Origin: Candidatus Roizmanbacteria bacterium
Lineage (GTDB): Bacteria; Patescibacteriota; Microgenomatia; UBA1406; GWC2-37-13
Length of the DNA stretch: 49,373 nucleotides
Direction: 5' to 3'
Assembly (NCBI GenBank): GCA_037132015.1
Contig: JBAXPW010000001.1
Span: forward strand, 1 to 49,373
The position numbers were made by a program, and so were the translations under genes. Position 1 is the stretch's first letter. Every line of letters begins with the position of its first letter. Positions 1 through 49,373 of the stretch are shown here, one piece after another. Under the pieces are notes generated by a model, which worked only from the letters and a program-made list of their open reading frames with translations, had not been told where the DNA came from and ran no database searches.

Positions 1-4
1 TGGG

Positions 5-25
5 GTATGACATTTTCATTTCGGT
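5..25. repeat. 21-bp motif GTATGACATTTTCATTTCGGT. Its exact reverse complement lies at 49326-49346, and a degenerate direct copy lies at 30-49.
   Basis: Read directly. Positions 5-25 equal the reverse complement of 49326-49346. Positions 30-49 (TATGACATTAACATATCGGT) match 6-25 at 17 of 20 positions. Confidence 0.9.
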
Positions 26-131
26 ATACTATGACATTAACATATCGGTCTGATACAGAATAATTTTTTATTGCTTTGGGGAATAAATTGTGCTATTCTT
101 ATCCTGCTCATAAATTATTCTTTATAACCAT

Positions 132-782
132 ATGGATATCAAATATATAGGTCATTCATCATTTTTAATTAAATCAAAGGATGCAAAGGTTGTAATAGAC
201 CCATTTGACAAGTCAATCGGCATTCATTTTCCAAAAACAGAAGCAGACGTGGTAACTATCTCACATCATCATATTGATCACGATTCTCTCTCAAATATTC
301 CGGGAGAGCCACTTGTTATTGATTGGCCCGGAGAATTTGAATGTAAAGGAGTGCGTATTACTGGATATGCATCATATCATGATGCAAAAAAGGGAGAAGA
401 ACGAGGGGAAAATGTGATATATAAATTTGAAGTGGAGGGTATAACAGTCCTTCATATGGGAGATATCGGACATATAGTTGATGATAAGTTAGTAGAAGAA
501 ATCGGTCCAATTGATGTACTTATGATACCAGTTGGTGGTCGATATACCATCGATGCAACGCAAGCATCAGACGTGATAAAGAAGCTAGAGCCAACTATCG
601 TGATACCAATGCATTATAATCATAAAGATCTTGATCAAAAACAATTTGCTGATGTAAACGAATTAGATGTCTTCTTAAAAAAAATGGGAGTAGTTGGTAC
701 AGAGCCAGTTGCACGACTTACACTTAGACCAGAAGATCTGACAGATGAGATGAAGGTTGTGGTGATGTCGTATGGAGCATAA
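132..782 (+). CDS. MBL-fold metal-dependent hydrolase (UPF0173-like)
   Basis: 216-aa ORF with the HxHxDH motif in SHHHIDHD, downstream His/Asp ligand positions, and an N-terminus typical of small MBL hydrolases (MDIKYIGHSSFLI). Confidence 0.85.
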   Translation: MDIKYIGHSSFLIKSKDAKVVIDPFDKSIGIHFPKTEADVVTISHHHIDHDSLSNIPGEPLVIDWPGEFECKGVRITGYASYHDAKKGEERGENVIYKFEVEGITVLHMGDIGHIVDDKLVEEIGPIDVLMIPVGGRYTIDATQASDVIKKLEPTIVIPMHYNHKDLDQKQFADVNELDVFLKKMGVVGTEPVARLTLRPEDLTDEMKVVVMSYGA

Positions 783-852
783 GAGATTAAAGACGAAGGA
801 TGAAAGACTAAAAATTAAGGATTAAATACGAAGGAAGAAAGATTAAAGATTG
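783..852. repeat. Purine-rich array of ten 7-bp units (GAGATTA AAGACGA AGGATGA AAGACTA AAAATTA AGGATTA AATACGA AGGAAGA AAGATTA AAGATTG)
   Basis: Strict 7-bp phasing read directly. TAA/TGA stops occur in all three frames. This is the left arm flanking the four-helix-bundle gene. Confidence 0.85.
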
Positions 853-1158
853 ATGATTATGGAAAATGATGAATTGGGAATTCTATCGAAGGATTTTGCA
901 GTTCAAGTATTGCGTCTAATCGGAACTTTATCTAATAATCGAGCTTATTGGATTATAACTGATCAGCTTGGAAGAAGTGCAACATCAATAGGTGTAAATA
1001 TTCGAGAAGCACAAAGTTCGTCAACCAAAAAGGACTTCATAAATTTCTTCCATATATCCTTAAAAAGTGCAAAGGAGTCAAAATATTGGATAAGTTTATT
1101 AGAAGAAATAGAAACTTCAAAGAGCTATAATAAAGAAATAGAATCTTTAGTTGTATAA
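853..1158 (+). CDS. Four-helix bundle protein (23S rRNA intervening-sequence protein family), apparently truncated or frameshifted at the C-terminus
   Basis: Family-like core (FAVQVLRL...TDQLGRSATSIGVNIREAQSSSTKKDFINFFHISLKSAKESKYWISLL). The track start at 850 is TTG; ATG codons lie at 853 and 859. A family-like C-terminal tail continues in the +1 frame at 1163-1213. Confidence 0.75.
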   Translation: MIMENDELGILSKDFAVQVLRLIGTLSNNRAYWIITDQLGRSATSIGVNIREAQSSSTKKDFINFFHISLKSAKESKYWISLLEEIETSKSYNKEIESLVV

Positions 1159-1222
1159 TTAAACTCAATTGAAAAAAATACTAACAGCCAGTTTAATTAC
1201 AATGAAAAAATAGAGCGGACCA

Positions 1223-1257
1223 TAATCTTTCGTCTTTAATTTTTCATTTTTAATCTA
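1223..1257. repeat. Five 7-bp units, an inverted copy of the 783-852 array (TAATCTT TCGTCTT TAATTTT TCATTTT TAATCTA)
   Basis: The reverse complement reads TAGATTA AAAATGA AAAATTA AAGACGA AAGATTA. Positions 1229-1240 (TTCGTCTTTAAT) are perfectly complementary to 786-797 (ATTAAAGACGAA). Confidence 0.85.
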
Positions 1258-1260
1258 TAT

Positions 1261-2598
1261 ATGTCAAAAGCACTTAAACTTCCACCACAGGATCTCGATG
1301 CAGAACGATCAGTGCTCGGATCAATATTACTTGATTCATCTGCGATTCATCTCGTCTCTGAATTTCTCAGACCAGAATTTTTTTATACATTACAACATCA
1401 ATATATCTATGAATCTATGTTGAGGCTTTTTGAGGCTCAACAGCCAATTGATGTGGTAACGCTAAAAAACCAGTTGCAAAAAGATGGTCAGGTAAAAGAT
1501 ATGGGAGGATTGGCATATCTATCGGAGATAATAAATTCTGTTCCTACTTCGGCAAATATTGAACATTATGGCCAGATTGTAAAAGGTCATTATGCCAAAA
1601 GACGATTGATCGATCTTTCATCACGATTAGTCGAAAAAGCTTTTGATGATACTGGAGATATCAAACAGCTTCTTGATATGGCAGAGTCTGAGATATTTTC
1701 AATCTCACAATCCAATTTACATCGGGATTTTATAGAAATAAAAGATATATTAGGAGAAAGTTTTGAGCGTCTTGAACAAACAATGAAAAATAGTTCAGGA
1801 TATCGCGGTTTGCCTACTGGTTTTGTAGATCTTGATACAAAACTTTCAGGTATGCAGGATTCAAATTTGCTTATTCTTGCAGCACGTCCCGGAGTAGGAA
1901 AGACTACGTTTGCTCTCAATATTGCTCTTAATGTAGCTACAAAATACAATCAAGCAGTTGGATTTTTTTCTCTGGAAATGAGTAAGGAAGAATTGGTAGA
2001 TCGTCTTCTTGTCGGACATGCGGATATTGATGCATGGAAGCTCAAGACAGGCAGATTGAATGATGATGATTATAAAAAGCTTACTGAAGCAATGGGTGAT
2101 CTTTCGACAGCTCCTATATTTATAGATGACACACCGGGGCTTTCAATTCTTGAGATGAGAAGTAAGGCACGAAAACTCAAAGCTGAAAAAAATTTGAAAT
2201 TTTTAGTCGTTGATTATTTACAGCTTGCTGATCCGGGACGAAAATTTGATTCACGTACTCAGGAAGTTTCATTTATTTCACTCGGATTGAAAAATTTAGC
2301 TCGTGAACTTCGTATTCCTGTCCTCGCGCTTTCCCAGCTTTCGCGTATGGTTGAACAACGAGGCACGAAGAGACCTCAACTTTCGGATCTTCGCGAATCG
2401 GGATCTATTGAACAGGATGCAGATGTTGTTATGTTTATTTATGCGGAAGAGGAAAGCGATGACTTGATTGAAAGTAGTAAACGTATGATGAAACTTTCTA
2501 TTCAAAAACATCGTAATGGTGCAGTAGGGGATATTGATATGATGTTCCGTGGTGATCGTGTCAAATTTTTCTCCGTGGATAAAACAAACTCGCTGTAA
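1261..2598 (+). CDS. dnaB: Replicative DNA helicase DnaB
   Basis: 445 aa. The N-terminal region (PPQDLDAERSVLGSILLD) is DnaB-like. Walker A is ARPGVGKTTFALN. RecA-like C-terminal motifs include LVVDYLQL, ALSQLSR and RESGSIEQDADVV. Confidence 0.95.
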   Translation: MSKALKLPPQDLDAERSVLGSILLDSSAIHLVSEFLRPEFFYTLQHQYIYESMLRLFEAQQPIDVVTLKNQLQKDGQVKDMGGLAYLSEIINSVPTSANIEHYGQIVKGHYAKRRLIDLSSRLVEKAFDDTGDIKQLLDMAESEIFSISQSNLHRDFIEIKDILGESFERLEQTMKNSSGYRGLPTGFVDLDTKLSGMQDSNLLILAARPGVGKTTFALNIALNVATKYNQAVGFFSLEMSKEELVDRLLVGHADIDAWKLKTGRLNDDDYKKLTEAMGDLSTAPIFIDDTPGLSILEMRSKARKLKAEKNLKFLVVDYLQLADPGRKFDSRTQEVSFISLGLKNLARELRIPVLALSQLSRMVEQRGTKRPQLSDLRESGSIEQDADVVMFIYAEEESDDLIESSKRMMKLSIQKHRNGAVGDIDMMFRGDRVKFFSVDKTNSL

Positions 2599-2599
2599 A

Positions 2600-2704
2600 A
2601 TAAGTCAAAAGAAAGTTTATCAAGTAAGGTCTAAAGTCAGAAGTGCAAGGTCAAAAGTCTAAGGATTAAAGACAAATGATGAAAGATGAAAAAGTGAGGA
2701 TTAA
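2600..2704. repeat. Purine-rich 7-bp-periodic array (GGTCTAA AGTCAGA AGTGCAA GGTCAAA AGTCTAA GGATTAA AGACAAA TGATGAA AGATGAA AAAGTGA GGATTAA)
   Basis: Eleven phased heptads read from 2628 to 2704, with looser periodicity from about 2600. The array lies between the convergent dnaB and the 2761-3129 gene. Confidence 0.8.
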
Positions 2705-2760
2705 TTTATATTGGTCTCGTATATTAAATTATCTTATTTTACAGTTATTAGATACAAGAC

Positions 2761-3129
2761 TTAAGGTCCACTTACTTGTACATATCCTTTATCTGTTTTG
2801 CCACAGTTAGAAATGTAAGTCCTTCCTGTATGAGGATCGGTCTGCCTTGTGGCATCAGAATTATCTTCAATTCTATCACCATATGCATACCCATGTTCAT
2901 CCACAGCTTGATATAGGCAAGTACCAGATGAGGATGTGCCAGTTGCACCACATGCTGTTAAGACTAAGGCTAGTCCAAATACTCCTAATGTTTGGGTGAA
3001 TCTACGTTGAATTTGAGTTACTAGATCTATTGGAGGTCTTGAATCAGTTCTGCCTATTAAAGCTACAGAACTGTCAGATCTGGGAAAGGAGATTCCTCGA
3101 ACGGCGCCTTGTTGTGATACTTCCGACAT
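2761..3129 (-). CDS. Putative lipoprotein with a twin-arginine-like signal (hypothetical)
   Basis: 122-aa ORF. QRRFTQTLGVFGLALVLTAC combines an RRxF motif, a hydrophobic core and an L-T-A-C lipobox. The region is visibly more GC-rich than its neighbours. Confidence 0.5.
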   Translation of the reverse strand: MSEVSQQGAVRGISFPRSDSSVALIGRTDSRPPIDLVTQIQRRFTQTLGVFGLALVLTACGATGTSSSGTCLYQAVDEHGYAYGDRIEDNSDATRQTDPHTGRTYISNCGKTDKGYVQVSGP

Positions 3130-3202
3130 TTTTATAAAATTTGATTATATGAATAATAGTATATATTATATACATAACAAATATGTATGTCAATGGGATA
3201 AT

Positions 3203-3514
3203 TTATTGGAGATTGAGCCATTTGTCCATATATGCTTGGACTTTGGCGCCCATATAATGATTTATCCAAAGAATCATAAAAGAAAAAGTCATCACAACCA
3301 TCACAGATTGTATCCGATATTCAGCAGGAGAAAGATAGATGATAATACCAGCAAAAACACCAAGCATTGACGCGATTGCTTCACGCCATCGATGAATAGA
3401 TTCGCGTACTGCAAAGCGATAATTCTCATCCTTAATATCCATGTACCAGTATTTCTTAATTTTAGGGTGTGAATTAAATATTCCTAGTAATGGTACGACA
3501 AATTGTGAAATCAT
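3203..3514 (-). CDS. Hypothetical small membrane protein
   Basis: 103-aa ORF with two hydrophobic segments. It is preferred over the overlapping + strand ORF 3149-3370, which is low-complexity. No recognisable family. Confidence 0.4.
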   Translation of the reverse strand: MISQFVVPLLGIFNSHPKIKKYWYMDIKDENYRFAVRESIHRWREAIASMLGVFAGIIIYLSPAEYRIQSVMVVMTFSFMILWINHYMGAKVQAYMDKWLNLQ

Positions 3515-3613
3515 AGATATATTTCTAAAAATAGATGATTACTACTCAATCTCTATGCTGAATTATATACTATAAGTCATTAGAATACAACAGCGAAGAA
3601 AAAAGATGTGAGT

Positions 3614-4120
3614 TTATCGTTTTTTTTCAACAAAATAGAGAGTTAGTTGTGTTATAAGATATCCAATAATAGCTCCAGCAATCGTATCTGAAACATAATG
3701 ACAACTGAGATAAATACGAGAAATAGCCACACAAAGAGCAAAAAGATAATACAAATATTTTCGTTTTGGATCATAATAGGCGATTATGCTTGCTCCTGCA
3801 AAGGCTACGGTGCTATGTCCTGAAGGAAAGGAAAAATCAGTAGTACAGAAATGATAAATATCTTCAGGTCGAACACGCTTAAATATGAACTTTAAGATAT
3901 ATTGTGATATACCAAAAGATCCAATCACACTGATAAAAAATGAATAGAAAAAAAACCTATGTTTTTTTTCTTCAAACATGATGAAAAAGAGTAGGATAAT
4001 AATCCATAAAGGAATAGAATAGCCAAGACCAGAAAAAAAACTAAATATCGTATCAAACAATGCGTTGTGTGGAAAGAATAATCGAATTGTATTGGTAATG
4101 AAATAGTCAAATTCAAGCAT
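3614..4120 (-). CDS. PAP2-family phosphatase (undecaprenyl-diphosphatase-like)
   Basis: All three PAP2 motifs are present (KRVRP, PSGHS, SRIYLSCHYVSD) in a polytopic membrane protein. Confidence 0.85.
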   Translation of the reverse strand: MLEFDYFITNTIRLFFPHNALFDTIFSFFSGLGYSIPLWIIILLFFIMFEEKKHRFFFYSFFISVIGSFGISQYILKFIFKRVRPEDIYHFCTTDFSFPSGHSTVAFAGASIIAYYDPKRKYLYYLFALCVAISRIYLSCHYVSDTIAGAIIGYLITQLTLYFVEKKR

Positions 4121-4135
4121 ATTTAATGATACTAA

Positions 4136-4690
4136 TTATTTCTTGGGATTGTAGGTGTATAAATCATGTATTCCTTTATACTTTTTTTCCTGATCTTTCA
4201 AGTAGGGTATAGGATAATAATAAGAGATGATAGAAAGATCAGATAATATTGTTCGTGCTTTTTTTATCACTCGTTCTACAAACCATGGAGAGATGTATAC
4301 ATACAGAGTATGATATTTATATTGTTTATATTGATCCCAGTCGAGGGAAAACATATCTTGAGAGGAGATAATAATTTGTTTGCGATTGGGGTGAAAAAAT
4401 CTTTTAATATGCAGGATACCAATTAGTATAGGATTGATTTCGATTGCGACAAAAACAGTGTTCAATCCTTTTTCAAATGTTATATGAGCCGATTCAAAAA
4501 TAATCCAACCATCTCCCGCTCCTGCATCGATAAATATCTGATCATTTTTGAGAGTAATATGTGAAAATATAAGATTTTTATCTCTATGATTAGAGGGAAA
4601 GTAGGGGATAGGGGAGAGTTTTTTTGATGTAAAAATCTCGAGGATTATAAATCCTATTATGACGATAAATCCTACTATCAACCAGATCAT
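4136..4690 (-). CDS. Membrane-anchored class I SAM-dependent methyltransferase-like protein
   Basis: N-terminal TM helix followed by a motif I-like FIDAGAGDGWII. Confidence 0.5.
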   Translation of the reverse strand: MIWLIVGFIVIIGFIILEIFTSKKLSPIPYFPSNHRDKNLIFSHITLKNDQIFIDAGAGDGWIIFESAHITFEKGLNTVFVAIEINPILIGILHIKRFFHPNRKQIIISSQDMFSLDWDQYKQYKYHTLYVYISPWFVERVIKKARTILSDLSIISYYYPIPYLKDQEKKYKGIHDLYTYNPKK

Positions 4691-4708
4691 TATGATTTAT
4701 AATTCGTA

Positions 4709-5425
4709 TTATTTACAATTTGATTTTGAGACAGATACGAAATATTTTTGTGTTGAATTTTTGATGGTATATGAATATTCCATATTAATATCTTGATCTA
4801 TGAAATTTTTTGTCTGTTTATTTTGACAAACACCTGCTATCAAACTTTTTTTCAAGATATCATCGGATAATTTTTCGACATTTGCGCCAGAGAGTATATA
4901 ATGATAACGAATTGCTCCAGACTCAGCAGTTAAATTAACTAAAGTTGTGAGCTCATCAATTTTATAAGGTAATGTTATTTGTTCTTTTGCTGATTTGATT
5001 GCTTCGTTGATTATATTACTTTTTAAATCACTTCCAGTTGACTCCATACTTTTTTTAGAAGTTGTTTTTTGACCTTGATTTTGCATTTCTAAGATTTTAT
5101 TAACAACTGGATGTTGATCTGTAGCTCCCATATATGCCCCGATTGATGCATTAGCAATAGTTAGAACTAACCCAATAATGCTCAACACAATTCCAGCTGT
5201 GGCTATGCCATGTTTTAAAGATTTTGTTCCTTTAATTCCAAAAATAAGACCAACTATCGTGATAGGCAGACCCAAAATAGGAAGAAGCCAAGCTATAATT
5301 CCAATAATTCCCAATACTAAACTCGTTGTTGCTTTGCCATTAAGCTTTGCATCTCCTTGATTGTTTGAAGGAATAGTTACTTGAGTAATTGGAGGACTAA
5401 TTGGACTGATAGTTTCATTATCCAT
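4709..5425 (-). CDS. DUF4190-type membrane protein with a C-terminal soluble domain
   Basis: Gly/Ile-rich double TM region (TSLVLGIIGIIAWLLPILGLPITIVGLIFGIKG) is typical of DUF4190. The rest has no assignable function. Confidence 0.55.
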   Translation of the reverse strand: MDNETISPISPPITQVTIPSNNQGDAKLNGKATTSLVLGIIGIIAWLLPILGLPITIVGLIFGIKGTKSLKHGIATAGIVLSIIGLVLTIANASIGAYMGATDQHPVVNKILEMQNQGQKTTSKKSMESTGSDLKSNIINEAIKSAKEQITLPYKIDELTTLVNLTAESGAIRYHYILSGANVEKLSDDILKKSLIAGVCQNKQTKNFIDQDINMEYSYTIKNSTQKYFVSVSKSNCK

Positions 5426-5524
5426 AATAAAAATGATCGAACTAATAATATCTTATCCCTCTACCATGAAATGGCTAGAGTTCATAAAAACTTACAAACA
5501 GTAAACGTATTGTAAGATTGTGTG

Positions 5525-5609
5525 TGCCGAGGGAGGGAATCGAACCCTCATCCCGCAGAGCGGGACAAGTTTTTGAGACTTGCCTGTATACCAGTTCCAG
5601 CACCTCGGC
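5525..5609 (-). tRNA. tRNA-Leu (anticodon CAA), class II with a long variable arm; no encoded CCA
   Basis: Hand-folded from the sequence. Acceptor stem GCCGAGG/CCTCGGC. D stem of 3 bp. Anticodon stem CAAGT/ACTTG with loop CTCAAAA. Variable arm CCCGC-TCT-GCGGG. T arm GAGGG-TTCGATT-CCCTC. Discriminator A. Confidence 0.9.
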
Positions 5610-5724
5610 ATAGATAACGAATAACCAACAGATGACGCTATTTATTATTTCATTAAGGTATATTATAGCATTTTCTTTGAGAACTGGGCTTGTATGTTTT
5701 AGAAGAATTATGCATAATTAAAAT

Positions 5725-8136
5725 ATGCAAGATTCCATAGATTTATCTTTCCAATCTCTTCCTCAGGAACAAGTAGGAAGTAATAAAATAGCATTTGTTC
5801 TCCTTGGTCTTATATTAGTATTACTTATTGTTGTTTCTGTTCTTTTTTTTAATTCTTCAAAAGAAAAAATAGATAATAAACCCATCACAACTGAATCGCT
5901 CAAGTTAAGTCGGTTTAATGCTTCAATTCAACGTGGAGAAAATAGTATTAGCACTCGTTTCAGTTCAAAAAAAGCTATCTACCAGTCTGATAAAAAAGGT
6001 GAAGAAGCATCAAAGGATTTTATACAAAAAGTTGTAAAAGAAAATCCGGAACATTTTCCTTCAGGGATAGAAAAAAACATACTTTTTACTCAGGTAGATA
6101 CTGGTGAAGCCTATAAAAAAATAAATCCAAAATTGGACGTCCAGCATTTTTATTATGTGCAAAAAATAAATGATATTCCTGTAAATGGGAGTTATATTAA
6201 TGTTGCAGTGTCGAATGGAAGTGAAATCGCTGGATTTGACTCAAAACTTCTGACTAATATGTCAATGAGTGATGCTACAGTTACAGCCGGACAAGCAGAG
6301 CAGATAGCTCTTGAAGAAGTGAAAAAGGAAAATATTGGTGGAGGTGCGATAGTGAAATCGAGTGTTAAACAAATATTGAATCTCAAATTGCTTGGGATCT
6401 CGGAGGACTCTTCAAATCATGTTGTTCAAATGATACACATCGTCGGCGATGATTCATCCAAACTCTTTGACACCATCTATTTTATTAGTCTATTAGATGG
6501 AAAAGTGATTTATTCACAAAATAGGGTTACTTCATTGACGATGAATAGGACGGTGCAGTATGGATGTCATACAGGAGGTGCAAATAGCAATAAAACATTA
6601 ATTTGTAATGATAAACGAACTGAAAGTCAATCAGCAGTGGGTGATGCAGATGTCGACACAATGTTTAATTATCTAAAAGATAATATGTTATTTTATTCTC
6701 AACGATTTAATCGGAATTCATATGATGATGCGGGAGCTCCGCAAATCGGCAAAGTAAAGATTCCATCTGATTTTGAAAGTTGTCCAAATGCTTTTTCTGT
6801 TAATGGAATGATATATCTTTGTCCCAGAATGGTTGCAGTTGATGTGGTTGCTCATGAATGGATGCACGGAATAACATATTCAACTGCTAATTTTAATCCA
6901 GAAAATCAACCGGGTTCTTTGCACGAATCATTTTCTGATATATCTGCAGTGATGTTTGATAATAATTGGACTATTGGCGAAAACACCGCTGTACCAGATA
7001 TTGGTGTTCGTAATCTTGTACATCCTGAAAATGGTAGTCAACCAGACAGATTATTTTCTTCAAATTACAAATGTGCAACAAATCTGAATATTTGTGATAA
7101 AAAAAACGATTTTTGTTATATTCACCATAATAATACCGTCCTAACAAAAGCTTTTTATCTGATGTCTGAGGGAGGAAGTTTTAATGGTTGTGAAGTGCAA
7201 GGAGTAGGAAAAGAAAAAGCATATAACACGTTATATATGACAGTTACTTTGGGGCTATATGGCAATACATCTGGTAATCTTCATGATGTGTATGATCAGG
7301 CTGTGATTCAATGTAATACAATGTATGATTCTGCAACATGTGAAAAAATAAAAGTAGCAATGCAAGCGACCGAGATGGATCTCCAACCACTAGGAGATTC
7401 AGTAGGAGCTAAATGCCGAAGTAATTTAGTTGCAAAATATACAGGACCAACATGTAAAGGAGTTAGCGGTCAAAATAATACAAATACTAATACTAATACT
7501 AATACTAATCCAACATCTGGATACACTATTCCTTCACCACCACCCGTGAATACTACCTCTCCAACATCAGCACAAACCACATCTTCGCAATCTACAACCA
7601 CTCAAACAAATACTCAAACAAATTCAACTAATGGTACAACCATATCAACCACTGGATCAGGGAATTATGCCTGTGAAACACCGGGAAATCCACAAAAACC
7701 AACTATATCAAGTAGCATATCAAATAATAAAGTAACATTTAAGTGGTCAACATCAAAATCACAAGAAAGTTATTACTTTCGATTAGTATTAGCTGGAAAA
7801 AAAAGTGGAGCGCCTGATATCATTCTCGATAGAATTAAAACTCATTCGTTGACTTTTAACATAGCAAAAGGAGCATCCTCATCATGTAATACAGATTCCG
7901 CTATGAATGGTTCATGTTCATTGCCTGAAGGAGTGCATAGTTGGTGGGTACATTCATTTTGCCCTGATTTAAGCGCATCTAGATCTACAGATACAATAAG
8001 TGATGCAACAGGAGGTACCATTGATCTTAAAATTGGTGTTACAAATACCACAACATCAAGAGGGATTGTTGCATCTCCCTCTTCTACGCCAACTCCCTCA
8101 TCGGGAATAGGACAGGGAATATTGAAGTTTGATTAA
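5725..8136 (+). CDS. Secreted or membrane-anchored M4 (thermolysin-like) zinc metalloprotease with a Thr/Ser/Asn-rich linker and a C-terminal Cys-containing domain
   Basis: N-terminal TM anchor. HExxH motif in VVAHEWMHG, and the third zinc-ligand motif in GSLHESFSD about 20 aa later. A low-complexity T/S/N/P linker is followed by a domain of about 170 aa. Confidence 0.85.
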   Translation: MQDSIDLSFQSLPQEQVGSNKIAFVLLGLILVLLIVVSVLFFNSSKEKIDNKPITTESLKLSRFNASIQRGENSISTRFSSKKAIYQSDKKGEEASKDFIQKVVKENPEHFPSGIEKNILFTQVDTGEAYKKINPKLDVQHFYYVQKINDIPVNGSYINVAVSNGSEIAGFDSKLLTNMSMSDATVTAGQAEQIALEEVKKENIGGGAIVKSSVKQILNLKLLGISEDSSNHVVQMIHIVGDDSSKLFDTIYFISLLDGKVIYSQNRVTSLTMNRTVQYGCHTGGANSNKTLICNDKRTESQSAVGDADVDTMFNYLKDNMLFYSQRFNRNSYDDAGAPQIGKVKIPSDFESCPNAFSVNGMIYLCPRMVAVDVVAHEWMHGITYSTANFNPENQPGSLHESFSDISAVMFDNNWTIGENTAVPDIGVRNLVHPENGSQPDRLFSSNYKCATNLNICDKKNDFCYIHHNNTVLTKAFYLMSEGGSFNGCEVQGVGKEKAYNTLYMTVTLGLYGNTSGNLHDVYDQAVIQCNTMYDSATCEKIKVAMQATEMDLQPLGDSVGAKCRSNLVAKYTGPTCKGVSGQNNTNTNTNTNTNPTSGYTIPSPPPVNTTSPTSAQTTSSQSTTTQTNTQTNSTNGTTISTTGSGNYACETPGNPQKPTISSSISNNKVTFKWSTSKSQESYYFRLVLAGKKSGAPDIILDRIKTHSLTFNIAKGASSSCNTDSAMNGSCSLPEGVHSWWVHSFCPDLSASRSTDTISDATGGTIDLKIGVTNTTTSRGIVASPSSTPTPSSGIGQGILKFD
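7477..7509 (+). repeat. Hexanucleotide microsatellite (AATACT)n, about 5.5 units, encoding (NT)n
   Basis: AATACA AATACT AATACT AATACT AATACT AAT read directly inside the protease linker. Confidence 0.9.
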
Positions 8137-8160
8137 GAGGTTGCATCTTTAGGTGGTGAT

Positions 8161-8457
8161 ATGTTTGGAGAAGCTCCAGAAGTAATACCACATGGTTTTG
8201 TATTAGGATATTATGATAAAACAGTAAAAACATGGCTTAGGAATCCTGCTTATTGGACGCACATTATAGAAGATAAGGGAAGGGCTGAAGAATGGGATGC
8301 GGTCAGAGTGGAAACAGAGATCCAAAATCAGTATGATGTTTTGAAAGCGCGTGCATTGCAAAAATTGGAAGAACAAGCTCAACATAGTGAAGGAGGAGAG
8401 ACAGAATTTGATTTTACTGTAGATGATAGTGCGCTATTTTTGCTACGTATTTCATAG
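8161..8457 (+). CDS. Hypothetical protein
   Basis: 98-aa ORF immediately downstream of the protease gene. No recognisable motif. Confidence 0.4.
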   Translation: MFGEAPEVIPHGFVLGYYDKTVKTWLRNPAYWTHIIEDKGRAEEWDAVRVETEIQNQYDVLKARALQKLEEQAQHSEGGETEFDFTVDDSALFLLRIS

Positions 8458-8685
8458 CATTATTATAAAGTCCACTTTATATAAGTATTGATTTTTATAA
8501 TTTACAGTCAAATAGTATTATAAATCTAAAAAGAAAAACTCTGCTTGTATTCATGGAATGAGGTGTATAATGAGTGTATATTACAAGTTATACTTTTCGC
8601 TGATTGACTTGCGATAGGTATACACGAATGTTTGTGTAACATATGAATAGGTCTGAAGGCTCTAATTTATAAATTATATAAACCT

Positions 8686-9765
8686 ATGATCGTCAGAAAC
8701 ATTATCAAAACTGACAATATTCTAACAGTCTCTCCTAATGATTATTTATCTTCTGCTTTGTCAAAGTTGACCACCTCTCATGACGCTGCATTTGTTTTTT
8801 CAGATGAAAAACAATTCCTTGGAGTAATAAATCCATATTTTTCTGTAATAAAAACTTCATACCCGGGTAATGCAAAAGTCATGCACTGTATGACACATCC
8901 TCCAAAAGTATATCTCAATTACAAGGCTGGAAAAGTCGCACAGTTGCTCACTGAGTCAAAGGTACACTATCTACCTGTTTATGATGACAAGGAAGTTTTT
9001 GCAGGGATTATATCCGCTCGTAGGTTGCTTACAAGTTTTAGAGACTCACCAATTTTTAATATCCCGTTAAATCAATTGCTTCAAAGCAAACAGCGCGTTG
9101 TTACAATACTTGAAGAAGATTCATTGTCAAAAGCGCTCAATCTTTTCAAATCATCAAAGTTATCCAAACTCGTAGTAGTTGATAAAGAAGGTCGTTTAAA
9201 AGGTGTATTGAGCTATTATGACCTCATTTCTTATCTGATAGCTCCTAAGTCAAAAGAGAGAAGAGGAGAAAAAGAAGGTACAAAAGATCACTTTCAAAGT
9301 TTGCAGGTTAAACGTTTATGTAAGACATATGTCTTGACATTAACACCTGAAAATACCATGACTGAGGCTCTTGGATTAATTCTTGATAAAAAAATTGGAA
9401 GTGTCATTGTGGTAGATCATAAACGGATTCCTTTGATAGTGGTTACGACTACAGAGTTTCTAAAGATGTTGCGTAAAGATGGACTTGCAAAACCAGTAGA
9501 ACTTACTACAAAACATATCTCCAATGAGAATCGTCCTGTACTAGGAGGATTTTTTAATTCAATTTCAGTTATGATTAAAAAAATTCCTGGGTTAGCTGGA
9601 GCAAAAATTGTGGTAAAAGAAGAAAAAAATAACAAATTGTTTCAGGTATTTTTATCTCTTTTTCCAAACAGAGGGAAGTCTGAAGTCATCAAAATTGAAG
9701 GAAAAGATCTTAGACAGGTCTTTGTTGATGTAAAGAATAAAGTAAAACGAAGATTTGTGGTATAA
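8686..9765 (+). CDS. CBS-domain-containing protein (two CBS pairs plus a C-terminal domain)
   Basis: Repeated CBS-like segments (IIKTDNILTVSPNDYL..., LPVYDDKEVFAGIISARRLL, KLVVVDKEGRLKGVLSYYDLI, GSVIVVDHKRIPLIVVTTTEFL). Confidence 0.75.
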   Translation: MIVRNIIKTDNILTVSPNDYLSSALSKLTTSHDAAFVFSDEKQFLGVINPYFSVIKTSYPGNAKVMHCMTHPPKVYLNYKAGKVAQLLTESKVHYLPVYDDKEVFAGIISARRLLTSFRDSPIFNIPLNQLLQSKQRVVTILEEDSLSKALNLFKSSKLSKLVVVDKEGRLKGVLSYYDLISYLIAPKSKERRGEKEGTKDHFQSLQVKRLCKTYVLTLTPENTMTEALGLILDKKIGSVIVVDHKRIPLIVVTTTEFLKMLRKDGLAKPVELTTKHISNENRPVLGGFFNSISVMIKKIPGLAGAKIVVKEEKNNKLFQVFLSLFPNRGKSEVIKIEGKDLRQVFVDVKNKVKRRFVV

Positions 9766-9827
9766 ATCAAATTATTTTAGTATAAACTCACGCAGAATAA
9801 AATCATGTGATATATAATAGTAAATAC

Positions 9828-11558
9828 ATGAAATATTTAACTTTGCAAAAAAAAGGATATATTTTGTTGGGGTTAATCTTGATTATTGCTACATGGTTTC
9901 GGTTTACTAATCTCAATTGGGATGAGAATTTTCATCTTCATCCCGATGAACGGTTTTTAACCATGGTAGGTAACGCAATGAAAGTTCCTCCGACAGTATC
10001 AAATTATCTTGATCCAGCGGTCTCTACACTAAATCCTGCAAACTTGAATTATACCTTTTTTGTGTATGGTACATTTCCTCTCATAATGAATAAGTTGATA
10101 GCTTTATCAACAGGAAACGATAACTATAATGGATTTACGTTGCAAGGTCGGTTTCTCTCCGCATTGTTAGATCTTTTAGTAGTTATATTTATATATGGGA
10201 TTGTAAAGTTATTAGAGAAAAAGTATTCATATCATCCCTCTTTAAAGTATTGGAGTGCATTTTTATATGCAATAGCAGTTACTCCAATACAACTCTCACA
10301 TTTTTTTGCTGTGGATACATTTATGAATACTTCATTGGTTATATCATTTTATTTTGCGTTACGATATTCGATACATAAAAAGATCATAAATGTGCCACTC
10401 TCTGGAATATTTTTTGGGCTTGCACTTGCTTCAAAAATAAGTGCAATCTTGATGATTCCTATAATAGGATTTGTTCTAGTAGCCGATCTTATACGATGGA
10501 AATTTGATACGAAAATGATACTTCAAAGAATAATAATATTGATTATTTTGTTTGGACTTGTGTCATATATCGCATTACGATTAGGAAGTCCTTATTATTT
10601 TGATTCTTCAAATATTTTCCAAATTACACCAAACAAATTATTTATGGAAAATGTTAAGCAACTTTCTTCATGGAATAATGCGGAAGTATGGTTTCCTCCA
10701 GCAGTGCAATGGATCACAAAACCTATTACTTTTATCACAACCAATTTAGCATTATATGGAGTAGGAATTCCATTTTTTATTTTTATTTTAGTAGGCATTT
10801 TGTATATATCATTTCGCATACGATCTTACGAGTTGATTTTGCTTGTTATTTGGTCCGTAGTTTTATATACGTACCAATCAGTGCAATTTGTAAAAGCTCA
10901 GAGATATATTTTTCAACTATATCCCTATTTTGCGATATTTGCAGGAATTGGAGCAACTTATCTATTTGCAGGTCTTCACAAAAATGAACGTGGATTGTTA
11001 GAATTATTGAAGAAAAAGTATCAATATTATTTTCCTGCAATATTTACAATTTGTATTGTCTCATTACTGGTGTGGCCTCTCTCATTTATGTCAATATATA
11101 TTAATAGAAACAGTCGTGTTGAAGCATCCGAATGGATAGTAGATACATTTCCAACAAACACTTTTATCGCCACAGAACATTGGGATGATCCGTTGCCTTT
11201 GCAGGTCAGAAATCCAAGAGGAATTATAGTTACTGGAGAACAGGTACCCGTGTTTGGAATGGATGAGCCAGGAAAATATATTGAGATGGAACGAATTTTT
11301 AATAAGTCTCAGTATTATATTTTGTCATCAAATAGAGCATGGGCCAGTATTCAATCAGCACCAAAAAAATTTCCTCAGATGTCTATATTTTATAAAGATC
11401 TATTTGCTGGTAAAAAGCAGTTTATTATAGAAAAAGAATTTACATCATATCCTTCACTAAAATGGCTTGGTATTCCTATAGAATTTAATACCGATGGAGC
11501 TGATGAAACATTTACAGTATATGATCATCCAAAAGTAATAGTGATGAAGAAAAAATAA
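9828..11558 (+). CDS. Polytopic GT-C-fold membrane protein (ArnT/PMT-like or DUF2298-like glycosyltransferase)
   Basis: More than 10 predicted TM segments. The first-loop acidic motif HLHPDERF resembles GT-C / DUF2298 proteins. The track ORF starts at GTG 9807; ATG 9828 was chosen. Confidence 0.6.
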   Translation: MKYLTLQKKGYILLGLILIIATWFRFTNLNWDENFHLHPDERFLTMVGNAMKVPPTVSNYLDPAVSTLNPANLNYTFFVYGTFPLIMNKLIALSTGNDNYNGFTLQGRFLSALLDLLVVIFIYGIVKLLEKKYSYHPSLKYWSAFLYAIAVTPIQLSHFFAVDTFMNTSLVISFYFALRYSIHKKIINVPLSGIFFGLALASKISAILMIPIIGFVLVADLIRWKFDTKMILQRIIILIILFGLVSYIALRLGSPYYFDSSNIFQITPNKLFMENVKQLSSWNNAEVWFPPAVQWITKPITFITTNLALYGVGIPFFIFILVGILYISFRIRSYELILLVIWSVVLYTYQSVQFVKAQRYIFQLYPYFAIFAGIGATYLFAGLHKNERGLLELLKKKYQYYFPAIFTICIVSLLVWPLSFMSIYINRNSRVEASEWIVDTFPTNTFIATEHWDDPLPLQVRNPRGIIVTGEQVPVFGMDEPGKYIEMERIFNKSQYYILSSNRAWASIQSAPKKFPQMSIFYKDLFAGKKQFIIEKEFTSYPSLKWLGIPIEFNTDGADETFTVYDHPKVIVMKKK

Positions 11559-11574
11559 TTTTTAGTATATCCAT

Positions 11575-12324
11575 ATGTATAAGAAAGTTCCGTATTATTT
11601 GAAGGTTATTCGAGTACTGTTGTGTGAGTTAGTAAATCCTTTTGATTGTATAAATCTATTTGTAAATAAGGAAATAGTATTAGAATTTAAGAACGGGATA
11701 AAATTATATTGTAAGGAGATAATAGAGCTCCTCATTATTTACGAAACAATGTTTCGTGATGATTATAAGGTTCATGATTTGAAAAATCCAAAATATATTA
11801 TTGATGTGGGTGGTGGAATAGGAGATTTTAGTGTTTTTTGTGCTCACAGATTTCCTGAGGCTATTGTTACTGTTTTTGAGCCGGGAAAGGCATCATTTAA
11901 GTTATTAAAAAAGAATATTTTAGTAAATAAATTGAAAAATGTAGTACCGATAGAAGCGGCTGTAGGGAATGATCCTGAATATAAACTATTTATGGATGAA
12001 AAAAATGCTCAAAATTCGACTAATAATTATAAAAATTTTCAAAGATCAATTACAGTAAAAGGTATGAAATTGGATGATGTTATCAAAGATCATGTTGACT
12101 TACTTAAACTTGATTGTGAAGGTGGAGAATATGAAATACTCCAAAATTTATCATTATCAGCATATAAAAAAATACGTTCAATTTCGATTGAATATCACAA
12201 TCATATAATTGCGGATGAAGATATAAAAATAGCAAAAATATTAAAAGAAAAAGGTTATATTATTCATTCAAAACACGATCCATATAATCAAAATATAGGT
12301 TATATGTATGCACAGAAGAACTAA
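11575..12324 (+). CDS. FkbM-family methyltransferase
   Basis: IIDVGGGIGDFSVF (motif I), VTVFEP, and the KLDCEGGEYEIL motif typical of FkbM-type methyltransferases. Confidence 0.8.
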   Translation: MYKKVPYYLKVIRVLLCELVNPFDCINLFVNKEIVLEFKNGIKLYCKEIIELLIIYETMFRDDYKVHDLKNPKYIIDVGGGIGDFSVFCAHRFPEAIVTVFEPGKASFKLLKKNILVNKLKNVVPIEAAVGNDPEYKLFMDEKNAQNSTNNYKNFQRSITVKGMKLDDVIKDHVDLLKLDCEGGEYEILQNLSLSAYKKIRSISIEYHNHIIADEDIKIAKILKEKGYIIHSKHDPYNQNIGYMYAQKN

Positions 12325-12335
12325 CTTTTTACAGT

Positions 12336-13118
12336 CTACTTTTTCAATACATAAAATAGTGCAGAGGAATCTTGAGGCTCTACATCAATGTCAAGTTTAT
12401 CTACAATAAATTTTGGTAGTCCTAACAATTCAGCTAATCGGGGGAAAAGCACCCATCTGTTTAATAGCTTATGAGAAATAAGTGAAGGGGTAGAGATATA
12501 ATGTGAAAGCTCAAGATATTGTGTTGTTCGCTTTGATAAATACCCAGTGATAGATGCGATCTTAAATCCAGCATTCTTAAAGGATTGTGACCATTCTTCT
12601 TCTGACAATAAATTAAGATGAACTTGATTCATACGAAACCAATTTGCATAACTTTTTCCAATAAATTTTTTATCGCTCATATATTCGTTCCATTTATTTG
12701 TCATCACAGATGTGATCAAATATCCTCCCGGTTTGAGTATTCGATGAATTTCTTTTAGATTTCCATTTAGATCAGGTAAGTGTTCCATCACACAATTTGA
12801 TACGACAGATTGGAATGAATTATTTTTGAAGGGAATAGTAGTTCCATCATACATTCTTACCTCGTCATAGATGTTATTTTTATATGCTTCGAGAATTCGA
12901 CTATTTAATACATCCAGACCAACATCAAGTTTATTTTGAAATGCTACCTTTGCAAAAAAGCCATCTCCACATCCAAAATCGAGAACAGGTCCCTTTATAT
13001 ATTCTTTGTTTTTGCGGAATAAATATGCTTCTTGTGGTCGAATAAATGAAAAAAAGAGGGGTCGTTCACGAAGGTAGGGGATTGTATATAAGTTAAGTAA
13101 TGCTTTAGAATTATTCAT
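12336..13118 (-). CDS. Class I SAM-dependent methyltransferase (Methyltransf_11-like)
   Basis: VLDFGCGDGFFA motif I, VVSNCVMEHL, and LKPGGYLI. Confidence 0.85.
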   Translation of the reverse strand: MNNSKALLNLYTIPYLRERPLFFSFIRPQEAYLFRKNKEYIKGPVLDFGCGDGFFAKVAFQNKLDVGLDVLNSRILEAYKNNIYDEVRMYDGTTIPFKNNSFQSVVSNCVMEHLPDLNGNLKEIHRILKPGGYLITSVMTNKWNEYMSDKKFIGKSYANWFRMNQVHLNLLSEEEWSQSFKNAGFKIASITGYLSKRTTQYLELSHYISTPSLISHKLLNRWVLFPRLAELLGLPKFIVDKLDIDVEPQDSSALFYVLKK

Positions 13119-13121
13119 ATA

Positions 13122-14249
13122 TCAGGCTAGTATATCATCAAATAGTTGTAATGTGTGAGATGGATTAAAAATTTCTTGTGCTGTTTTTCTTTGATCAATG
13201 GAAGAGTACTGATCTTTATTTTTTAATATTTCAGTAATTGCTTTTTGAATATCATTTACACTTTTTGGTTCAACAATAATCCCCATTCCTGTTTTTCTTA
13301 TAGGTTCTCTAACTCCGGGAAGATTACTTGCGATAACAGGAGTGCCAAGTTGTTGCGCTTCTATCTGAACTATTCCAAATGCTTCTGTTTGATTAGTTGA
13401 TGGTAATATTAAGATATCAATAGCTTTATAGTAAGCCCCAAGATTTCCTTCTTTCATTGATCCTAAAAATGTAAACTTTAATTTACTAATTTTCAAACGG
13501 TTTAAGATTTCAATATAATATCTTTCCTCACCTGCGACGTTTTTTCCATAGGGTCCTGCGCAAACAAAACGTATATTTGGATTGTTTATGCTAGAAATTG
13601 CATCAATTAAAAATTCTATTCCTTTTTCACGTGCTACTCTACCTGCATAGCCTATCCATATTTCATTTCCCTTCCGTTTTTTTAAGAATGATAATTTTTC
13701 AGTATCAACAGGCGGGGGAGGAAATGGTGGATATCCAAACTGTATTTTCTTATCAAATTGTTTCATCATAGGAATACTATTTACATAATCTCTTGTATAA
13801 CAAAAGATAGTATCTGAAAGTAATAATTGAAGAAATACAGAATAATTCAGGATGCTATTAATAATTTTTGCAAATGGTGTCTCTCCTAAGAATACATGAC
13901 AATGATATATTGAAACAATTTTTTTGTTAAATAGTTTGCCTAATATTGCGAGAGGTATTCCCTCGGCATTGGGAAGGTTGAGAAAAATAATATTTGATCT
14001 CAATATTTCTCTAAAAAAAAATATGAGGCTCTGTGGCGAGATATATCCTTTGGAAATTTTAAACATATATGGCATTCTTTGAATAGAAATATTATTATAT
14101 ATTTCTTGTTTTTTATGCGAAGAAGAATAGGGAAAAGTTAATACTGTTACGTCATGTTTTTGTCCCAGATGTTCAAGAACAACAAGAGGATAGGTTGTAA
14201 GACCAGAAATATAAGGATAAAAATATGATGAATAGAGAAGTATCTTCAT
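13122..14249 (-). CDS. GT4-family (GT-B fold) glycosyltransferase
   Basis: C-terminal EX7E-type region (ILILPSTNQTEAFGIVQIEAQQLGTPVIASNLPGVRE) and a GRVAREKG motif. Confidence 0.85.
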   Translation of the reverse strand: MKILLYSSYFYPYISGLTTYPLVVLEHLGQKHDVTVLTFPYSSSHKKQEIYNNISIQRMPYMFKISKGYISPQSLIFFFREILRSNIIFLNLPNAEGIPLAILGKLFNKKIVSIYHCHVFLGETPFAKIINSILNYSVFLQLLLSDTIFCYTRDYVNSIPMMKQFDKKIQFGYPPFPPPPVDTEKLSFLKKRKGNEIWIGYAGRVAREKGIEFLIDAISSINNPNIRFVCAGPYGKNVAGEERYYIEILNRLKISKLKFTFLGSMKEGNLGAYYKAIDILILPSTNQTEAFGIVQIEAQQLGTPVIASNLPGVREPIRKTGMGIIVEPKSVNDIQKAITEILKNKDQYSSIDQRKTAQEIFNPSHTLQLFDDILA

Positions 14250-14845
14250 GTTATTTTTTTATTCAGATTATGTATCGTTGAGATATGTTGGATAGCTTTT
14301 CGCAAACTTGGAAATTTATTTTCAAACACATCTTTTCTATCTAGAATATTATAAATCCATAATGATTTTGTTTTTATTCTTCCTTTTTGGTTCTGTGAAG
14401 TAAGATGTCTGACAATATCGAGATTGTCTTCGACAAAATAATCAAGGTCGAGTGATTGTATCATTTTTTCTTTGTAAATATGTGGTTGTTCATCATTTGT
14501 ATTATGAAAATACGCTTCAACAAATGTATCTGCTTTTGATTTGCTAATCCATTTTTCAAAATCATCTTTAAGAAAGCTATATCGTGCAGTAATGATATAA
14601 ACTTTTACTAATTTTTTGTCTGCAAGTTTTTGAATATCTCTAAATCCCGGGGCGACGTAAAGACTAGATTTATGAAAAAGGAGCCATAATTGTTTTTCCC
14701 ATGGTTTTTTGGGAATGTAGAATTTGGTTTTTTTTATTCCGAGTTGATTTTTGATTAGTGCAATTAATGGGCGTATGATACGAGCGGGATTATAAAGTAT
14801 AACACCATCTAGGTCGAGCCCAATTCTCAAGGGTTGCTTAGTCAT
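14246..14845 (-). CDS. HAD-superfamily hydrolase-like protein
   Basis: DxDGV motif I (GLDLDGVIL) near the N-terminus. Its stop overlaps the start of the downstream GT4 gene by 4 nt (14246-14249), which suggests an operon. Confidence 0.55.
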   Translation of the reverse strand: MTKQPLRIGLDLDGVILYNPARIIRPLIALIKNQLGIKKTKFYIPKKPWEKQLWLLFHKSSLYVAPGFRDIQKLADKKLVKVYIITARYSFLKDDFEKWISKSKADTFVEAYFHNTNDEQPHIYKEKMIQSLDLDYFVEDNLDIVRHLTSQNQKGRIKTKSLWIYNILDRKDVFENKFPSLRKAIQHISTIHNLNKKIT

Positions 14846-14884
14846 TTGAATATTATACTATAACAAAGTACAATTACATTCTAT

Positions 14885-15748
14885 ATGCTACCAGTTTTAT
14901 TAGATCTAAAATTCATCAAAATTTATACGTTTGGCGTATTTCTTGTTTTGGCATTTTTTTGGGCTTTATTTCTTCTGTGGAGAAACGTACGACTAACTTC
15001 TCACAAAGAAGAAGACATATTTGATGTTACTCTAATATCTCTTATTGGCGCATTTATTATTGGTAGAGCAGTCTATGTAACTGCACATTTTAGTGATTTT
15101 GGTTGGGATTTCGCTAAAATTCTATTTGTTAATGGATATCCCGGTATTTCTTTTTTTGGAATGTTGAGTGGTGGTATCTTATTTTTTACTATCCTATTGC
15201 AGATGAGAAAAATTAAGATAATTGAGACTTTAGATTATGTTGTCGGACCGTTATTATTAGCACTTGCATTTGGAAAGTTGGGAAGCTTTTTTGCAGGAGT
15301 TGAGGTTGGTACTAAGACAACCTTTATTCTTGCATTGAGATATGTGAATTTTGATGGTATGAGGCATTTGACTCCTTTATATGAGTCAATAATTTTCTTT
15401 TTGGGAGCTTATTTAGTTCAGATATTTTTGTACAAAATTCGTCGTGAACATCTTAAAAAAGGATTTGCTTTTTTTTTCTTTTGTTGGTATGCTAGCATCG
15501 TACTTTTTTTCTTAGATCCATTGAAAGAGGGGACAGTTAAGATAGGTAATATAAACCTCTATATGGTGTTATCAGGTGTTGTTCTCTTGACGACAAGCAT
15601 ATATATCGTATACTATTATCGAAGCTCTATAATTAAGAGCTTTCCCTTGATTAAAATTTTTTCAAATAAAAATGGCAAATCATCTAACAAAACAATTTCT
15701 AATACAGCAGGAAAAAAAACTCCAGAACGAAAAGATAAAGATTCTTGA
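14885..15748 (+). CDS. lgt: Prolipoprotein diacylglyceryl transferase (divergent)
   Basis: Polytopic membrane protein with an Lgt-like N-terminus (IKIYTFGVFLVLAFFWALFL) and the HLTPLYESIIFFLG motif (compare HPxQLYE in Lgt). Confidence 0.7.
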   Translation: MLPVLLDLKFIKIYTFGVFLVLAFFWALFLLWRNVRLTSHKEEDIFDVTLISLIGAFIIGRAVYVTAHFSDFGWDFAKILFVNGYPGISFFGMLSGGILFFTILLQMRKIKIIETLDYVVGPLLLALAFGKLGSFFAGVEVGTKTTFILALRYVNFDGMRHLTPLYESIIFFLGAYLVQIFLYKIRREHLKKGFAFFFFCWYASIVLFFLDPLKEGTVKIGNINLYMVLSGVVLLTTSIYIVYYYRSSIIKSFPLIKIFSNKNGKSSNKTISNTAGKKTPERKDKDS

Positions 15749-16016
15749 ACAGATTGCAAAAATGAAGATGGATGATCCATTTTCTGACCCTGATCATGCC
15801 ATAGATAATGCAGCTGTTGATACGGATGTTCGTGAGCAGGAATACCATCTTGTACTCGAAGCAGAGATGAAACAATTTGAAAGTAGACTTGAAGATATTG
15901 AGATTGCTTTAAATAAAATCGTAAAAGGAACCTATGGATATTGTGAAAAATCAAATAAATTAATTCCAAAGGAACGCCTTGAACTCATTCCTGAGGCTCG
16001 TTTTATTGTTGAGTAA
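15672..16016 (+). CDS. DksA/TraR-family protein with a degenerate zinc finger
   Basis: Coiled-coil N-terminus followed by GTYGYCEKSNKLIPKERLELIPEARF, where only one of the four canonical Cys residues is retained. Overlaps the tail of lgt by 77 nt. Confidence 0.6.
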   Translation: MANHLTKQFLIQQEKKLQNEKIKILEQIAKMKMDDPFSDPDHAIDNAAVDTDVREQEYHLVLEAEMKQFESRLEDIEIALNKIVKGTYGYCEKSNKLIPKERLELIPEARFIVE

Positions 16017-16042
16017 CGCACAGCACTTCTGTATAGTAAAGT

Positions 16043-17779
16043 ATGATTCAAAGTATTTCTTCACAGGTTTTTATTAATCTGTTATTGTATCTACTAATCC
16101 CATTTTTATTTGGTTTATTAGCCAAAAAGTTAAAGGTATCTCCGATTATTGGATATTTGATTGGGGGAATTATTCTTGGTTCATTTTTCTCTCGTTTGTT
16201 GTCTCTTGAGATGATCAATTCGATAGCCACCATCGGAATTGCACTACTCATGTTTACAACAGGGCTCGAACTCAAACTGGATCGGATAATGATGATGAAA
16301 CAGTTTATCTTCTTTGGTGGAATTATTCAGATTGTTCTCACTGCATTTGTCGCGATGATATGTAGTATGTTTTTTGGATTTTCTCTTTTAGCTTCATTTT
16401 TAATAGGTATTGCCTTCAGTTCTTCTTCAACCACTCTTGTTGCAAAAATCATTCAGGAAAGGGGAGAAGAGTCGTCGTTCATTGGCGAATTGGCAGTGGG
16501 CTTTCTCATGTTTCAGGATCTATTCTTTATCCCAGTTTTAATATTATTTGCATATTTAAATGGTGTAGCAGTTTCTCCAATATTGGTTGTCAAAGATGTA
16601 ATTTTTGGTCTTATTGAAGCTGGAATTGTTCTTTGGGTCTTGTTTTATATAGGTAAACGATTTGTTCCAGTGATGTTTGATCGAATGGCAAAAAATTCAC
16701 GTGAATTATTAAATATATTTATCATAATATTTGTATTGACAGTTGCGTTTATAGCATCAAATTTTGGCATCTCTCTCTTTACCTCGGCATTTATAGCAGG
16801 AGTATTGGTATCGCAGACCTCTGAACATTATCATATTTTTTCACAGATACGTCCAATACGAGATTTACTTGCAATCGTTTTTTTTGTTTTTATCGGCACG
16901 CATATTTATTTGATGGATTTGATAGTGTCTCTTCCCAAAATTCTTCTTTATAGTTTGATTATTATGATAGCAAAGGGAATTATCATACTGATTATTTTTC
17001 TCTATATGAAATTTAGTTCTAGAATAGCATTTGGTATGGCCTTTTTCCTCTTTCAAATTAGTGAGAATGCATATATTTTGATGTCAATAGCTCATAATAA
17101 TAAAATTATTTCCAAAGAGCAGTATTTGATTGTTAATGCTACTGTATTAATGGGGCTCATAGTTACACCGATATTGATACATTACAAGGAAGTTATTTAT
17201 TCACATCTACGAGCATTTATTCAAAAGCATATCCCTGCAATAAATTTGCTAATAAAAAATCGTTTGGATTTTGATCGCTTACCAAACGAAACAATAAATA
17301 TGAAAGACCATATTGTTATTTGTGGATACGGTCGAGTAGGAATGTATATTGGTCGAGCTTTACAATTAGCTGGAATACCATTTATTGCTATCGATTATAA
17401 TTATCATACAGTTGCAAGAGCAAAAAGAAGTGGAATCAATATTATCTTCGGTGATCCAATGGATATTGATATACTAGACTATGCACAGGTTGATAAAGCG
17501 CATGCCATTGTATCAGTGGTAAGAGAGAGATTTGCTCAAGAGACGATTGTGATGACAGCTAAAAAACTTAACCCTGATATTATCGTGATCAGTAGGATTC
17601 ATACTCAGATGCAACAACAACGGATGCAAGATTTGGGAGTGCAAATTGTGGTGCAACCTGAACTTGAGGCCTCGTATTCGATTATCAAAAAATTATTTTA
17701 TATTGCTGGTCTTTCGAAAGAAGACATGCTAATAAAGCTTAGAAATTTTCAACAAGAACAGGGAAGCGTATATTATTAA
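16043..17779 (+). CDS. Kef-type monovalent cation:proton antiporter with a C-terminal RCK/TrkA-N domain
   Basis: About 12 TM segments of the CPA2 type, followed by a Rossmann motif (IVICGYGRVGMYIGRAL). Confidence 0.85.
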   Translation: MIQSISSQVFINLLLYLLIPFLFGLLAKKLKVSPIIGYLIGGIILGSFFSRLLSLEMINSIATIGIALLMFTTGLELKLDRIMMMKQFIFFGGIIQIVLTAFVAMICSMFFGFSLLASFLIGIAFSSSSTTLVAKIIQERGEESSFIGELAVGFLMFQDLFFIPVLILFAYLNGVAVSPILVVKDVIFGLIEAGIVLWVLFYIGKRFVPVMFDRMAKNSRELLNIFIIIFVLTVAFIASNFGISLFTSAFIAGVLVSQTSEHYHIFSQIRPIRDLLAIVFFVFIGTHIYLMDLIVSLPKILLYSLIIMIAKGIIILIIFLYMKFSSRIAFGMAFFLFQISENAYILMSIAHNNKIISKEQYLIVNATVLMGLIVTPILIHYKEVIYSHLRAFIQKHIPAINLLIKNRLDFDRLPNETINMKDHIVICGYGRVGMYIGRALQLAGIPFIAIDYNYHTVARAKRSGINIIFGDPMDIDILDYAQVDKAHAIVSVVRERFAQETIVMTAKKLNPDIIVISRIHTQMQQQRMQDLGVQIVVQPELEASYSIIKKLFYIAGLSKEDMLIKLRNFQQEQGSVYY

Positions 17780-17816
17780 TTATTAGCTAAGAATTTAGAA
17801 TTAGGAATTTTCTATC

Positions 17817-18764
17817 ATGAAAAAGAAGCATTATAAACAGAAAGAAGAAATAGTACCAGTAATAATAAAAAAGTCAGGTAAAAAACGTTGGCTTATATTA
17901 GGTTTTTGTCTTTGTCTGTCCATTTATTCTATATTTGTACTATTCCGTGATTATCAAAAATCTAGTTTTTATAGTTATACAGACCGTGTTAATATAGTTG
18001 TGTTTGGGAAAAAGACCAATTTTTACTCACTTGGTATGAGTGATAATATAAATTATATGGTTTCATATTATCCCGATATGAGGGTTGAAGTTCCTGGTGG
18101 ATATGGGTTATATAGGATTGGAGCTTTAGGAAAGTTTCTTAAATTGGAAAAAAATCCTGAGCTGTTAAAACGGACATTTTCATCTGTTACTTCTACATTT
18201 ATCACCTATTATTTTTATGATTCAAATGATGAGATATATTATGGAAAAGATCGAGACACAAGCGCAAATATGCCTTCAATGCAAAGTATTTTATTTAGTA
18301 ACTCAAATGCAAATATAGTAGACAGACTTGCAATTTTATTTGCTTTTTCTCAAAAAAAATCTCAGGATATCAGGTTGTTGACTCGTCTTCGTACTGAGAC
18401 CGATGAAATGGATGATATTGTATTTAATGAAAAATCATTTCGCGACTTATATCTTGGATATTTTTATCAAAATACGTATAGAAGAGAAAAAAATAATATA
18501 CAAATAGTATATGGAAAAAGTTATAAAACGGTTCAACGTATGAGTGATCTTCTCGAAGGAAATGGCATTCGAGTAAGTGATTACACCTATTCTGACAATC
18601 CAAAACGATTATGCCAAATTGTTGAAGATAAAGACATTGTATCCCAGACAGCAAAAGGACTTTCACGGTATTTTGGTTGTCAAATTGTACGAGGAAATAC
18701 CGATATCTATGATATTATCTTTCATCTAGGTGATAAAGAAAGGGATTGGCAAGTGAGTTCGTAA
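17817..18764 (+). CDS. Membrane-anchored hypothetical protein, weakly LCP (LytR-CpsA-Psr)-like
   Basis: Single N-terminal TM. VNIVVFGKK...MVSYYPDMRVEVPGGYGLYRIGAL loosely resembles the LCP core. Confidence 0.3.
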   Translation: MKKKHYKQKEEIVPVIIKKSGKKRWLILGFCLCLSIYSIFVLFRDYQKSSFYSYTDRVNIVVFGKKTNFYSLGMSDNINYMVSYYPDMRVEVPGGYGLYRIGALGKFLKLEKNPELLKRTFSSVTSTFITYYFYDSNDEIYYGKDRDTSANMPSMQSILFSNSNANIVDRLAILFAFSQKKSQDIRLLTRLRTETDEMDDIVFNEKSFRDLYLGYFYQNTYRREKNNIQIVYGKSYKTVQRMSDLLEGNGIRVSDYTYSDNPKRLCQIVEDKDIVSQTAKGLSRYFGCQIVRGNTDIYDIIFHLGDKERDWQVSS

Positions 18765-18805
18765 ACTTCGCTTGAAAGAGTTAAACTAAACAAATACAAT
18801 AAGCG

Positions 18806-19672
18806 ATGACTTGGATTACATTTGCATTCATAGCTCTATTTAGTTTTGGTATTCAAAAATTTCTCTTCAAAGTATCTGCAGAAAGAAATTATTCCTCAAA
18901 ACGTATCACGCTTTATTTTATGGCTACAGTTACTTGTATAGCTCTAATAGTACAACTCATTTTTTTTCGATCTGATTCGATGGTTCATTTATTAGTAGTC
19001 TTTGGTGCAGGAATTAACGGTATAGCATTTTTGTTACTTTCCTTGACTCGTCTCAAGGCTCTAAAGCTTGCACCATCATTAGTGGTTATGCCACTCTTTG
19101 AGTTGTCAAATATCCTTATGTTACCTCTTTCTATTTTGTTGTTTCACGATTCTATCTCTGGAATTCAATATATTGGAATTATTCTTGGAACATTTGCAGG
19201 ACTATTATTACTAAAAAAGCAAGATGCAGAGCATTCCAAATACCCCCATTTTATAATAGGAGTCCTTTTTGCATGTGGTGCAATGGTTTGTGCGTTATTT
19301 TTAGGATTGACTTCAAAATATATTGCAATTTCTGACGTTAATAAAGTTACGTTTATCTTGATCTCATATGGAATAAATACATTAATTTTACTTATACAGA
19401 CAGGAAGTTCGTATGTTAGGAAAAAGGAAACAATTTGTATTAATTATGAAGAAATACGACTTGGCATAGGCATAGGGATATTTAATTTTATAGCATTTTT
19501 CTCGCATATTTATGCATTACAAACCCAGTCGATACCTGTTGTAGGAGTAATTGTATCTTGTTCGACAGTTGTTGCACTCGGGCTATCTATATATTTCTAT
19601 AAAGAAAAATTGACTGTCCAACGAATACTAGGTATCATAATGGCGTTCATTGCAGTATTGTTATTAAAATAA
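18806..19672 (+). CDS. EamA/DMT-family transporter
   Basis: About 10 TM helices arranged as two homologous halves, which is typical of DMT permeases. Confidence 0.65.
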   Translation: MTWITFAFIALFSFGIQKFLFKVSAERNYSSKRITLYFMATVTCIALIVQLIFFRSDSMVHLLVVFGAGINGIAFLLLSLTRLKALKLAPSLVVMPLFELSNILMLPLSILLFHDSISGIQYIGIILGTFAGLLLLKKQDAEHSKYPHFIIGVLFACGAMVCALFLGLTSKYIAISDVNKVTFILISYGINTLILLIQTGSSYVRKKETICINYEEIRLGIGIGIFNFIAFFSHIYALQTQSIPVVGVIVSCSTVVALGLSIYFYKEKLTVQRILGIIMAFIAVLLLK

Positions 19673-19684
19673 TAGTTTATTAAT

Positions 19685-20629
19685 ATGAAAAAATATATTC
19701 ATGCGCTTATAACTGGTTCTATTGCATTTGATGAAATTATGGATTTTAATGCTCCATTTCAAGATTATTTTCATCCCGAACAACTTCATCAAATAAATGT
19801 CTCATTTGTTGTTGATAACTTAAAAAAACAAATAGGAGGTACTGCAACAAATATTGCATATAGCCTCTCTTTACTTAAATGTAATAATTTTCATATATTA
19901 GGAAGTGTGGGAAAAGATGGGAACGATATTGTGCATTTTTTCAAAAAAATGAAAATGAATGTTGATGGAATTTATATTGACAAAGAGTTATACACCGCTA
20001 CAGGACGAGTTATAACCGATATTAATGATAATCAAATATGGGGATTTTATTATGGAGCTGGAGCAAAATCATCTATGATTGATCCAACAAAATTTATAAA
20101 AAATAACTCTCTTTTTATGATTTCACCCAATCATGAGAATGGATTTTTACATTTTTTGAGATATGCTATTGAACATAACGTTGATTACATCTTTGATCCC
20201 GGGTTTACACTTACGTGGATTAGTGATCATGATCTTCGTGATGGTGTCGCACATGCAACTTATTTGATAGGTAACGATTATGAGATTGCACTAATTTGTC
20301 GGAGACTAAACACAACCGTTGAAGAATATCTCAAAAAAGGCACCATCGTTATCACTACATTGGGGGATAGGGGAGTAACATACGAAGATTCAGGAAAAAA
20401 AATTACTGTTGAATCATATCCTGTTGATAAACCAATAGATCCTACTGGAGCAGGGGATGCGTGGCGGGGCGGATTTATGTATGGACTATTAAATGATTAT
20501 AATATTCATGATTCTTTAATTCTTGGGAATGTGATGGCAAGTTATTCTGTGGAGTCATATGGTACCGTGAATCACACACCACAAAAAAAGGATATAAATA
20601 AACGTATTAAACTATTGAAAAATAGATAG
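19685..20629 (+). CDS. PfkB-family carbohydrate/nucleoside kinase (adenosine-kinase-like)
   Basis: N-terminal GG motif (IGGTATNIA) and the C-terminal PfkB signature DPTGAGDAWRGGF. Confidence 0.85.
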   Translation: MKKYIHALITGSIAFDEIMDFNAPFQDYFHPEQLHQINVSFVVDNLKKQIGGTATNIAYSLSLLKCNNFHILGSVGKDGNDIVHFFKKMKMNVDGIYIDKELYTATGRVITDINDNQIWGFYYGAGAKSSMIDPTKFIKNNSLFMISPNHENGFLHFLRYAIEHNVDYIFDPGFTLTWISDHDLRDGVAHATYLIGNDYEIALICRRLNTTVEEYLKKGTIVITTLGDRGVTYEDSGKKITVESYPVDKPIDPTGAGDAWRGGFMYGLLNDYNIHDSLILGNVMASYSVESYGTVNHTPQKKDINKRIKLLKNR

Positions 20630-20699
20630 GAATTTTGTATTTTGTGCTGTAATATGTATATATAATAATTTAAAAAGTTACTATTTCAATTATGGTCGT

Positions 20700-21959
20700 A
20701 TGAAAAAACAATATGATATCAAAGATATAAATTTAGCAACAGAAGGTGAAAAATTGATTCAATGGGCATGGCGTGATATGCCAGTTCTTCAAATAATAAA
20801 AAAACGTTTTGAAAAAGAACAGACACTAAAAGGCGCAAAAATGGGCGCTTGTCTTCACGTTACTTCAGAAACTGCAAACTTGGCAATAACTCTCAAAGCG
20901 GCAGGAGCTGATGTGTTTCTTTGCGCTAGTAATCCACTCTCAACAAATGACGCTGTAGCATCAGCTCTAGTTAAAAATCACGGCATCGCTGTATATGCAA
21001 TAAAAGGTGAAGATAACGAAACTTATTATAAACATTTACATGCAATTCTTGATGTCAAACCTACTCTTACAATGGACGACGGAGCAGATATCGTGAGTCT
21101 TTTACACACGACCTATGCTTCTCAGGCTGGTGAAGTAGTAGGATCAACGGAAGAGACCACAACTGGTGTGATTCGACTTCGAGCTCTTGAGAAGGATGGT
21201 AAATTAAAAATTCCAGTTCTTGCTGTAAATGACAATTTGACAAAACACTTATTTGATAATAGATACGGTACGGGACAATCGACAATTGATGGAATTATTC
21301 GCGCTACAAATATTTTATTAGCAGGAAAAACATTTGTTGTGTGTGGATATGGATGGTGTGGAAGGGGAGTAGCAATGCGTGCACGAGGTATGGGTTCACG
21401 AGTTATTGTCTGTGAAATTGACTATATAAAAGCTCTTGAAGCAAAAATGGATGGATATGAGGTAATGCCTCTCATTGATGCTATAAAAGAAGCTGATGTT
21501 GTGTTATCAACAACAGGAAATAAGTATGTTGTTGATGAAAAACATCTTAAAGTGGCAAAAAATCATGTTATTTTGGCACAATCAGGTCACTTTGATGTTG
21601 AAATAAACAAGGCATATCTTAAAGAGAGTGCAGAAAAAATTGAATCAGTTCGTCCATTTGTTGATGCATATTCAATCAAAGGGAAAACCATCTACTTGTT
21701 AGCAGATGGTAGATTGGTTAATCTTGCTGCTGCTGATGGACATCCTGCATCCGTGATGGATATGAGTTTTGCAGGGCAAGCACTGTCAGCAGAATATATG
21801 TGGAAAAATCATAAAACACTTGAGAAAAAAGTCCATACATTACCAACTAAACTTGATGAAGAGATTGCACGACTCAAACTAGAAGCTGAAGGAGTGAAAA
21901 TAGACGCTCTCACAGCAGTTCAAAAAAAGTATCTTTCATCATGGGAAGAGGGGACGTAA
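20700..21959 (+). CDS. ahcY: Adenosylhomocysteinase (SAH hydrolase)
   Basis: Strong family resemblance along the whole length (LAxEGxxxIxWAxxxMPVL, HVTxETANL, TTTGV, NAD-binding GYGWCGRG, GHFDVEI). Confidence 0.95.
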   Translation: MKKQYDIKDINLATEGEKLIQWAWRDMPVLQIIKKRFEKEQTLKGAKMGACLHVTSETANLAITLKAAGADVFLCASNPLSTNDAVASALVKNHGIAVYAIKGEDNETYYKHLHAILDVKPTLTMDDGADIVSLLHTTYASQAGEVVGSTEETTTGVIRLRALEKDGKLKIPVLAVNDNLTKHLFDNRYGTGQSTIDGIIRATNILLAGKTFVVCGYGWCGRGVAMRARGMGSRVIVCEIDYIKALEAKMDGYEVMPLIDAIKEADVVLSTTGNKYVVDEKHLKVAKNHVILAQSGHFDVEINKAYLKESAEKIESVRPFVDAYSIKGKTIYLLADGRLVNLAAADGHPASVMDMSFAGQALSAEYMWKNHKTLEKKVHTLPTKLDEEIARLKLEAEGVKIDALTAVQKKYLSSWEEGT

Positions 21960-21966
21960 ACACACA

Positions 21967-22104
21967 TATAAAGTTATAAAGTTCGTAAAGGCGAAAGGGA
22001 AAAAGATAAGATACTGATGAAAGACTAAAGACTAAAAATTAAAGATTGAGGGAAAAAAGTTCATCAAGTTTATTAAGTTATAAAGTTAAACGTCAGAAGG
22101 AGTA
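21967..22104. repeat. Purine-rich array with roughly 7-bp periodicity, homologous to the 783-852 arm
   Basis: 22016-22047 (GATGAAAGACTAAAGACTAAAAATTAAAGATT) matches 799-823 (GATGAAAGACTAAAAATTAAGGATT) at 24 of 25 positions, apart from one extra GACTAAA heptad. Confidence 0.8.
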
Positions 22105-22128
22105 TGTCATCCGAATCGGCAAGTCATC

Positions 22129-22167
22129 CCCGCCCTGAAATACCTTAAGGTAAACTCCGGCGGGTTT
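22129..22167 (+). terminator. GC-rich hairpin CCCGCC...GGCGGG followed by TTT; possible terminator of the ahcY transcript
   Basis: Stem 22129-22134 / 22159-22164 with an inner TACC-TTAA-GGTA helix, followed by TTT. A second hairpin (CATATGGAT/ATCCATGTG) lies at 22169-22194. Confidence 0.35.
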
Positions 22168-22224
22168 ACATATGGATACAAACAGATCCATGTGTTATAA
22201 AGTCGAAAAGTTTTATTACATCAT

Positions 22225-22401
22225 ATGATTATTCCGCTTATAATACTTGGAATATTTGTATTTTCGTTCCTTATGGCATGGAGATCGATGAGTGATTTTG
22301 GTGTACCAGAAGAGATCACAAAAATTATTCAAAAGAAAAAAATGAAAGGATCGATTATATTCTTTCGAGATAAAGTAAAACATTATACTAATAGAAGTTA
22401 G
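22225..22401 (+). CDS. Small single-TM protein (58 aa), hypothetical
   Basis: An ATG ORF below the track cutoff, read by hand (MIIPLIILGIFVFSFLMAWRSMSDFGVPEEITKIIQKKKMKGSIIFFRDKVKHYTNRS). Confidence 0.4.
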   Translation: MIIPLIILGIFVFSFLMAWRSMSDFGVPEEITKIIQKKKMKGSIIFFRDKVKHYTNRS

Positions 22402-22412
22402 ATCATTGTGTT

Positions 22413-23213
22413 CTATTCCTCATTTTCATCCTCTTCGGGAGGAATATTGACCAGCTCTTCTTTTTCACTCGAGTCAATTTCATTTGCTAGTTTTTCCCAT
22501 TCATCTTCGTCTTCAGTGGTGTCTTCTTCAGCGCCCTCAGGAATATCTTCTTGTCCCATTTTATCCAAATTTGTTTGAATATTTGAAGGAAATGATATGT
22601 AATGCGCGACTTTACGTCCTTTTGATTCCTCGCGTATAAATACTACAACTTTATTTACAATTGCTTCTTTAATAAAAACGCTATAAACACTTTTTGCTTT
22701 AAGAAAAAAAGTGAGACGTTTTGACAAATCATCAGGAAGACCTCCTATGTATTCGCCACCTCGAGTTCTAATTTCAAGACGTCTCTTTTTAAAATTAAGT
22801 AATACCTCTTGACCGCCTAAAAGATGCACAAGATGATCTTTTTGTCCCAAATTTACTAATGCAACTGTCTTGGTTTTTCCGGGGGTTTCAAGAAACGTAT
22901 CGGGATTTAATATTGATTTTTCAACAGTCATATTCTTAACACCTCTTTGCTCGAGTATAGCAAGACGGTCCAATTGGTCTAAAGCAACTTGATTGCCTGG
23001 TTGTATACGCAATGCTTTATTGTAATATTCGCGAGCCTCCTTAGTTTGTTTGGTTTGAAGATAAGCATATCCAAGTCTAAGAATCCCTCCAATATTTTTT
23101 TTATCAATTTCAAGTAATTTTAGGTTGAGCTCTACTGCCTTTTCCCAATTTGAGTTCATTGCTGAATCAACAGCTTGTTGTTCAAGTATTTCAATTTCTT
23201 CCATAGATATCAC
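22413..23213 (-). CDS. TPR-repeat protein with an acidic C-terminal tail
   Basis: TPR-like helices (WEKAVELNLKLLEIDKKN, AREYYNKALRIQPGN) and an Asp/Glu-rich C-terminus. Confidence 0.7.
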   Translation of the reverse strand: MISMEEIEILEQQAVDSAMNSNWEKAVELNLKLLEIDKKNIGGILRLGYAYLQTKQTKEAREYYNKALRIQPGNQVALDQLDRLAILEQRGVKNMTVEKSILNPDTFLETPGKTKTVALVNLGQKDHLVHLLGGQEVLLNFKKRRLEIRTRGGEYIGGLPDDLSKRLTFFLKAKSVYSVFIKEAIVNKVVVFIREESKGRKVAHYISFPSNIQTNLDKMGQEDIPEGAEEDTTEDEDEWEKLANEIDSSEKEELVNIPPEEDENEE

Positions 23214-23400
23214 GTATATTTATATTACTTATTTTTATATTAAAACCTACAAAATTATATATGATGAGTATATACTATTGTAAGCTGTTTTTGAAAAGTG
23301 TCAATGCTAAAAATAGTTTTGGGTACATGAAAGTATAGGTGATTTTATCTCAATGTCAAGCTATAATAATGCTAGGTTGTAGGTTGAGATTTATAAAAAT

Positions 23401-24123
23401 ATGTCTGGACATTCCAAGTGGGCAAAAATAAAACGTCAAAAGGGAGTAAATGATCAAGCAAGAGGGGTATTATTTGCCAAATTAGGTCGGATGATTACTT
23501 TAGCTGTAATTGAAGGAGGAGGCATTGATCCCAATCTTAATGTGCGATTGCGATTGGCGATTGAAAAGGCAAAGTCAGAGAATACACCAAAGGAAAATAT
23601 TGAACGTGCAATCGAGAAGGGTGGGGGAGCAGATCAATTAAAACTGAAGGAAGTACATTATGAAGCATTTGGTCCAGAGGGAGTAGCACTCTATATTACG
23701 GCCTCAACCGATAATAGTAATCGCACAAACGCTGAGATAAGAAATACGTTAGAACGTAATGGGGGAAAGGTAGGAGGGCAGGGTGCAACAGCATATTTAT
23801 TTACACAATTGGGTATGGTTACGGTTAGTAAGGAAGTTCATACGGAAGACGAAATATTTGAAATAGGTGATACGTTGAATGTTATTGATATTGATGAAGA
23901 TGAAACATCAATCACGATATTTTTCCCTTTTGAGATACTTGGAAAGGCAAAAGAACGTATAAGTAATAAGAAAACATCAATTCCTGAGCAGGTTTTTCGC
24001 TCATTAACGAGTGTTACAGTTTCTTCTTCTGAAATTGAGGAAAAAGTGATTCATCTTGTTTCAGCTCTTGAGGAATTAGATGATGTTCATGCTGTATATA
24101 CAAACATGGAGTTTATTAATTAA
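23401..24123 (+). CDS. yebC: YebC/PmpR-family transcriptional regulator
   Basis: Canonical N-terminus (MSGHSKWAKIKRQKG) and family-wide similarity. Confidence 0.95.
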   Translation: MSGHSKWAKIKRQKGVNDQARGVLFAKLGRMITLAVIEGGGIDPNLNVRLRLAIEKAKSENTPKENIERAIEKGGGADQLKLKEVHYEAFGPEGVALYITASTDNSNRTNAEIRNTLERNGGKVGGQGATAYLFTQLGMVTVSKEVHTEDEIFEIGDTLNVIDIDEDETSITIFFPFEILGKAKERISNKKTSIPEQVFRSLTSVTVSSSEIEEKVIHLVSALEELDDVHAVYTNMEFIN

Positions 24124-24134
24124 GATCAGAAATT

Positions 24135-24944
24135 GTGAATAAATTATTGCAAAAATTGTTTGTAAAATCGCTTTCGCGTATTGAAAAACGAATTCGAATT
24201 GTCATTAGTGCGTCATTACTTACGTTGATGATGTTTAGTTCTACTTTTGTTTTTTTTGATAATGGATGGTTTATTTTTATCCCACTATTTATAGTAGTTA
24301 CGTATATCTTGACTTTTTTTGCGGTATTGGAAGGAGTAAATAATATAGAATGGATCACACTTTTTATAGTACCTCTTTGTATTAGTATAGTATTTTATTG
24401 TCTATTTTTTCTATTTCCATCAAGATGGATAACTCGCATCCCATTTATTACGATGTACGGTCTTACTATTTATGCCACGTTACTTTGTTCAAACATATTT
24501 AATGTTGGAGTAGAGAAGAGTCTGCAATTATATCGAGCTGCATTTTCAGTAAATTATTTTATTCATGCATTCATATTGTTTTTAACTATAAATGTTCTTC
24601 TTTCTTTTAAATTTAATTTTATAATAAATGCAGTTTTAACTTATGGAATAATCTATACTATGGCGATTCAGTTGTTATGGACAGTAAAATTACGACCAAA
24701 TATAGAAAGAGTTACGCATTATTATGCAATTTTTATTGCATTGCTTGTAACGGAATTAATGGTGTTTCTTTCTTTTGTACCAATACAAACCTCAATATAT
24801 GCTCTTTTTATTGCAGCAATCTACTATAGTTTGGCTGGGCTCATTTTTAACTATTATGATCAACGATTATTTAAACAAACTATCCGTGAATATGTGTTTG
24901 TACTCATTTTTGTTTGCATAATTGTATTCTTAACATTGACCTAA
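24135..24944 (+). CDS. Hypothetical polytopic membrane protein
   Basis: 269-aa ORF with a GTG start and 7-8 hydrophobic segments. No recognisable family. Confidence 0.5.
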   Translation: MNKLLQKLFVKSLSRIEKRIRIVISASLLTLMMFSSTFVFFDNGWFIFIPLFIVVTYILTFFAVLEGVNNIEWITLFIVPLCISIVFYCLFFLFPSRWITRIPFITMYGLTIYATLLCSNIFNVGVEKSLQLYRAAFSVNYFIHAFILFLTINVLLSFKFNFIINAVLTYGIIYTMAIQLLWTVKLRPNIERVTHYYAIFIALLVTELMVFLSFVPIQTSIYALFIAAIYYSLAGLIFNYYDQRLFKQTIREYVFVLIFVCIIVFLTLT

Positions 24945-25136
24945 ATATTTTTTTAAGGCAGACGAAGGGGAATAGAGGAGTGGGGTATTTACGAACGTGA
25001 ATAATGTGTAATATTTTTTTAATATACGAACGTTAAATATCCTATAATACTGTAATTTAAGCTCAAATAGTGAATAATTAGCAACATAACATCATATCTG
25101 CTAACTCAGAACCCCTCTACTTGAGAGGGAGTATAA

Positions 25137-25145
25137 TGTGGATAA
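25137..25145 (-). promoter_or_regulatory. Perfect DnaA box (TGTGGATAA, reverse complement of TTATCCACA)
   Basis: 9 of 9 match to the consensus, read directly. Confidence 0.6.
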
Positions 25146-25254
25146 AGTTGCTAATTTAAGTTCAATTCTATTTAAATAGATTGACAGTACAATCTAATCA
25201 AACTATGTCAATTGATATAGTTTAATCTATCTGCAACCGTCATAGCACACAGAC

Positions 25255-25263
25255 TCTGGATAA
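25255..25263 (-). promoter_or_regulatory. DnaA-box-like 8/9 (TCTGGATAA)
   Basis: One mismatch to TGTGGATAA. Embedded in the hairpin CTCTGGA-TAAA-TCCAGAG (25254-25271). Confidence 0.4.
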
Positions 25264-25293
25264 ATCCAGAGCGACGAAAACTCGGAGACATTT

Positions 25294-25302
25294 TTATCCA
25301 AA
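25294..25302 (+). promoter_or_regulatory. DnaA-box-like 8/9 (TTATCCAAA)
   Basis: One mismatch to TTATCCACA. Confidence 0.4.
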
Positions 25303-25464
25303 ATCTCAATTTTTATAATATTTGGGAGAAGTGGTTTAACAGAAATAATTAATGTGTTTATTAGCCCGCATCACTTCTCTGGAAGTGTATATATAACAAG
25401 AATATCTCCAATATTTAAAAGATCATATTACCAGTATATTTTAGGTGGAGAAGCTAGATATATA

Positions 25465-25492
25465 ACGTCGTAAATTATATCTTTTACGACGT
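25465..25492. repeat. Perfect 10-8-10 palindrome ACGTCGTAAA-TTATATCT-TTTACGACGT, nested in an outer inverted repeat TAGGTG/CACCTA (25442-25447 / 25494-25499)
   Basis: Read directly; the arms are exact reverse complements. Confidence 0.9.
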
Positions 25493-25610
25493 ACACCTAG
25501 GTGAAGAGAGTGGTTGTGCTCAATTTAGTAATTATTCAATTTTGATAATTTTTATGATTTTGTTGGGAAATATTTGAACATATATTTGAATTTGTATACA
25601 AAATTTCTCC

Positions 25611-25684
25611 TATTCTCACAGTTGGTAGATAGTGGTGAGCTGTTGGTAAATAGATAAATTAGATCACATAAGACGTCGGTTAAT
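25611..25684. repeat. Unit 1 of a roughly 75-nt repeated module: TATTCTC, a G/T-rich heptad-phased interior, then TAAGACGTCGGTTAAT
   Basis: Shares the 7-nt start and the 16-nt end with unit 2. The interior reads AGTTGGT AGATAGT GGTGAGC TGTTGGT AAATAGA. Confidence 0.7.
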
Positions 25685-25715
25685 ATCTTGAACAAGCTAT
25701 TAGCTAGTAGTTGAC

Positions 25716-25777
25716 AGCTGGTTAGTTTATAGCTGTTTAGTTTATAGCTGTTTAGTTTATAGCTGTTTAGTTTATAG
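25716..25777. repeat. Tandem 15-bp repeat, about 4.1 copies (AGCTGGTTAGTTTAT, then AGCTGTTTAGTTTAT x3)
   Basis: Read directly; three identical copies plus one copy with a single mismatch. Confidence 0.95.
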
Positions 25778-25858
25778 ATTTTACGTTACAGGCAATAGTG
25801 AGTATGTGTCTTATATCATCTTTGAAACAATATGGTCTTAAATGGCGAATTACGACTA

Positions 25859-25933
25859 TATTCTCTGAACAAGTGCATAGTTGATAGTTGTTTAGTTTGT
25901 AGGTTATAATGATTGCGTAAGACGTCGGTTAAT
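25859..25933. repeat. Unit 2 of the roughly 75-nt module (TATTCTC ... TAGTTGA TAGTTGT TTAGTTT GTAGGTT ... TAAGACGTCGGTTAAT)
   Basis: The 16-mer at 25918-25933 is identical to 25669-25684. Unit length is 75 nt versus 74 nt for unit 1. Confidence 0.7.
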
Positions 25934-25993
25934 GTACTTATACTGTTTGTAGGTTGTAGATAGTAGTTAGTAGCTTAAAGAAGGGAAAATATC

Positions 25994-26071
25994 TAGTCTT
26001 TTATAATCATTGGTGATTCCCCTTTTGTATTGTCGCTCTTAAGAGTACGCCTGTATGAGACGTCGGTTAAT
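25994..26071. repeat. Unit 3 (more divergent), ending in AGACGTCGGTTAAT
   Basis: The 14-mer at 26058-26071 is identical to the cores of units 1 and 2. The start TAGTCTT resembles TATTCTC, and the interior differs. Confidence 0.5.
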
Positions 26072-26181
26072 GTTAATATTTTTGTAAAGTTTTTGGTTAT
26101 TATTTTGTAGTTGGTTGTTTATAATCTATGTTCTTGATGAATCTTATCTATCTTTATATATTATAACCCTCTCCCCTCTTT

Positions 26182-27279
26182 TTATACCTTTCTTCGCCAT
26201 TTGAGCCATGTTTCGTAGATGTAGGTAAAGTAGTATTTTGGATGAATGACATAATCTTGAGTGGGAACATAATCAACTCGATTACCACCAAATCCTGTCT
26301 TAAATAAAGTTAATCCAGCCCATGGATGTTTTGGGTTGTCATCTGGAGCAATGCCATAAAAGTTATAGTATCGACAGCCACGTTTTATAGCTTCTTTTAT
26401 TCCTTCCCAGTGAAGGAGGTAAGGAGCTGGAATTTTAGAATGAGTAGATGCACCTTGATGATAAAATGCGGTTGAATTTGTGAAAAGAAGAAGAGCACCT
26501 GCCAGTAAGGAGTTAGTTGTTTGTAGTGGGTAATTAGTAGTTATTTCAGATGAATTTGGAATATGGTTTGCTAGAAGGTAGAGGGAATTATTGGTTTCTT
26601 GAAATATTTCAAATTCGTCATTGATGTATTTTTTTGGATACGGAGAAAAATGTTCACGCTTTACTGTTTCTTCATAGATTGTCCAGAACTCTTCAAGTGC
26701 TTTTTGATCAGTGCGTTTTTCAATGATAACTTGTTCTTTTGATGCTTTACGTATACAGTATCGTGTAGTTTTACGCATATCATTTAATAATTCTTCTTCA
26801 GATTTTGGAGTATTTACAAATTTTTCTAAATCAAGTACCCAAAAGCGCTCAGAATGAATATAAATTGGAGCGCCAAAAAATCCAAGTTTATTAAAGAGCT
26901 CACGATATTCAGGTGAATCAGTAAGTGAAGGCGCGATGCGAATAAAGGTATATTTTTCTTTTTTTGCGAGATCTATTAAATAGGTATGTAGTGCTGTGAA
27001 AATATTCGTTATCTGAACTATGTCATTTGAACGAGTTATGGGACCATGAGGAATATATAAAAAGGAACCTCGTTTCACTCGCATTTTGATGATTAAGGCT
27101 ATGGCGTGAAGAGATTGATCAGTAGATGAGGTATCTTCATAAATTCCAATATGTGTAGTCTTGTGTCCTCGTCTATTTTCAAACTCTGCCCATTCCCACG
27201 AATGAAGAAAGGAGGGTGATCCAGCATTATTAAAAAAAGTGTCCCATGTAGATTTATTCGTAATCTCTTTAATATGCAT
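26182..27279 (-). CDS. FemAB-family peptidoglycan bridge-forming aminoacyltransferase (FemX-like)
   Basis: 365 aa. The N-terminus (WDTFFNNAGSPSFLHSWEWAEF) and overall length and pattern are typical of FemA/FemB/FemX. Confidence 0.8.
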   Translation of the reverse strand: MHIKEITNKSTWDTFFNNAGSPSFLHSWEWAEFENRRGHKTTHIGIYEDTSSTDQSLHAIALIIKMRVKRGSFLYIPHGPITRSNDIVQITNIFTALHTYLIDLAKKEKYTFIRIAPSLTDSPEYRELFNKLGFFGAPIYIHSERFWVLDLEKFVNTPKSEEELLNDMRKTTRYCIRKASKEQVIIEKRTDQKALEEFWTIYEETVKREHFSPYPKKYINDEFEIFQETNNSLYLLANHIPNSSEITTNYPLQTTNSLLAGALLLFTNSTAFYHQGASTHSKIPAPYLLHWEGIKEAIKRGCRYYNFYGIAPDDNPKHPWAGLTLFKTGFGGNRVDYVPTQDYVIHPKYYFTYIYETWLKWRRKV

Positions 27280-27301
27280 AGTATTTTTTTATTTATCACA
27301 A

Positions 27302-28561
27302 CTAGGTTTCATTACTCTGATCTAAGGTATTATATGCCCGCGATTTCTTTTTTTGATGAAATAATTTGATAATTCGTTCTGCTTCTTTTTTTGAAACGAG
27401 GGCAGGGAGATTTACAATTTTTTCACATATGTCTTCGGCGATTGGACAGTCTCCTAATGTGTATCCCACTTTAGCCATGTTTAGTCCTTTGGGACCTATT
27501 ACTTGATCATACCATTTGCCAAGATATATGTGTTTTTTTTGCGCTCGTTTCAATAACTTTATTCGATCATCTGTGATTATTGGATAGCGTATGAGAGCTG
27601 GATTATTTGATACCAAAAAATTATTATTAAAATAGTTTTGATATATGAGTACTGATTGGATACGTTTTTTTGTACTTAAATTAAATTTTTCTAATTGATG
27701 AAGTAATAAGATACTTAATACATTGGGATACTGCTTTGCAAAAGCATAATCAAAGTTTCCATTTTTTTCTTTCGATGAGATTTCTCGTGGAAGGATTCCT
27801 GTGTTATTGAGGAGAAGATGAAATAGTTTTCCTATAAATATATCATATGAACTTTTGATAAATACGGTGAGAGGTTTATACCATAAGATTTGCATGATCT
27901 GTAAATAGTTGGGATATGCGAGGATATTTTCTTGCTCTGTCAATAGTTTTGCAATCATCTCTGACGATGTAACGATAGCACCTCCAAACACAGATGAAAT
28001 GGCTTTTGATCTTCCATACGATAATAATTTTATAGAATTTCCAAAATTATTTTTGAGTTCTTCGGTATCAAATCCATGGGCGAGATCTTCTATGACCGTG
28101 ATGTTATGATCTTGAGCAAATTTTAATATATTTGTTCTATCAGGAGTAATACCAAATGTGTGTTGAAGGATAAGCACCTTTGCATTGGGCGTACATTTTT
28201 TCTTTAAATCGTTCATCGACATACTATATGAATTGGGATCGATATCAATAAATATTGGTGTATATCCGAGGGATCGAATAGGGAGAACAACTGCTTCACA
28301 GGTAAATCCTTGTATGAGTATTGCGCTTCCTTTGGGTATAGTAAGTGTTTGTAGAAGACAATAAAGAGCTCCTCTTCCTGATAAAAAAAGATTTACATAT
28401 AGTTCTTCATTTGAGTTGTCTGTTTCAAAAAAATGAGAAATTTCTTTACGAAGACGTTTTGTTTCTTTTCCTTTTAGCCATCGCCATGGCTGAAAAATTA
28501 GTTTGAAACTGAGCCATGCATCATCCCCTGATTCATTTGGTGCGAAATCGGTTGAAATCAT
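27302..28561 (-). CDS. DegT/DnrJ/EryC1/StrS-family PLP-dependent aminotransferase-like protein
   Basis: GFTCEAVVLPIRSLGYTPIFIDID, VIEDLAHGF, and the candidate PLP-lysine segment SYGRSKAIS followed by FGGAIV. Confidence 0.75.
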   Translation of the reverse strand: MISTDFAPNESGDDAWLSFKLIFQPWRWLKGKETKRLRKEISHFFETDNSNEELYVNLFLSGRGALYCLLQTLTIPKGSAILIQGFTCEAVVLPIRSLGYTPIFIDIDPNSYSMSMNDLKKKCTPNAKVLILQHTFGITPDRTNILKFAQDHNITVIEDLAHGFDTEELKNNFGNSIKLLSYGRSKAISSVFGGAIVTSSEMIAKLLTEQENILAYPNYLQIMQILWYKPLTVFIKSSYDIFIGKLFHLLLNNTGILPREISSKEKNGNFDYAFAKQYPNVLSILLLHQLEKFNLSTKKRIQSVLIYQNYFNNNFLVSNNPALIRYPIITDDRIKLLKRAQKKHIYLGKWYDQVIGPKGLNMAKVGYTLGDCPIAEDICEKIVNLPALVSKKEAERIIKLFHQKKKSRAYNTLDQSNET

Positions 28562-28583
28562 ATTCTATTGTACCAGATTGACC

Positions 28584-30008
28584 TCATTTTAGGATTCGTT
28601 TTTTTAATGAGGGGTGTATGCGACCTTCGATAAGTATAAGGGTATCAGAGTCTGAATTTTTGTTTACAAAATCAAATAGAAGTTGTTCGCTTGCGAAGAT
28701 TTGAGTGTTTGTTTCTGAAGAAAAATCAGTATCCGTAGTTAGAAGAGCGATTGATGTTGATTTGATTCTGGAAATAATTCGATTGTAAGTATCATTTTTT
28801 TCTTTTCCTAGTTCGGGAATACCTTTTGAAATAATATACTTTTTTTTGTGTGGAAATTGTTCCATTGTTTGTATAGCTGAAATAAATCCAGACTCGTTTG
28901 AATTATATGAATCATCAAGAATAGTTGTATTATTGATACCCGTTGATTGAGAAAGTTTACCTTTGATTTGATCAAGATAAGCGATTGCTTTTACTATTGT
29001 TTCAGTTTTGATTCCAAGCTCGAGTGCCAGTGTGATGCAAGGTAGGATGTTAGCAATGTTGTGAACACCAATGAGATGTGTTCTGATTTCAAATTGTTGA
29101 TTTTTTGTATGGATTGTTGCTGAAAGAATAGTATCTTTGATTAAAATGTTTGTTGCATATACATCTGCTTCTTGTGTAGTTGAAAAAGTAATTATGTGCG
29201 CTTTTGTGTCTTTGATGAGCATTTCATAATCGTGTATATCGCGGTTGAGAATGATTGTTCCATTTGAAGGAACGGCAAGAAGGAGTTCCTTTTTTGCATT
29301 GATAAGATTTTCCCGAGATCCAAAGAGATCAAGGTGTTGATTGCCAATTGATGTGATAATTGCATATGTAGGTGGTGTGATTTTACAACAGTTTGTTATC
29401 TCACCAATTTTGTATGCTCCCATTTCTGCTATAAAATATTCGGTGTCTTCATGGAGATGTTGTAATACATTGAGCGCAATACCTACGTCGGTGTTCATAT
29501 TTGCTTGAGTTTTTCCCGTGATAAATTGTCGTGAAAGAATTTGATATAAAAATTCTTTTGTCGAACTTTTTCCGTATGAGCCAGTGATGCCGATAAAAAT
29601 AGTTTTTGTTTCGTGAACTTTTGTAATTGCTTGTGCAATAATGGATTGTCTCTTTTGATGCGCAAGTATGTTTGTAACATATACGCATAAAGAGACTACA
29701 GCAAAAGCATAAATAGGAATAAAAGCTAAAAAGATAAATGAGAGCATTTGTGGTAAAAATGTTGCGATCAGATAAATGTCGACTGATGCTACGATTGCAA
29801 GTAAAAGTAGTATAGCGTTGCGTGGTTTTTTTGCAGGCATTTTAAGTGAAAAGGAATAGAGGATTTTCAAAAAGGAATGTTCGTTTATTGTCGACTTTAT
29901 TCGATCAAAGCGATACTCTTTTATTTGATAGAGATAGATAAATTCTGCAACCTTCCAAAGATATAAAAGAATACTTATACCTGTTAAGAAAGATCGTTCG
30001 TAGATCAT
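28584..30008 (-). CDS. MurF-like Mur ligase with an N-terminal three-TM membrane anchor
   Basis: P-loop IGITGSYGKSSTKEF and C-terminal DDSYNSN (compare MurF DDSYNANP). The first 110 aa or so contain three hydrophobic helices in place of the usual soluble N-domain. Confidence 0.8.
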   Translation of the reverse strand: MIYERSFLTGISILLYLWKVAEFIYLYQIKEYRFDRIKSTINEHSFLKILYSFSLKMPAKKPRNAILLLLAIVASVDIYLIATFLPQMLSFIFLAFIPIYAFAVVSLCVYVTNILAHQKRQSIIAQAITKVHETKTIFIGITGSYGKSSTKEFLYQILSRQFITGKTQANMNTDVGIALNVLQHLHEDTEYFIAEMGAYKIGEITNCCKITPPTYAIITSIGNQHLDLFGSRENLINAKKELLLAVPSNGTIILNRDIHDYEMLIKDTKAHIITFSTTQEADVYATNILIKDTILSATIHTKNQQFEIRTHLIGVHNIANILPCITLALELGIKTETIVKAIAYLDQIKGKLSQSTGINNTTILDDSYNSNESGFISAIQTMEQFPHKKKYIISKGIPELGKEKNDTYNRIISRIKSTSIALLTTDTDFSSETNTQIFASEQLLFDFVNKNSDSDTLILIEGRIHPSLKKRILK

Positions 30009-30784
30009 TTTATTTTGAAAAACTTTTGAATTTCTTCAACAACTAATTGTGGCATTTTAATTGGCAATCCATGACCAACTTGAGGAACAATTTTCAAAAA
30101 CGAGCCTTTGATATGTTCGTGAAGTTCATGTGCAAAACTTACGGGAGTATCAACATCTATTTCTCCCCATAGAATGAGTGTTGGAGTAGTGATTAAATCT
30201 ATCTGCGTTGTGAGATCATCAGTAACTATTTTTCTAAAATTACTTTCGAGGTGTGGAAATTTGTATAAATCAGAATGAGGATATAATAATCGGTATGCTA
30301 TTCTGCGGGAAAATTTACATACTTCCTGCAGTGGTTGTGATGGAAGTTTTGAGCATATATCCCCTCCCCTTTTTCGGACTGCTTTGCGTTTATACGACGC
30401 ATCACAAAGAACGAGTTTTGTGACAATTTCTGGATAATGTGATGCGATGTAGATTCCTAGACTGCCTCCAAATGAATGACCAATGTATGAGACGGTTGGC
30501 AAATCCAGTTGATGAATAAATGCAACCACACATTCGGCATATTCTTTGACTGACCAGTCAGGATCGGGGTTGTCGCTTTCTCCAAATCCGGGAAGATCTA
30601 GGGTATAACACCGATATTCAGATGATAAGATATCTGCAACAGGTTGTAGGCTTTTTTGGCTTCCACCCCATCCATGGACGAATAAAACAGGACTCCCCTC
30701 CCCCACTACTTCGTAGTGAATATTTTTATTTATCCCGCCGATAGCGGAGGGAAAATGCCCGTGATTTTGTATTGAGATGATCAT
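30005..30784 (-). CDS. Alpha/beta-fold hydrolase
   Basis: HGWGGS oxyanion region, nucleophile elbow GHSFGG, and a C-terminal His (VGHGLP). Its stop overlaps the MurF-like start by 4 nt (30005-30008). Confidence 0.85.
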   Translation of the reverse strand: MIISIQNHGHFPSAIGGINKNIHYEVVGEGSPVLFVHGWGGSQKSLQPVADILSSEYRCYTLDLPGFGESDNPDPDWSVKEYAECVVAFIHQLDLPTVSYIGHSFGGSLGIYIASHYPEIVTKLVLCDASYKRKAVRKRGGDICSKLPSQPLQEVCKFSRRIAYRLLYPHSDLYKFPHLESNFRKIVTDDLTTQIDLITTPTLILWGEIDVDTPVSFAHELHEHIKGSFLKIVPQVGHGLPIKMPQLVVEEIQKFFKIK

Positions 30785-30908
30785 ATAAATCTATGTAGTA
30801 TTGTATACTTTTTATGAGACTATTTGCAAATATATTTAACACTAGAAAAATATTCCCCCCTGCAGAATTTGAAGTAGGGCTTATTATATATCCTACTTAA
30901 AAATAAGA

Positions 30909-30914
30909 TATAAT
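30909..30914 (+). promoter_or_regulatory. TATAAT box 9 nt upstream of ATG 30924 (possible short-leader or leaderless promoter)
   Basis: Read directly. No Shine-Dalgarno-like purine run between the box and the ATG. Confidence 0.25.
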
Positions 30915-30923
30915 TCTCGATAT

Positions 30924-31496
30924 ATGGAGTTTGCATTGGAAAATATCAATCAGTCATTTAAGCGTATTTCATGTACGGATGAGGCAGTGCGTCGTGCAGA
31001 TTTTGAAAATTGTACATTTGAGAAATGTACATTTGTGTCGAGTAATTTTGAACATTGTCGATTTACAGATTGTGTTTTTACGGAATGTGTGATTAGCGCA
31101 AATAAACCTACTAATAGTTCATTTATACACATTCGATTTAAAGACTCAAAAGTAATGGGATTTGATTGGACAAAATCGCGTGTAGCTCATGAACTTTCTT
31201 TTGAAGAATGTGATATTACATACTCTAACTTTAGTTATCTTAAATTACATAAACTTATGTTGTTAAAATGTAATGCAAAAGAATGTGATTTTATTGGAAG
31301 TGATTTGACGGGAAGTATTTTTACCGATACGAATTTTGAAGGAAGTAAATTTTCTCAAACGAATTTGACTAAGGCTGATTTTAGAAAGGCATATAATTAT
31401 GGCATAGATACGCGATATAATACCTTAAAAAAAGCCCAATTTGCACTTCCAGAGGCGTCTTCTCTTTTATTAAGTCTTGATATTATTCTTGAATAA
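30924..31496 (+). CDS. Pentapeptide-repeat protein
   Basis: Tandem A(D/N)LxX-type pentapeptides throughout (ADFENCTFEKCTFVSSNFEHCRFTDCVFTEC..., GSDLTGSIFTDTNFEGSKFSQTNLTKADF). Confidence 0.85.
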   Translation: MEFALENINQSFKRISCTDEAVRRADFENCTFEKCTFVSSNFEHCRFTDCVFTECVISANKPTNSSFIHIRFKDSKVMGFDWTKSRVAHELSFEECDITYSNFSYLKLHKLMLLKCNAKECDFIGSDLTGSIFTDTNFEGSKFSQTNLTKADFRKAYNYGIDTRYNTLKKAQFALPEASSLLLSLDIILE

Positions 31497-31504
31497 CAAA
31501 ACCA

Positions 31505-34500
31505 TCAAAAGCGTACAGCTGAACCCTCATTCATCCCCATTTGAATTTGTTGAGGAGTGAGAGCATAGTTGTATATACGAACATCATCGATGAGACCTGC
31601 AAAATATCCTGTTCCTGCGCTGTCTCTCCCGATATTTAATCCTGTAGCAGATGAACTGGTAACGACATTCGTTCGCGCCACACTAGCTATTTTATTGCCG
31701 TTTATATATGTTTCTAATGTGGTTCCATTGTATATACACATTACGTGAGTCCAAGTGGAATTACTTAGCGCAACTGTAGAAGTTGCTCCTACTTGCCAAG
31801 TGGTAGAATATATCTCGCAGACCGGATATGCTGATGCATTTGTTGTAAGTCTAAATTCATTATTTTTATGTACAAGTGTTTTGGATGTTGCAGTTGCTGA
31901 AGGATTAAACCATCCTCCCCAGCTGACGTTTGAATAGGCAGTTGCATTACTAGTTATGAGAGCAATGTTACTTGTACTTATATAATCATCTGTTCCATCA
32001 AGGGCCGTAGCTCCGTTAAACTTTCCAGTTGTGCCCGCATTCCACGCTTCGGTAGCAGTGCCAGAGTTACAGGCACCCGATATTGTATATGATCCTGTTC
32101 CACCAATAGTAATAGTTCCATTATTTCCAAAACTTGATGAATCATGAGCTGTATTTCCTTGACATTCATCCATTTTCCAATATCCAATAGGTTGGCCACG
32201 ATTATAATCCCATGCAATTTGAGCGGGGGTACGAGCATAGTTAAACATACGTACCATATCTATTTTCCCCGTAAACCATGAATCAGGAGCTACTAAATCA
32301 CTGTATGATCCGATTGATGAATATCCATCAAGTGAAGTTAGTCCAGAGTATGTGCTTGTACTTACATTTTTCCCATTAAAATATATTGCATAGGTGCCAG
32401 AGTTCCATGTCATTCCAACGTAACTCCATGTATTTATGGGAATGACAATTCCAGAATCTATATTTGAATTATTTCCGAGACTAATACCTAAGTTTCCTGT
32501 AGTTGGCAATCGAGTTAGATAAATGCGATTAGTTTCTCGATTACCTTCAACTATCATTTCATTAGCAGTTGGTGATGAAACTGTTGGGTATACCCATGCA
32601 GATATGCTTCCTGATGTTGCTGATAATCCATTATTTGGATTGATGATGACATTTTGAGAGGATCCGTTAAATAAAAGTGCTGAGCCATATTTACCAGTGG
32701 TCCATGTGGGGCTATTTGATAAAGCGCCAGAGCGATTATTACCACTTGAATCTAATGCTGTGGTGCCTATTTTATCATCAAATTTCCATTCACCAATGGG
32801 AGGATTGCATGTTGTTGTATCCCCCGGGACACAGTATGAGCGATCGACACCGTTACTGGGAGTGGATCCATCAGAAGTTGTAGAAAGAGCACCAAGAACT
32901 ACTGTTTTGCCTTGATTATAATCTGCAAGGATGTCAGATTGAGATAGAGCGCCACGATATAGTCGCAAATTATCAAGATTTCCTAAAAATTCGTCAGTTC
33001 CATCTGTGGCATTTCTATCGCCTACATAAATAGTTCCAGTGTTCACAAGCGAGCCTGTTCCTGACAATGCAACCTTACTGTCTACTAGATTGCCATCGAT
33101 ATATAATTTGAGAGAATTTACTCCATTTTTTACACCGGCAAAATGATGCCATACGCCATCATCATATCGTGTGGGTGCATTGGTTCCAATCGAGTCTTGA
33201 GGAAATGTCCCCGTTCCTCCCGTTCCAAAAATTATTTTACCTGTGCTACTCATATACACTGTATATCCAGCGTTATTTGCTTGTTTATAATATATATATT
33301 CATCAGCACTAATGGAGCTTCTCTTAAACCAAGAAGATAGTGTAAAATCTTCGAATCCTACAAAGTCAAATGAACCACTATTATTCAAAAGTGTTGCACG
33401 TAAGTTATTTGCACCAGCATAGGCTCCTCCAAATTTACCTGATGAAGTCCAGCCCGTAGAATTGCTAAGAGTAAGATTGTTGAGTGAAGATACTTTATCA
33501 TGAATCACTGTTCCATACCCTTCATCAAAACTCCAATTAGCAACTGTTCCACCAAAAGGAGTTCCTACTATTGGATGATCAGCATTCATATCCTCAATAA
33601 TTTGTTTTGAGGTGCGGGTATAGTTATATATTTTAAAATCATCTATTATTCCATTCCATGAATATGTGCTTCCACCTCCAATATTAAAAATTTGAGTTGG
33701 GTGTGTGCCAGGTCCTCCTGTATATGTTGCGGAGCTTGTAATAAATATACCATCTTTATAAATAGAAGTTGTACTTCCATCATATACTCCAGCGATATGT
33801 GTCCATTGGTTTGAAGAAATAGTTGTGCAAGCTGAAGATGAATTGGTATTATTTGTAATCCAGAAGCATGTTGTTCCTGAATTTGGCATATCAAGATAAT
33901 AACCCCCACGATTAGTAGCAGATGTGAATCGCTCTTTATAAAATACACGAGGATTTGCCTCACCTCCAGTTAATTGTGGTTTAATCCATACAGAAAAACT
34001 AAAAGGCTGTTGTCCCTCAAAATCTAGTGATGCACTTGCGGGAGCAGTTACATATGCATTTATTCCACTAAAAGATATTGCGCTTCCATATTTTCCTGTG
34101 GTCCAAGTTGGGCTTCCAGTTGATGCTGTTGTTGAGTTGTTGTTAAGACTCGAATCATAGGCGATAGTTCCAACTTTTTCATCAAAATTCCAATATGCGA
34201 CAGGTTCGGGGGCATAATTGTATATTCTATCGACTTCGCTTGGGGCAAGTGCGCGATTATATAATCGTACTTCATCTATTTGACTTAAATTGGAAAGATA
34301 GAGTGAGTTAGCTCGACCTATTTCAAACGTTGATCCAGATATAGGGGCTGTACTGGTAACAACAACATGACTCCATGTATTTGTTGTAAGAGTTGTGTTT
34401 GATTCCCCATTGATATAGATTGTTGGAGAGGTGAATCCAGTTGCAGATAGATTGCCAGTAGTTGATGTGATATATGTTGTTCCATTAAGATTTATATAAT

Positions 34501-36481
34501 AATTTGTAGTATTTGTTGGATATACCCAGAAAGCAACTGATTGGACATTAGAAATAGTTGATGTAATATTAAAATATTTTGATGATCCATTCATGACTGG
34601 TGCTTTTCCGAATTTTCCTCCTGAAAAGGTTATGGTTCCATTATTTGTTAATGTTGCACTGTTACCAGAAGAATCAGAGACATTGCCAGAAGATTCATCA
34701 AGTTTCCAATACCCTATTTGTCCATTAGATAAAGTGTTTTGTTTTGCTCCTCCCATATTTGTTGTTACTCCTTCAATACTTTGTTTTGCAATGTAGTTCA
34801 TCTTTACTTGATTTGATGAGAGAGCATAGGGATATACTTTAACTTCATCAATGTAACCTGACCAAGCAAATAGAATTGGCGATTGATAAGAGATGTTGAG
34901 TGTAGATGAATTTAATGTATTAACGCTATAATCATAAATACATATGTCATTATTTCCAAGTGCACCATTATTATCAAGAATAAGATTGAGGCTGTTACCT
35001 GAAGCCCATCCAGTACGATTAATTATTTCTTGTATTATAGTGCTTAAATCAGGACTACTATACCGAGTATTGTTGACCCACGATGATGGTGTATAAAGAA
35101 TACTAGCACTAGTATATATCATATTCCTTGGAAGATTGGTTCCAGAAGGCAACGAGGCGTTATCAATTGCATTTCCCTTAAATATTAAGTCAGGAATACT
35201 ATTTCCAATGCCACATGATGTGTTACTAAGAATAGCACTGGTGATAGTTGTTCCTCGAGGAATAGTAACATTCGTAAAATTCCATACAGCTGTTTCTGTA
35301 CTTGTATTCCAATAACCAGCTGAAATATTAACTCCATCCCACGTACTCCACTGATTACCATCATTAGCTGTGTTACTAATGGTTTGACTAAAAGTGCTAA
35401 TGGGCATATTAGAACTAACAAAAAAAGAAGTAGAAGAACCATTCAGAGAACCTGAAGCAACTAATGATGCATCTTGTCCTATCAACTGTCCATCAATATA
35501 AAGTTGTATAGTCGTTGCAGTTTTAACAGCTGAAAGATGATGCCATATATTATCATTATAAGTCGTAGTTGAACATGCCTCATCATCAGGCCCCCACGTG
35601 TTGTCATCGTCAATGCCAAAACACACTACTCCTGAAGTTTTCATATATATGGCATAACCAGCTGTGCTATATCTTCCTATAATTTGTTGATTTTGAGAAG
35701 GAGCAGATAAAGGGTGTTTAAACCATAAAGAAATACTCATACTACCACTACTTGCATTCAACTCTGTATCATTACTATATGTTCTATTGATGTAGCTAGT
35801 AGATCCATTAAACAGATAGCAGTTACCACTCACACATTGATCAGAGCCGACACGAGTTGGACTTGAAGTACCAACCCCAAGTGATCCTGAGTTTTGATAA
35901 TTCGTAGAATCTTTGACTACAGTCGCATTATCCTGATCAAAAGACCAACTAAGGACCGGACCTTTACTTGTTTCCTCAGTTAAAAAAGTTGGTCCTGATG
36001 TTGGTGTAAACGTTGCGTTACTAAAATTAGATGTTTGGGAAGCGCTTGAAGCCTGAGAATTGCCATAATACATAAAAACACTTGTTGAAGCAGTGCCTCC
36101 GTTAATCTCAGGTATAAGAACATAAAAACTTGTAGAAGTAGTGTTGCATGCTCCACCAGCAGAATTATAAAAATACTGTAATGCTTTTCCATTTTGATCG
36201 GTAAAACGAACATCAGCGCATGTTGATAGCATTTTACCTGCGGATATAAGGACAGATGTATTTACGAGATATTGAATTTTTTGAAATGTTGTCCCAGTAT
36301 TCGTATTATTTACCAATATTTTTTGTCTGTATCGATAATCATCGTCATACCATGCAGAGCTTAGTACAGGTCTAAATAACCAATACCATATACTTGTAGA
36401 TACTATCAAAAACACAACAAATAACATAAATAAACGTCTCTTCATAGTTGAATTGTATGGGTAGAAGTAGTATTTAGACAT
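31505..36481 (-). CDS. Giant surface protein: N-terminal TM anchor, a DUF2341-like domain, and at least six LamG/concanavalin-A-like (Laminin_G_3) repeats
   Basis: DUF2341-like YRYRQKILVNN...DVRFTDQNGKALQYFY...VFMYYGN. There are six repeat-terminal motifs (IDEVKVYPYALS, IDEVRLYNRALAPSEV, IDDFKIYNYTRT, LDNLRLYRGALS, IDMVRMFNYARTP, IDDVRIYNYALTPQQI). Alternative starts are TTG 36508 (track) and ATG 36445, just before the TM helix. Confidence 0.85.
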   Translation of the reverse strand: MSKYYFYPYNSTMKRRLFMLFVVFLIVSTSIWYWLFRPVLSSAWYDDDYRYRQKILVNNTNTGTTFQKIQYLVNTSVLISAGKMLSTCADVRFTDQNGKALQYFYNSAGGACNTTSTSFYVLIPEINGGTASTSVFMYYGNSQASSASQTSNFSNATFTPTSGPTFLTEETSKGPVLSWSFDQDNATVVKDSTNYQNSGSLGVGTSSPTRVGSDQCVSGNCYLFNGSTSYINRTYSNDTELNASSGSMSISLWFKHPLSAPSQNQQIIGRYSTAGYAIYMKTSGVVCFGIDDDNTWGPDDEACSTTTYNDNIWHHLSAVKTATTIQLYIDGQLIGQDASLVASGSLNGSSTSFFVSSNMPISTFSQTISNTANDGNQWSTWDGVNISAGYWNTSTETAVWNFTNVTIPRGTTITSAILSNTSCGIGNSIPDLIFKGNAIDNASLPSGTNLPRNMIYTSASILYTPSSWVNNTRYSSPDLSTIIQEIINRTGWASGNSLNLILDNNGALGNNDICIYDYSVNTLNSSTLNISYQSPILFAWSGYIDEVKVYPYALSSNQVKMNYIAKQSIEGVTTNMGGAKQNTLSNGQIGYWKLDESSGNVSDSSGNSATLTNNGTITFSGGKFGKAPVMNGSSKYFNITSTISNVQSVAFWVYPTNTTNYYINLNGTTYITSTTGNLSATGFTSPTIYINGESNTTLTTNTWSHVVVTSTAPISGSTFEIGRANSLYLSNLSQIDEVRLYNRALAPSEVDRIYNYAPEPVAYWNFDEKVGTIAYDSSLNNNSTTASTGSPTWTTGKYGSAISFSGINAYVTAPASASLDFEGQQPFSFSVWIKPQLTGGEANPRVFYKERFTSATNRGGYYLDMPNSGTTCFWITNNTNSSSACTTISSNQWTHIAGVYDGSTTSIYKDGIFITSSATYTGGPGTHPTQIFNIGGGSTYSWNGIIDDFKIYNYTRTSKQIIEDMNADHPIVGTPFGGTVANWSFDEGYGTVIHDKVSSLNNLTLSNSTGWTSSGKFGGAYAGANNLRATLLNNSGSFDFVGFEDFTLSSWFKRSSISADEYIYYKQANNAGYTVYMSSTGKIIFGTGGTGTFPQDSIGTNAPTRYDDGVWHHFAGVKNGVNSLKLYIDGNLVDSKVALSGTGSLVNTGTIYVGDRNATDGTDEFLGNLDNLRLYRGALSQSDILADYNQGKTVVLGALSTTSDGSTPSNGVDRSYCVPGDTTTCNPPIGEWKFDDKIGTTALDSSGNNRSGALSNSPTWTTGKYGSALLFNGSSQNVIINPNNGLSATSGSISAWVYPTVSSPTANEMIVEGNRETNRIYLTRLPTTGNLGISLGNNSNIDSGIVIPINTWSYVGMTWNSGTYAIYFNGKNVSTSTYSGLTSLDGYSSIGSYSDLVAPDSWFTGKIDMVRMFNYARTPAQIAWDYNRGQPIGYWKMDECQGNTAHDSSSFGNNGTITIGGTGSYTISGACNSGTATEAWNAGTTGKFNGATALDGTDDYISTSNIALITSNATAYSNVSWGGWFNPSATATSKTLVHKNNEFRLTTNASAYPVCEIYSTTWQVGATSTVALSNSTWTHVMCIYNGTTLETYINGNKIASVARTNVVTSSSATGLNIGRDSAGTGYFAGLIDDVRIYNYALTPQQIQMGMNEGSAVRF

Positions 36482-36552
36482 TATGGCAGGCTCGTATACA
36501 AAAAACAACTATGAAATACGCAACTAATACGGAAATTTTACAACGGTCAGTA

Positions 36553-36558
36553 TATAAT
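36553..36558 (+). promoter_or_regulatory. TATAAT box 5 nt upstream of ATG 36564 (leaderless-mRNA candidate)
   Basis: GTATATAATACTTCATG read directly; no SD-like sequence. Confidence 0.3.
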
Positions 36559-36563
36559 ACTTC

Positions 36564-37985
36564 ATGGACTTTTCCTCACTTGCTTTTGTGGATATAGAAA
36601 CAACAGGTACCAGTCATGAAAATGATCGAATCATCGAGATTGGCGTATTACGTGTACAAAATGGTGAAGTTATTGAGACATTTTCTTCACTTATCAATCC
36701 TCAAGTTGAGGTGCCTGATTTTATACAACGCATGACGGGAATTGATACAAATTTACTTCACAGCGCTCCTCTCTTCTCTGAAGTTGCTGATACGATTTTT
36801 CGACTTGTTGATACATCTGTATTTGTTGCTCATAATGTAGGGTTTGATTATAGCTTTCTTAAATCAGAATTTAGTCGACTTGATAGACAATTTCTTGCTC
36901 CTCGTTTATGTACGGTAAAGTTATCACGCACATTATATCCTCAATATCAAAAACACGGACTTGATACGTTAATGGAGCGATTTAATTTTATAGTTGAGCG
37001 ACGTCATCGTGCGATGGATGATGCGCATGCAGTGTGGCAATTTTATCAAATGATACAAAAACAATTTCCTTCGGAAGAGCTTCAAAAAACATTACATCAA
37101 TTGACTCGTCATTATCAAATACCAAAATCATTTAGTGCGGATGAAATTGATAGGCTCCCAACTGGTCCGGGCATATATATATTTTATGATATAAATCGTC
37201 ATCCTCTCTATATTGGAAAAAGTAATACTGTTCGTGAGCGAGTGCTTGCGCACTTTTCCGATACGTTAACATCTGATAAAGAAATGGATATGGCACAACA
37301 AGTACATTATGTAGAAGCAATCTCAACAATTGGAGAATTGGGAGCAGAACTTCTTGAGGTTGAAAAAATTAAACAACTGAAACCCATATATAACAAAAAA
37401 ATGCGAAAAAAATCAGTTCAATATGTCCTCATTTATTCTCCTGATGATGAAGGGTATTATCATGTGAGGTGTGAAGAAGTCGTATCAGCAATTCCATCTG
37501 AAATGTTGAACTCATTATTGGGAATCTATACATCAAAAGCTCAAGCAAAAAATTCACTTATCCGACTATGTGCTACATTTTCATTATGTCCACAATTTTT
37601 AGGATTAGAAAAAAGATCAGCATCTTGTTTTGCGCATAAATCAGGTAGATGTAATGGAGCATGTGTTGGAATAGAAAAACCGCAAGTATATAATCGGCGC
37701 ATGTTGACAGCATTTTCAAGAAGTAGAATAATGAGATGGCCATACCAAGGAATGATTGTCGTAAAAGAACAAAGCAGTGATAAAAATATTGCCTATATAT
37801 TTAAGGACTGGATATATTTAGGAACGATAGAGATGAAAGATCAGGCACAAGAGCTTAATTTATTTGAGAATACTGAATTTGATTACAATTTATATTCAAT
37901 ATTAAAAAACTTTTTGGTTTATAATAGACAGAAACATGCTATTTCAAACATCTCTGATAAAGAAATCTCTGAGATGACGAAATAA
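36564..37985 (+). CDS. DnaQ-like DEDDh 3'-5' exonuclease fused to a GIY-YIG (UvrC/Cho-like) nuclease domain
   Basis: Exo I (FVDIETTG), Exo II (VAHNVGFDYSFL) and Exo III (HRAMDDA), followed by the GIY-YIG motif GPGIYIFYD...LYIGKSNTVRERVLAHF. Confidence 0.85.
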   Translation: MDFSSLAFVDIETTGTSHENDRIIEIGVLRVQNGEVIETFSSLINPQVEVPDFIQRMTGIDTNLLHSAPLFSEVADTIFRLVDTSVFVAHNVGFDYSFLKSEFSRLDRQFLAPRLCTVKLSRTLYPQYQKHGLDTLMERFNFIVERRHRAMDDAHAVWQFYQMIQKQFPSEELQKTLHQLTRHYQIPKSFSADEIDRLPTGPGIYIFYDINRHPLYIGKSNTVRERVLAHFSDTLTSDKEMDMAQQVHYVEAISTIGELGAELLEVEKIKQLKPIYNKKMRKKSVQYVLIYSPDDEGYYHVRCEEVVSAIPSEMLNSLLGIYTSKAQAKNSLIRLCATFSLCPQFLGLEKRSASCFAHKSGRCNGACVGIEKPQVYNRRMLTAFSRSRIMRWPYQGMIVVKEQSSDKNIAYIFKDWIYLGTIEMKDQAQELNLFENTEFDYNLYSILKNFLVYNRQKHAISNISDKEISEMTK

Positions 37986-37986
37986 A

Positions 37987-38670
37987 TTATTTCAACTTAC
38001 TAAGAAGTTCATCATATGTGCGATATTCGAGCTTTTCCCCATTTAGGAATAATGTTGGAGTTGAACTAATACCATATTTTACACCTTCTGAAGCATCCAA
38101 ATTTACTCTATCTTTGACTTGTTGTGATAGTCTATCTGACTTAAATTTTTCAACATCAAGATTGAGATCTTTTGCATAGGTATCAAATAGTATTTCTGGG
38201 TTATCAGACTTAGCCCATATTTCTTGGTTCTTAAAGATTACATCGCTATATTCCCAAAATTTTCCTTGGATGCTTGCAGATTCAACTGCCCACGATGCTC
38301 GATCTGTATAGGGATGTGCACCACGGAGTGGAAAGTGTCGGTATACGAGAGTTATTTTTTTGGAGATTGCATTATTTGCACTCCCACTTGCTTCTACCTG
38401 ATTTTTGAAAAATTCATGAGTAGCTTTGCATGCTGGGCATTGAAAATCACTATATTCTATGAGAATATTCTTTTTTTCAGAAGACCATGCGACGTGATCA
38501 TCTGGTTTGATTTTTTTTAATGCTTCAATTATCTGAGTTGGTGATGTTTGGTTTGACGAAATATAGACAATGGTGAGAAATACGGACAACGCGATAAAAG
38601 AGATAACTCCGATAATAATATTGTTTTTTGTTAATTCCATAGGAGTATATATTACTCTGTTTGGCTCCAA
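37987..38670 (-). CDS. DsbA-family thiol:disulfide oxidoreductase, membrane-anchored
   Basis: N-terminal TM helix, a CPAC active site (FQCPACK), and STPTLFLNG (cis-Pro loop). Confidence 0.85.
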   Translation of the reverse strand: MEPNRVIYTPMELTKNNIIIGVISFIALSVFLTIVYISSNQTSPTQIIEALKKIKPDDHVAWSSEKKNILIEYSDFQCPACKATHEFFKNQVEASGSANNAISKKITLVYRHFPLRGAHPYTDRASWAVESASIQGKFWEYSDVIFKNQEIWAKSDNPEILFDTYAKDLNLDVEKFKSDRLSQQVKDRVNLDASEGVKYGISSTPTLFLNGEKLEYRTYDELLSKLK

Positions 38671-38726
38671 GTTTCAAGTTCATTAAGATTGTTTTGAAGC
38701 TTCTTGGTACAATATACTTATAACAT

Positions 38727-40070
38727 ATGGGATGTATAATAATATATTTAAGATCAATATTTAATAAACAGATTGGTATTCATCATAGCTTAAACGATTC
38801 ATATAAGACAATATCAATTCCAAAGAATGTATCTTTTTTTAGAAAACTACTCGCTTTTACTGGTCCGGGATATATGATAGCAGTTGGGTATATGGATCCG
38901 GGAAATTGGGCTACAGATTTAGCAGGTGGTTCTTCATTTGGATATAAACTTTTATTTATTGTGTTAATTTCTAATCTATTTGCGATTGTGCTTCAACATT
39001 TATCAGCAAAGTTGGGTATTGCAACGGGACGGGATCTTGCACAAATGTGCAAAGATAAATTTCCTCGATTTGTAAATGTGTTTTTGTGGTTTATGGCTGA
39101 AATTATGATTGTTGCATGTGATTTGGCAGAAGTGATTGGATCTGCGATAGCAATTAAATTGTTATTTGGCATCCCTCTTCTTATCGGTGTAGTGATTACT
39201 GGATTTGATGTGCTGGTATTATTATTGTTGCAACAAAAAGGATATCGATATCTTGAAGCTATTGTGATGGTTCTTATTGGTACAATCATTCTTTGTTTTG
39301 GCATAGAAATAATTATTGCACAACCACAACTTCTTCCATTACTTCAGGGATTTATTCCAACAAAAGAACTGTTTACAAATGCTGAAATGTTATATATTTC
39401 AGTAGGTATTTTGGGAGCAACAGTGATGCCACATAATTTATATCTTCATTCATCTATAGTTCAAACACGTAACTTTTCAGAATCAAAAAGTGGAATAAAG
39501 GAGGCAATATATTTTTCTACGATTGATTCAACGTTTGCATTATTATTAGCATTTTTTGTAAATGCCTCTATCTTAATTCTTTCGGCCTCTACATTTCATA
39601 CGAGAGGTTATGAACAGGTGGCAGAGATAGAACAAGCATACAAACTTCTCTCCCCTCTTCTGGGAGTTGTTGGTGCAAGTACATTATTTGCAGTTGCGTT
39701 GTTGGCCTCGGGTCAAACCTCTACTATCACGGCAACATTAGCGGGACAAATTATTATGGAAGGGTTCCTCAATCTTCGAATGAAACCATGGATGCGTCGG
39801 TTACTTACGAGGTCTCTTGCTGTCATTCCTGCCATTCTTGTTATTTTATTATATGGCGATTTGGGATTATCAAAATTACTAATCTCAAGTCAGGTTGTGT
39901 TAAGTTTGCAGTTGTCATTTGCGGTATTTCCTCTCGTGTATTTTACGAGCAATAAACATATTATGAAGGGATTTGAAAATAAAAAATGGTTACAATATAC
40001 TGCGTACATTATTGCAATTATTATCGTTTGTCTTAATATATGGTTAGTACAAAACATTTTTTCAGGTTGA
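38727..40070 (+). CDS. mntH: Nramp-family divalent metal (Mn2+/Fe2+) transporter
   Basis: Signature GPGYMIAVGYMDPGNWATDLAGG and MPHNLYLHS. Confidence 0.9.
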   Translation: MGCIIIYLRSIFNKQIGIHHSLNDSYKTISIPKNVSFFRKLLAFTGPGYMIAVGYMDPGNWATDLAGGSSFGYKLLFIVLISNLFAIVLQHLSAKLGIATGRDLAQMCKDKFPRFVNVFLWFMAEIMIVACDLAEVIGSAIAIKLLFGIPLLIGVVITGFDVLVLLLLQQKGYRYLEAIVMVLIGTIILCFGIEIIIAQPQLLPLLQGFIPTKELFTNAEMLYISVGILGATVMPHNLYLHSSIVQTRNFSESKSGIKEAIYFSTIDSTFALLLAFFVNASILILSASTFHTRGYEQVAEIEQAYKLLSPLLGVVGASTLFAVALLASGQTSTITATLAGQIIMEGFLNLRMKPWMRRLLTRSLAVIPAILVILLYGDLGLSKLLISSQVVLSLQLSFAVFPLVYFTSNKHIMKGFENKKWLQYTAYIIAIIIVCLNIWLVQNIFSG

Positions 40071-41167
40071 TTTTATCTCTATTTATTTTTGTTGTTATTG
40101 TTTCATTTCCGAGCACAGTTATTGGTCAAACACCAACAATAGTTCCTACGCTTCAAAAACCTCAAACATATGAGGCCACTATTATTGATATAGTACAAAA
40201 ATCAAAAAAGACAAATGGTGTTTTGAATGACTCTCAGGATATCAAATTAAAATTAGAGGAAGGTTCTGAAAAAGGGAAAAATGTTACTACTTCAGTTATG
40301 GTAAATCCGGGAGGAAAACAACAAGAGTATGTGAAAGGTGAACGAGTTGTCGTACAAATATCTCAAATGCCAGATGGATCAGAGTTGATCTATATCGTTG
40401 ATTATGTTCGTACGACTCCATTATTTTTGCTTTTATTTTTGTTTATTCTTATTGTTTTTATCATCGGACGATGGCGAGGATTGATGTCTATAATTGGGAT
40501 GATATTTTCATTTCTGATTATTATTCAATTTATTATTCCATCTATTATTGCAGGAAATAATCCGATTCTGATCTCTCTTCTTGCTTCAACAATAGTCCTC
40601 CCAGTAACTTTTTACATCTCCCATGGATTTAATGCAAAGACTACTATTTCAATCGTAGGAACTTGTATAGCATTGTTTTTAACAGGTATACTTGCAATCA
40701 TATTTGTGTATGCTGTTAAATTATCGGGGTTTGATAGTGATGAAGCAATGTTTTTGCAAACTATCATGGGTGAAAAAATTGATGTTCGAAATCTCTTATT
40801 AGCGGGAATTATTATTGGAGCATCGGGAGTCCTTGATGATATCACTATTTCTCAAACTGCAATTGTTGAAAAGCTCATTGATGTGCAAAAAAGACCTTCT
40901 TTTTGGCAATTATATAATCAAGCGATGGATGTGGGGAGGGATCATATAGCGTCTCTAGTTAATACAATATTTTTAGTTTATGTTGGGGCATCACTTCCTC
41001 TTTTTTTACTTTTTTCTCATGCAAACGAGTCGTATATGAAAGTGATAAATCAAGAGATTGTGGCAACCGAAATTGTACGAACATTAGTCAGTAGTATTGG
41101 CATTATTTCAGCAGTCCCCATCACAACCCTTCTTGCTTGTATTTACTTAAAAAAAAGAAGTACTTAG
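40040..41167 (+). CDS. YibE/F-family membrane protein
   Basis: Signal/TM segment, an extracytoplasmic domain, then a YibE/F-like TM bundle (GRWRGLMSIIGMIFSFLIIIQFIIPSIIAGNNPILISLLAS). Overlaps mntH by 31 nt. Confidence 0.7.
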   Translation: MVSTKHFFRLILSLFIFVVIVSFPSTVIGQTPTIVPTLQKPQTYEATIIDIVQKSKKTNGVLNDSQDIKLKLEEGSEKGKNVTTSVMVNPGGKQQEYVKGERVVVQISQMPDGSELIYIVDYVRTTPLFLLLFLFILIVFIIGRWRGLMSIIGMIFSFLIIIQFIIPSIIAGNNPILISLLASTIVLPVTFYISHGFNAKTTISIVGTCIALFLTGILAIIFVYAVKLSGFDSDEAMFLQTIMGEKIDVRNLLLAGIIIGASGVLDDITISQTAIVEKLIDVQKRPSFWQLYNQAMDVGRDHIASLVNTIFLVYVGASLPLFLLFSHANESYMKVINQEIVATEIVRTLVSSIGIISAVPITTLLACIYLKKRST

Positions 41168-41213
41168 AAATTGGGATATCTGTTACTATTGTATTAAGTT
41201 TATTATTATCTTT

Positions 41214-42128
41214 ATGATTCCTGTAATTCTTATCACCGGTTTTCTTGGTTCGGGTAAAACAACATTTATCAACTGGCTACTTCAAAAATATCCTGAAAAA
41301 CATATCTCAGTTATTCTCAATGAATTTGGGAATATCAAACTGGAAAGTTCATTTGTAAAAAATCAATCGGGAGATGTTGTTGAATTGGCAAATGGATGTA
41401 TGTGTTGTGTTGCAAAAAGTGATGTACCACGAGTAATAAAATATATTCTTGAAAATAGTCCATCAACTGAATTACTTCTTATTGAGGCTTCTGGTTTGTC
41501 AGACCCCGATCCGCTCAAAGAGACTCTTCAATCAGATGAGCTCTATGAAATAACATATCTTCAATCAACAGTTTGTATCATTGATTCAAAAAATTTCAAA
41601 TCTACCTATGTTGATCATCCACTAGTTTTGTCTCAATCAGCAGATGCAAATGTGATAGTGCTTTCTAAGTCTGTAATGACTTCTCAAGAGGATCTAGCAG
41701 AAGTTCGAAAGATCCTGACTTCAAATATTCCCGACTCCCCTATTCTTCTCTGGGATGATAACTTAAAACCCGAAGATCTTTTTCAAACTCTTAATCACAA
41801 GGAACATTCTCCTGAAGAAAAAGAAGAAGTTGAACATCATCATCTCCACGAAGAATATATGCAATACTGGTTTAATACAGATAAAAAAATTGATATCGGG
41901 AAGTTGCAATCTGCGTTTACTACGTTATCACCGATGATATATCGGGCAAAAGGACACGTGATATGTGCGGATGGATCTGCTCGTTTGATACAGTTTGTCT
42001 CAGGAGTTTTTGAGGTGTTACCTGCAGAAGGTACCAACATCACAAGCACCTCAATTCTTTGTCTCGGAGAGACACTTGATGCAGTTAAGATAGAAGAAGT
42101 GCTCAACCACTCTATCTTTCTTGGCTAA
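41214..42128 (+). CDS. COG0523 (CobW/ZigA/YeiR-type) metallochaperone GTPase
   Basis: P-loop GFLGSGKTT, metal-binding GCMCC, and a His-rich linker (EVEHHHLHEEY). Confidence 0.9.
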   Translation: MIPVILITGFLGSGKTTFINWLLQKYPEKHISVILNEFGNIKLESSFVKNQSGDVVELANGCMCCVAKSDVPRVIKYILENSPSTELLLIEASGLSDPDPLKETLQSDELYEITYLQSTVCIIDSKNFKSTYVDHPLVLSQSADANVIVLSKSVMTSQEDLAEVRKILTSNIPDSPILLWDDNLKPEDLFQTLNHKEHSPEEKEEVEHHHLHEEYMQYWFNTDKKIDIGKLQSAFTTLSPMIYRAKGHVICADGSARLIQFVSGVFEVLPAEGTNITSTSILCLGETLDAVKIEEVLNHSIFLG

Positions 42129-42196
42129 TAAAACTACCAATAATTATCGATCTCATTCTCCAACGGATATATCATATTTAATATATATTTTTATAT

Positions 42197-42218
42197 GGGC
42201 GCACCTATGGGTGCGCCC
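42197..42218. terminator. Perfect GC-rich hairpin GGGCGCACC-TATG-GGTGCGCCC
   Basis: 9-bp perfect stem read directly, 69 nt downstream of the COG0523 stop. It lacks a clear U-tract. Confidence 0.45.
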
Positions 42219-42363
42219 TGTATTATGACGATTGTTCATACAATACATCAGATTCCCATTCAGAAGGGTTGTGAACAATATAGTTTTGAATTGAGATATG
42301 CGATGATTCCTCACGTATGATATGTTCATAATAATTTCGTTTGAAAAATACGCAACAAATGTG

Positions 42364-42369
42364 TATAAT
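42364..42369 (+). promoter_or_regulatory. TGTATAAT-type -10 box 6 nt upstream of ATG 42376
   Basis: GTGTATAATAATACTATG read directly. Confidence 0.3.
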
Positions 42370-42375
42370 AATACT

Positions 42376-42888
42376 ATGGGACACGAGGAACTTCAACATC
42401 TTGAAAATCCACTTCATAGGTTTAAAGAATTATCAGCTTCTATAATAGAAAAATTTCGCTTGGAACATGCTCTGCATGGAGTATATGCGCCTCCTGATAT
42501 GACCCATATGATTGATATAAAAAAGAGTGGAAATAATACAATTTTTTCGTATTCTGATAAAGAAGATAATCCATGGGTGTACACGTTTGAGCAAAGCGCA
42601 AATGGTATGAGATTGACAGAGGTAAAAAGACAAGTATCGGATGATACAGGAACATTTACTACTAACGTTAATATTAATTATAGTGGAAACGATATCTTTT
42701 CGATTAACTCTTCTCAAAGTTATGACACTCAAACTCCTCAAGGCGTGTTGCGGACACAGGTTGATTCTCTGCATCATCAACTTAAAATAACGGAAGAAGC
42801 AATACATTTTGGAATGCTTCCTGATTATTATATCGATGAATCAGTACAACCATTGATAAGTCAATCGATTCGTCCTGATGATGGGTAA
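42376..42888 (+). CDS. Hypothetical protein whose 3' end runs into the transposase gene
   Basis: The ORF in the track starts at 42322; the internal ATG at 42376 (MGHEELQHLE...) is preferred. No recognisable family. The last 28 nt overlap the end of the antisense transposase. Confidence 0.35.
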   Translation: MGHEELQHLENPLHRFKELSASIIEKFRLEHALHGVYAPPDMTHMIDIKKSGNNTIFSYSDKEDNPWVYTFEQSANGMRLTEVKRQVSDDTGTFTTNVNINYSGNDIFSINSSQSYDTQTPQGVLRTQVDSLHHQLKITEEAIHFGMLPDYYIDESVQPLISQSIRPDDG

Positions 42889-43961
42889 TATGTCAAAACA
42901 TTTTGTGCATTGAGAGGTAAAAAAAATTGGGTCTCAATATCACGTTTTGTTTTTTGACAATATGACGCCTTGTGTATTTTATCAGGATTGTTTTTCGCAA
43001 ACTGTTCAAACTCAATAGGTTTGTTACAGAGACGAAGATGATCTATAACATCATCGAGAATAAGTGTTGGGAATGCAAGAAGTTTATCAATACCAATAAG
43101 ACCAGATGCTTGAAGGACTTCATACGGGGTTCTCCCATTCATACCAATGCCTGAATGAGAGCGGGTATGGTTCCAATAATAGGAATAGTTAGAGGCCTCC
43201 TGTATGAATGTTTCTTTCGTACCCATATACTCACCACGAGGAATATAGAGTTCTTCATCATCAGTGAGATGAGATCTCTCAATGAGATTTTTACGAATAT
43301 CAAAATTGGGATTGTATGAGTAAATATATGTTTGAATGGTACTTAAAAGATCATTCCATTCATCTTCTTTCTTTTGTGATCCTGAACAAAATTCACTTCC
43401 ATTATCTATTCCCATTTTGATTACCTCATAATGAGCAACTAATGTGGCTCGTATGTACTGTATTACAAACATGAGAAATCGTTGCCCAAATTCTGCAGAT
43501 AGATTGTATGAATATGCAATAAACCTGAATCTGCTACGGGCATCTATAATGTTCCATTCATACTTTGGTATCTCTCGCCCTGATAGCAACTGGTATATTG
43601 AATCTGGCAAAGCATGTTTATCCAATATATGTTTTACATCATAGTGCATCATGCTAAAGCAACTAATTGCTCTGTAGTCGTACAAATGTCGTCTTTCTCC
43701 GTTGCTACTTCGTACATGTCGGAGTGTAAGATTATTCCGTTTATATATTCCTCTCATTTTACTCGGTGTTAGTGAATGGTATATGCTTTCTTTTTCAGGA
43801 TGTTTCCGTTTCACTAGTGTACTCATTCGTGCTACTCCTACTTTTAGTTTTGGCTCCTGAAACAAACCAACTATATATGCTTCCTGCTCCTTACTTGCTG
43901 TCCGTTTGTTGCTTTTTGGTCTTCTACTACTATTTAGAACTCCTTTGTATTTCGATGGCAT
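42861..43961 (-). CDS. DDE (rve-type) transposase catalytic domain, IS30-like
   Basis: MHYDVKHI (first Asp), GIDNGSEF (second Asp), and NLIERSH...LYIPRG, which resembles the IS30 NENxNGLLRQYFPKG region. Confidence 0.75.
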   Translation of the reverse strand: MPSKYKGVLNSSRRPKSNKRTASKEQEAYIVGLFQEPKLKVGVARMSTLVKRKHPEKESIYHSLTPSKMRGIYKRNNLTLRHVRSSNGERRHLYDYRAISCFSMMHYDVKHILDKHALPDSIYQLLSGREIPKYEWNIIDARSRFRFIAYSYNLSAEFGQRFLMFVIQYIRATLVAHYEVIKMGIDNGSEFCSGSQKKEDEWNDLLSTIQTYIYSYNPNFDIRKNLIERSHLTDDEELYIPRGEYMGTKETFIQEASNYSYYWNHTRSHSGIGMNGRTPYEVLQASGLIGIDKLLAFPTLILDDVIDHLRLCNKPIEFEQFAKNNPDKIHKASYCQKTKRDIETQFFLPLNAQNVLTYYPSSGRID

Positions 43962-44122
43962 CCAAATGCTTTTGCTACCTGTACTATCGGAACTCTATCT
44001 TTTCTTACTGCTCTGACAATCCGTATCTTTGTCGTTAGCTCTTCCTTTTTTATTTGCTGTTTGTACGTCATAACTTCTTTTGTTATTATTGGGTTAAAGG
44101 TAGGGAACGGTTTTTGTTTCAT
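43934..44122 (-). CDS. Transposase N-terminal helix-turn-helix fragment
   Basis: VQVAKAFGCHRNT resembles the IS30 HTH (IAKALGRHRST). It overlaps the catalytic ORF by 28 nt, and that ORF lies in the -1 frame. Confidence 0.6.
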   Translation of the reverse strand: MKQKPFPTFNPIITKEVMTYKQQIKKEELTTKIRIVRAVRKDRVPIVQVAKAFGCHRNTKEF

Positions 44123-44389
44123 GGTAAAAACATATTACCGTTTTTCCCTGCCTTTTTTTTGTCGAATTTTCTCTAAAACTTCCTGCACCGGTTTTATATA
44201 CTTCTGCACATTATGTATTGTACCTTCTACACAAAAAGTTTTTTTAATTTGCACATTGTTATTCTATTTGTTAAAATAACATATCAATGAAAAATAATTC
44301 AATTTTCTGCTGTTGTTGTACGTGCTAAGGAGAAACTCTTCGTTCTCCAGATAACTTCCGTCATATTATACTATTTTCCAAAACTAATC

Positions 44390-45778
44390 ATGGATACAAC
44401 AAATACATCAGCTCGCCATCACACTTCGCTAATCGTACAAAACTATATTTACAATGTTCAAACTCATCATCCCGAAATCATCCGAAATCTCACAGATTTA
44501 TATCAGTCAAATAATCTTTTTTCAGATCTCAAAACATATTCCCAACCGTGGACATATACTGATTATCAACGCAATCATGCACTCGAACAACTCGAACGAA
44601 TTTCAAAAAATTATCCTGTTCCATCAGCATTACAAGAAAAAATTACTTTTGGACTTTCCTTAGATACAACACAATTTAGTTCAGTTGATGAATTACACAG
44701 AGAGTTAGATATATTTATAAAAAATATAAAAAAACCACAAAAAAATCCTGAACAAAAAAATATAATAACCACCATTGGAAGTATTCCACTCGTACCAGTT
44801 CACCAATCAAATAGTTCAGCTATTTTTGATCCTTATCTTGATGGAAAAATAGAATCATTATCCACACTTGATGTAACATACAATCATGGTCTCAGTATTA
44901 AAGATGTGATAGCTCGACAGATGATAGAAGATGCACTTGAAAATAGAGAAATAGATGAAACAACAACCATTGTAGAAGCAACCTCAGGAAATACAGGTGC
45001 TGGATTAGCAATCATTGCTTCACTCTATGGCCTTCCACTCATACTGGTAATCCCTGATAAAATTAGTATGGAACGTATTGAACGTCTAAGAAACATGGGA
45101 GCTCATACCATCATCGCACCTACAAAAGTCAATTTTGATGATCCGAGAAGCTATTATGCAATACGAGATTACCTCGCACAAAAACAAAACTTTTGGACTC
45201 CTCAACAATACGATAATTTGTCTAATAGTAAGGCACATGAATTATACACGGGTCCTCAAATTTGGGAAGAATCAAACGGAGAAATAACAGCAGTCATCGC
45301 AACAGTAGGAACAGGGGGAACCATCTCTGGGATTGGGAAATTTCTCAAACAAAAAAATCCAAATATAAAAATAATTGGAGTTGATCCAATCGGCAGTATT
45401 TTATATCTTCTCAAAGAAGGAAAAAAACTAAAGGATGTGCAACATCTTGCACACTCCTATGACATCCAAGGATTTGGCGAAGATATTCAACCAAAAAATA
45501 TCAACTTCGATATCATTGATTCATTTATCAGAATAAGCGACGCAGAAGGATTTGCAATGACAAGATTATTACCTGCTCTTGGATTTTTACAAGGACAATC
45601 ATCAGGAGCATCGTATGTAGGAGTATTGAAAGCTATCGAACAAGGACTTTTAACAAAGACAGATAAAGCCATTGTGATTTTTCCTGATACTGCAGTTCCT
45701 TATCGCACTGATGTTTTTAATGATGAATGGATGCGCACTAAAAATTACCCTCCGATTCTGCGGGCAAGCGAAATATGA
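44390..45778 (+). CDS. PLP-dependent cysteine synthase / cystathionine beta-synthase family enzyme with an N-terminal extension of about 130 aa
   Basis: Fold-type II motifs: candidate PLP-Lys in NHGLSIKDV, TSGNTGAGLAIIA, and GTGGTISG. There are no C-terminal CBS domains. Confidence 0.8.
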   Translation: MDTTNTSARHHTSLIVQNYIYNVQTHHPEIIRNLTDLYQSNNLFSDLKTYSQPWTYTDYQRNHALEQLERISKNYPVPSALQEKITFGLSLDTTQFSSVDELHRELDIFIKNIKKPQKNPEQKNIITTIGSIPLVPVHQSNSSAIFDPYLDGKIESLSTLDVTYNHGLSIKDVIARQMIEDALENREIDETTTIVEATSGNTGAGLAIIASLYGLPLILVIPDKISMERIERLRNMGAHTIIAPTKVNFDDPRSYYAIRDYLAQKQNFWTPQQYDNLSNSKAHELYTGPQIWEESNGEITAVIATVGTGGTISGIGKFLKQKNPNIKIIGVDPIGSILYLLKEGKKLKDVQHLAHSYDIQGFGEDIQPKNINFDIIDSFIRISDAEGFAMTRLLPALGFLQGQSSGASYVGVLKAIEQGLLTKTDKAIVIFPDTAVPYRTDVFNDEWMRTKNYPPILRASEI

Positions 45779-45787
45779 AAGACAGAA

Positions 45788-45834
45788 CTCGCCCTAACCC
45801 TCTCCTTAGTAAGGAGAGGGAATCAAAGGGTGAG
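45788..45834 (+). repeat. Nested hairpin element, copy 1 (CTCGCCCT AA CCCTCTCC TTAGTAA GGAGAGGG AATCAA AGGGTGAG)
   Basis: Inner 8-bp perfect stem and an outer 8-bp stem with one G-T pair. Lies 10 nt after the stop at 45778. Copy 2 is at 47049-47093. Confidence 0.85.
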
Positions 45835-45855
45835 GTAAATTATAAATTATCAATA

Positions 45856-45887
45856 AGCTAAACAGCTATACAGCTGAATAGCTAAAT
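45856..45887. repeat. Four 8-bp units (AGCTAAAC AGCTATAC AGCTGAAT AGCTAAAT)
   Basis: Read directly. The reverse complement resembles the AGCTGTTTAG units of the 25716-25777 tandem array. Confidence 0.8.
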
Positions 45888-45900
45888 CCTATTTAATCCT

Positions 45901-47037
45901 ATGAGCGGTTTTACAACAAAAACTTTACACACTGGTTACAAAAGAAACAAACACGATGGTGCAGTTATTCCACCATTACACCTTACCACAACGTTTGAGT
46001 TTGGAAACGAAGGGGGATTTGATTATTCACGCACTGTAAATCCCACTCGTATTTTACTCGAAGAAACAATATCAGCACTTGATGAGAACAAATATGGATT
46101 AGCATATTCATCAGGATCATCCGCCCTTGCAAACATAGTCGCACTTCTTAAACCAGGAGAAAACATTCTATTTTCAACCGATGCATACGGAGGAACCTAT
46201 CGCTTTATCGTGAATGTTGCAGGAAAACAGGGGATAGGGTATGAAATAGTTGATCTTACCGATCTAAAAAAAACTGAAGAAGTTCTCAAAAAAAATTCAG
46301 TAAAAATTGTATGGGTCGAAACTCCAACAAATCCATTATTAAAAGTTACTGACATAAAGGAACTTGCAACGTTAGTTCATTCATATAATGCACTGCTTGT
46401 AGTCGATAATACGTTTGCCACGCCATTTATACAACAGCCTGCCACGCTTGGAGCAGATATCGTCGCATACTCAACAACAAAATACATCAACGGACATAGT
46501 GATTCAGTAGGAGGTGCTCTCACGCTTTCTGATACCGAATTATACAAACAACTCAAATTTCTGCAAAATGCAATCGGCGCAATCCTATCACCTTTTGATT
46601 CATGGTTGACGCTTCGAGGACTCCGAACTCTTGAACTTCGTATGCTTCGACATTGTGAAAATGGAAAATATATTGCAAACTTTTTAGTCAATCATCCTAA
46701 AGTAAAACAAGTATGGTACCCAGGTCTGTTCACAGGATCTCAAGGAGCTATAGTAAAAAAACAGATGAAATTTGCAGGAGGCATGTTGTCTGTTGAATTA
46801 AAACCAGAATACGATGTACAAAAGTTTATACAAGGCCTCCACTACTTTCCATTAGCTGAAAGTTTGGGTGGAGTTGAATCACTCATAGATCATCCTGCAA
46901 CAATGACTCATGGATCAATACCAAAAATAGAACGAGAAAAAATAGGGCTAACAGATGGTCTGTTCCGCATCTCTGTAGGTATAGAAAATAAGGAAGATTT
47001 AATACAAGATTTGAAACTAGCTCTCAAAAAGGCGTAA
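45901..47037 (+). CDS. Cystathionine gamma-lyase/gamma-synthase family (Cys/Met-metabolism PLP enzyme)
   Basis: 378 aa. PLP-Lys motif STTKYINGHSD and the family-typical N-terminus (TKTLHTGY...PPLHLTTTF). Confidence 0.9.
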   Translation: MSGFTTKTLHTGYKRNKHDGAVIPPLHLTTTFEFGNEGGFDYSRTVNPTRILLEETISALDENKYGLAYSSGSSALANIVALLKPGENILFSTDAYGGTYRFIVNVAGKQGIGYEIVDLTDLKKTEEVLKKNSVKIVWVETPTNPLLKVTDIKELATLVHSYNALLVVDNTFATPFIQQPATLGADIVAYSTTKYINGHSDSVGGALTLSDTELYKQLKFLQNAIGAILSPFDSWLTLRGLRTLELRMLRHCENGKYIANFLVNHPKVKQVWYPGLFTGSQGAIVKKQMKFAGGMLSVELKPEYDVQKFIQGLHYFPLAESLGGVESLIDHPATMTHGSIPKIEREKIGLTDGLFRISVGIENKEDLIQDLKLALKKA

Positions 47038-47048
47038 ATTATTTTACA

Positions 47049-47093
47049 TCACCCTAACCCTCTCCCAAAAAAGGAGAGGGAATTATAGGGTGA
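47049..47093 (+). repeat. Nested hairpin element, copy 2 (TCACCCT AA CCCTCTCC CAAAAAA GGAGAGGG AATTAT AGGGTGA)
   Basis: Same stems as copy 1 with different loops. Lies 12 nt after the stop at 47037. Confidence 0.85.
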
Positions 47094-47110
47094 GGTAACT
47101 TGAAACTTTT

Positions 47111-47138
47111 GACTTTGGACTTTAGACTTTAGACTCTG
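47111..47138. repeat. Four 7-bp units (GACTTTG GACTTTA GACTTTA GACTCTG)
   Basis: Read directly. The reverse complement (TAAAGTC) belongs to the same family as the arrays at 2628-2704. Confidence 0.85.
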
Positions 47139-47144
47139 TATAAT
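47115..47144 (+). promoter_or_regulatory. Candidate promoter: -35 TTGGAC, 18-nt spacer, -10 TATAAT (47139-47144), with ATG 7 nt downstream
   Basis: Read directly. There is no SD-like sequence before ATG 47152, which suggests a leaderless or very short-leader mRNA. Confidence 0.3.
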
Positions 47145-47151
47145 TATCTCC

Positions 47152-48264
47152 ATGAGTCTCAAACTAAAGCGATGGCTTAACCTCGCCCTGTACGCAACAT
47201 TTATTCTATTTTTGATATATGTATTTTATATTTCATGGTCGCAATTGACATGGTTTATTTTTGGAGCAATTCTCGCATATGCAGGATACCCATTTGTAAA
47301 AATAATTGAGCAATATCTCAAACGATATAAAGTCAATCACACCTTGGGAAAAACAATCGGGATAATGATATTTTACATCATCATAATAACATGTATTTAT
47401 CAACTTTTTACCAATCTTGGAGGAGTGATTATCACTCAAATAAATAGACTTATTTCACAACTAAGCGATACGGCTCCCACACTTGAAGGATATCTGAGAG
47501 AATCACAAAAATTCATACCAATTAAATTTAATCCTGATGAAGTGGTGCGTTTTGGATTAACAAAAATTCAAGATACCGTTGGATTAGCGTCTACATTTGC
47601 ATTTGGTACAGTGGCATCAGCCGCATCATTTGTCTTATCAATTATATTTTTACCATTCTGGATATTTTTTCTTTTATTTGAATCCGAAAGTATCATACAA
47701 ACCTGTATGAACCTCATACCCGAACGCTTCCGAACCGATATCAGAATTATAGGGCATATCACAGATTCTATTTTAAAAAAATATCTCATTGGACAGGTTC
47801 TCATCTGTAGTATTATTGGCGCTGTTACATGGATATGGTTTTCTGCTATTGGATTGCCTTATGCGCTCATACTTGGAATTGTTACTGCAATTCTCATGCT
47901 TATTCCTGTTCTAGGAGGAGTACTCGCTTGGATTTTAGCACTCTTAACAGCACTACCATCGGGAACAAATATGATGTTATTAGTCTCACTCATTACTTTT
48001 GTTATTCAGCAGATTGCAATGAGTATACTCATTCCCCGTATTCAAGGAAAAGTAGTCAATTTGCCCATTTGGCTTACCCTTCTCATTGTTGGCATTTCTA
48101 ATATTTTAGGTGGTATTATCGGTATGATTATTGGGCTTCCACTGATTGCCGTCTTGATGACAATTGTTTATTATATACATCTTAGATTATTACCAGAAAG
48201 TGAAAGTCCAACCATGATTCACGAAAAAGTAACCCGCGAACAAATAGAATTTAAACAATTTTAA
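47152..48264 (+). CDS. AI-2E family transporter (PerM/UPF0118)
   Basis: 370 aa with about 8 TM segments. The conserved C-terminal region (LIPVLGGVLAWILALL ... IPRIQGKVVNLP) is typical of the family. Confidence 0.8.
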   Translation: MSLKLKRWLNLALYATFILFLIYVFYISWSQLTWFIFGAILAYAGYPFVKIIEQYLKRYKVNHTLGKTIGIMIFYIIIITCIYQLFTNLGGVIITQINRLISQLSDTAPTLEGYLRESQKFIPIKFNPDEVVRFGLTKIQDTVGLASTFAFGTVASAASFVLSIIFLPFWIFFLLFESESIIQTCMNLIPERFRTDIRIIGHITDSILKKYLIGQVLICSIIGAVTWIWFSAIGLPYALILGIVTAILMLIPVLGGVLAWILALLTALPSGTNMMLLVSLITFVIQQIAMSILIPRIQGKVVNLPIWLTLLIVGISNILGGIIGMIIGLPLIAVLMTIVYYIHLRLLPESESPTMIHEKVTREQIEFKQF

Positions 48265-48265
48265 T

Positions 48266-49264
48266 ATGACTATCACTACCCTAGAACATCAACTCGCACA
48301 TCATAAACAATTTCTACAAATCCTTTCACAGATTGATCTTATTCTCCAATCAATGAACTATTCAAAAATTATGACACCTCTTTTATCACCCGTTCTTATC
48401 GCAGAATCATATCTTGAAGTATATGAATCCCAATTTATTTCAATGGGAAATAAACAAAAACAGTATCTTATTCCTTCAACAGAATTATTTCTCAAACGTC
48501 TTATCGCAAAAGGAATTGGAAATTGTTATAGTCTTGAGAAAAATTTTAGAAACAGCGAACCAAATACTACACGCCACTCACCAGAATTTATGATGTTGGA
48601 AATGTATAAGGTAAATGCGGATTATATGGAAGTAGCAGAAGATGTGCTCGCTCTTTTTCAATCGCTCGCACACTTTTTATACAATAAAAATGAAATTACC
48701 TTTCATGATAAAACCATCTCATTTGATGGTTGGGAAAAAATCACCGTAACAGAAGCGTTCGATAAACATGCAGGAATAAAAAATATAGTGGATGAACATT
48801 CTCTCAGAGATCAAGCAAAAATTAAAGGATATACCACTGATGGCTTCACCTATTCTGAAATGTGGTCGCAGATCTATGCACAAGAAGTAGAGCCTCATCT
48901 CGGCACAAATGGAAAACCTACGATCATTTATGAATATCCAAAGGAACTTGGTGCAACTGCACAGATTAATACAGAAAAGGGAGTTGCAGAACGACTTGAG
49001 ATATATATTGATGGTGTAGAGATTGGTAACTGTGGTAATTCTGCACAAGAAGGAGTAGATTGGAATGATATGGAACAACGTTTTTTGAAAGAAGAGGTAC
49101 TTCGTAAAGAATTAGGAAAAGTCGACCATCCTCCTGATCGTGAATTTATCTCAATACTCAAATCTATGCCAAAAACTGCAGGAATCGCAATTGGAGTTGA
49201 GCGCCTTGTCATGATCCTCCTCAATCTTCAAAGCATTCAAGAATTACAAATTATTAGAGTTTAA
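48266..49264 (+). CDS. epmA: EF-P--(R)-beta-lysine ligase (EpmA/GenX/PoxA-like class II aaRS paralog lacking an anticodon-binding domain)
   Basis: Class II motifs align with EpmA: FRNSEPNTTRHSPEFMMLEMY (motif 2), VAERLEIYIDGVEIGNCGN, and GIAIGVERLVMILL (motif 3). The length of about 330 aa fits. Confidence 0.8.
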   Translation: MTITTLEHQLAHHKQFLQILSQIDLILQSMNYSKIMTPLLSPVLIAESYLEVYESQFISMGNKQKQYLIPSTELFLKRLIAKGIGNCYSLEKNFRNSEPNTTRHSPEFMMLEMYKVNADYMEVAEDVLALFQSLAHFLYNKNEITFHDKTISFDGWEKITVTEAFDKHAGIKNIVDEHSLRDQAKIKGYTTDGFTYSEMWSQIYAQEVEPHLGTNGKPTIIYEYPKELGATAQINTEKGVAERLEIYIDGVEIGNCGNSAQEGVDWNDMEQRFLKEEVLRKELGKVDHPPDREFISILKSMPKTAGIAIGVERLVMILLNLQSIQELQIIRV

Positions 49265-49325
49265 ATTATTAATATTTTAATTTAATTGTATGACTATTCA
49301 ACCTTCAACTAATAACACTTGTCAA

Positions 49326-49346
49326 ACCGAAATGAAAATGTCATAC
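49326..49346. repeat. Inverted partner of the 5-25 motif (ACCGAAATGAAAATGTCATAC)
   Basis: Exact reverse complement of 5-25. Confidence 0.9.
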
Positions 49347-49373
49347 ATCAAACTATATCAAAACTAAATAATT

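Follow-up and report, generated by a model that had tools for sequence, protein, structure and literature searches.

A conserved 28-bp palindrome between convergent genes of a Candidatus Roizmanbacteria contig is a probable dif site

The window analysed here is a stretch of 49,373 nucleotides from Candidatus Roizmanbacteria bacterium (contig JBAXPW010000001.1, positions 1 to 49,373). In it, convergent genes, a DUF5656 gene on the left and a FemAB gene on the right, flank a gap of 1,237 bp (24945-26181). An earlier reading, made from the sequence alone, had described this gap as unusually long, free of any ORF of 60 aa or more and placed at a switch in gene orientation. All of this was borne out: the gap ranks first in the 49-kb window (the next are 549, 453 and 428 bp), the longest ORF inside it is 47 aa, and gene orientation does switch here. 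Small ORFs in the gap were rejected as a candidate, since their 'conserved peptides' are solely translations of an invariant palindrome, and common variants of its centre give a TGA stop in frame. This nested 10-8-10 palindrome, which the sequence-only reading had also listed, was confirmed, and it is given in Table 1 together with the other features of the gap.

Table 1. Features of the gap between the DUF5656 and FemAB genes, in window coordinates.
Feature	Position	Strand	Description
GAAGGGGAATAGAGGAGTGGGG	24962..24985	+	Innermost left cluster of the inward-pointing G-rich motif, AGGGGA at 24966; right after the DUF5656 stop codon
Two copies of TACGAACGT(G/T)AA	24987-25001 and 25022-25036	+	Within conserved block 24987..25048
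TTAATA-18-TATAAT	25019-25048	+	Promoter-like; L005 equivalent TTCACT-18-TATAAT
TTATCCACA (TGTGGATAA on + strand)	25137..25145	-	Perfect DnaA box
TAGATTGACAGTACAATCTAAT	25178..25200	+	Single copy of module motif; relatives bear up to 4 of TTTAGCCTCAAAAAT-N5-TTTAGATTGTTATAACAATCTAAAT
GGAGAAGTGG (25326-25335) and CACTTCTCTGGAAGTG (25371-25386)	25326..25386	+	Purine-rich KOPS-like motif plus inverted copy
ACGTCGTAAA / TTATATCT / TTTACGACGT	25465..25492	.	Candidate dif core; 10-8-10 or 11-6-11, 28 bp
GAAGAGAGTGG	25503..25513	+	Conserved purine-rich motif ~18 nt 3' of the palindrome, consensus GAAGAGAAGTGG
AT-rich stretch including ATATTTGAACATATATTTGAATTTGTATAC	25521..25660	.	Conserved within genus
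Insert	25671..26071	+	Lineage-specific; three direct AGACGTCGGTTAAT copies and 15-bp tandem array
AGAGGGGAGAGGGT (on - strand)	26165..26178	-	Innermost right copy of the inward-pointing G-rich motif; right after the FemAB stop codon

A dif site is a 28-bp sequence at which an Xer recombinase unlinks joined sister chromosomes. The palindrome has perfect 10-bp inverted arms around an asymmetric, AT-rich 8-bp centre, and lies within the geometry of such sites (a 28-31-bp core with 10-11-bp inverted arms and a 6-11-bp centre). It is the sole copy in the window, even at 3 mismatches, and in every locus examined (window, relatives and metagenome contigs) we observed one palindrome per contig. Its arms are identical in seven lineages reached via neighbouring proteins, and stay invariant where the flanking proteins share only 50-56% identity. 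At least 119 metagenome contigs also have the palindrome, each in a single copy; these contigs were found using the arm sequence as the search pattern and therefore cannot reveal arm variation; a scan of the genome collection turned up no close relative. The centre is variable in sequence, with a length of 8 bp in 117 of the 126 matches. When the palindrome is read as 11-6-11, its common centres are TGTATC and TATATC; those of dif are TGTATA in E. coli and TATATA in B. subtilis.

The two arms are the same as each other and unlike the canonical XerCD dif consensus (...ATAA-N6-TTATGTnAAnT). A pattern search of the window with this consensus gave chance-level matches only, none of them at the palindrome, and no rival canonical dif-like site was found in the window, the gap at 43.9-44.4 kb included. 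The identity of the arms argues against a two-recombinase XerC/XerD system, and leads us to expect a single recombinase, as in the XerS, XerH, XerA and XerL systems. In two unrelated contexts the palindrome lies beside a gene for an Xer-family tyrosine recombinase: in L021 it is ~430 bp upstream of an XerC/D-like gene, and in L088 it is 90-190 bp upstream of an XerS-like one. A site adjoining its recombinase gene is reported to be a hallmark of single-recombinase Xer systems (PMC5357621). This arrangement was seen in L021 and L088; in the window's family the gene is 2.8-13 kb off or was not found. A conserved Xer-like gene lies 2.8-6.7 kb right of the palindrome in L118, L134 and L086, and 13 kb right of it in L008; the 49-kb window itself encodes none. 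For the recombinases encoded nearby, Xer models (XerC/D or XerS) give the highest scores, which are under the curated cut-offs. The copies found near the conserved locus in L134, L008, L086 and L118 share 75-80% identity, which suggests a housekeeping rather than a mobile gene.

We observed that short G-rich words point at the palindrome from both flanks. AGGGGA occurs in the window at a + to - strand ratio of 12:0 up to 24966 and of 1:8 from 26018 on, so that its strand switch falls between 24966 and 26018. The copy at 24966 is the last + strand copy before the switch, and the block AAGTAGAGGAGAGGGGAG is kept at this position (24962-24985) in relatives. On the other side, - strand AGGGGA/GGGGAG copies lie at 26171-26172. 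The sequence-only reading had seen at 26165-26174 (AACCCTCTCC) a half copy of a hairpin element; we read this sequence as the innermost right copy of the polar G-rich motif. The TCCCCT copies of relatives are concentrated between +97 and +237, counted from the palindrome, and in several relatives they fall within TTATTCCCTC-like runs. Pooled over relatives, the + to - ratio of AGGGGAG is 60:0 left of the palindrome and 3:36 right of it, and that of AGAGAAGA is 65:6 and 4:21, respectively; many of the pooled left-flank matches may be orthologous positions, and to that extent they are not independent. The left flanks hold 60 copies of AGGGGAG in 353 kb (~1 per 6 kb), all on one strand, and 91 of the 92 copies counted up to the palindrome are on one strand. 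Locus by locus, 53 favour the + strand and 2 the - strand on the left, and 25 favour the - strand and 6 the + strand on the right. The polarity is weak in some lineages (2:0 and 2:2 in L132, 7:3 in L011). On the left, genes of either strand carry the motif at 0.40 per kb, and between 26 and 31 kb of the window the polarity of AGGGGA opposes the local GC skew. AGGGGAG is in these respects a candidate KOPS-type motif, frequent, skewed, switching at the site and, on the left, independent of gene strand. Genes are also polarised, 73% of gene bases being on the + strand left of the palindrome and 63% on the - strand right of it.

GC skew behaves otherwise. It shows no sign change at the palindrome: in 27 of 32 loci, and likewise at L132, a locus from a complete genome, both flanks have positive skew. 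The skew decays to about zero only beyond about +6 kb. The skew sign change of the window, together with a second k-mer breakpoint, is found near 44 kb, ~18 kb right of the palindrome. The skew extremum which the sequence-only reading had proposed looking for at the gap was therefore not found there, and we rejected a plain skew-defined terminus.

Given the dif geometry, the Xer genes nearby in other lineages, and the convergence of motif and gene polarity on the palindrome, we interpret the gap as probably the junction of two replication arms, with the palindrome as its dif site. The sequence-only reading had left the choice between one or more ncRNAs and a cis-acting site (origin, terminus/dif or partition); our findings favour terminus/dif, do not support an ncRNA and oppose an origin. 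By analogy with known Xer systems, an odd number of crossovers after replication would leave the sister chromosomes joined as a dimer. FtsK translocase at the septum would read polar motifs, for which AGGGGAG and related purine-rich words pointing at the palindrome from both flanks are the candidates, and would pump DNA until the dif copies meet. An Xer-family tyrosine recombinase would then bind both arms, cut at either edge of the AT-rich centre and add a crossover, allowing the chromosomes to separate. Phages bearing a copy of the site could be integrated by the host enzyme in the style of IMEX, and such integration could explain why gene content varies, and why arm-like repeats occur, right of the site.

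The proposed site resembles XerS/difSL of streptococci and lactococci and XerH/difH of Helicobacter and Campylobacter in its 10-11-bp inverted arms ending in an A-run/T-run, in its AT-rich centre of 6-11 bp, and in its position beside a recombinase gene in L088 (best match XerS) and L021. It differs from them in that its arm, ACGTCGTAAA, is unrelated in sequence to difSL (TTTCCGAAAA) and difH (AGTTATGAAAA), its arms are perfectly symmetric, the Xer gene is kilobases off in relatives of the window's lineage and missing from the window, and a flank of ~520 bp with a DnaA box is conserved beside it. With E. coli XerCD/dif it shares the length of 28 bp and the proposed position at a replication-arm junction; unlike XerCD/dif, it has no match to the canonical consensus and the GC skew does not switch at the palindrome. 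In E. coli and B. subtilis, KOPS have been described as octamers rich in G, and in L. lactis as the A-rich heptamer GAAGAAG (PMC3384302). AGGGGAG and AGAGAAGA are, like KOPS of E. coli, SRS of B. subtilis and GAAGAAG of L. lactis, purine-rich, skewed and pointing inward. A further likeness is to XerL/dif of Legionellales, a lineage-specific and previously unrecognised single-recombinase dif whose site is mimicked by the mobile element LME-1 (PMC9765430), as six viral contigs bear copies of the palindrome here. The Legionella dif was shown to be near the replication terminus and was tested genetically; the palindrome here is predicted from sequence alone.

A plain dif site leaves part of the locus unexplained, because it needs neither a ~520-bp flank, nor a fixed orientation, nor a DnaA box. 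From the DUF5656 gene to the palindrome, ~520 bp are conserved in a fixed orientation to that gene, as blocks split by stretches of variable length, in at least 67 relatives. The block ACGgACGTGAATAATATATCCTATAGT, within 24987..25048, is 80-99% conserved across 67 relatives, and identity to the close relative L131 is 62-88% in most 50-nt bins, compared with 49% at four-fold degenerate sites. The + strand is purine-rich, with G exceeding C in 71 of 72 gaps. Some of the structures listed by the sequence-only reading were kept by our analysis and others only in part. Its mutually exclusive helices at 25326-25387 exist (GAGAAGTG at 25327-34, CACTTCTC at 25371-78 and GAAGTG at 25381-86). The 9-bp stem (25077-25085 / 25147-25155) and the CCCTCT/AGAGGG hairpin are present, but the 3' arm of the stem is lost in the closest relative. 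Its DnaA-box cluster comprises the one perfect box and one-mismatch boxes at 25255 and 25294, of which only the perfect box is conserved in relatives, L131 among them; a perfect box, one per gap and oriented as in the window, is present in 53 of 72 distinct homologous gaps.

These properties could also be those of a + strand ncRNA of ~0.5-0.8 kb, running from the promoter-like block after the DUF5656 gene to just past the hairpin, which would then be an RNA element, with phages carrying copies as they do of other large bacterial RNAs. The conserved blocks with variable spacing, the fixed orientation to the upstream gene, the conserved promoter-like site, the purine-rich + strand and the constraint seen against L131 are all consistent with such a transcript, as are an L131 insertion that lengthens a hairpin with complementarity kept and a + strand folding energy well under that of shuffles (z = -4.2). 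The gap had been called highly structured, and its folding energy is indeed low, but this is not strand-specific: the - strand folds equally well or better (z = -5.65), which points to DNA palindromes and not to strand-specific RNA folding. A comparison of folding energies between the strands accordingly identified no transcribed strand, and G-U versus A-C counts at the base of the stem favoured neither side.

Searches for RNA families and for covariation, both proposed with the original description, also went against a transcript. In the Rfam 15 search the gap gave nothing significant at E <= 10, its only two matches lying far under their gathering scores (E = 1.7 and 2.2), and neither the window nor the homologous gaps of 18 relatives gave a match at gathering or E-value thresholds. 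ARAGORN found no tmRNA in the window, its sole match being a tRNA-Leu at 5524-5609, and no terminators were predicted. RNAalifold on 84 sequences returned the invariant hairpin only, with zero compensatory pairs, and column-pair covariation and mutual information in the ungapped flanks revealed no helix. A few sequences suggested compensatory changes in the best long-range helix, CACTTCTCT/AGAGAAGTG, which was rejected on a permutation test (z = 0.4-0.7, not significant); covariation of the motif at 25326-25386, paired with its copy 3' of the palindrome, was not significant. Moreover, RNA-protein recognition usually shows the reverse of the pattern here, in which the stem is invariant and the loop varies at a fixed length; the repeated modules keep sequence and not pairing; a DnaA box acts as a signal in double-stranded DNA; and an ncRNA would leave Xer adjacency and the polarity switch unaccounted for. 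We consider it unlikely that such an RNA is what the locus encodes.

The DnaA box raises the question of a replication origin, or of a DnaA-controlled locus like datA/DARS with the modules as iterons. Besides the box itself, which is perfect and keeps one orientation across 53 of 72 gaps, such a reading could draw on the 45-bp modules, repeated up to 4 times in relatives, on the short AT-rich repeats right of the palindrome, and on related elements in large intergenic gaps of phage contigs, two of which lie between divergent gene clusters. The module motif occurs nowhere else in the window, by which a general promoter was ruled out, but it is found beside the palindrome in viral contigs. Yet there is usually one DnaA box only, the modules are missing from 30 of 72 gaps, neither dnaA nor dnaN lies within +/-10 kb, GC skew is positive on the left, and motif and gene orientation converge, where an origin would have them diverge. 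With one conserved box, convergent polarity and no dnaA or dnaN nearby, we rejected oriC, and regard the whole reading as very improbable.

To our knowledge, a DnaA-box-bearing flank has no counterpart in well-studied dif loci, and elements of the flank are partly common to phages of these bacteria. It is conceivable, though we hold it only tentatively, that the ~520-bp flank is a previously unknown functional unit at the terminus, either a control region coupling DnaA or another factor to Xer recombination or fork arrest, or a large ncRNA gene whose 3' end overlaps the site. This conserved flank is the part of the locus likeliest to hold something new. The palindrome itself had been put forward within an undescribed element, and this stands in a narrow sense only, that is, for its sequence and in Patescibacteria: our literature search found no account of the palindrome sequence as a site in this group, but dif is a known kind of site, and what we describe is most likely such a site not yet described for Patescibacteria. 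The Patescibacteria (Candidate Phyla Radiation) comprise a large share of bacterial diversity with very few cultured members, and their chromosome maintenance is known almost solely via gene lists. If the dif reading is true, the palindrome, together with the candidate motif for guiding FtsK, would provide a terminus marker that needs only sequence and helps to orient and check assemblies and to spot misassemblies, phages and islands that integrate via the host Xer enzyme would become recognisable, and a simple substrate would be at hand for tests of Patescibacteria Xer recombinases in vitro or in E. coli.

To the right of the palindrome, positions 25530-25680 share 64-85% identity with L131, where four-fold degenerate sites in the neighbouring gene reach 49%, and the AT-rich word reported as duplicated is indeed there twice (ATATTTGAA at 25570 and 25582). 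In the insert beyond, the 15-bp tandem array, described as having four copies, was confirmed with 4.7 copies at 25708-25777. The three units of about 75 nt proposed for the same region were retained in part: AGACGTCGGTTAAT does occur three times, at 25671, 25920 and 26058, with no other match in 49 kb (0.24 expected), but the units share only 14-23 nt. These copies resemble the left arm of the palindrome, and 4 of the 5 ACGTCG hexamers on the + strand of the window are within the gap. One possibility is that the units and the tandem array are half-sites that have degenerated, or scars left by integrated elements. L131 retains the first unit, and sister contigs with an L131-type DUF5656 protein have a HTH_28/rve (transposase-like) gene pair after it. 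Extra half-sites as a general feature were rejected, the units being genus-specific and absent in other clades. A TIGR array, which has a Nop-domain Tas gene beside it and 36-nt units of 8-12-nt repeats alternating with 9-nt spacers (PMC12045711), was rejected too: the geometry is wrong, since the repeats here recur every 15 bp or lie 138 and 249 bp apart, and the neighbours are the DUF5656 and FemAB genes, with no Tas gene.

Such repeats lend themselves to another explanation, that the palindrome is an attB for phages or islands which bring or borrow a tyrosine recombinase, and not a dimer-resolution site. Six IMG/VR viral contigs bear the palindrome, one of which encodes a terminase; gene content right of the palindrome differs among relatives; and the transposase-like gene pair, the arm-like repeats and a right-flank GC skew near zero, as for recently acquired DNA, would fit as well. 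However, the nearby recombinases best match Xer models, and the 75-80% identity of the conserved gene speaks for housekeeping. No second palindrome copy marking an island end was found in any 20-kb locus, and converging motif and gene polarity would not be expected of an arbitrary site. A mere attB is thus improbable in our estimation, and the dif reading remains the one we prefer. As a separate observation, the palindrome lies near 904,135-904,162 in the complete genome CP066689.1.

Two convergent genes, each with its stop codon at the border, enclose the gap at 24945-26181 (1,237 bp). It ranks first among the window's intergenic gaps, followed by gaps of 549, 453 and 428 bp, and its longest ORF is 47 aa; the unusual size and the lack of any ORF of 60 aa or more, both claimed by the sequence-only reading, were thus confirmed, and nearly all the features which that reading had listed in the gap were found where it had placed them. 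[quoted passage not shown]

Features of the gap and its surroundings (window coordinates)
Feature	Position	Strand	Remark
tRNA-Leu (CAA)	5524-5609	-	sole RNA gene detected in the window
DUF5656-family membrane protein gene	24135-24944	+	left neighbour of the gap
Innermost left polar block	24962-24985		GGGGAATAGAGGAGTGGGG; directly after the DUF5656 stop codon; conserved
Palindrome	25465-25492		ACGTCGTAAA TTATATCT TTTACGACGT (arm, 8-bp centre, arm)
FemAB-family gene	26182-27279	-	right neighbour of the gap

The window has a G+C content of ~33%, and its nearest proteins, from Candidatus Roizmanbacteria and other Patescibacteria, are only 50-56% identical. In relatives a conserved gene order was observed: a TPR gene, yebC, the DUF5656 gene, 900-940 bp devoid of genes, and finally variable genes. 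Alignment of these gene-free stretches revealed strongly conserved blocks, the palindrome being the strongest of all. Its arms are identical in all seven lineages reached via proteins (the window, L005, L008, L011, L131, L132 and L134). A pattern scan with a 6-10-nt gap between the arms found at least 119 metagenome contigs matching both, with a single match each; since these loci were picked by arm sequence, arm variation is invisible in that sample. Among the matches listed, the centre is 8 bp long in 117 of 126 and varies in sequence (TTGTATCT, TTATATCT, ATGGAGCT, ATGAAGCT and ATGAATCT), and 91 distinct copies had sufficient flank. Most of these 91 loci carry a same-strand, DUF5656-sized ORF (~270 aa) 390-880 bp upstream of the palindrome; 3' of it lie 160-800 ORF-free bp and then genes on either strand. 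When 24945-25730 was compared with L131, the closest relative (DUF5656 protein 87% identical), most 50-nt bins were 62-88% identical, against only 49% for four-fold degenerate sites of the neighbouring gene. Because the bins exceed these sites in identity, the entire stretch is under constraint.

Fixed arms around a centre of constant length and variable sequence form the pattern which a protein dimer leaves on DNA. The same pattern fits the core sites of tyrosine recombinases, in which the protein binds the arms and strand exchange occurs in the centre. The palindrome can also be read as 11-6-11, a total of 28 bp, and 28 bp is the size of dif.

Our initial hypothesis was an RNA. The gap folds much more strongly than shuffles do, yet this holds for either strand (z = -4.2 on + and -5.65 on -); strong folding of both strands is the outcome given by DNA palindromes. 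The z-scores give the + strand no advantage. Neither the gap nor the homologous gaps match any Rfam family, and no tmRNA was found. RNAalifold on 84 sequences returned the invariant hairpin alone, with zero compensatory pairs, and covariation scans turned up no helix. A long-range pairing between CACTTCTCT (~90 nt upstream) and AGAGAAGTG (18 nt downstream of the palindrome) looks compensatory in a few sequences, but failed the permutation test (z = 0.4-0.7). A 9-bp stem noted earlier exists in the window but is lost in the closest relative. The Rfam, covariation and folding results do not support the RNA hypothesis, and it is unlikely that a non-coding RNA explains the hairpin. Small ORFs were also rejected: the sole common 'peptides' come from translating the palindrome, and frequent centre variants put a TGA into that frame.

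For the reading as a dif site we used tblastn with two recombinases from relatives against all collected loci. Within the DUF5656 family a conserved recombinase gene (75-80% identity between lineages) lies right of the palindrome, on the side away from the DUF5656 gene, at distances of 2.8 kb (L118), 4.5 kb (L134), 6.7 kb (L086) and 13 kb (L008). In two loci whose flanks fall outside this family, the gene is closer: a 48%-identical homologue begins ~430 bp from the palindrome in L021, and a more distant one 90-190 bp from it in L088. NCBIfam places all three recombinases in the Xer group (best XerD/XerC 236-248 bits; XerS 190 bits for L088) with scores below the curated cut-offs, and they are therefore divergent Xer-like proteins. 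The 49-kb window itself encodes no Xer gene by tblastn. A review of Xer systems reports that xerS immediately adjoins difSL, and that a site close to its gene may typify systems with a single recombinase (PMC5357621). The arms of difSL (TTTCCGAAAA and TTTTCTTGAAA) and difH (AGTTATGAAAA and AAAAGTTTGA) enclose centres of 6-11 bp (PMC5357621); the palindrome is like them in layout and different in arm sequence.

In order to find strand-biased motifs, we searched all 6-8-mers in pooled flanks, comparing 62 left loci (~350 kb) with 64 right loci (~320 kb). AGGGGAG was counted 60:0 (+:-) on the left and 3:36 on the right, AGGGGA 151:15 and 20:65, and AGAGAAGA 65:6 and 4:21, the left-flank counts including orthologous positions and hence not being independent. 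Binning by distance located the strand switch at the element, and the motifs read 5'-to-3' toward the palindrome from either side. Left-flank density is 0.40 per kb in + strand and in - strand genes alike, which makes the polarity a property of the replication arm and not of the coding strand. In the window, 12 + strand copies of AGGGGA run from 404 to 24966 and eight - strand copies from 26018 to 41736, which puts the switch between 24966 and 26018; one + strand copy at 46229 is the exception. At 26-31 kb, a stretch with six of the - strand copies, the + strand is G-rich, so the motif opposes local composition. The FemAB, DegT, Mur-ligase and hydrolase genes at 26182-30784 are on the - strand, with a + strand skew of +0.10 to +0.24. 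Polarity is weak in some lineages. Gene orientation also converges on the palindrome, with 73% of gene bases on + to the left and 63% on - to the right. In relatives the innermost right polar block, of mirrored TTATTCCCTC type, is conserved 100-240 bp right of the palindrome; in the window a lineage-specific insert has displaced it to 26165-26178. FtsK is steered towards the terminal junction by KOPS, for which G-rich octamers serve in E. coli and B. subtilis and the sequence GAAGAAG in L. lactis (PMC3384302); the inward-pointing arrangement of the motifs here matches that of KOPS.

The conserved 520-bp left flank, which holds a promoter-like block, a DnaA box and modules, exceeds what a dif site needs. 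Of the claimed DnaA-box cluster, three DnaA-like boxes exist, but just one is perfect and it alone is conserved, in one orientation in 53 of 72 homologous gaps. In L021 (205-225) the box TGTGGATAA lies ~180 bp from the palindrome, opposite the Xer gene, and the association of box and palindrome may predate the DUF5656 synteny. The relatives' 45-bp repeated modules (TTTAGCCTCAAAAAT-N5-TTTAGATTGTTATAACAATCTAAAT) are kept as sequence, not as pairing, and are absent from 30 of the 72 gaps. That the region is an origin or DnaA-control locus is highly improbable. GC skew in the window changes sign only near 43-44 kb, not at the gap. Skew is positive on both sides of the palindrome in 27 of 32 loci, in the window and in L132 (20 kb of a complete Roizmanbacteria genome), and fades to about zero in right flanks only past +6 kb; taken alone, it argues against a terminus at the palindrome.

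Six IMG/VR contigs contain the palindrome, several of them in non-coding DNA of 0.7-1 kb that separates gene clusters; one contig encodes a large terminase subunit, and in two a module motif or purine-rich motif adjoins the palindrome. On the terminase-encoding phage contig (L139 1400-1700; same contig as L068) the copy lies between direct repeats GCAGTCGGAGGCGGAGAGTGCTAATA and GCAGTCGGAAGTGGAGAGTGCTAATA, with TTTAGCCTCAAAAG upstream, indicating that accessory motifs of the host locus travel with the site. The Legionella dif was discovered through a mobile element carrying a dif mimic (PMC9765430), and the viral copies resemble such elements, which integrate by host Xer; the viral contigs may do the same. 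It is rather improbable that the palindrome is an attachment site only.

Dif sites and single-recombinase Xer modules are known from earlier work, as are KOPS and mobile elements that exploit Xer. Our full-text literature search found no paper joining Patescibacteria with dif or Xer, and none mentioning DUF5656. The candidate dif is accompanied by a candidate guide motif and by a conserved flank; the flank merits follow-up.

Genus-specific DNA makes up the right half of the gap (25600-26160). It contains a 15-bp tandem array and three direct AGACGTCGGTTAAT units, similar to the left arm and part of the centre, which we infer to be degenerate half-sites or integration scars. The three '75-nt units' described earlier have only 14-23 nt in common. 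The gap accounts for four of the five + strand ACGTCG hexamers in the 49 kb. L131 keeps the first AGACGTCGGTTAAT unit and diverges beyond it; this divergence (L131 1830-1877) fits insertion tolerance on the right side of the site. Sister contigs with L131's DUF5656 protein (P0122; 87% identical to the window's) carry a transposase-like HTH_28 and rve gene pair after the gap.

A second compositional breakpoint lies at 43900-44600, where GC skew turns negative and A/T-rich k-mers change strand (TTTTTT/AAAAAA from 144:140 to 2:28; AACAAA and TTTTGT switch as well). The 428-bp gap there (43962-44389) contains no palindrome. The breakpoint could reflect forks meeting ~18 kb off dif, or an acquired block at 44.4-49.3 kb. 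Near-identical nested hairpins CACCCTAACCCTCTCC-N7-GGAGAGGGAAT..AGGGTGAGGTAA at 45788-45830 and 47049-47092, just 3' of two + strand genes, look like REP elements or terminators and have 10 nt in common with the G-rich block at 26165-26174.
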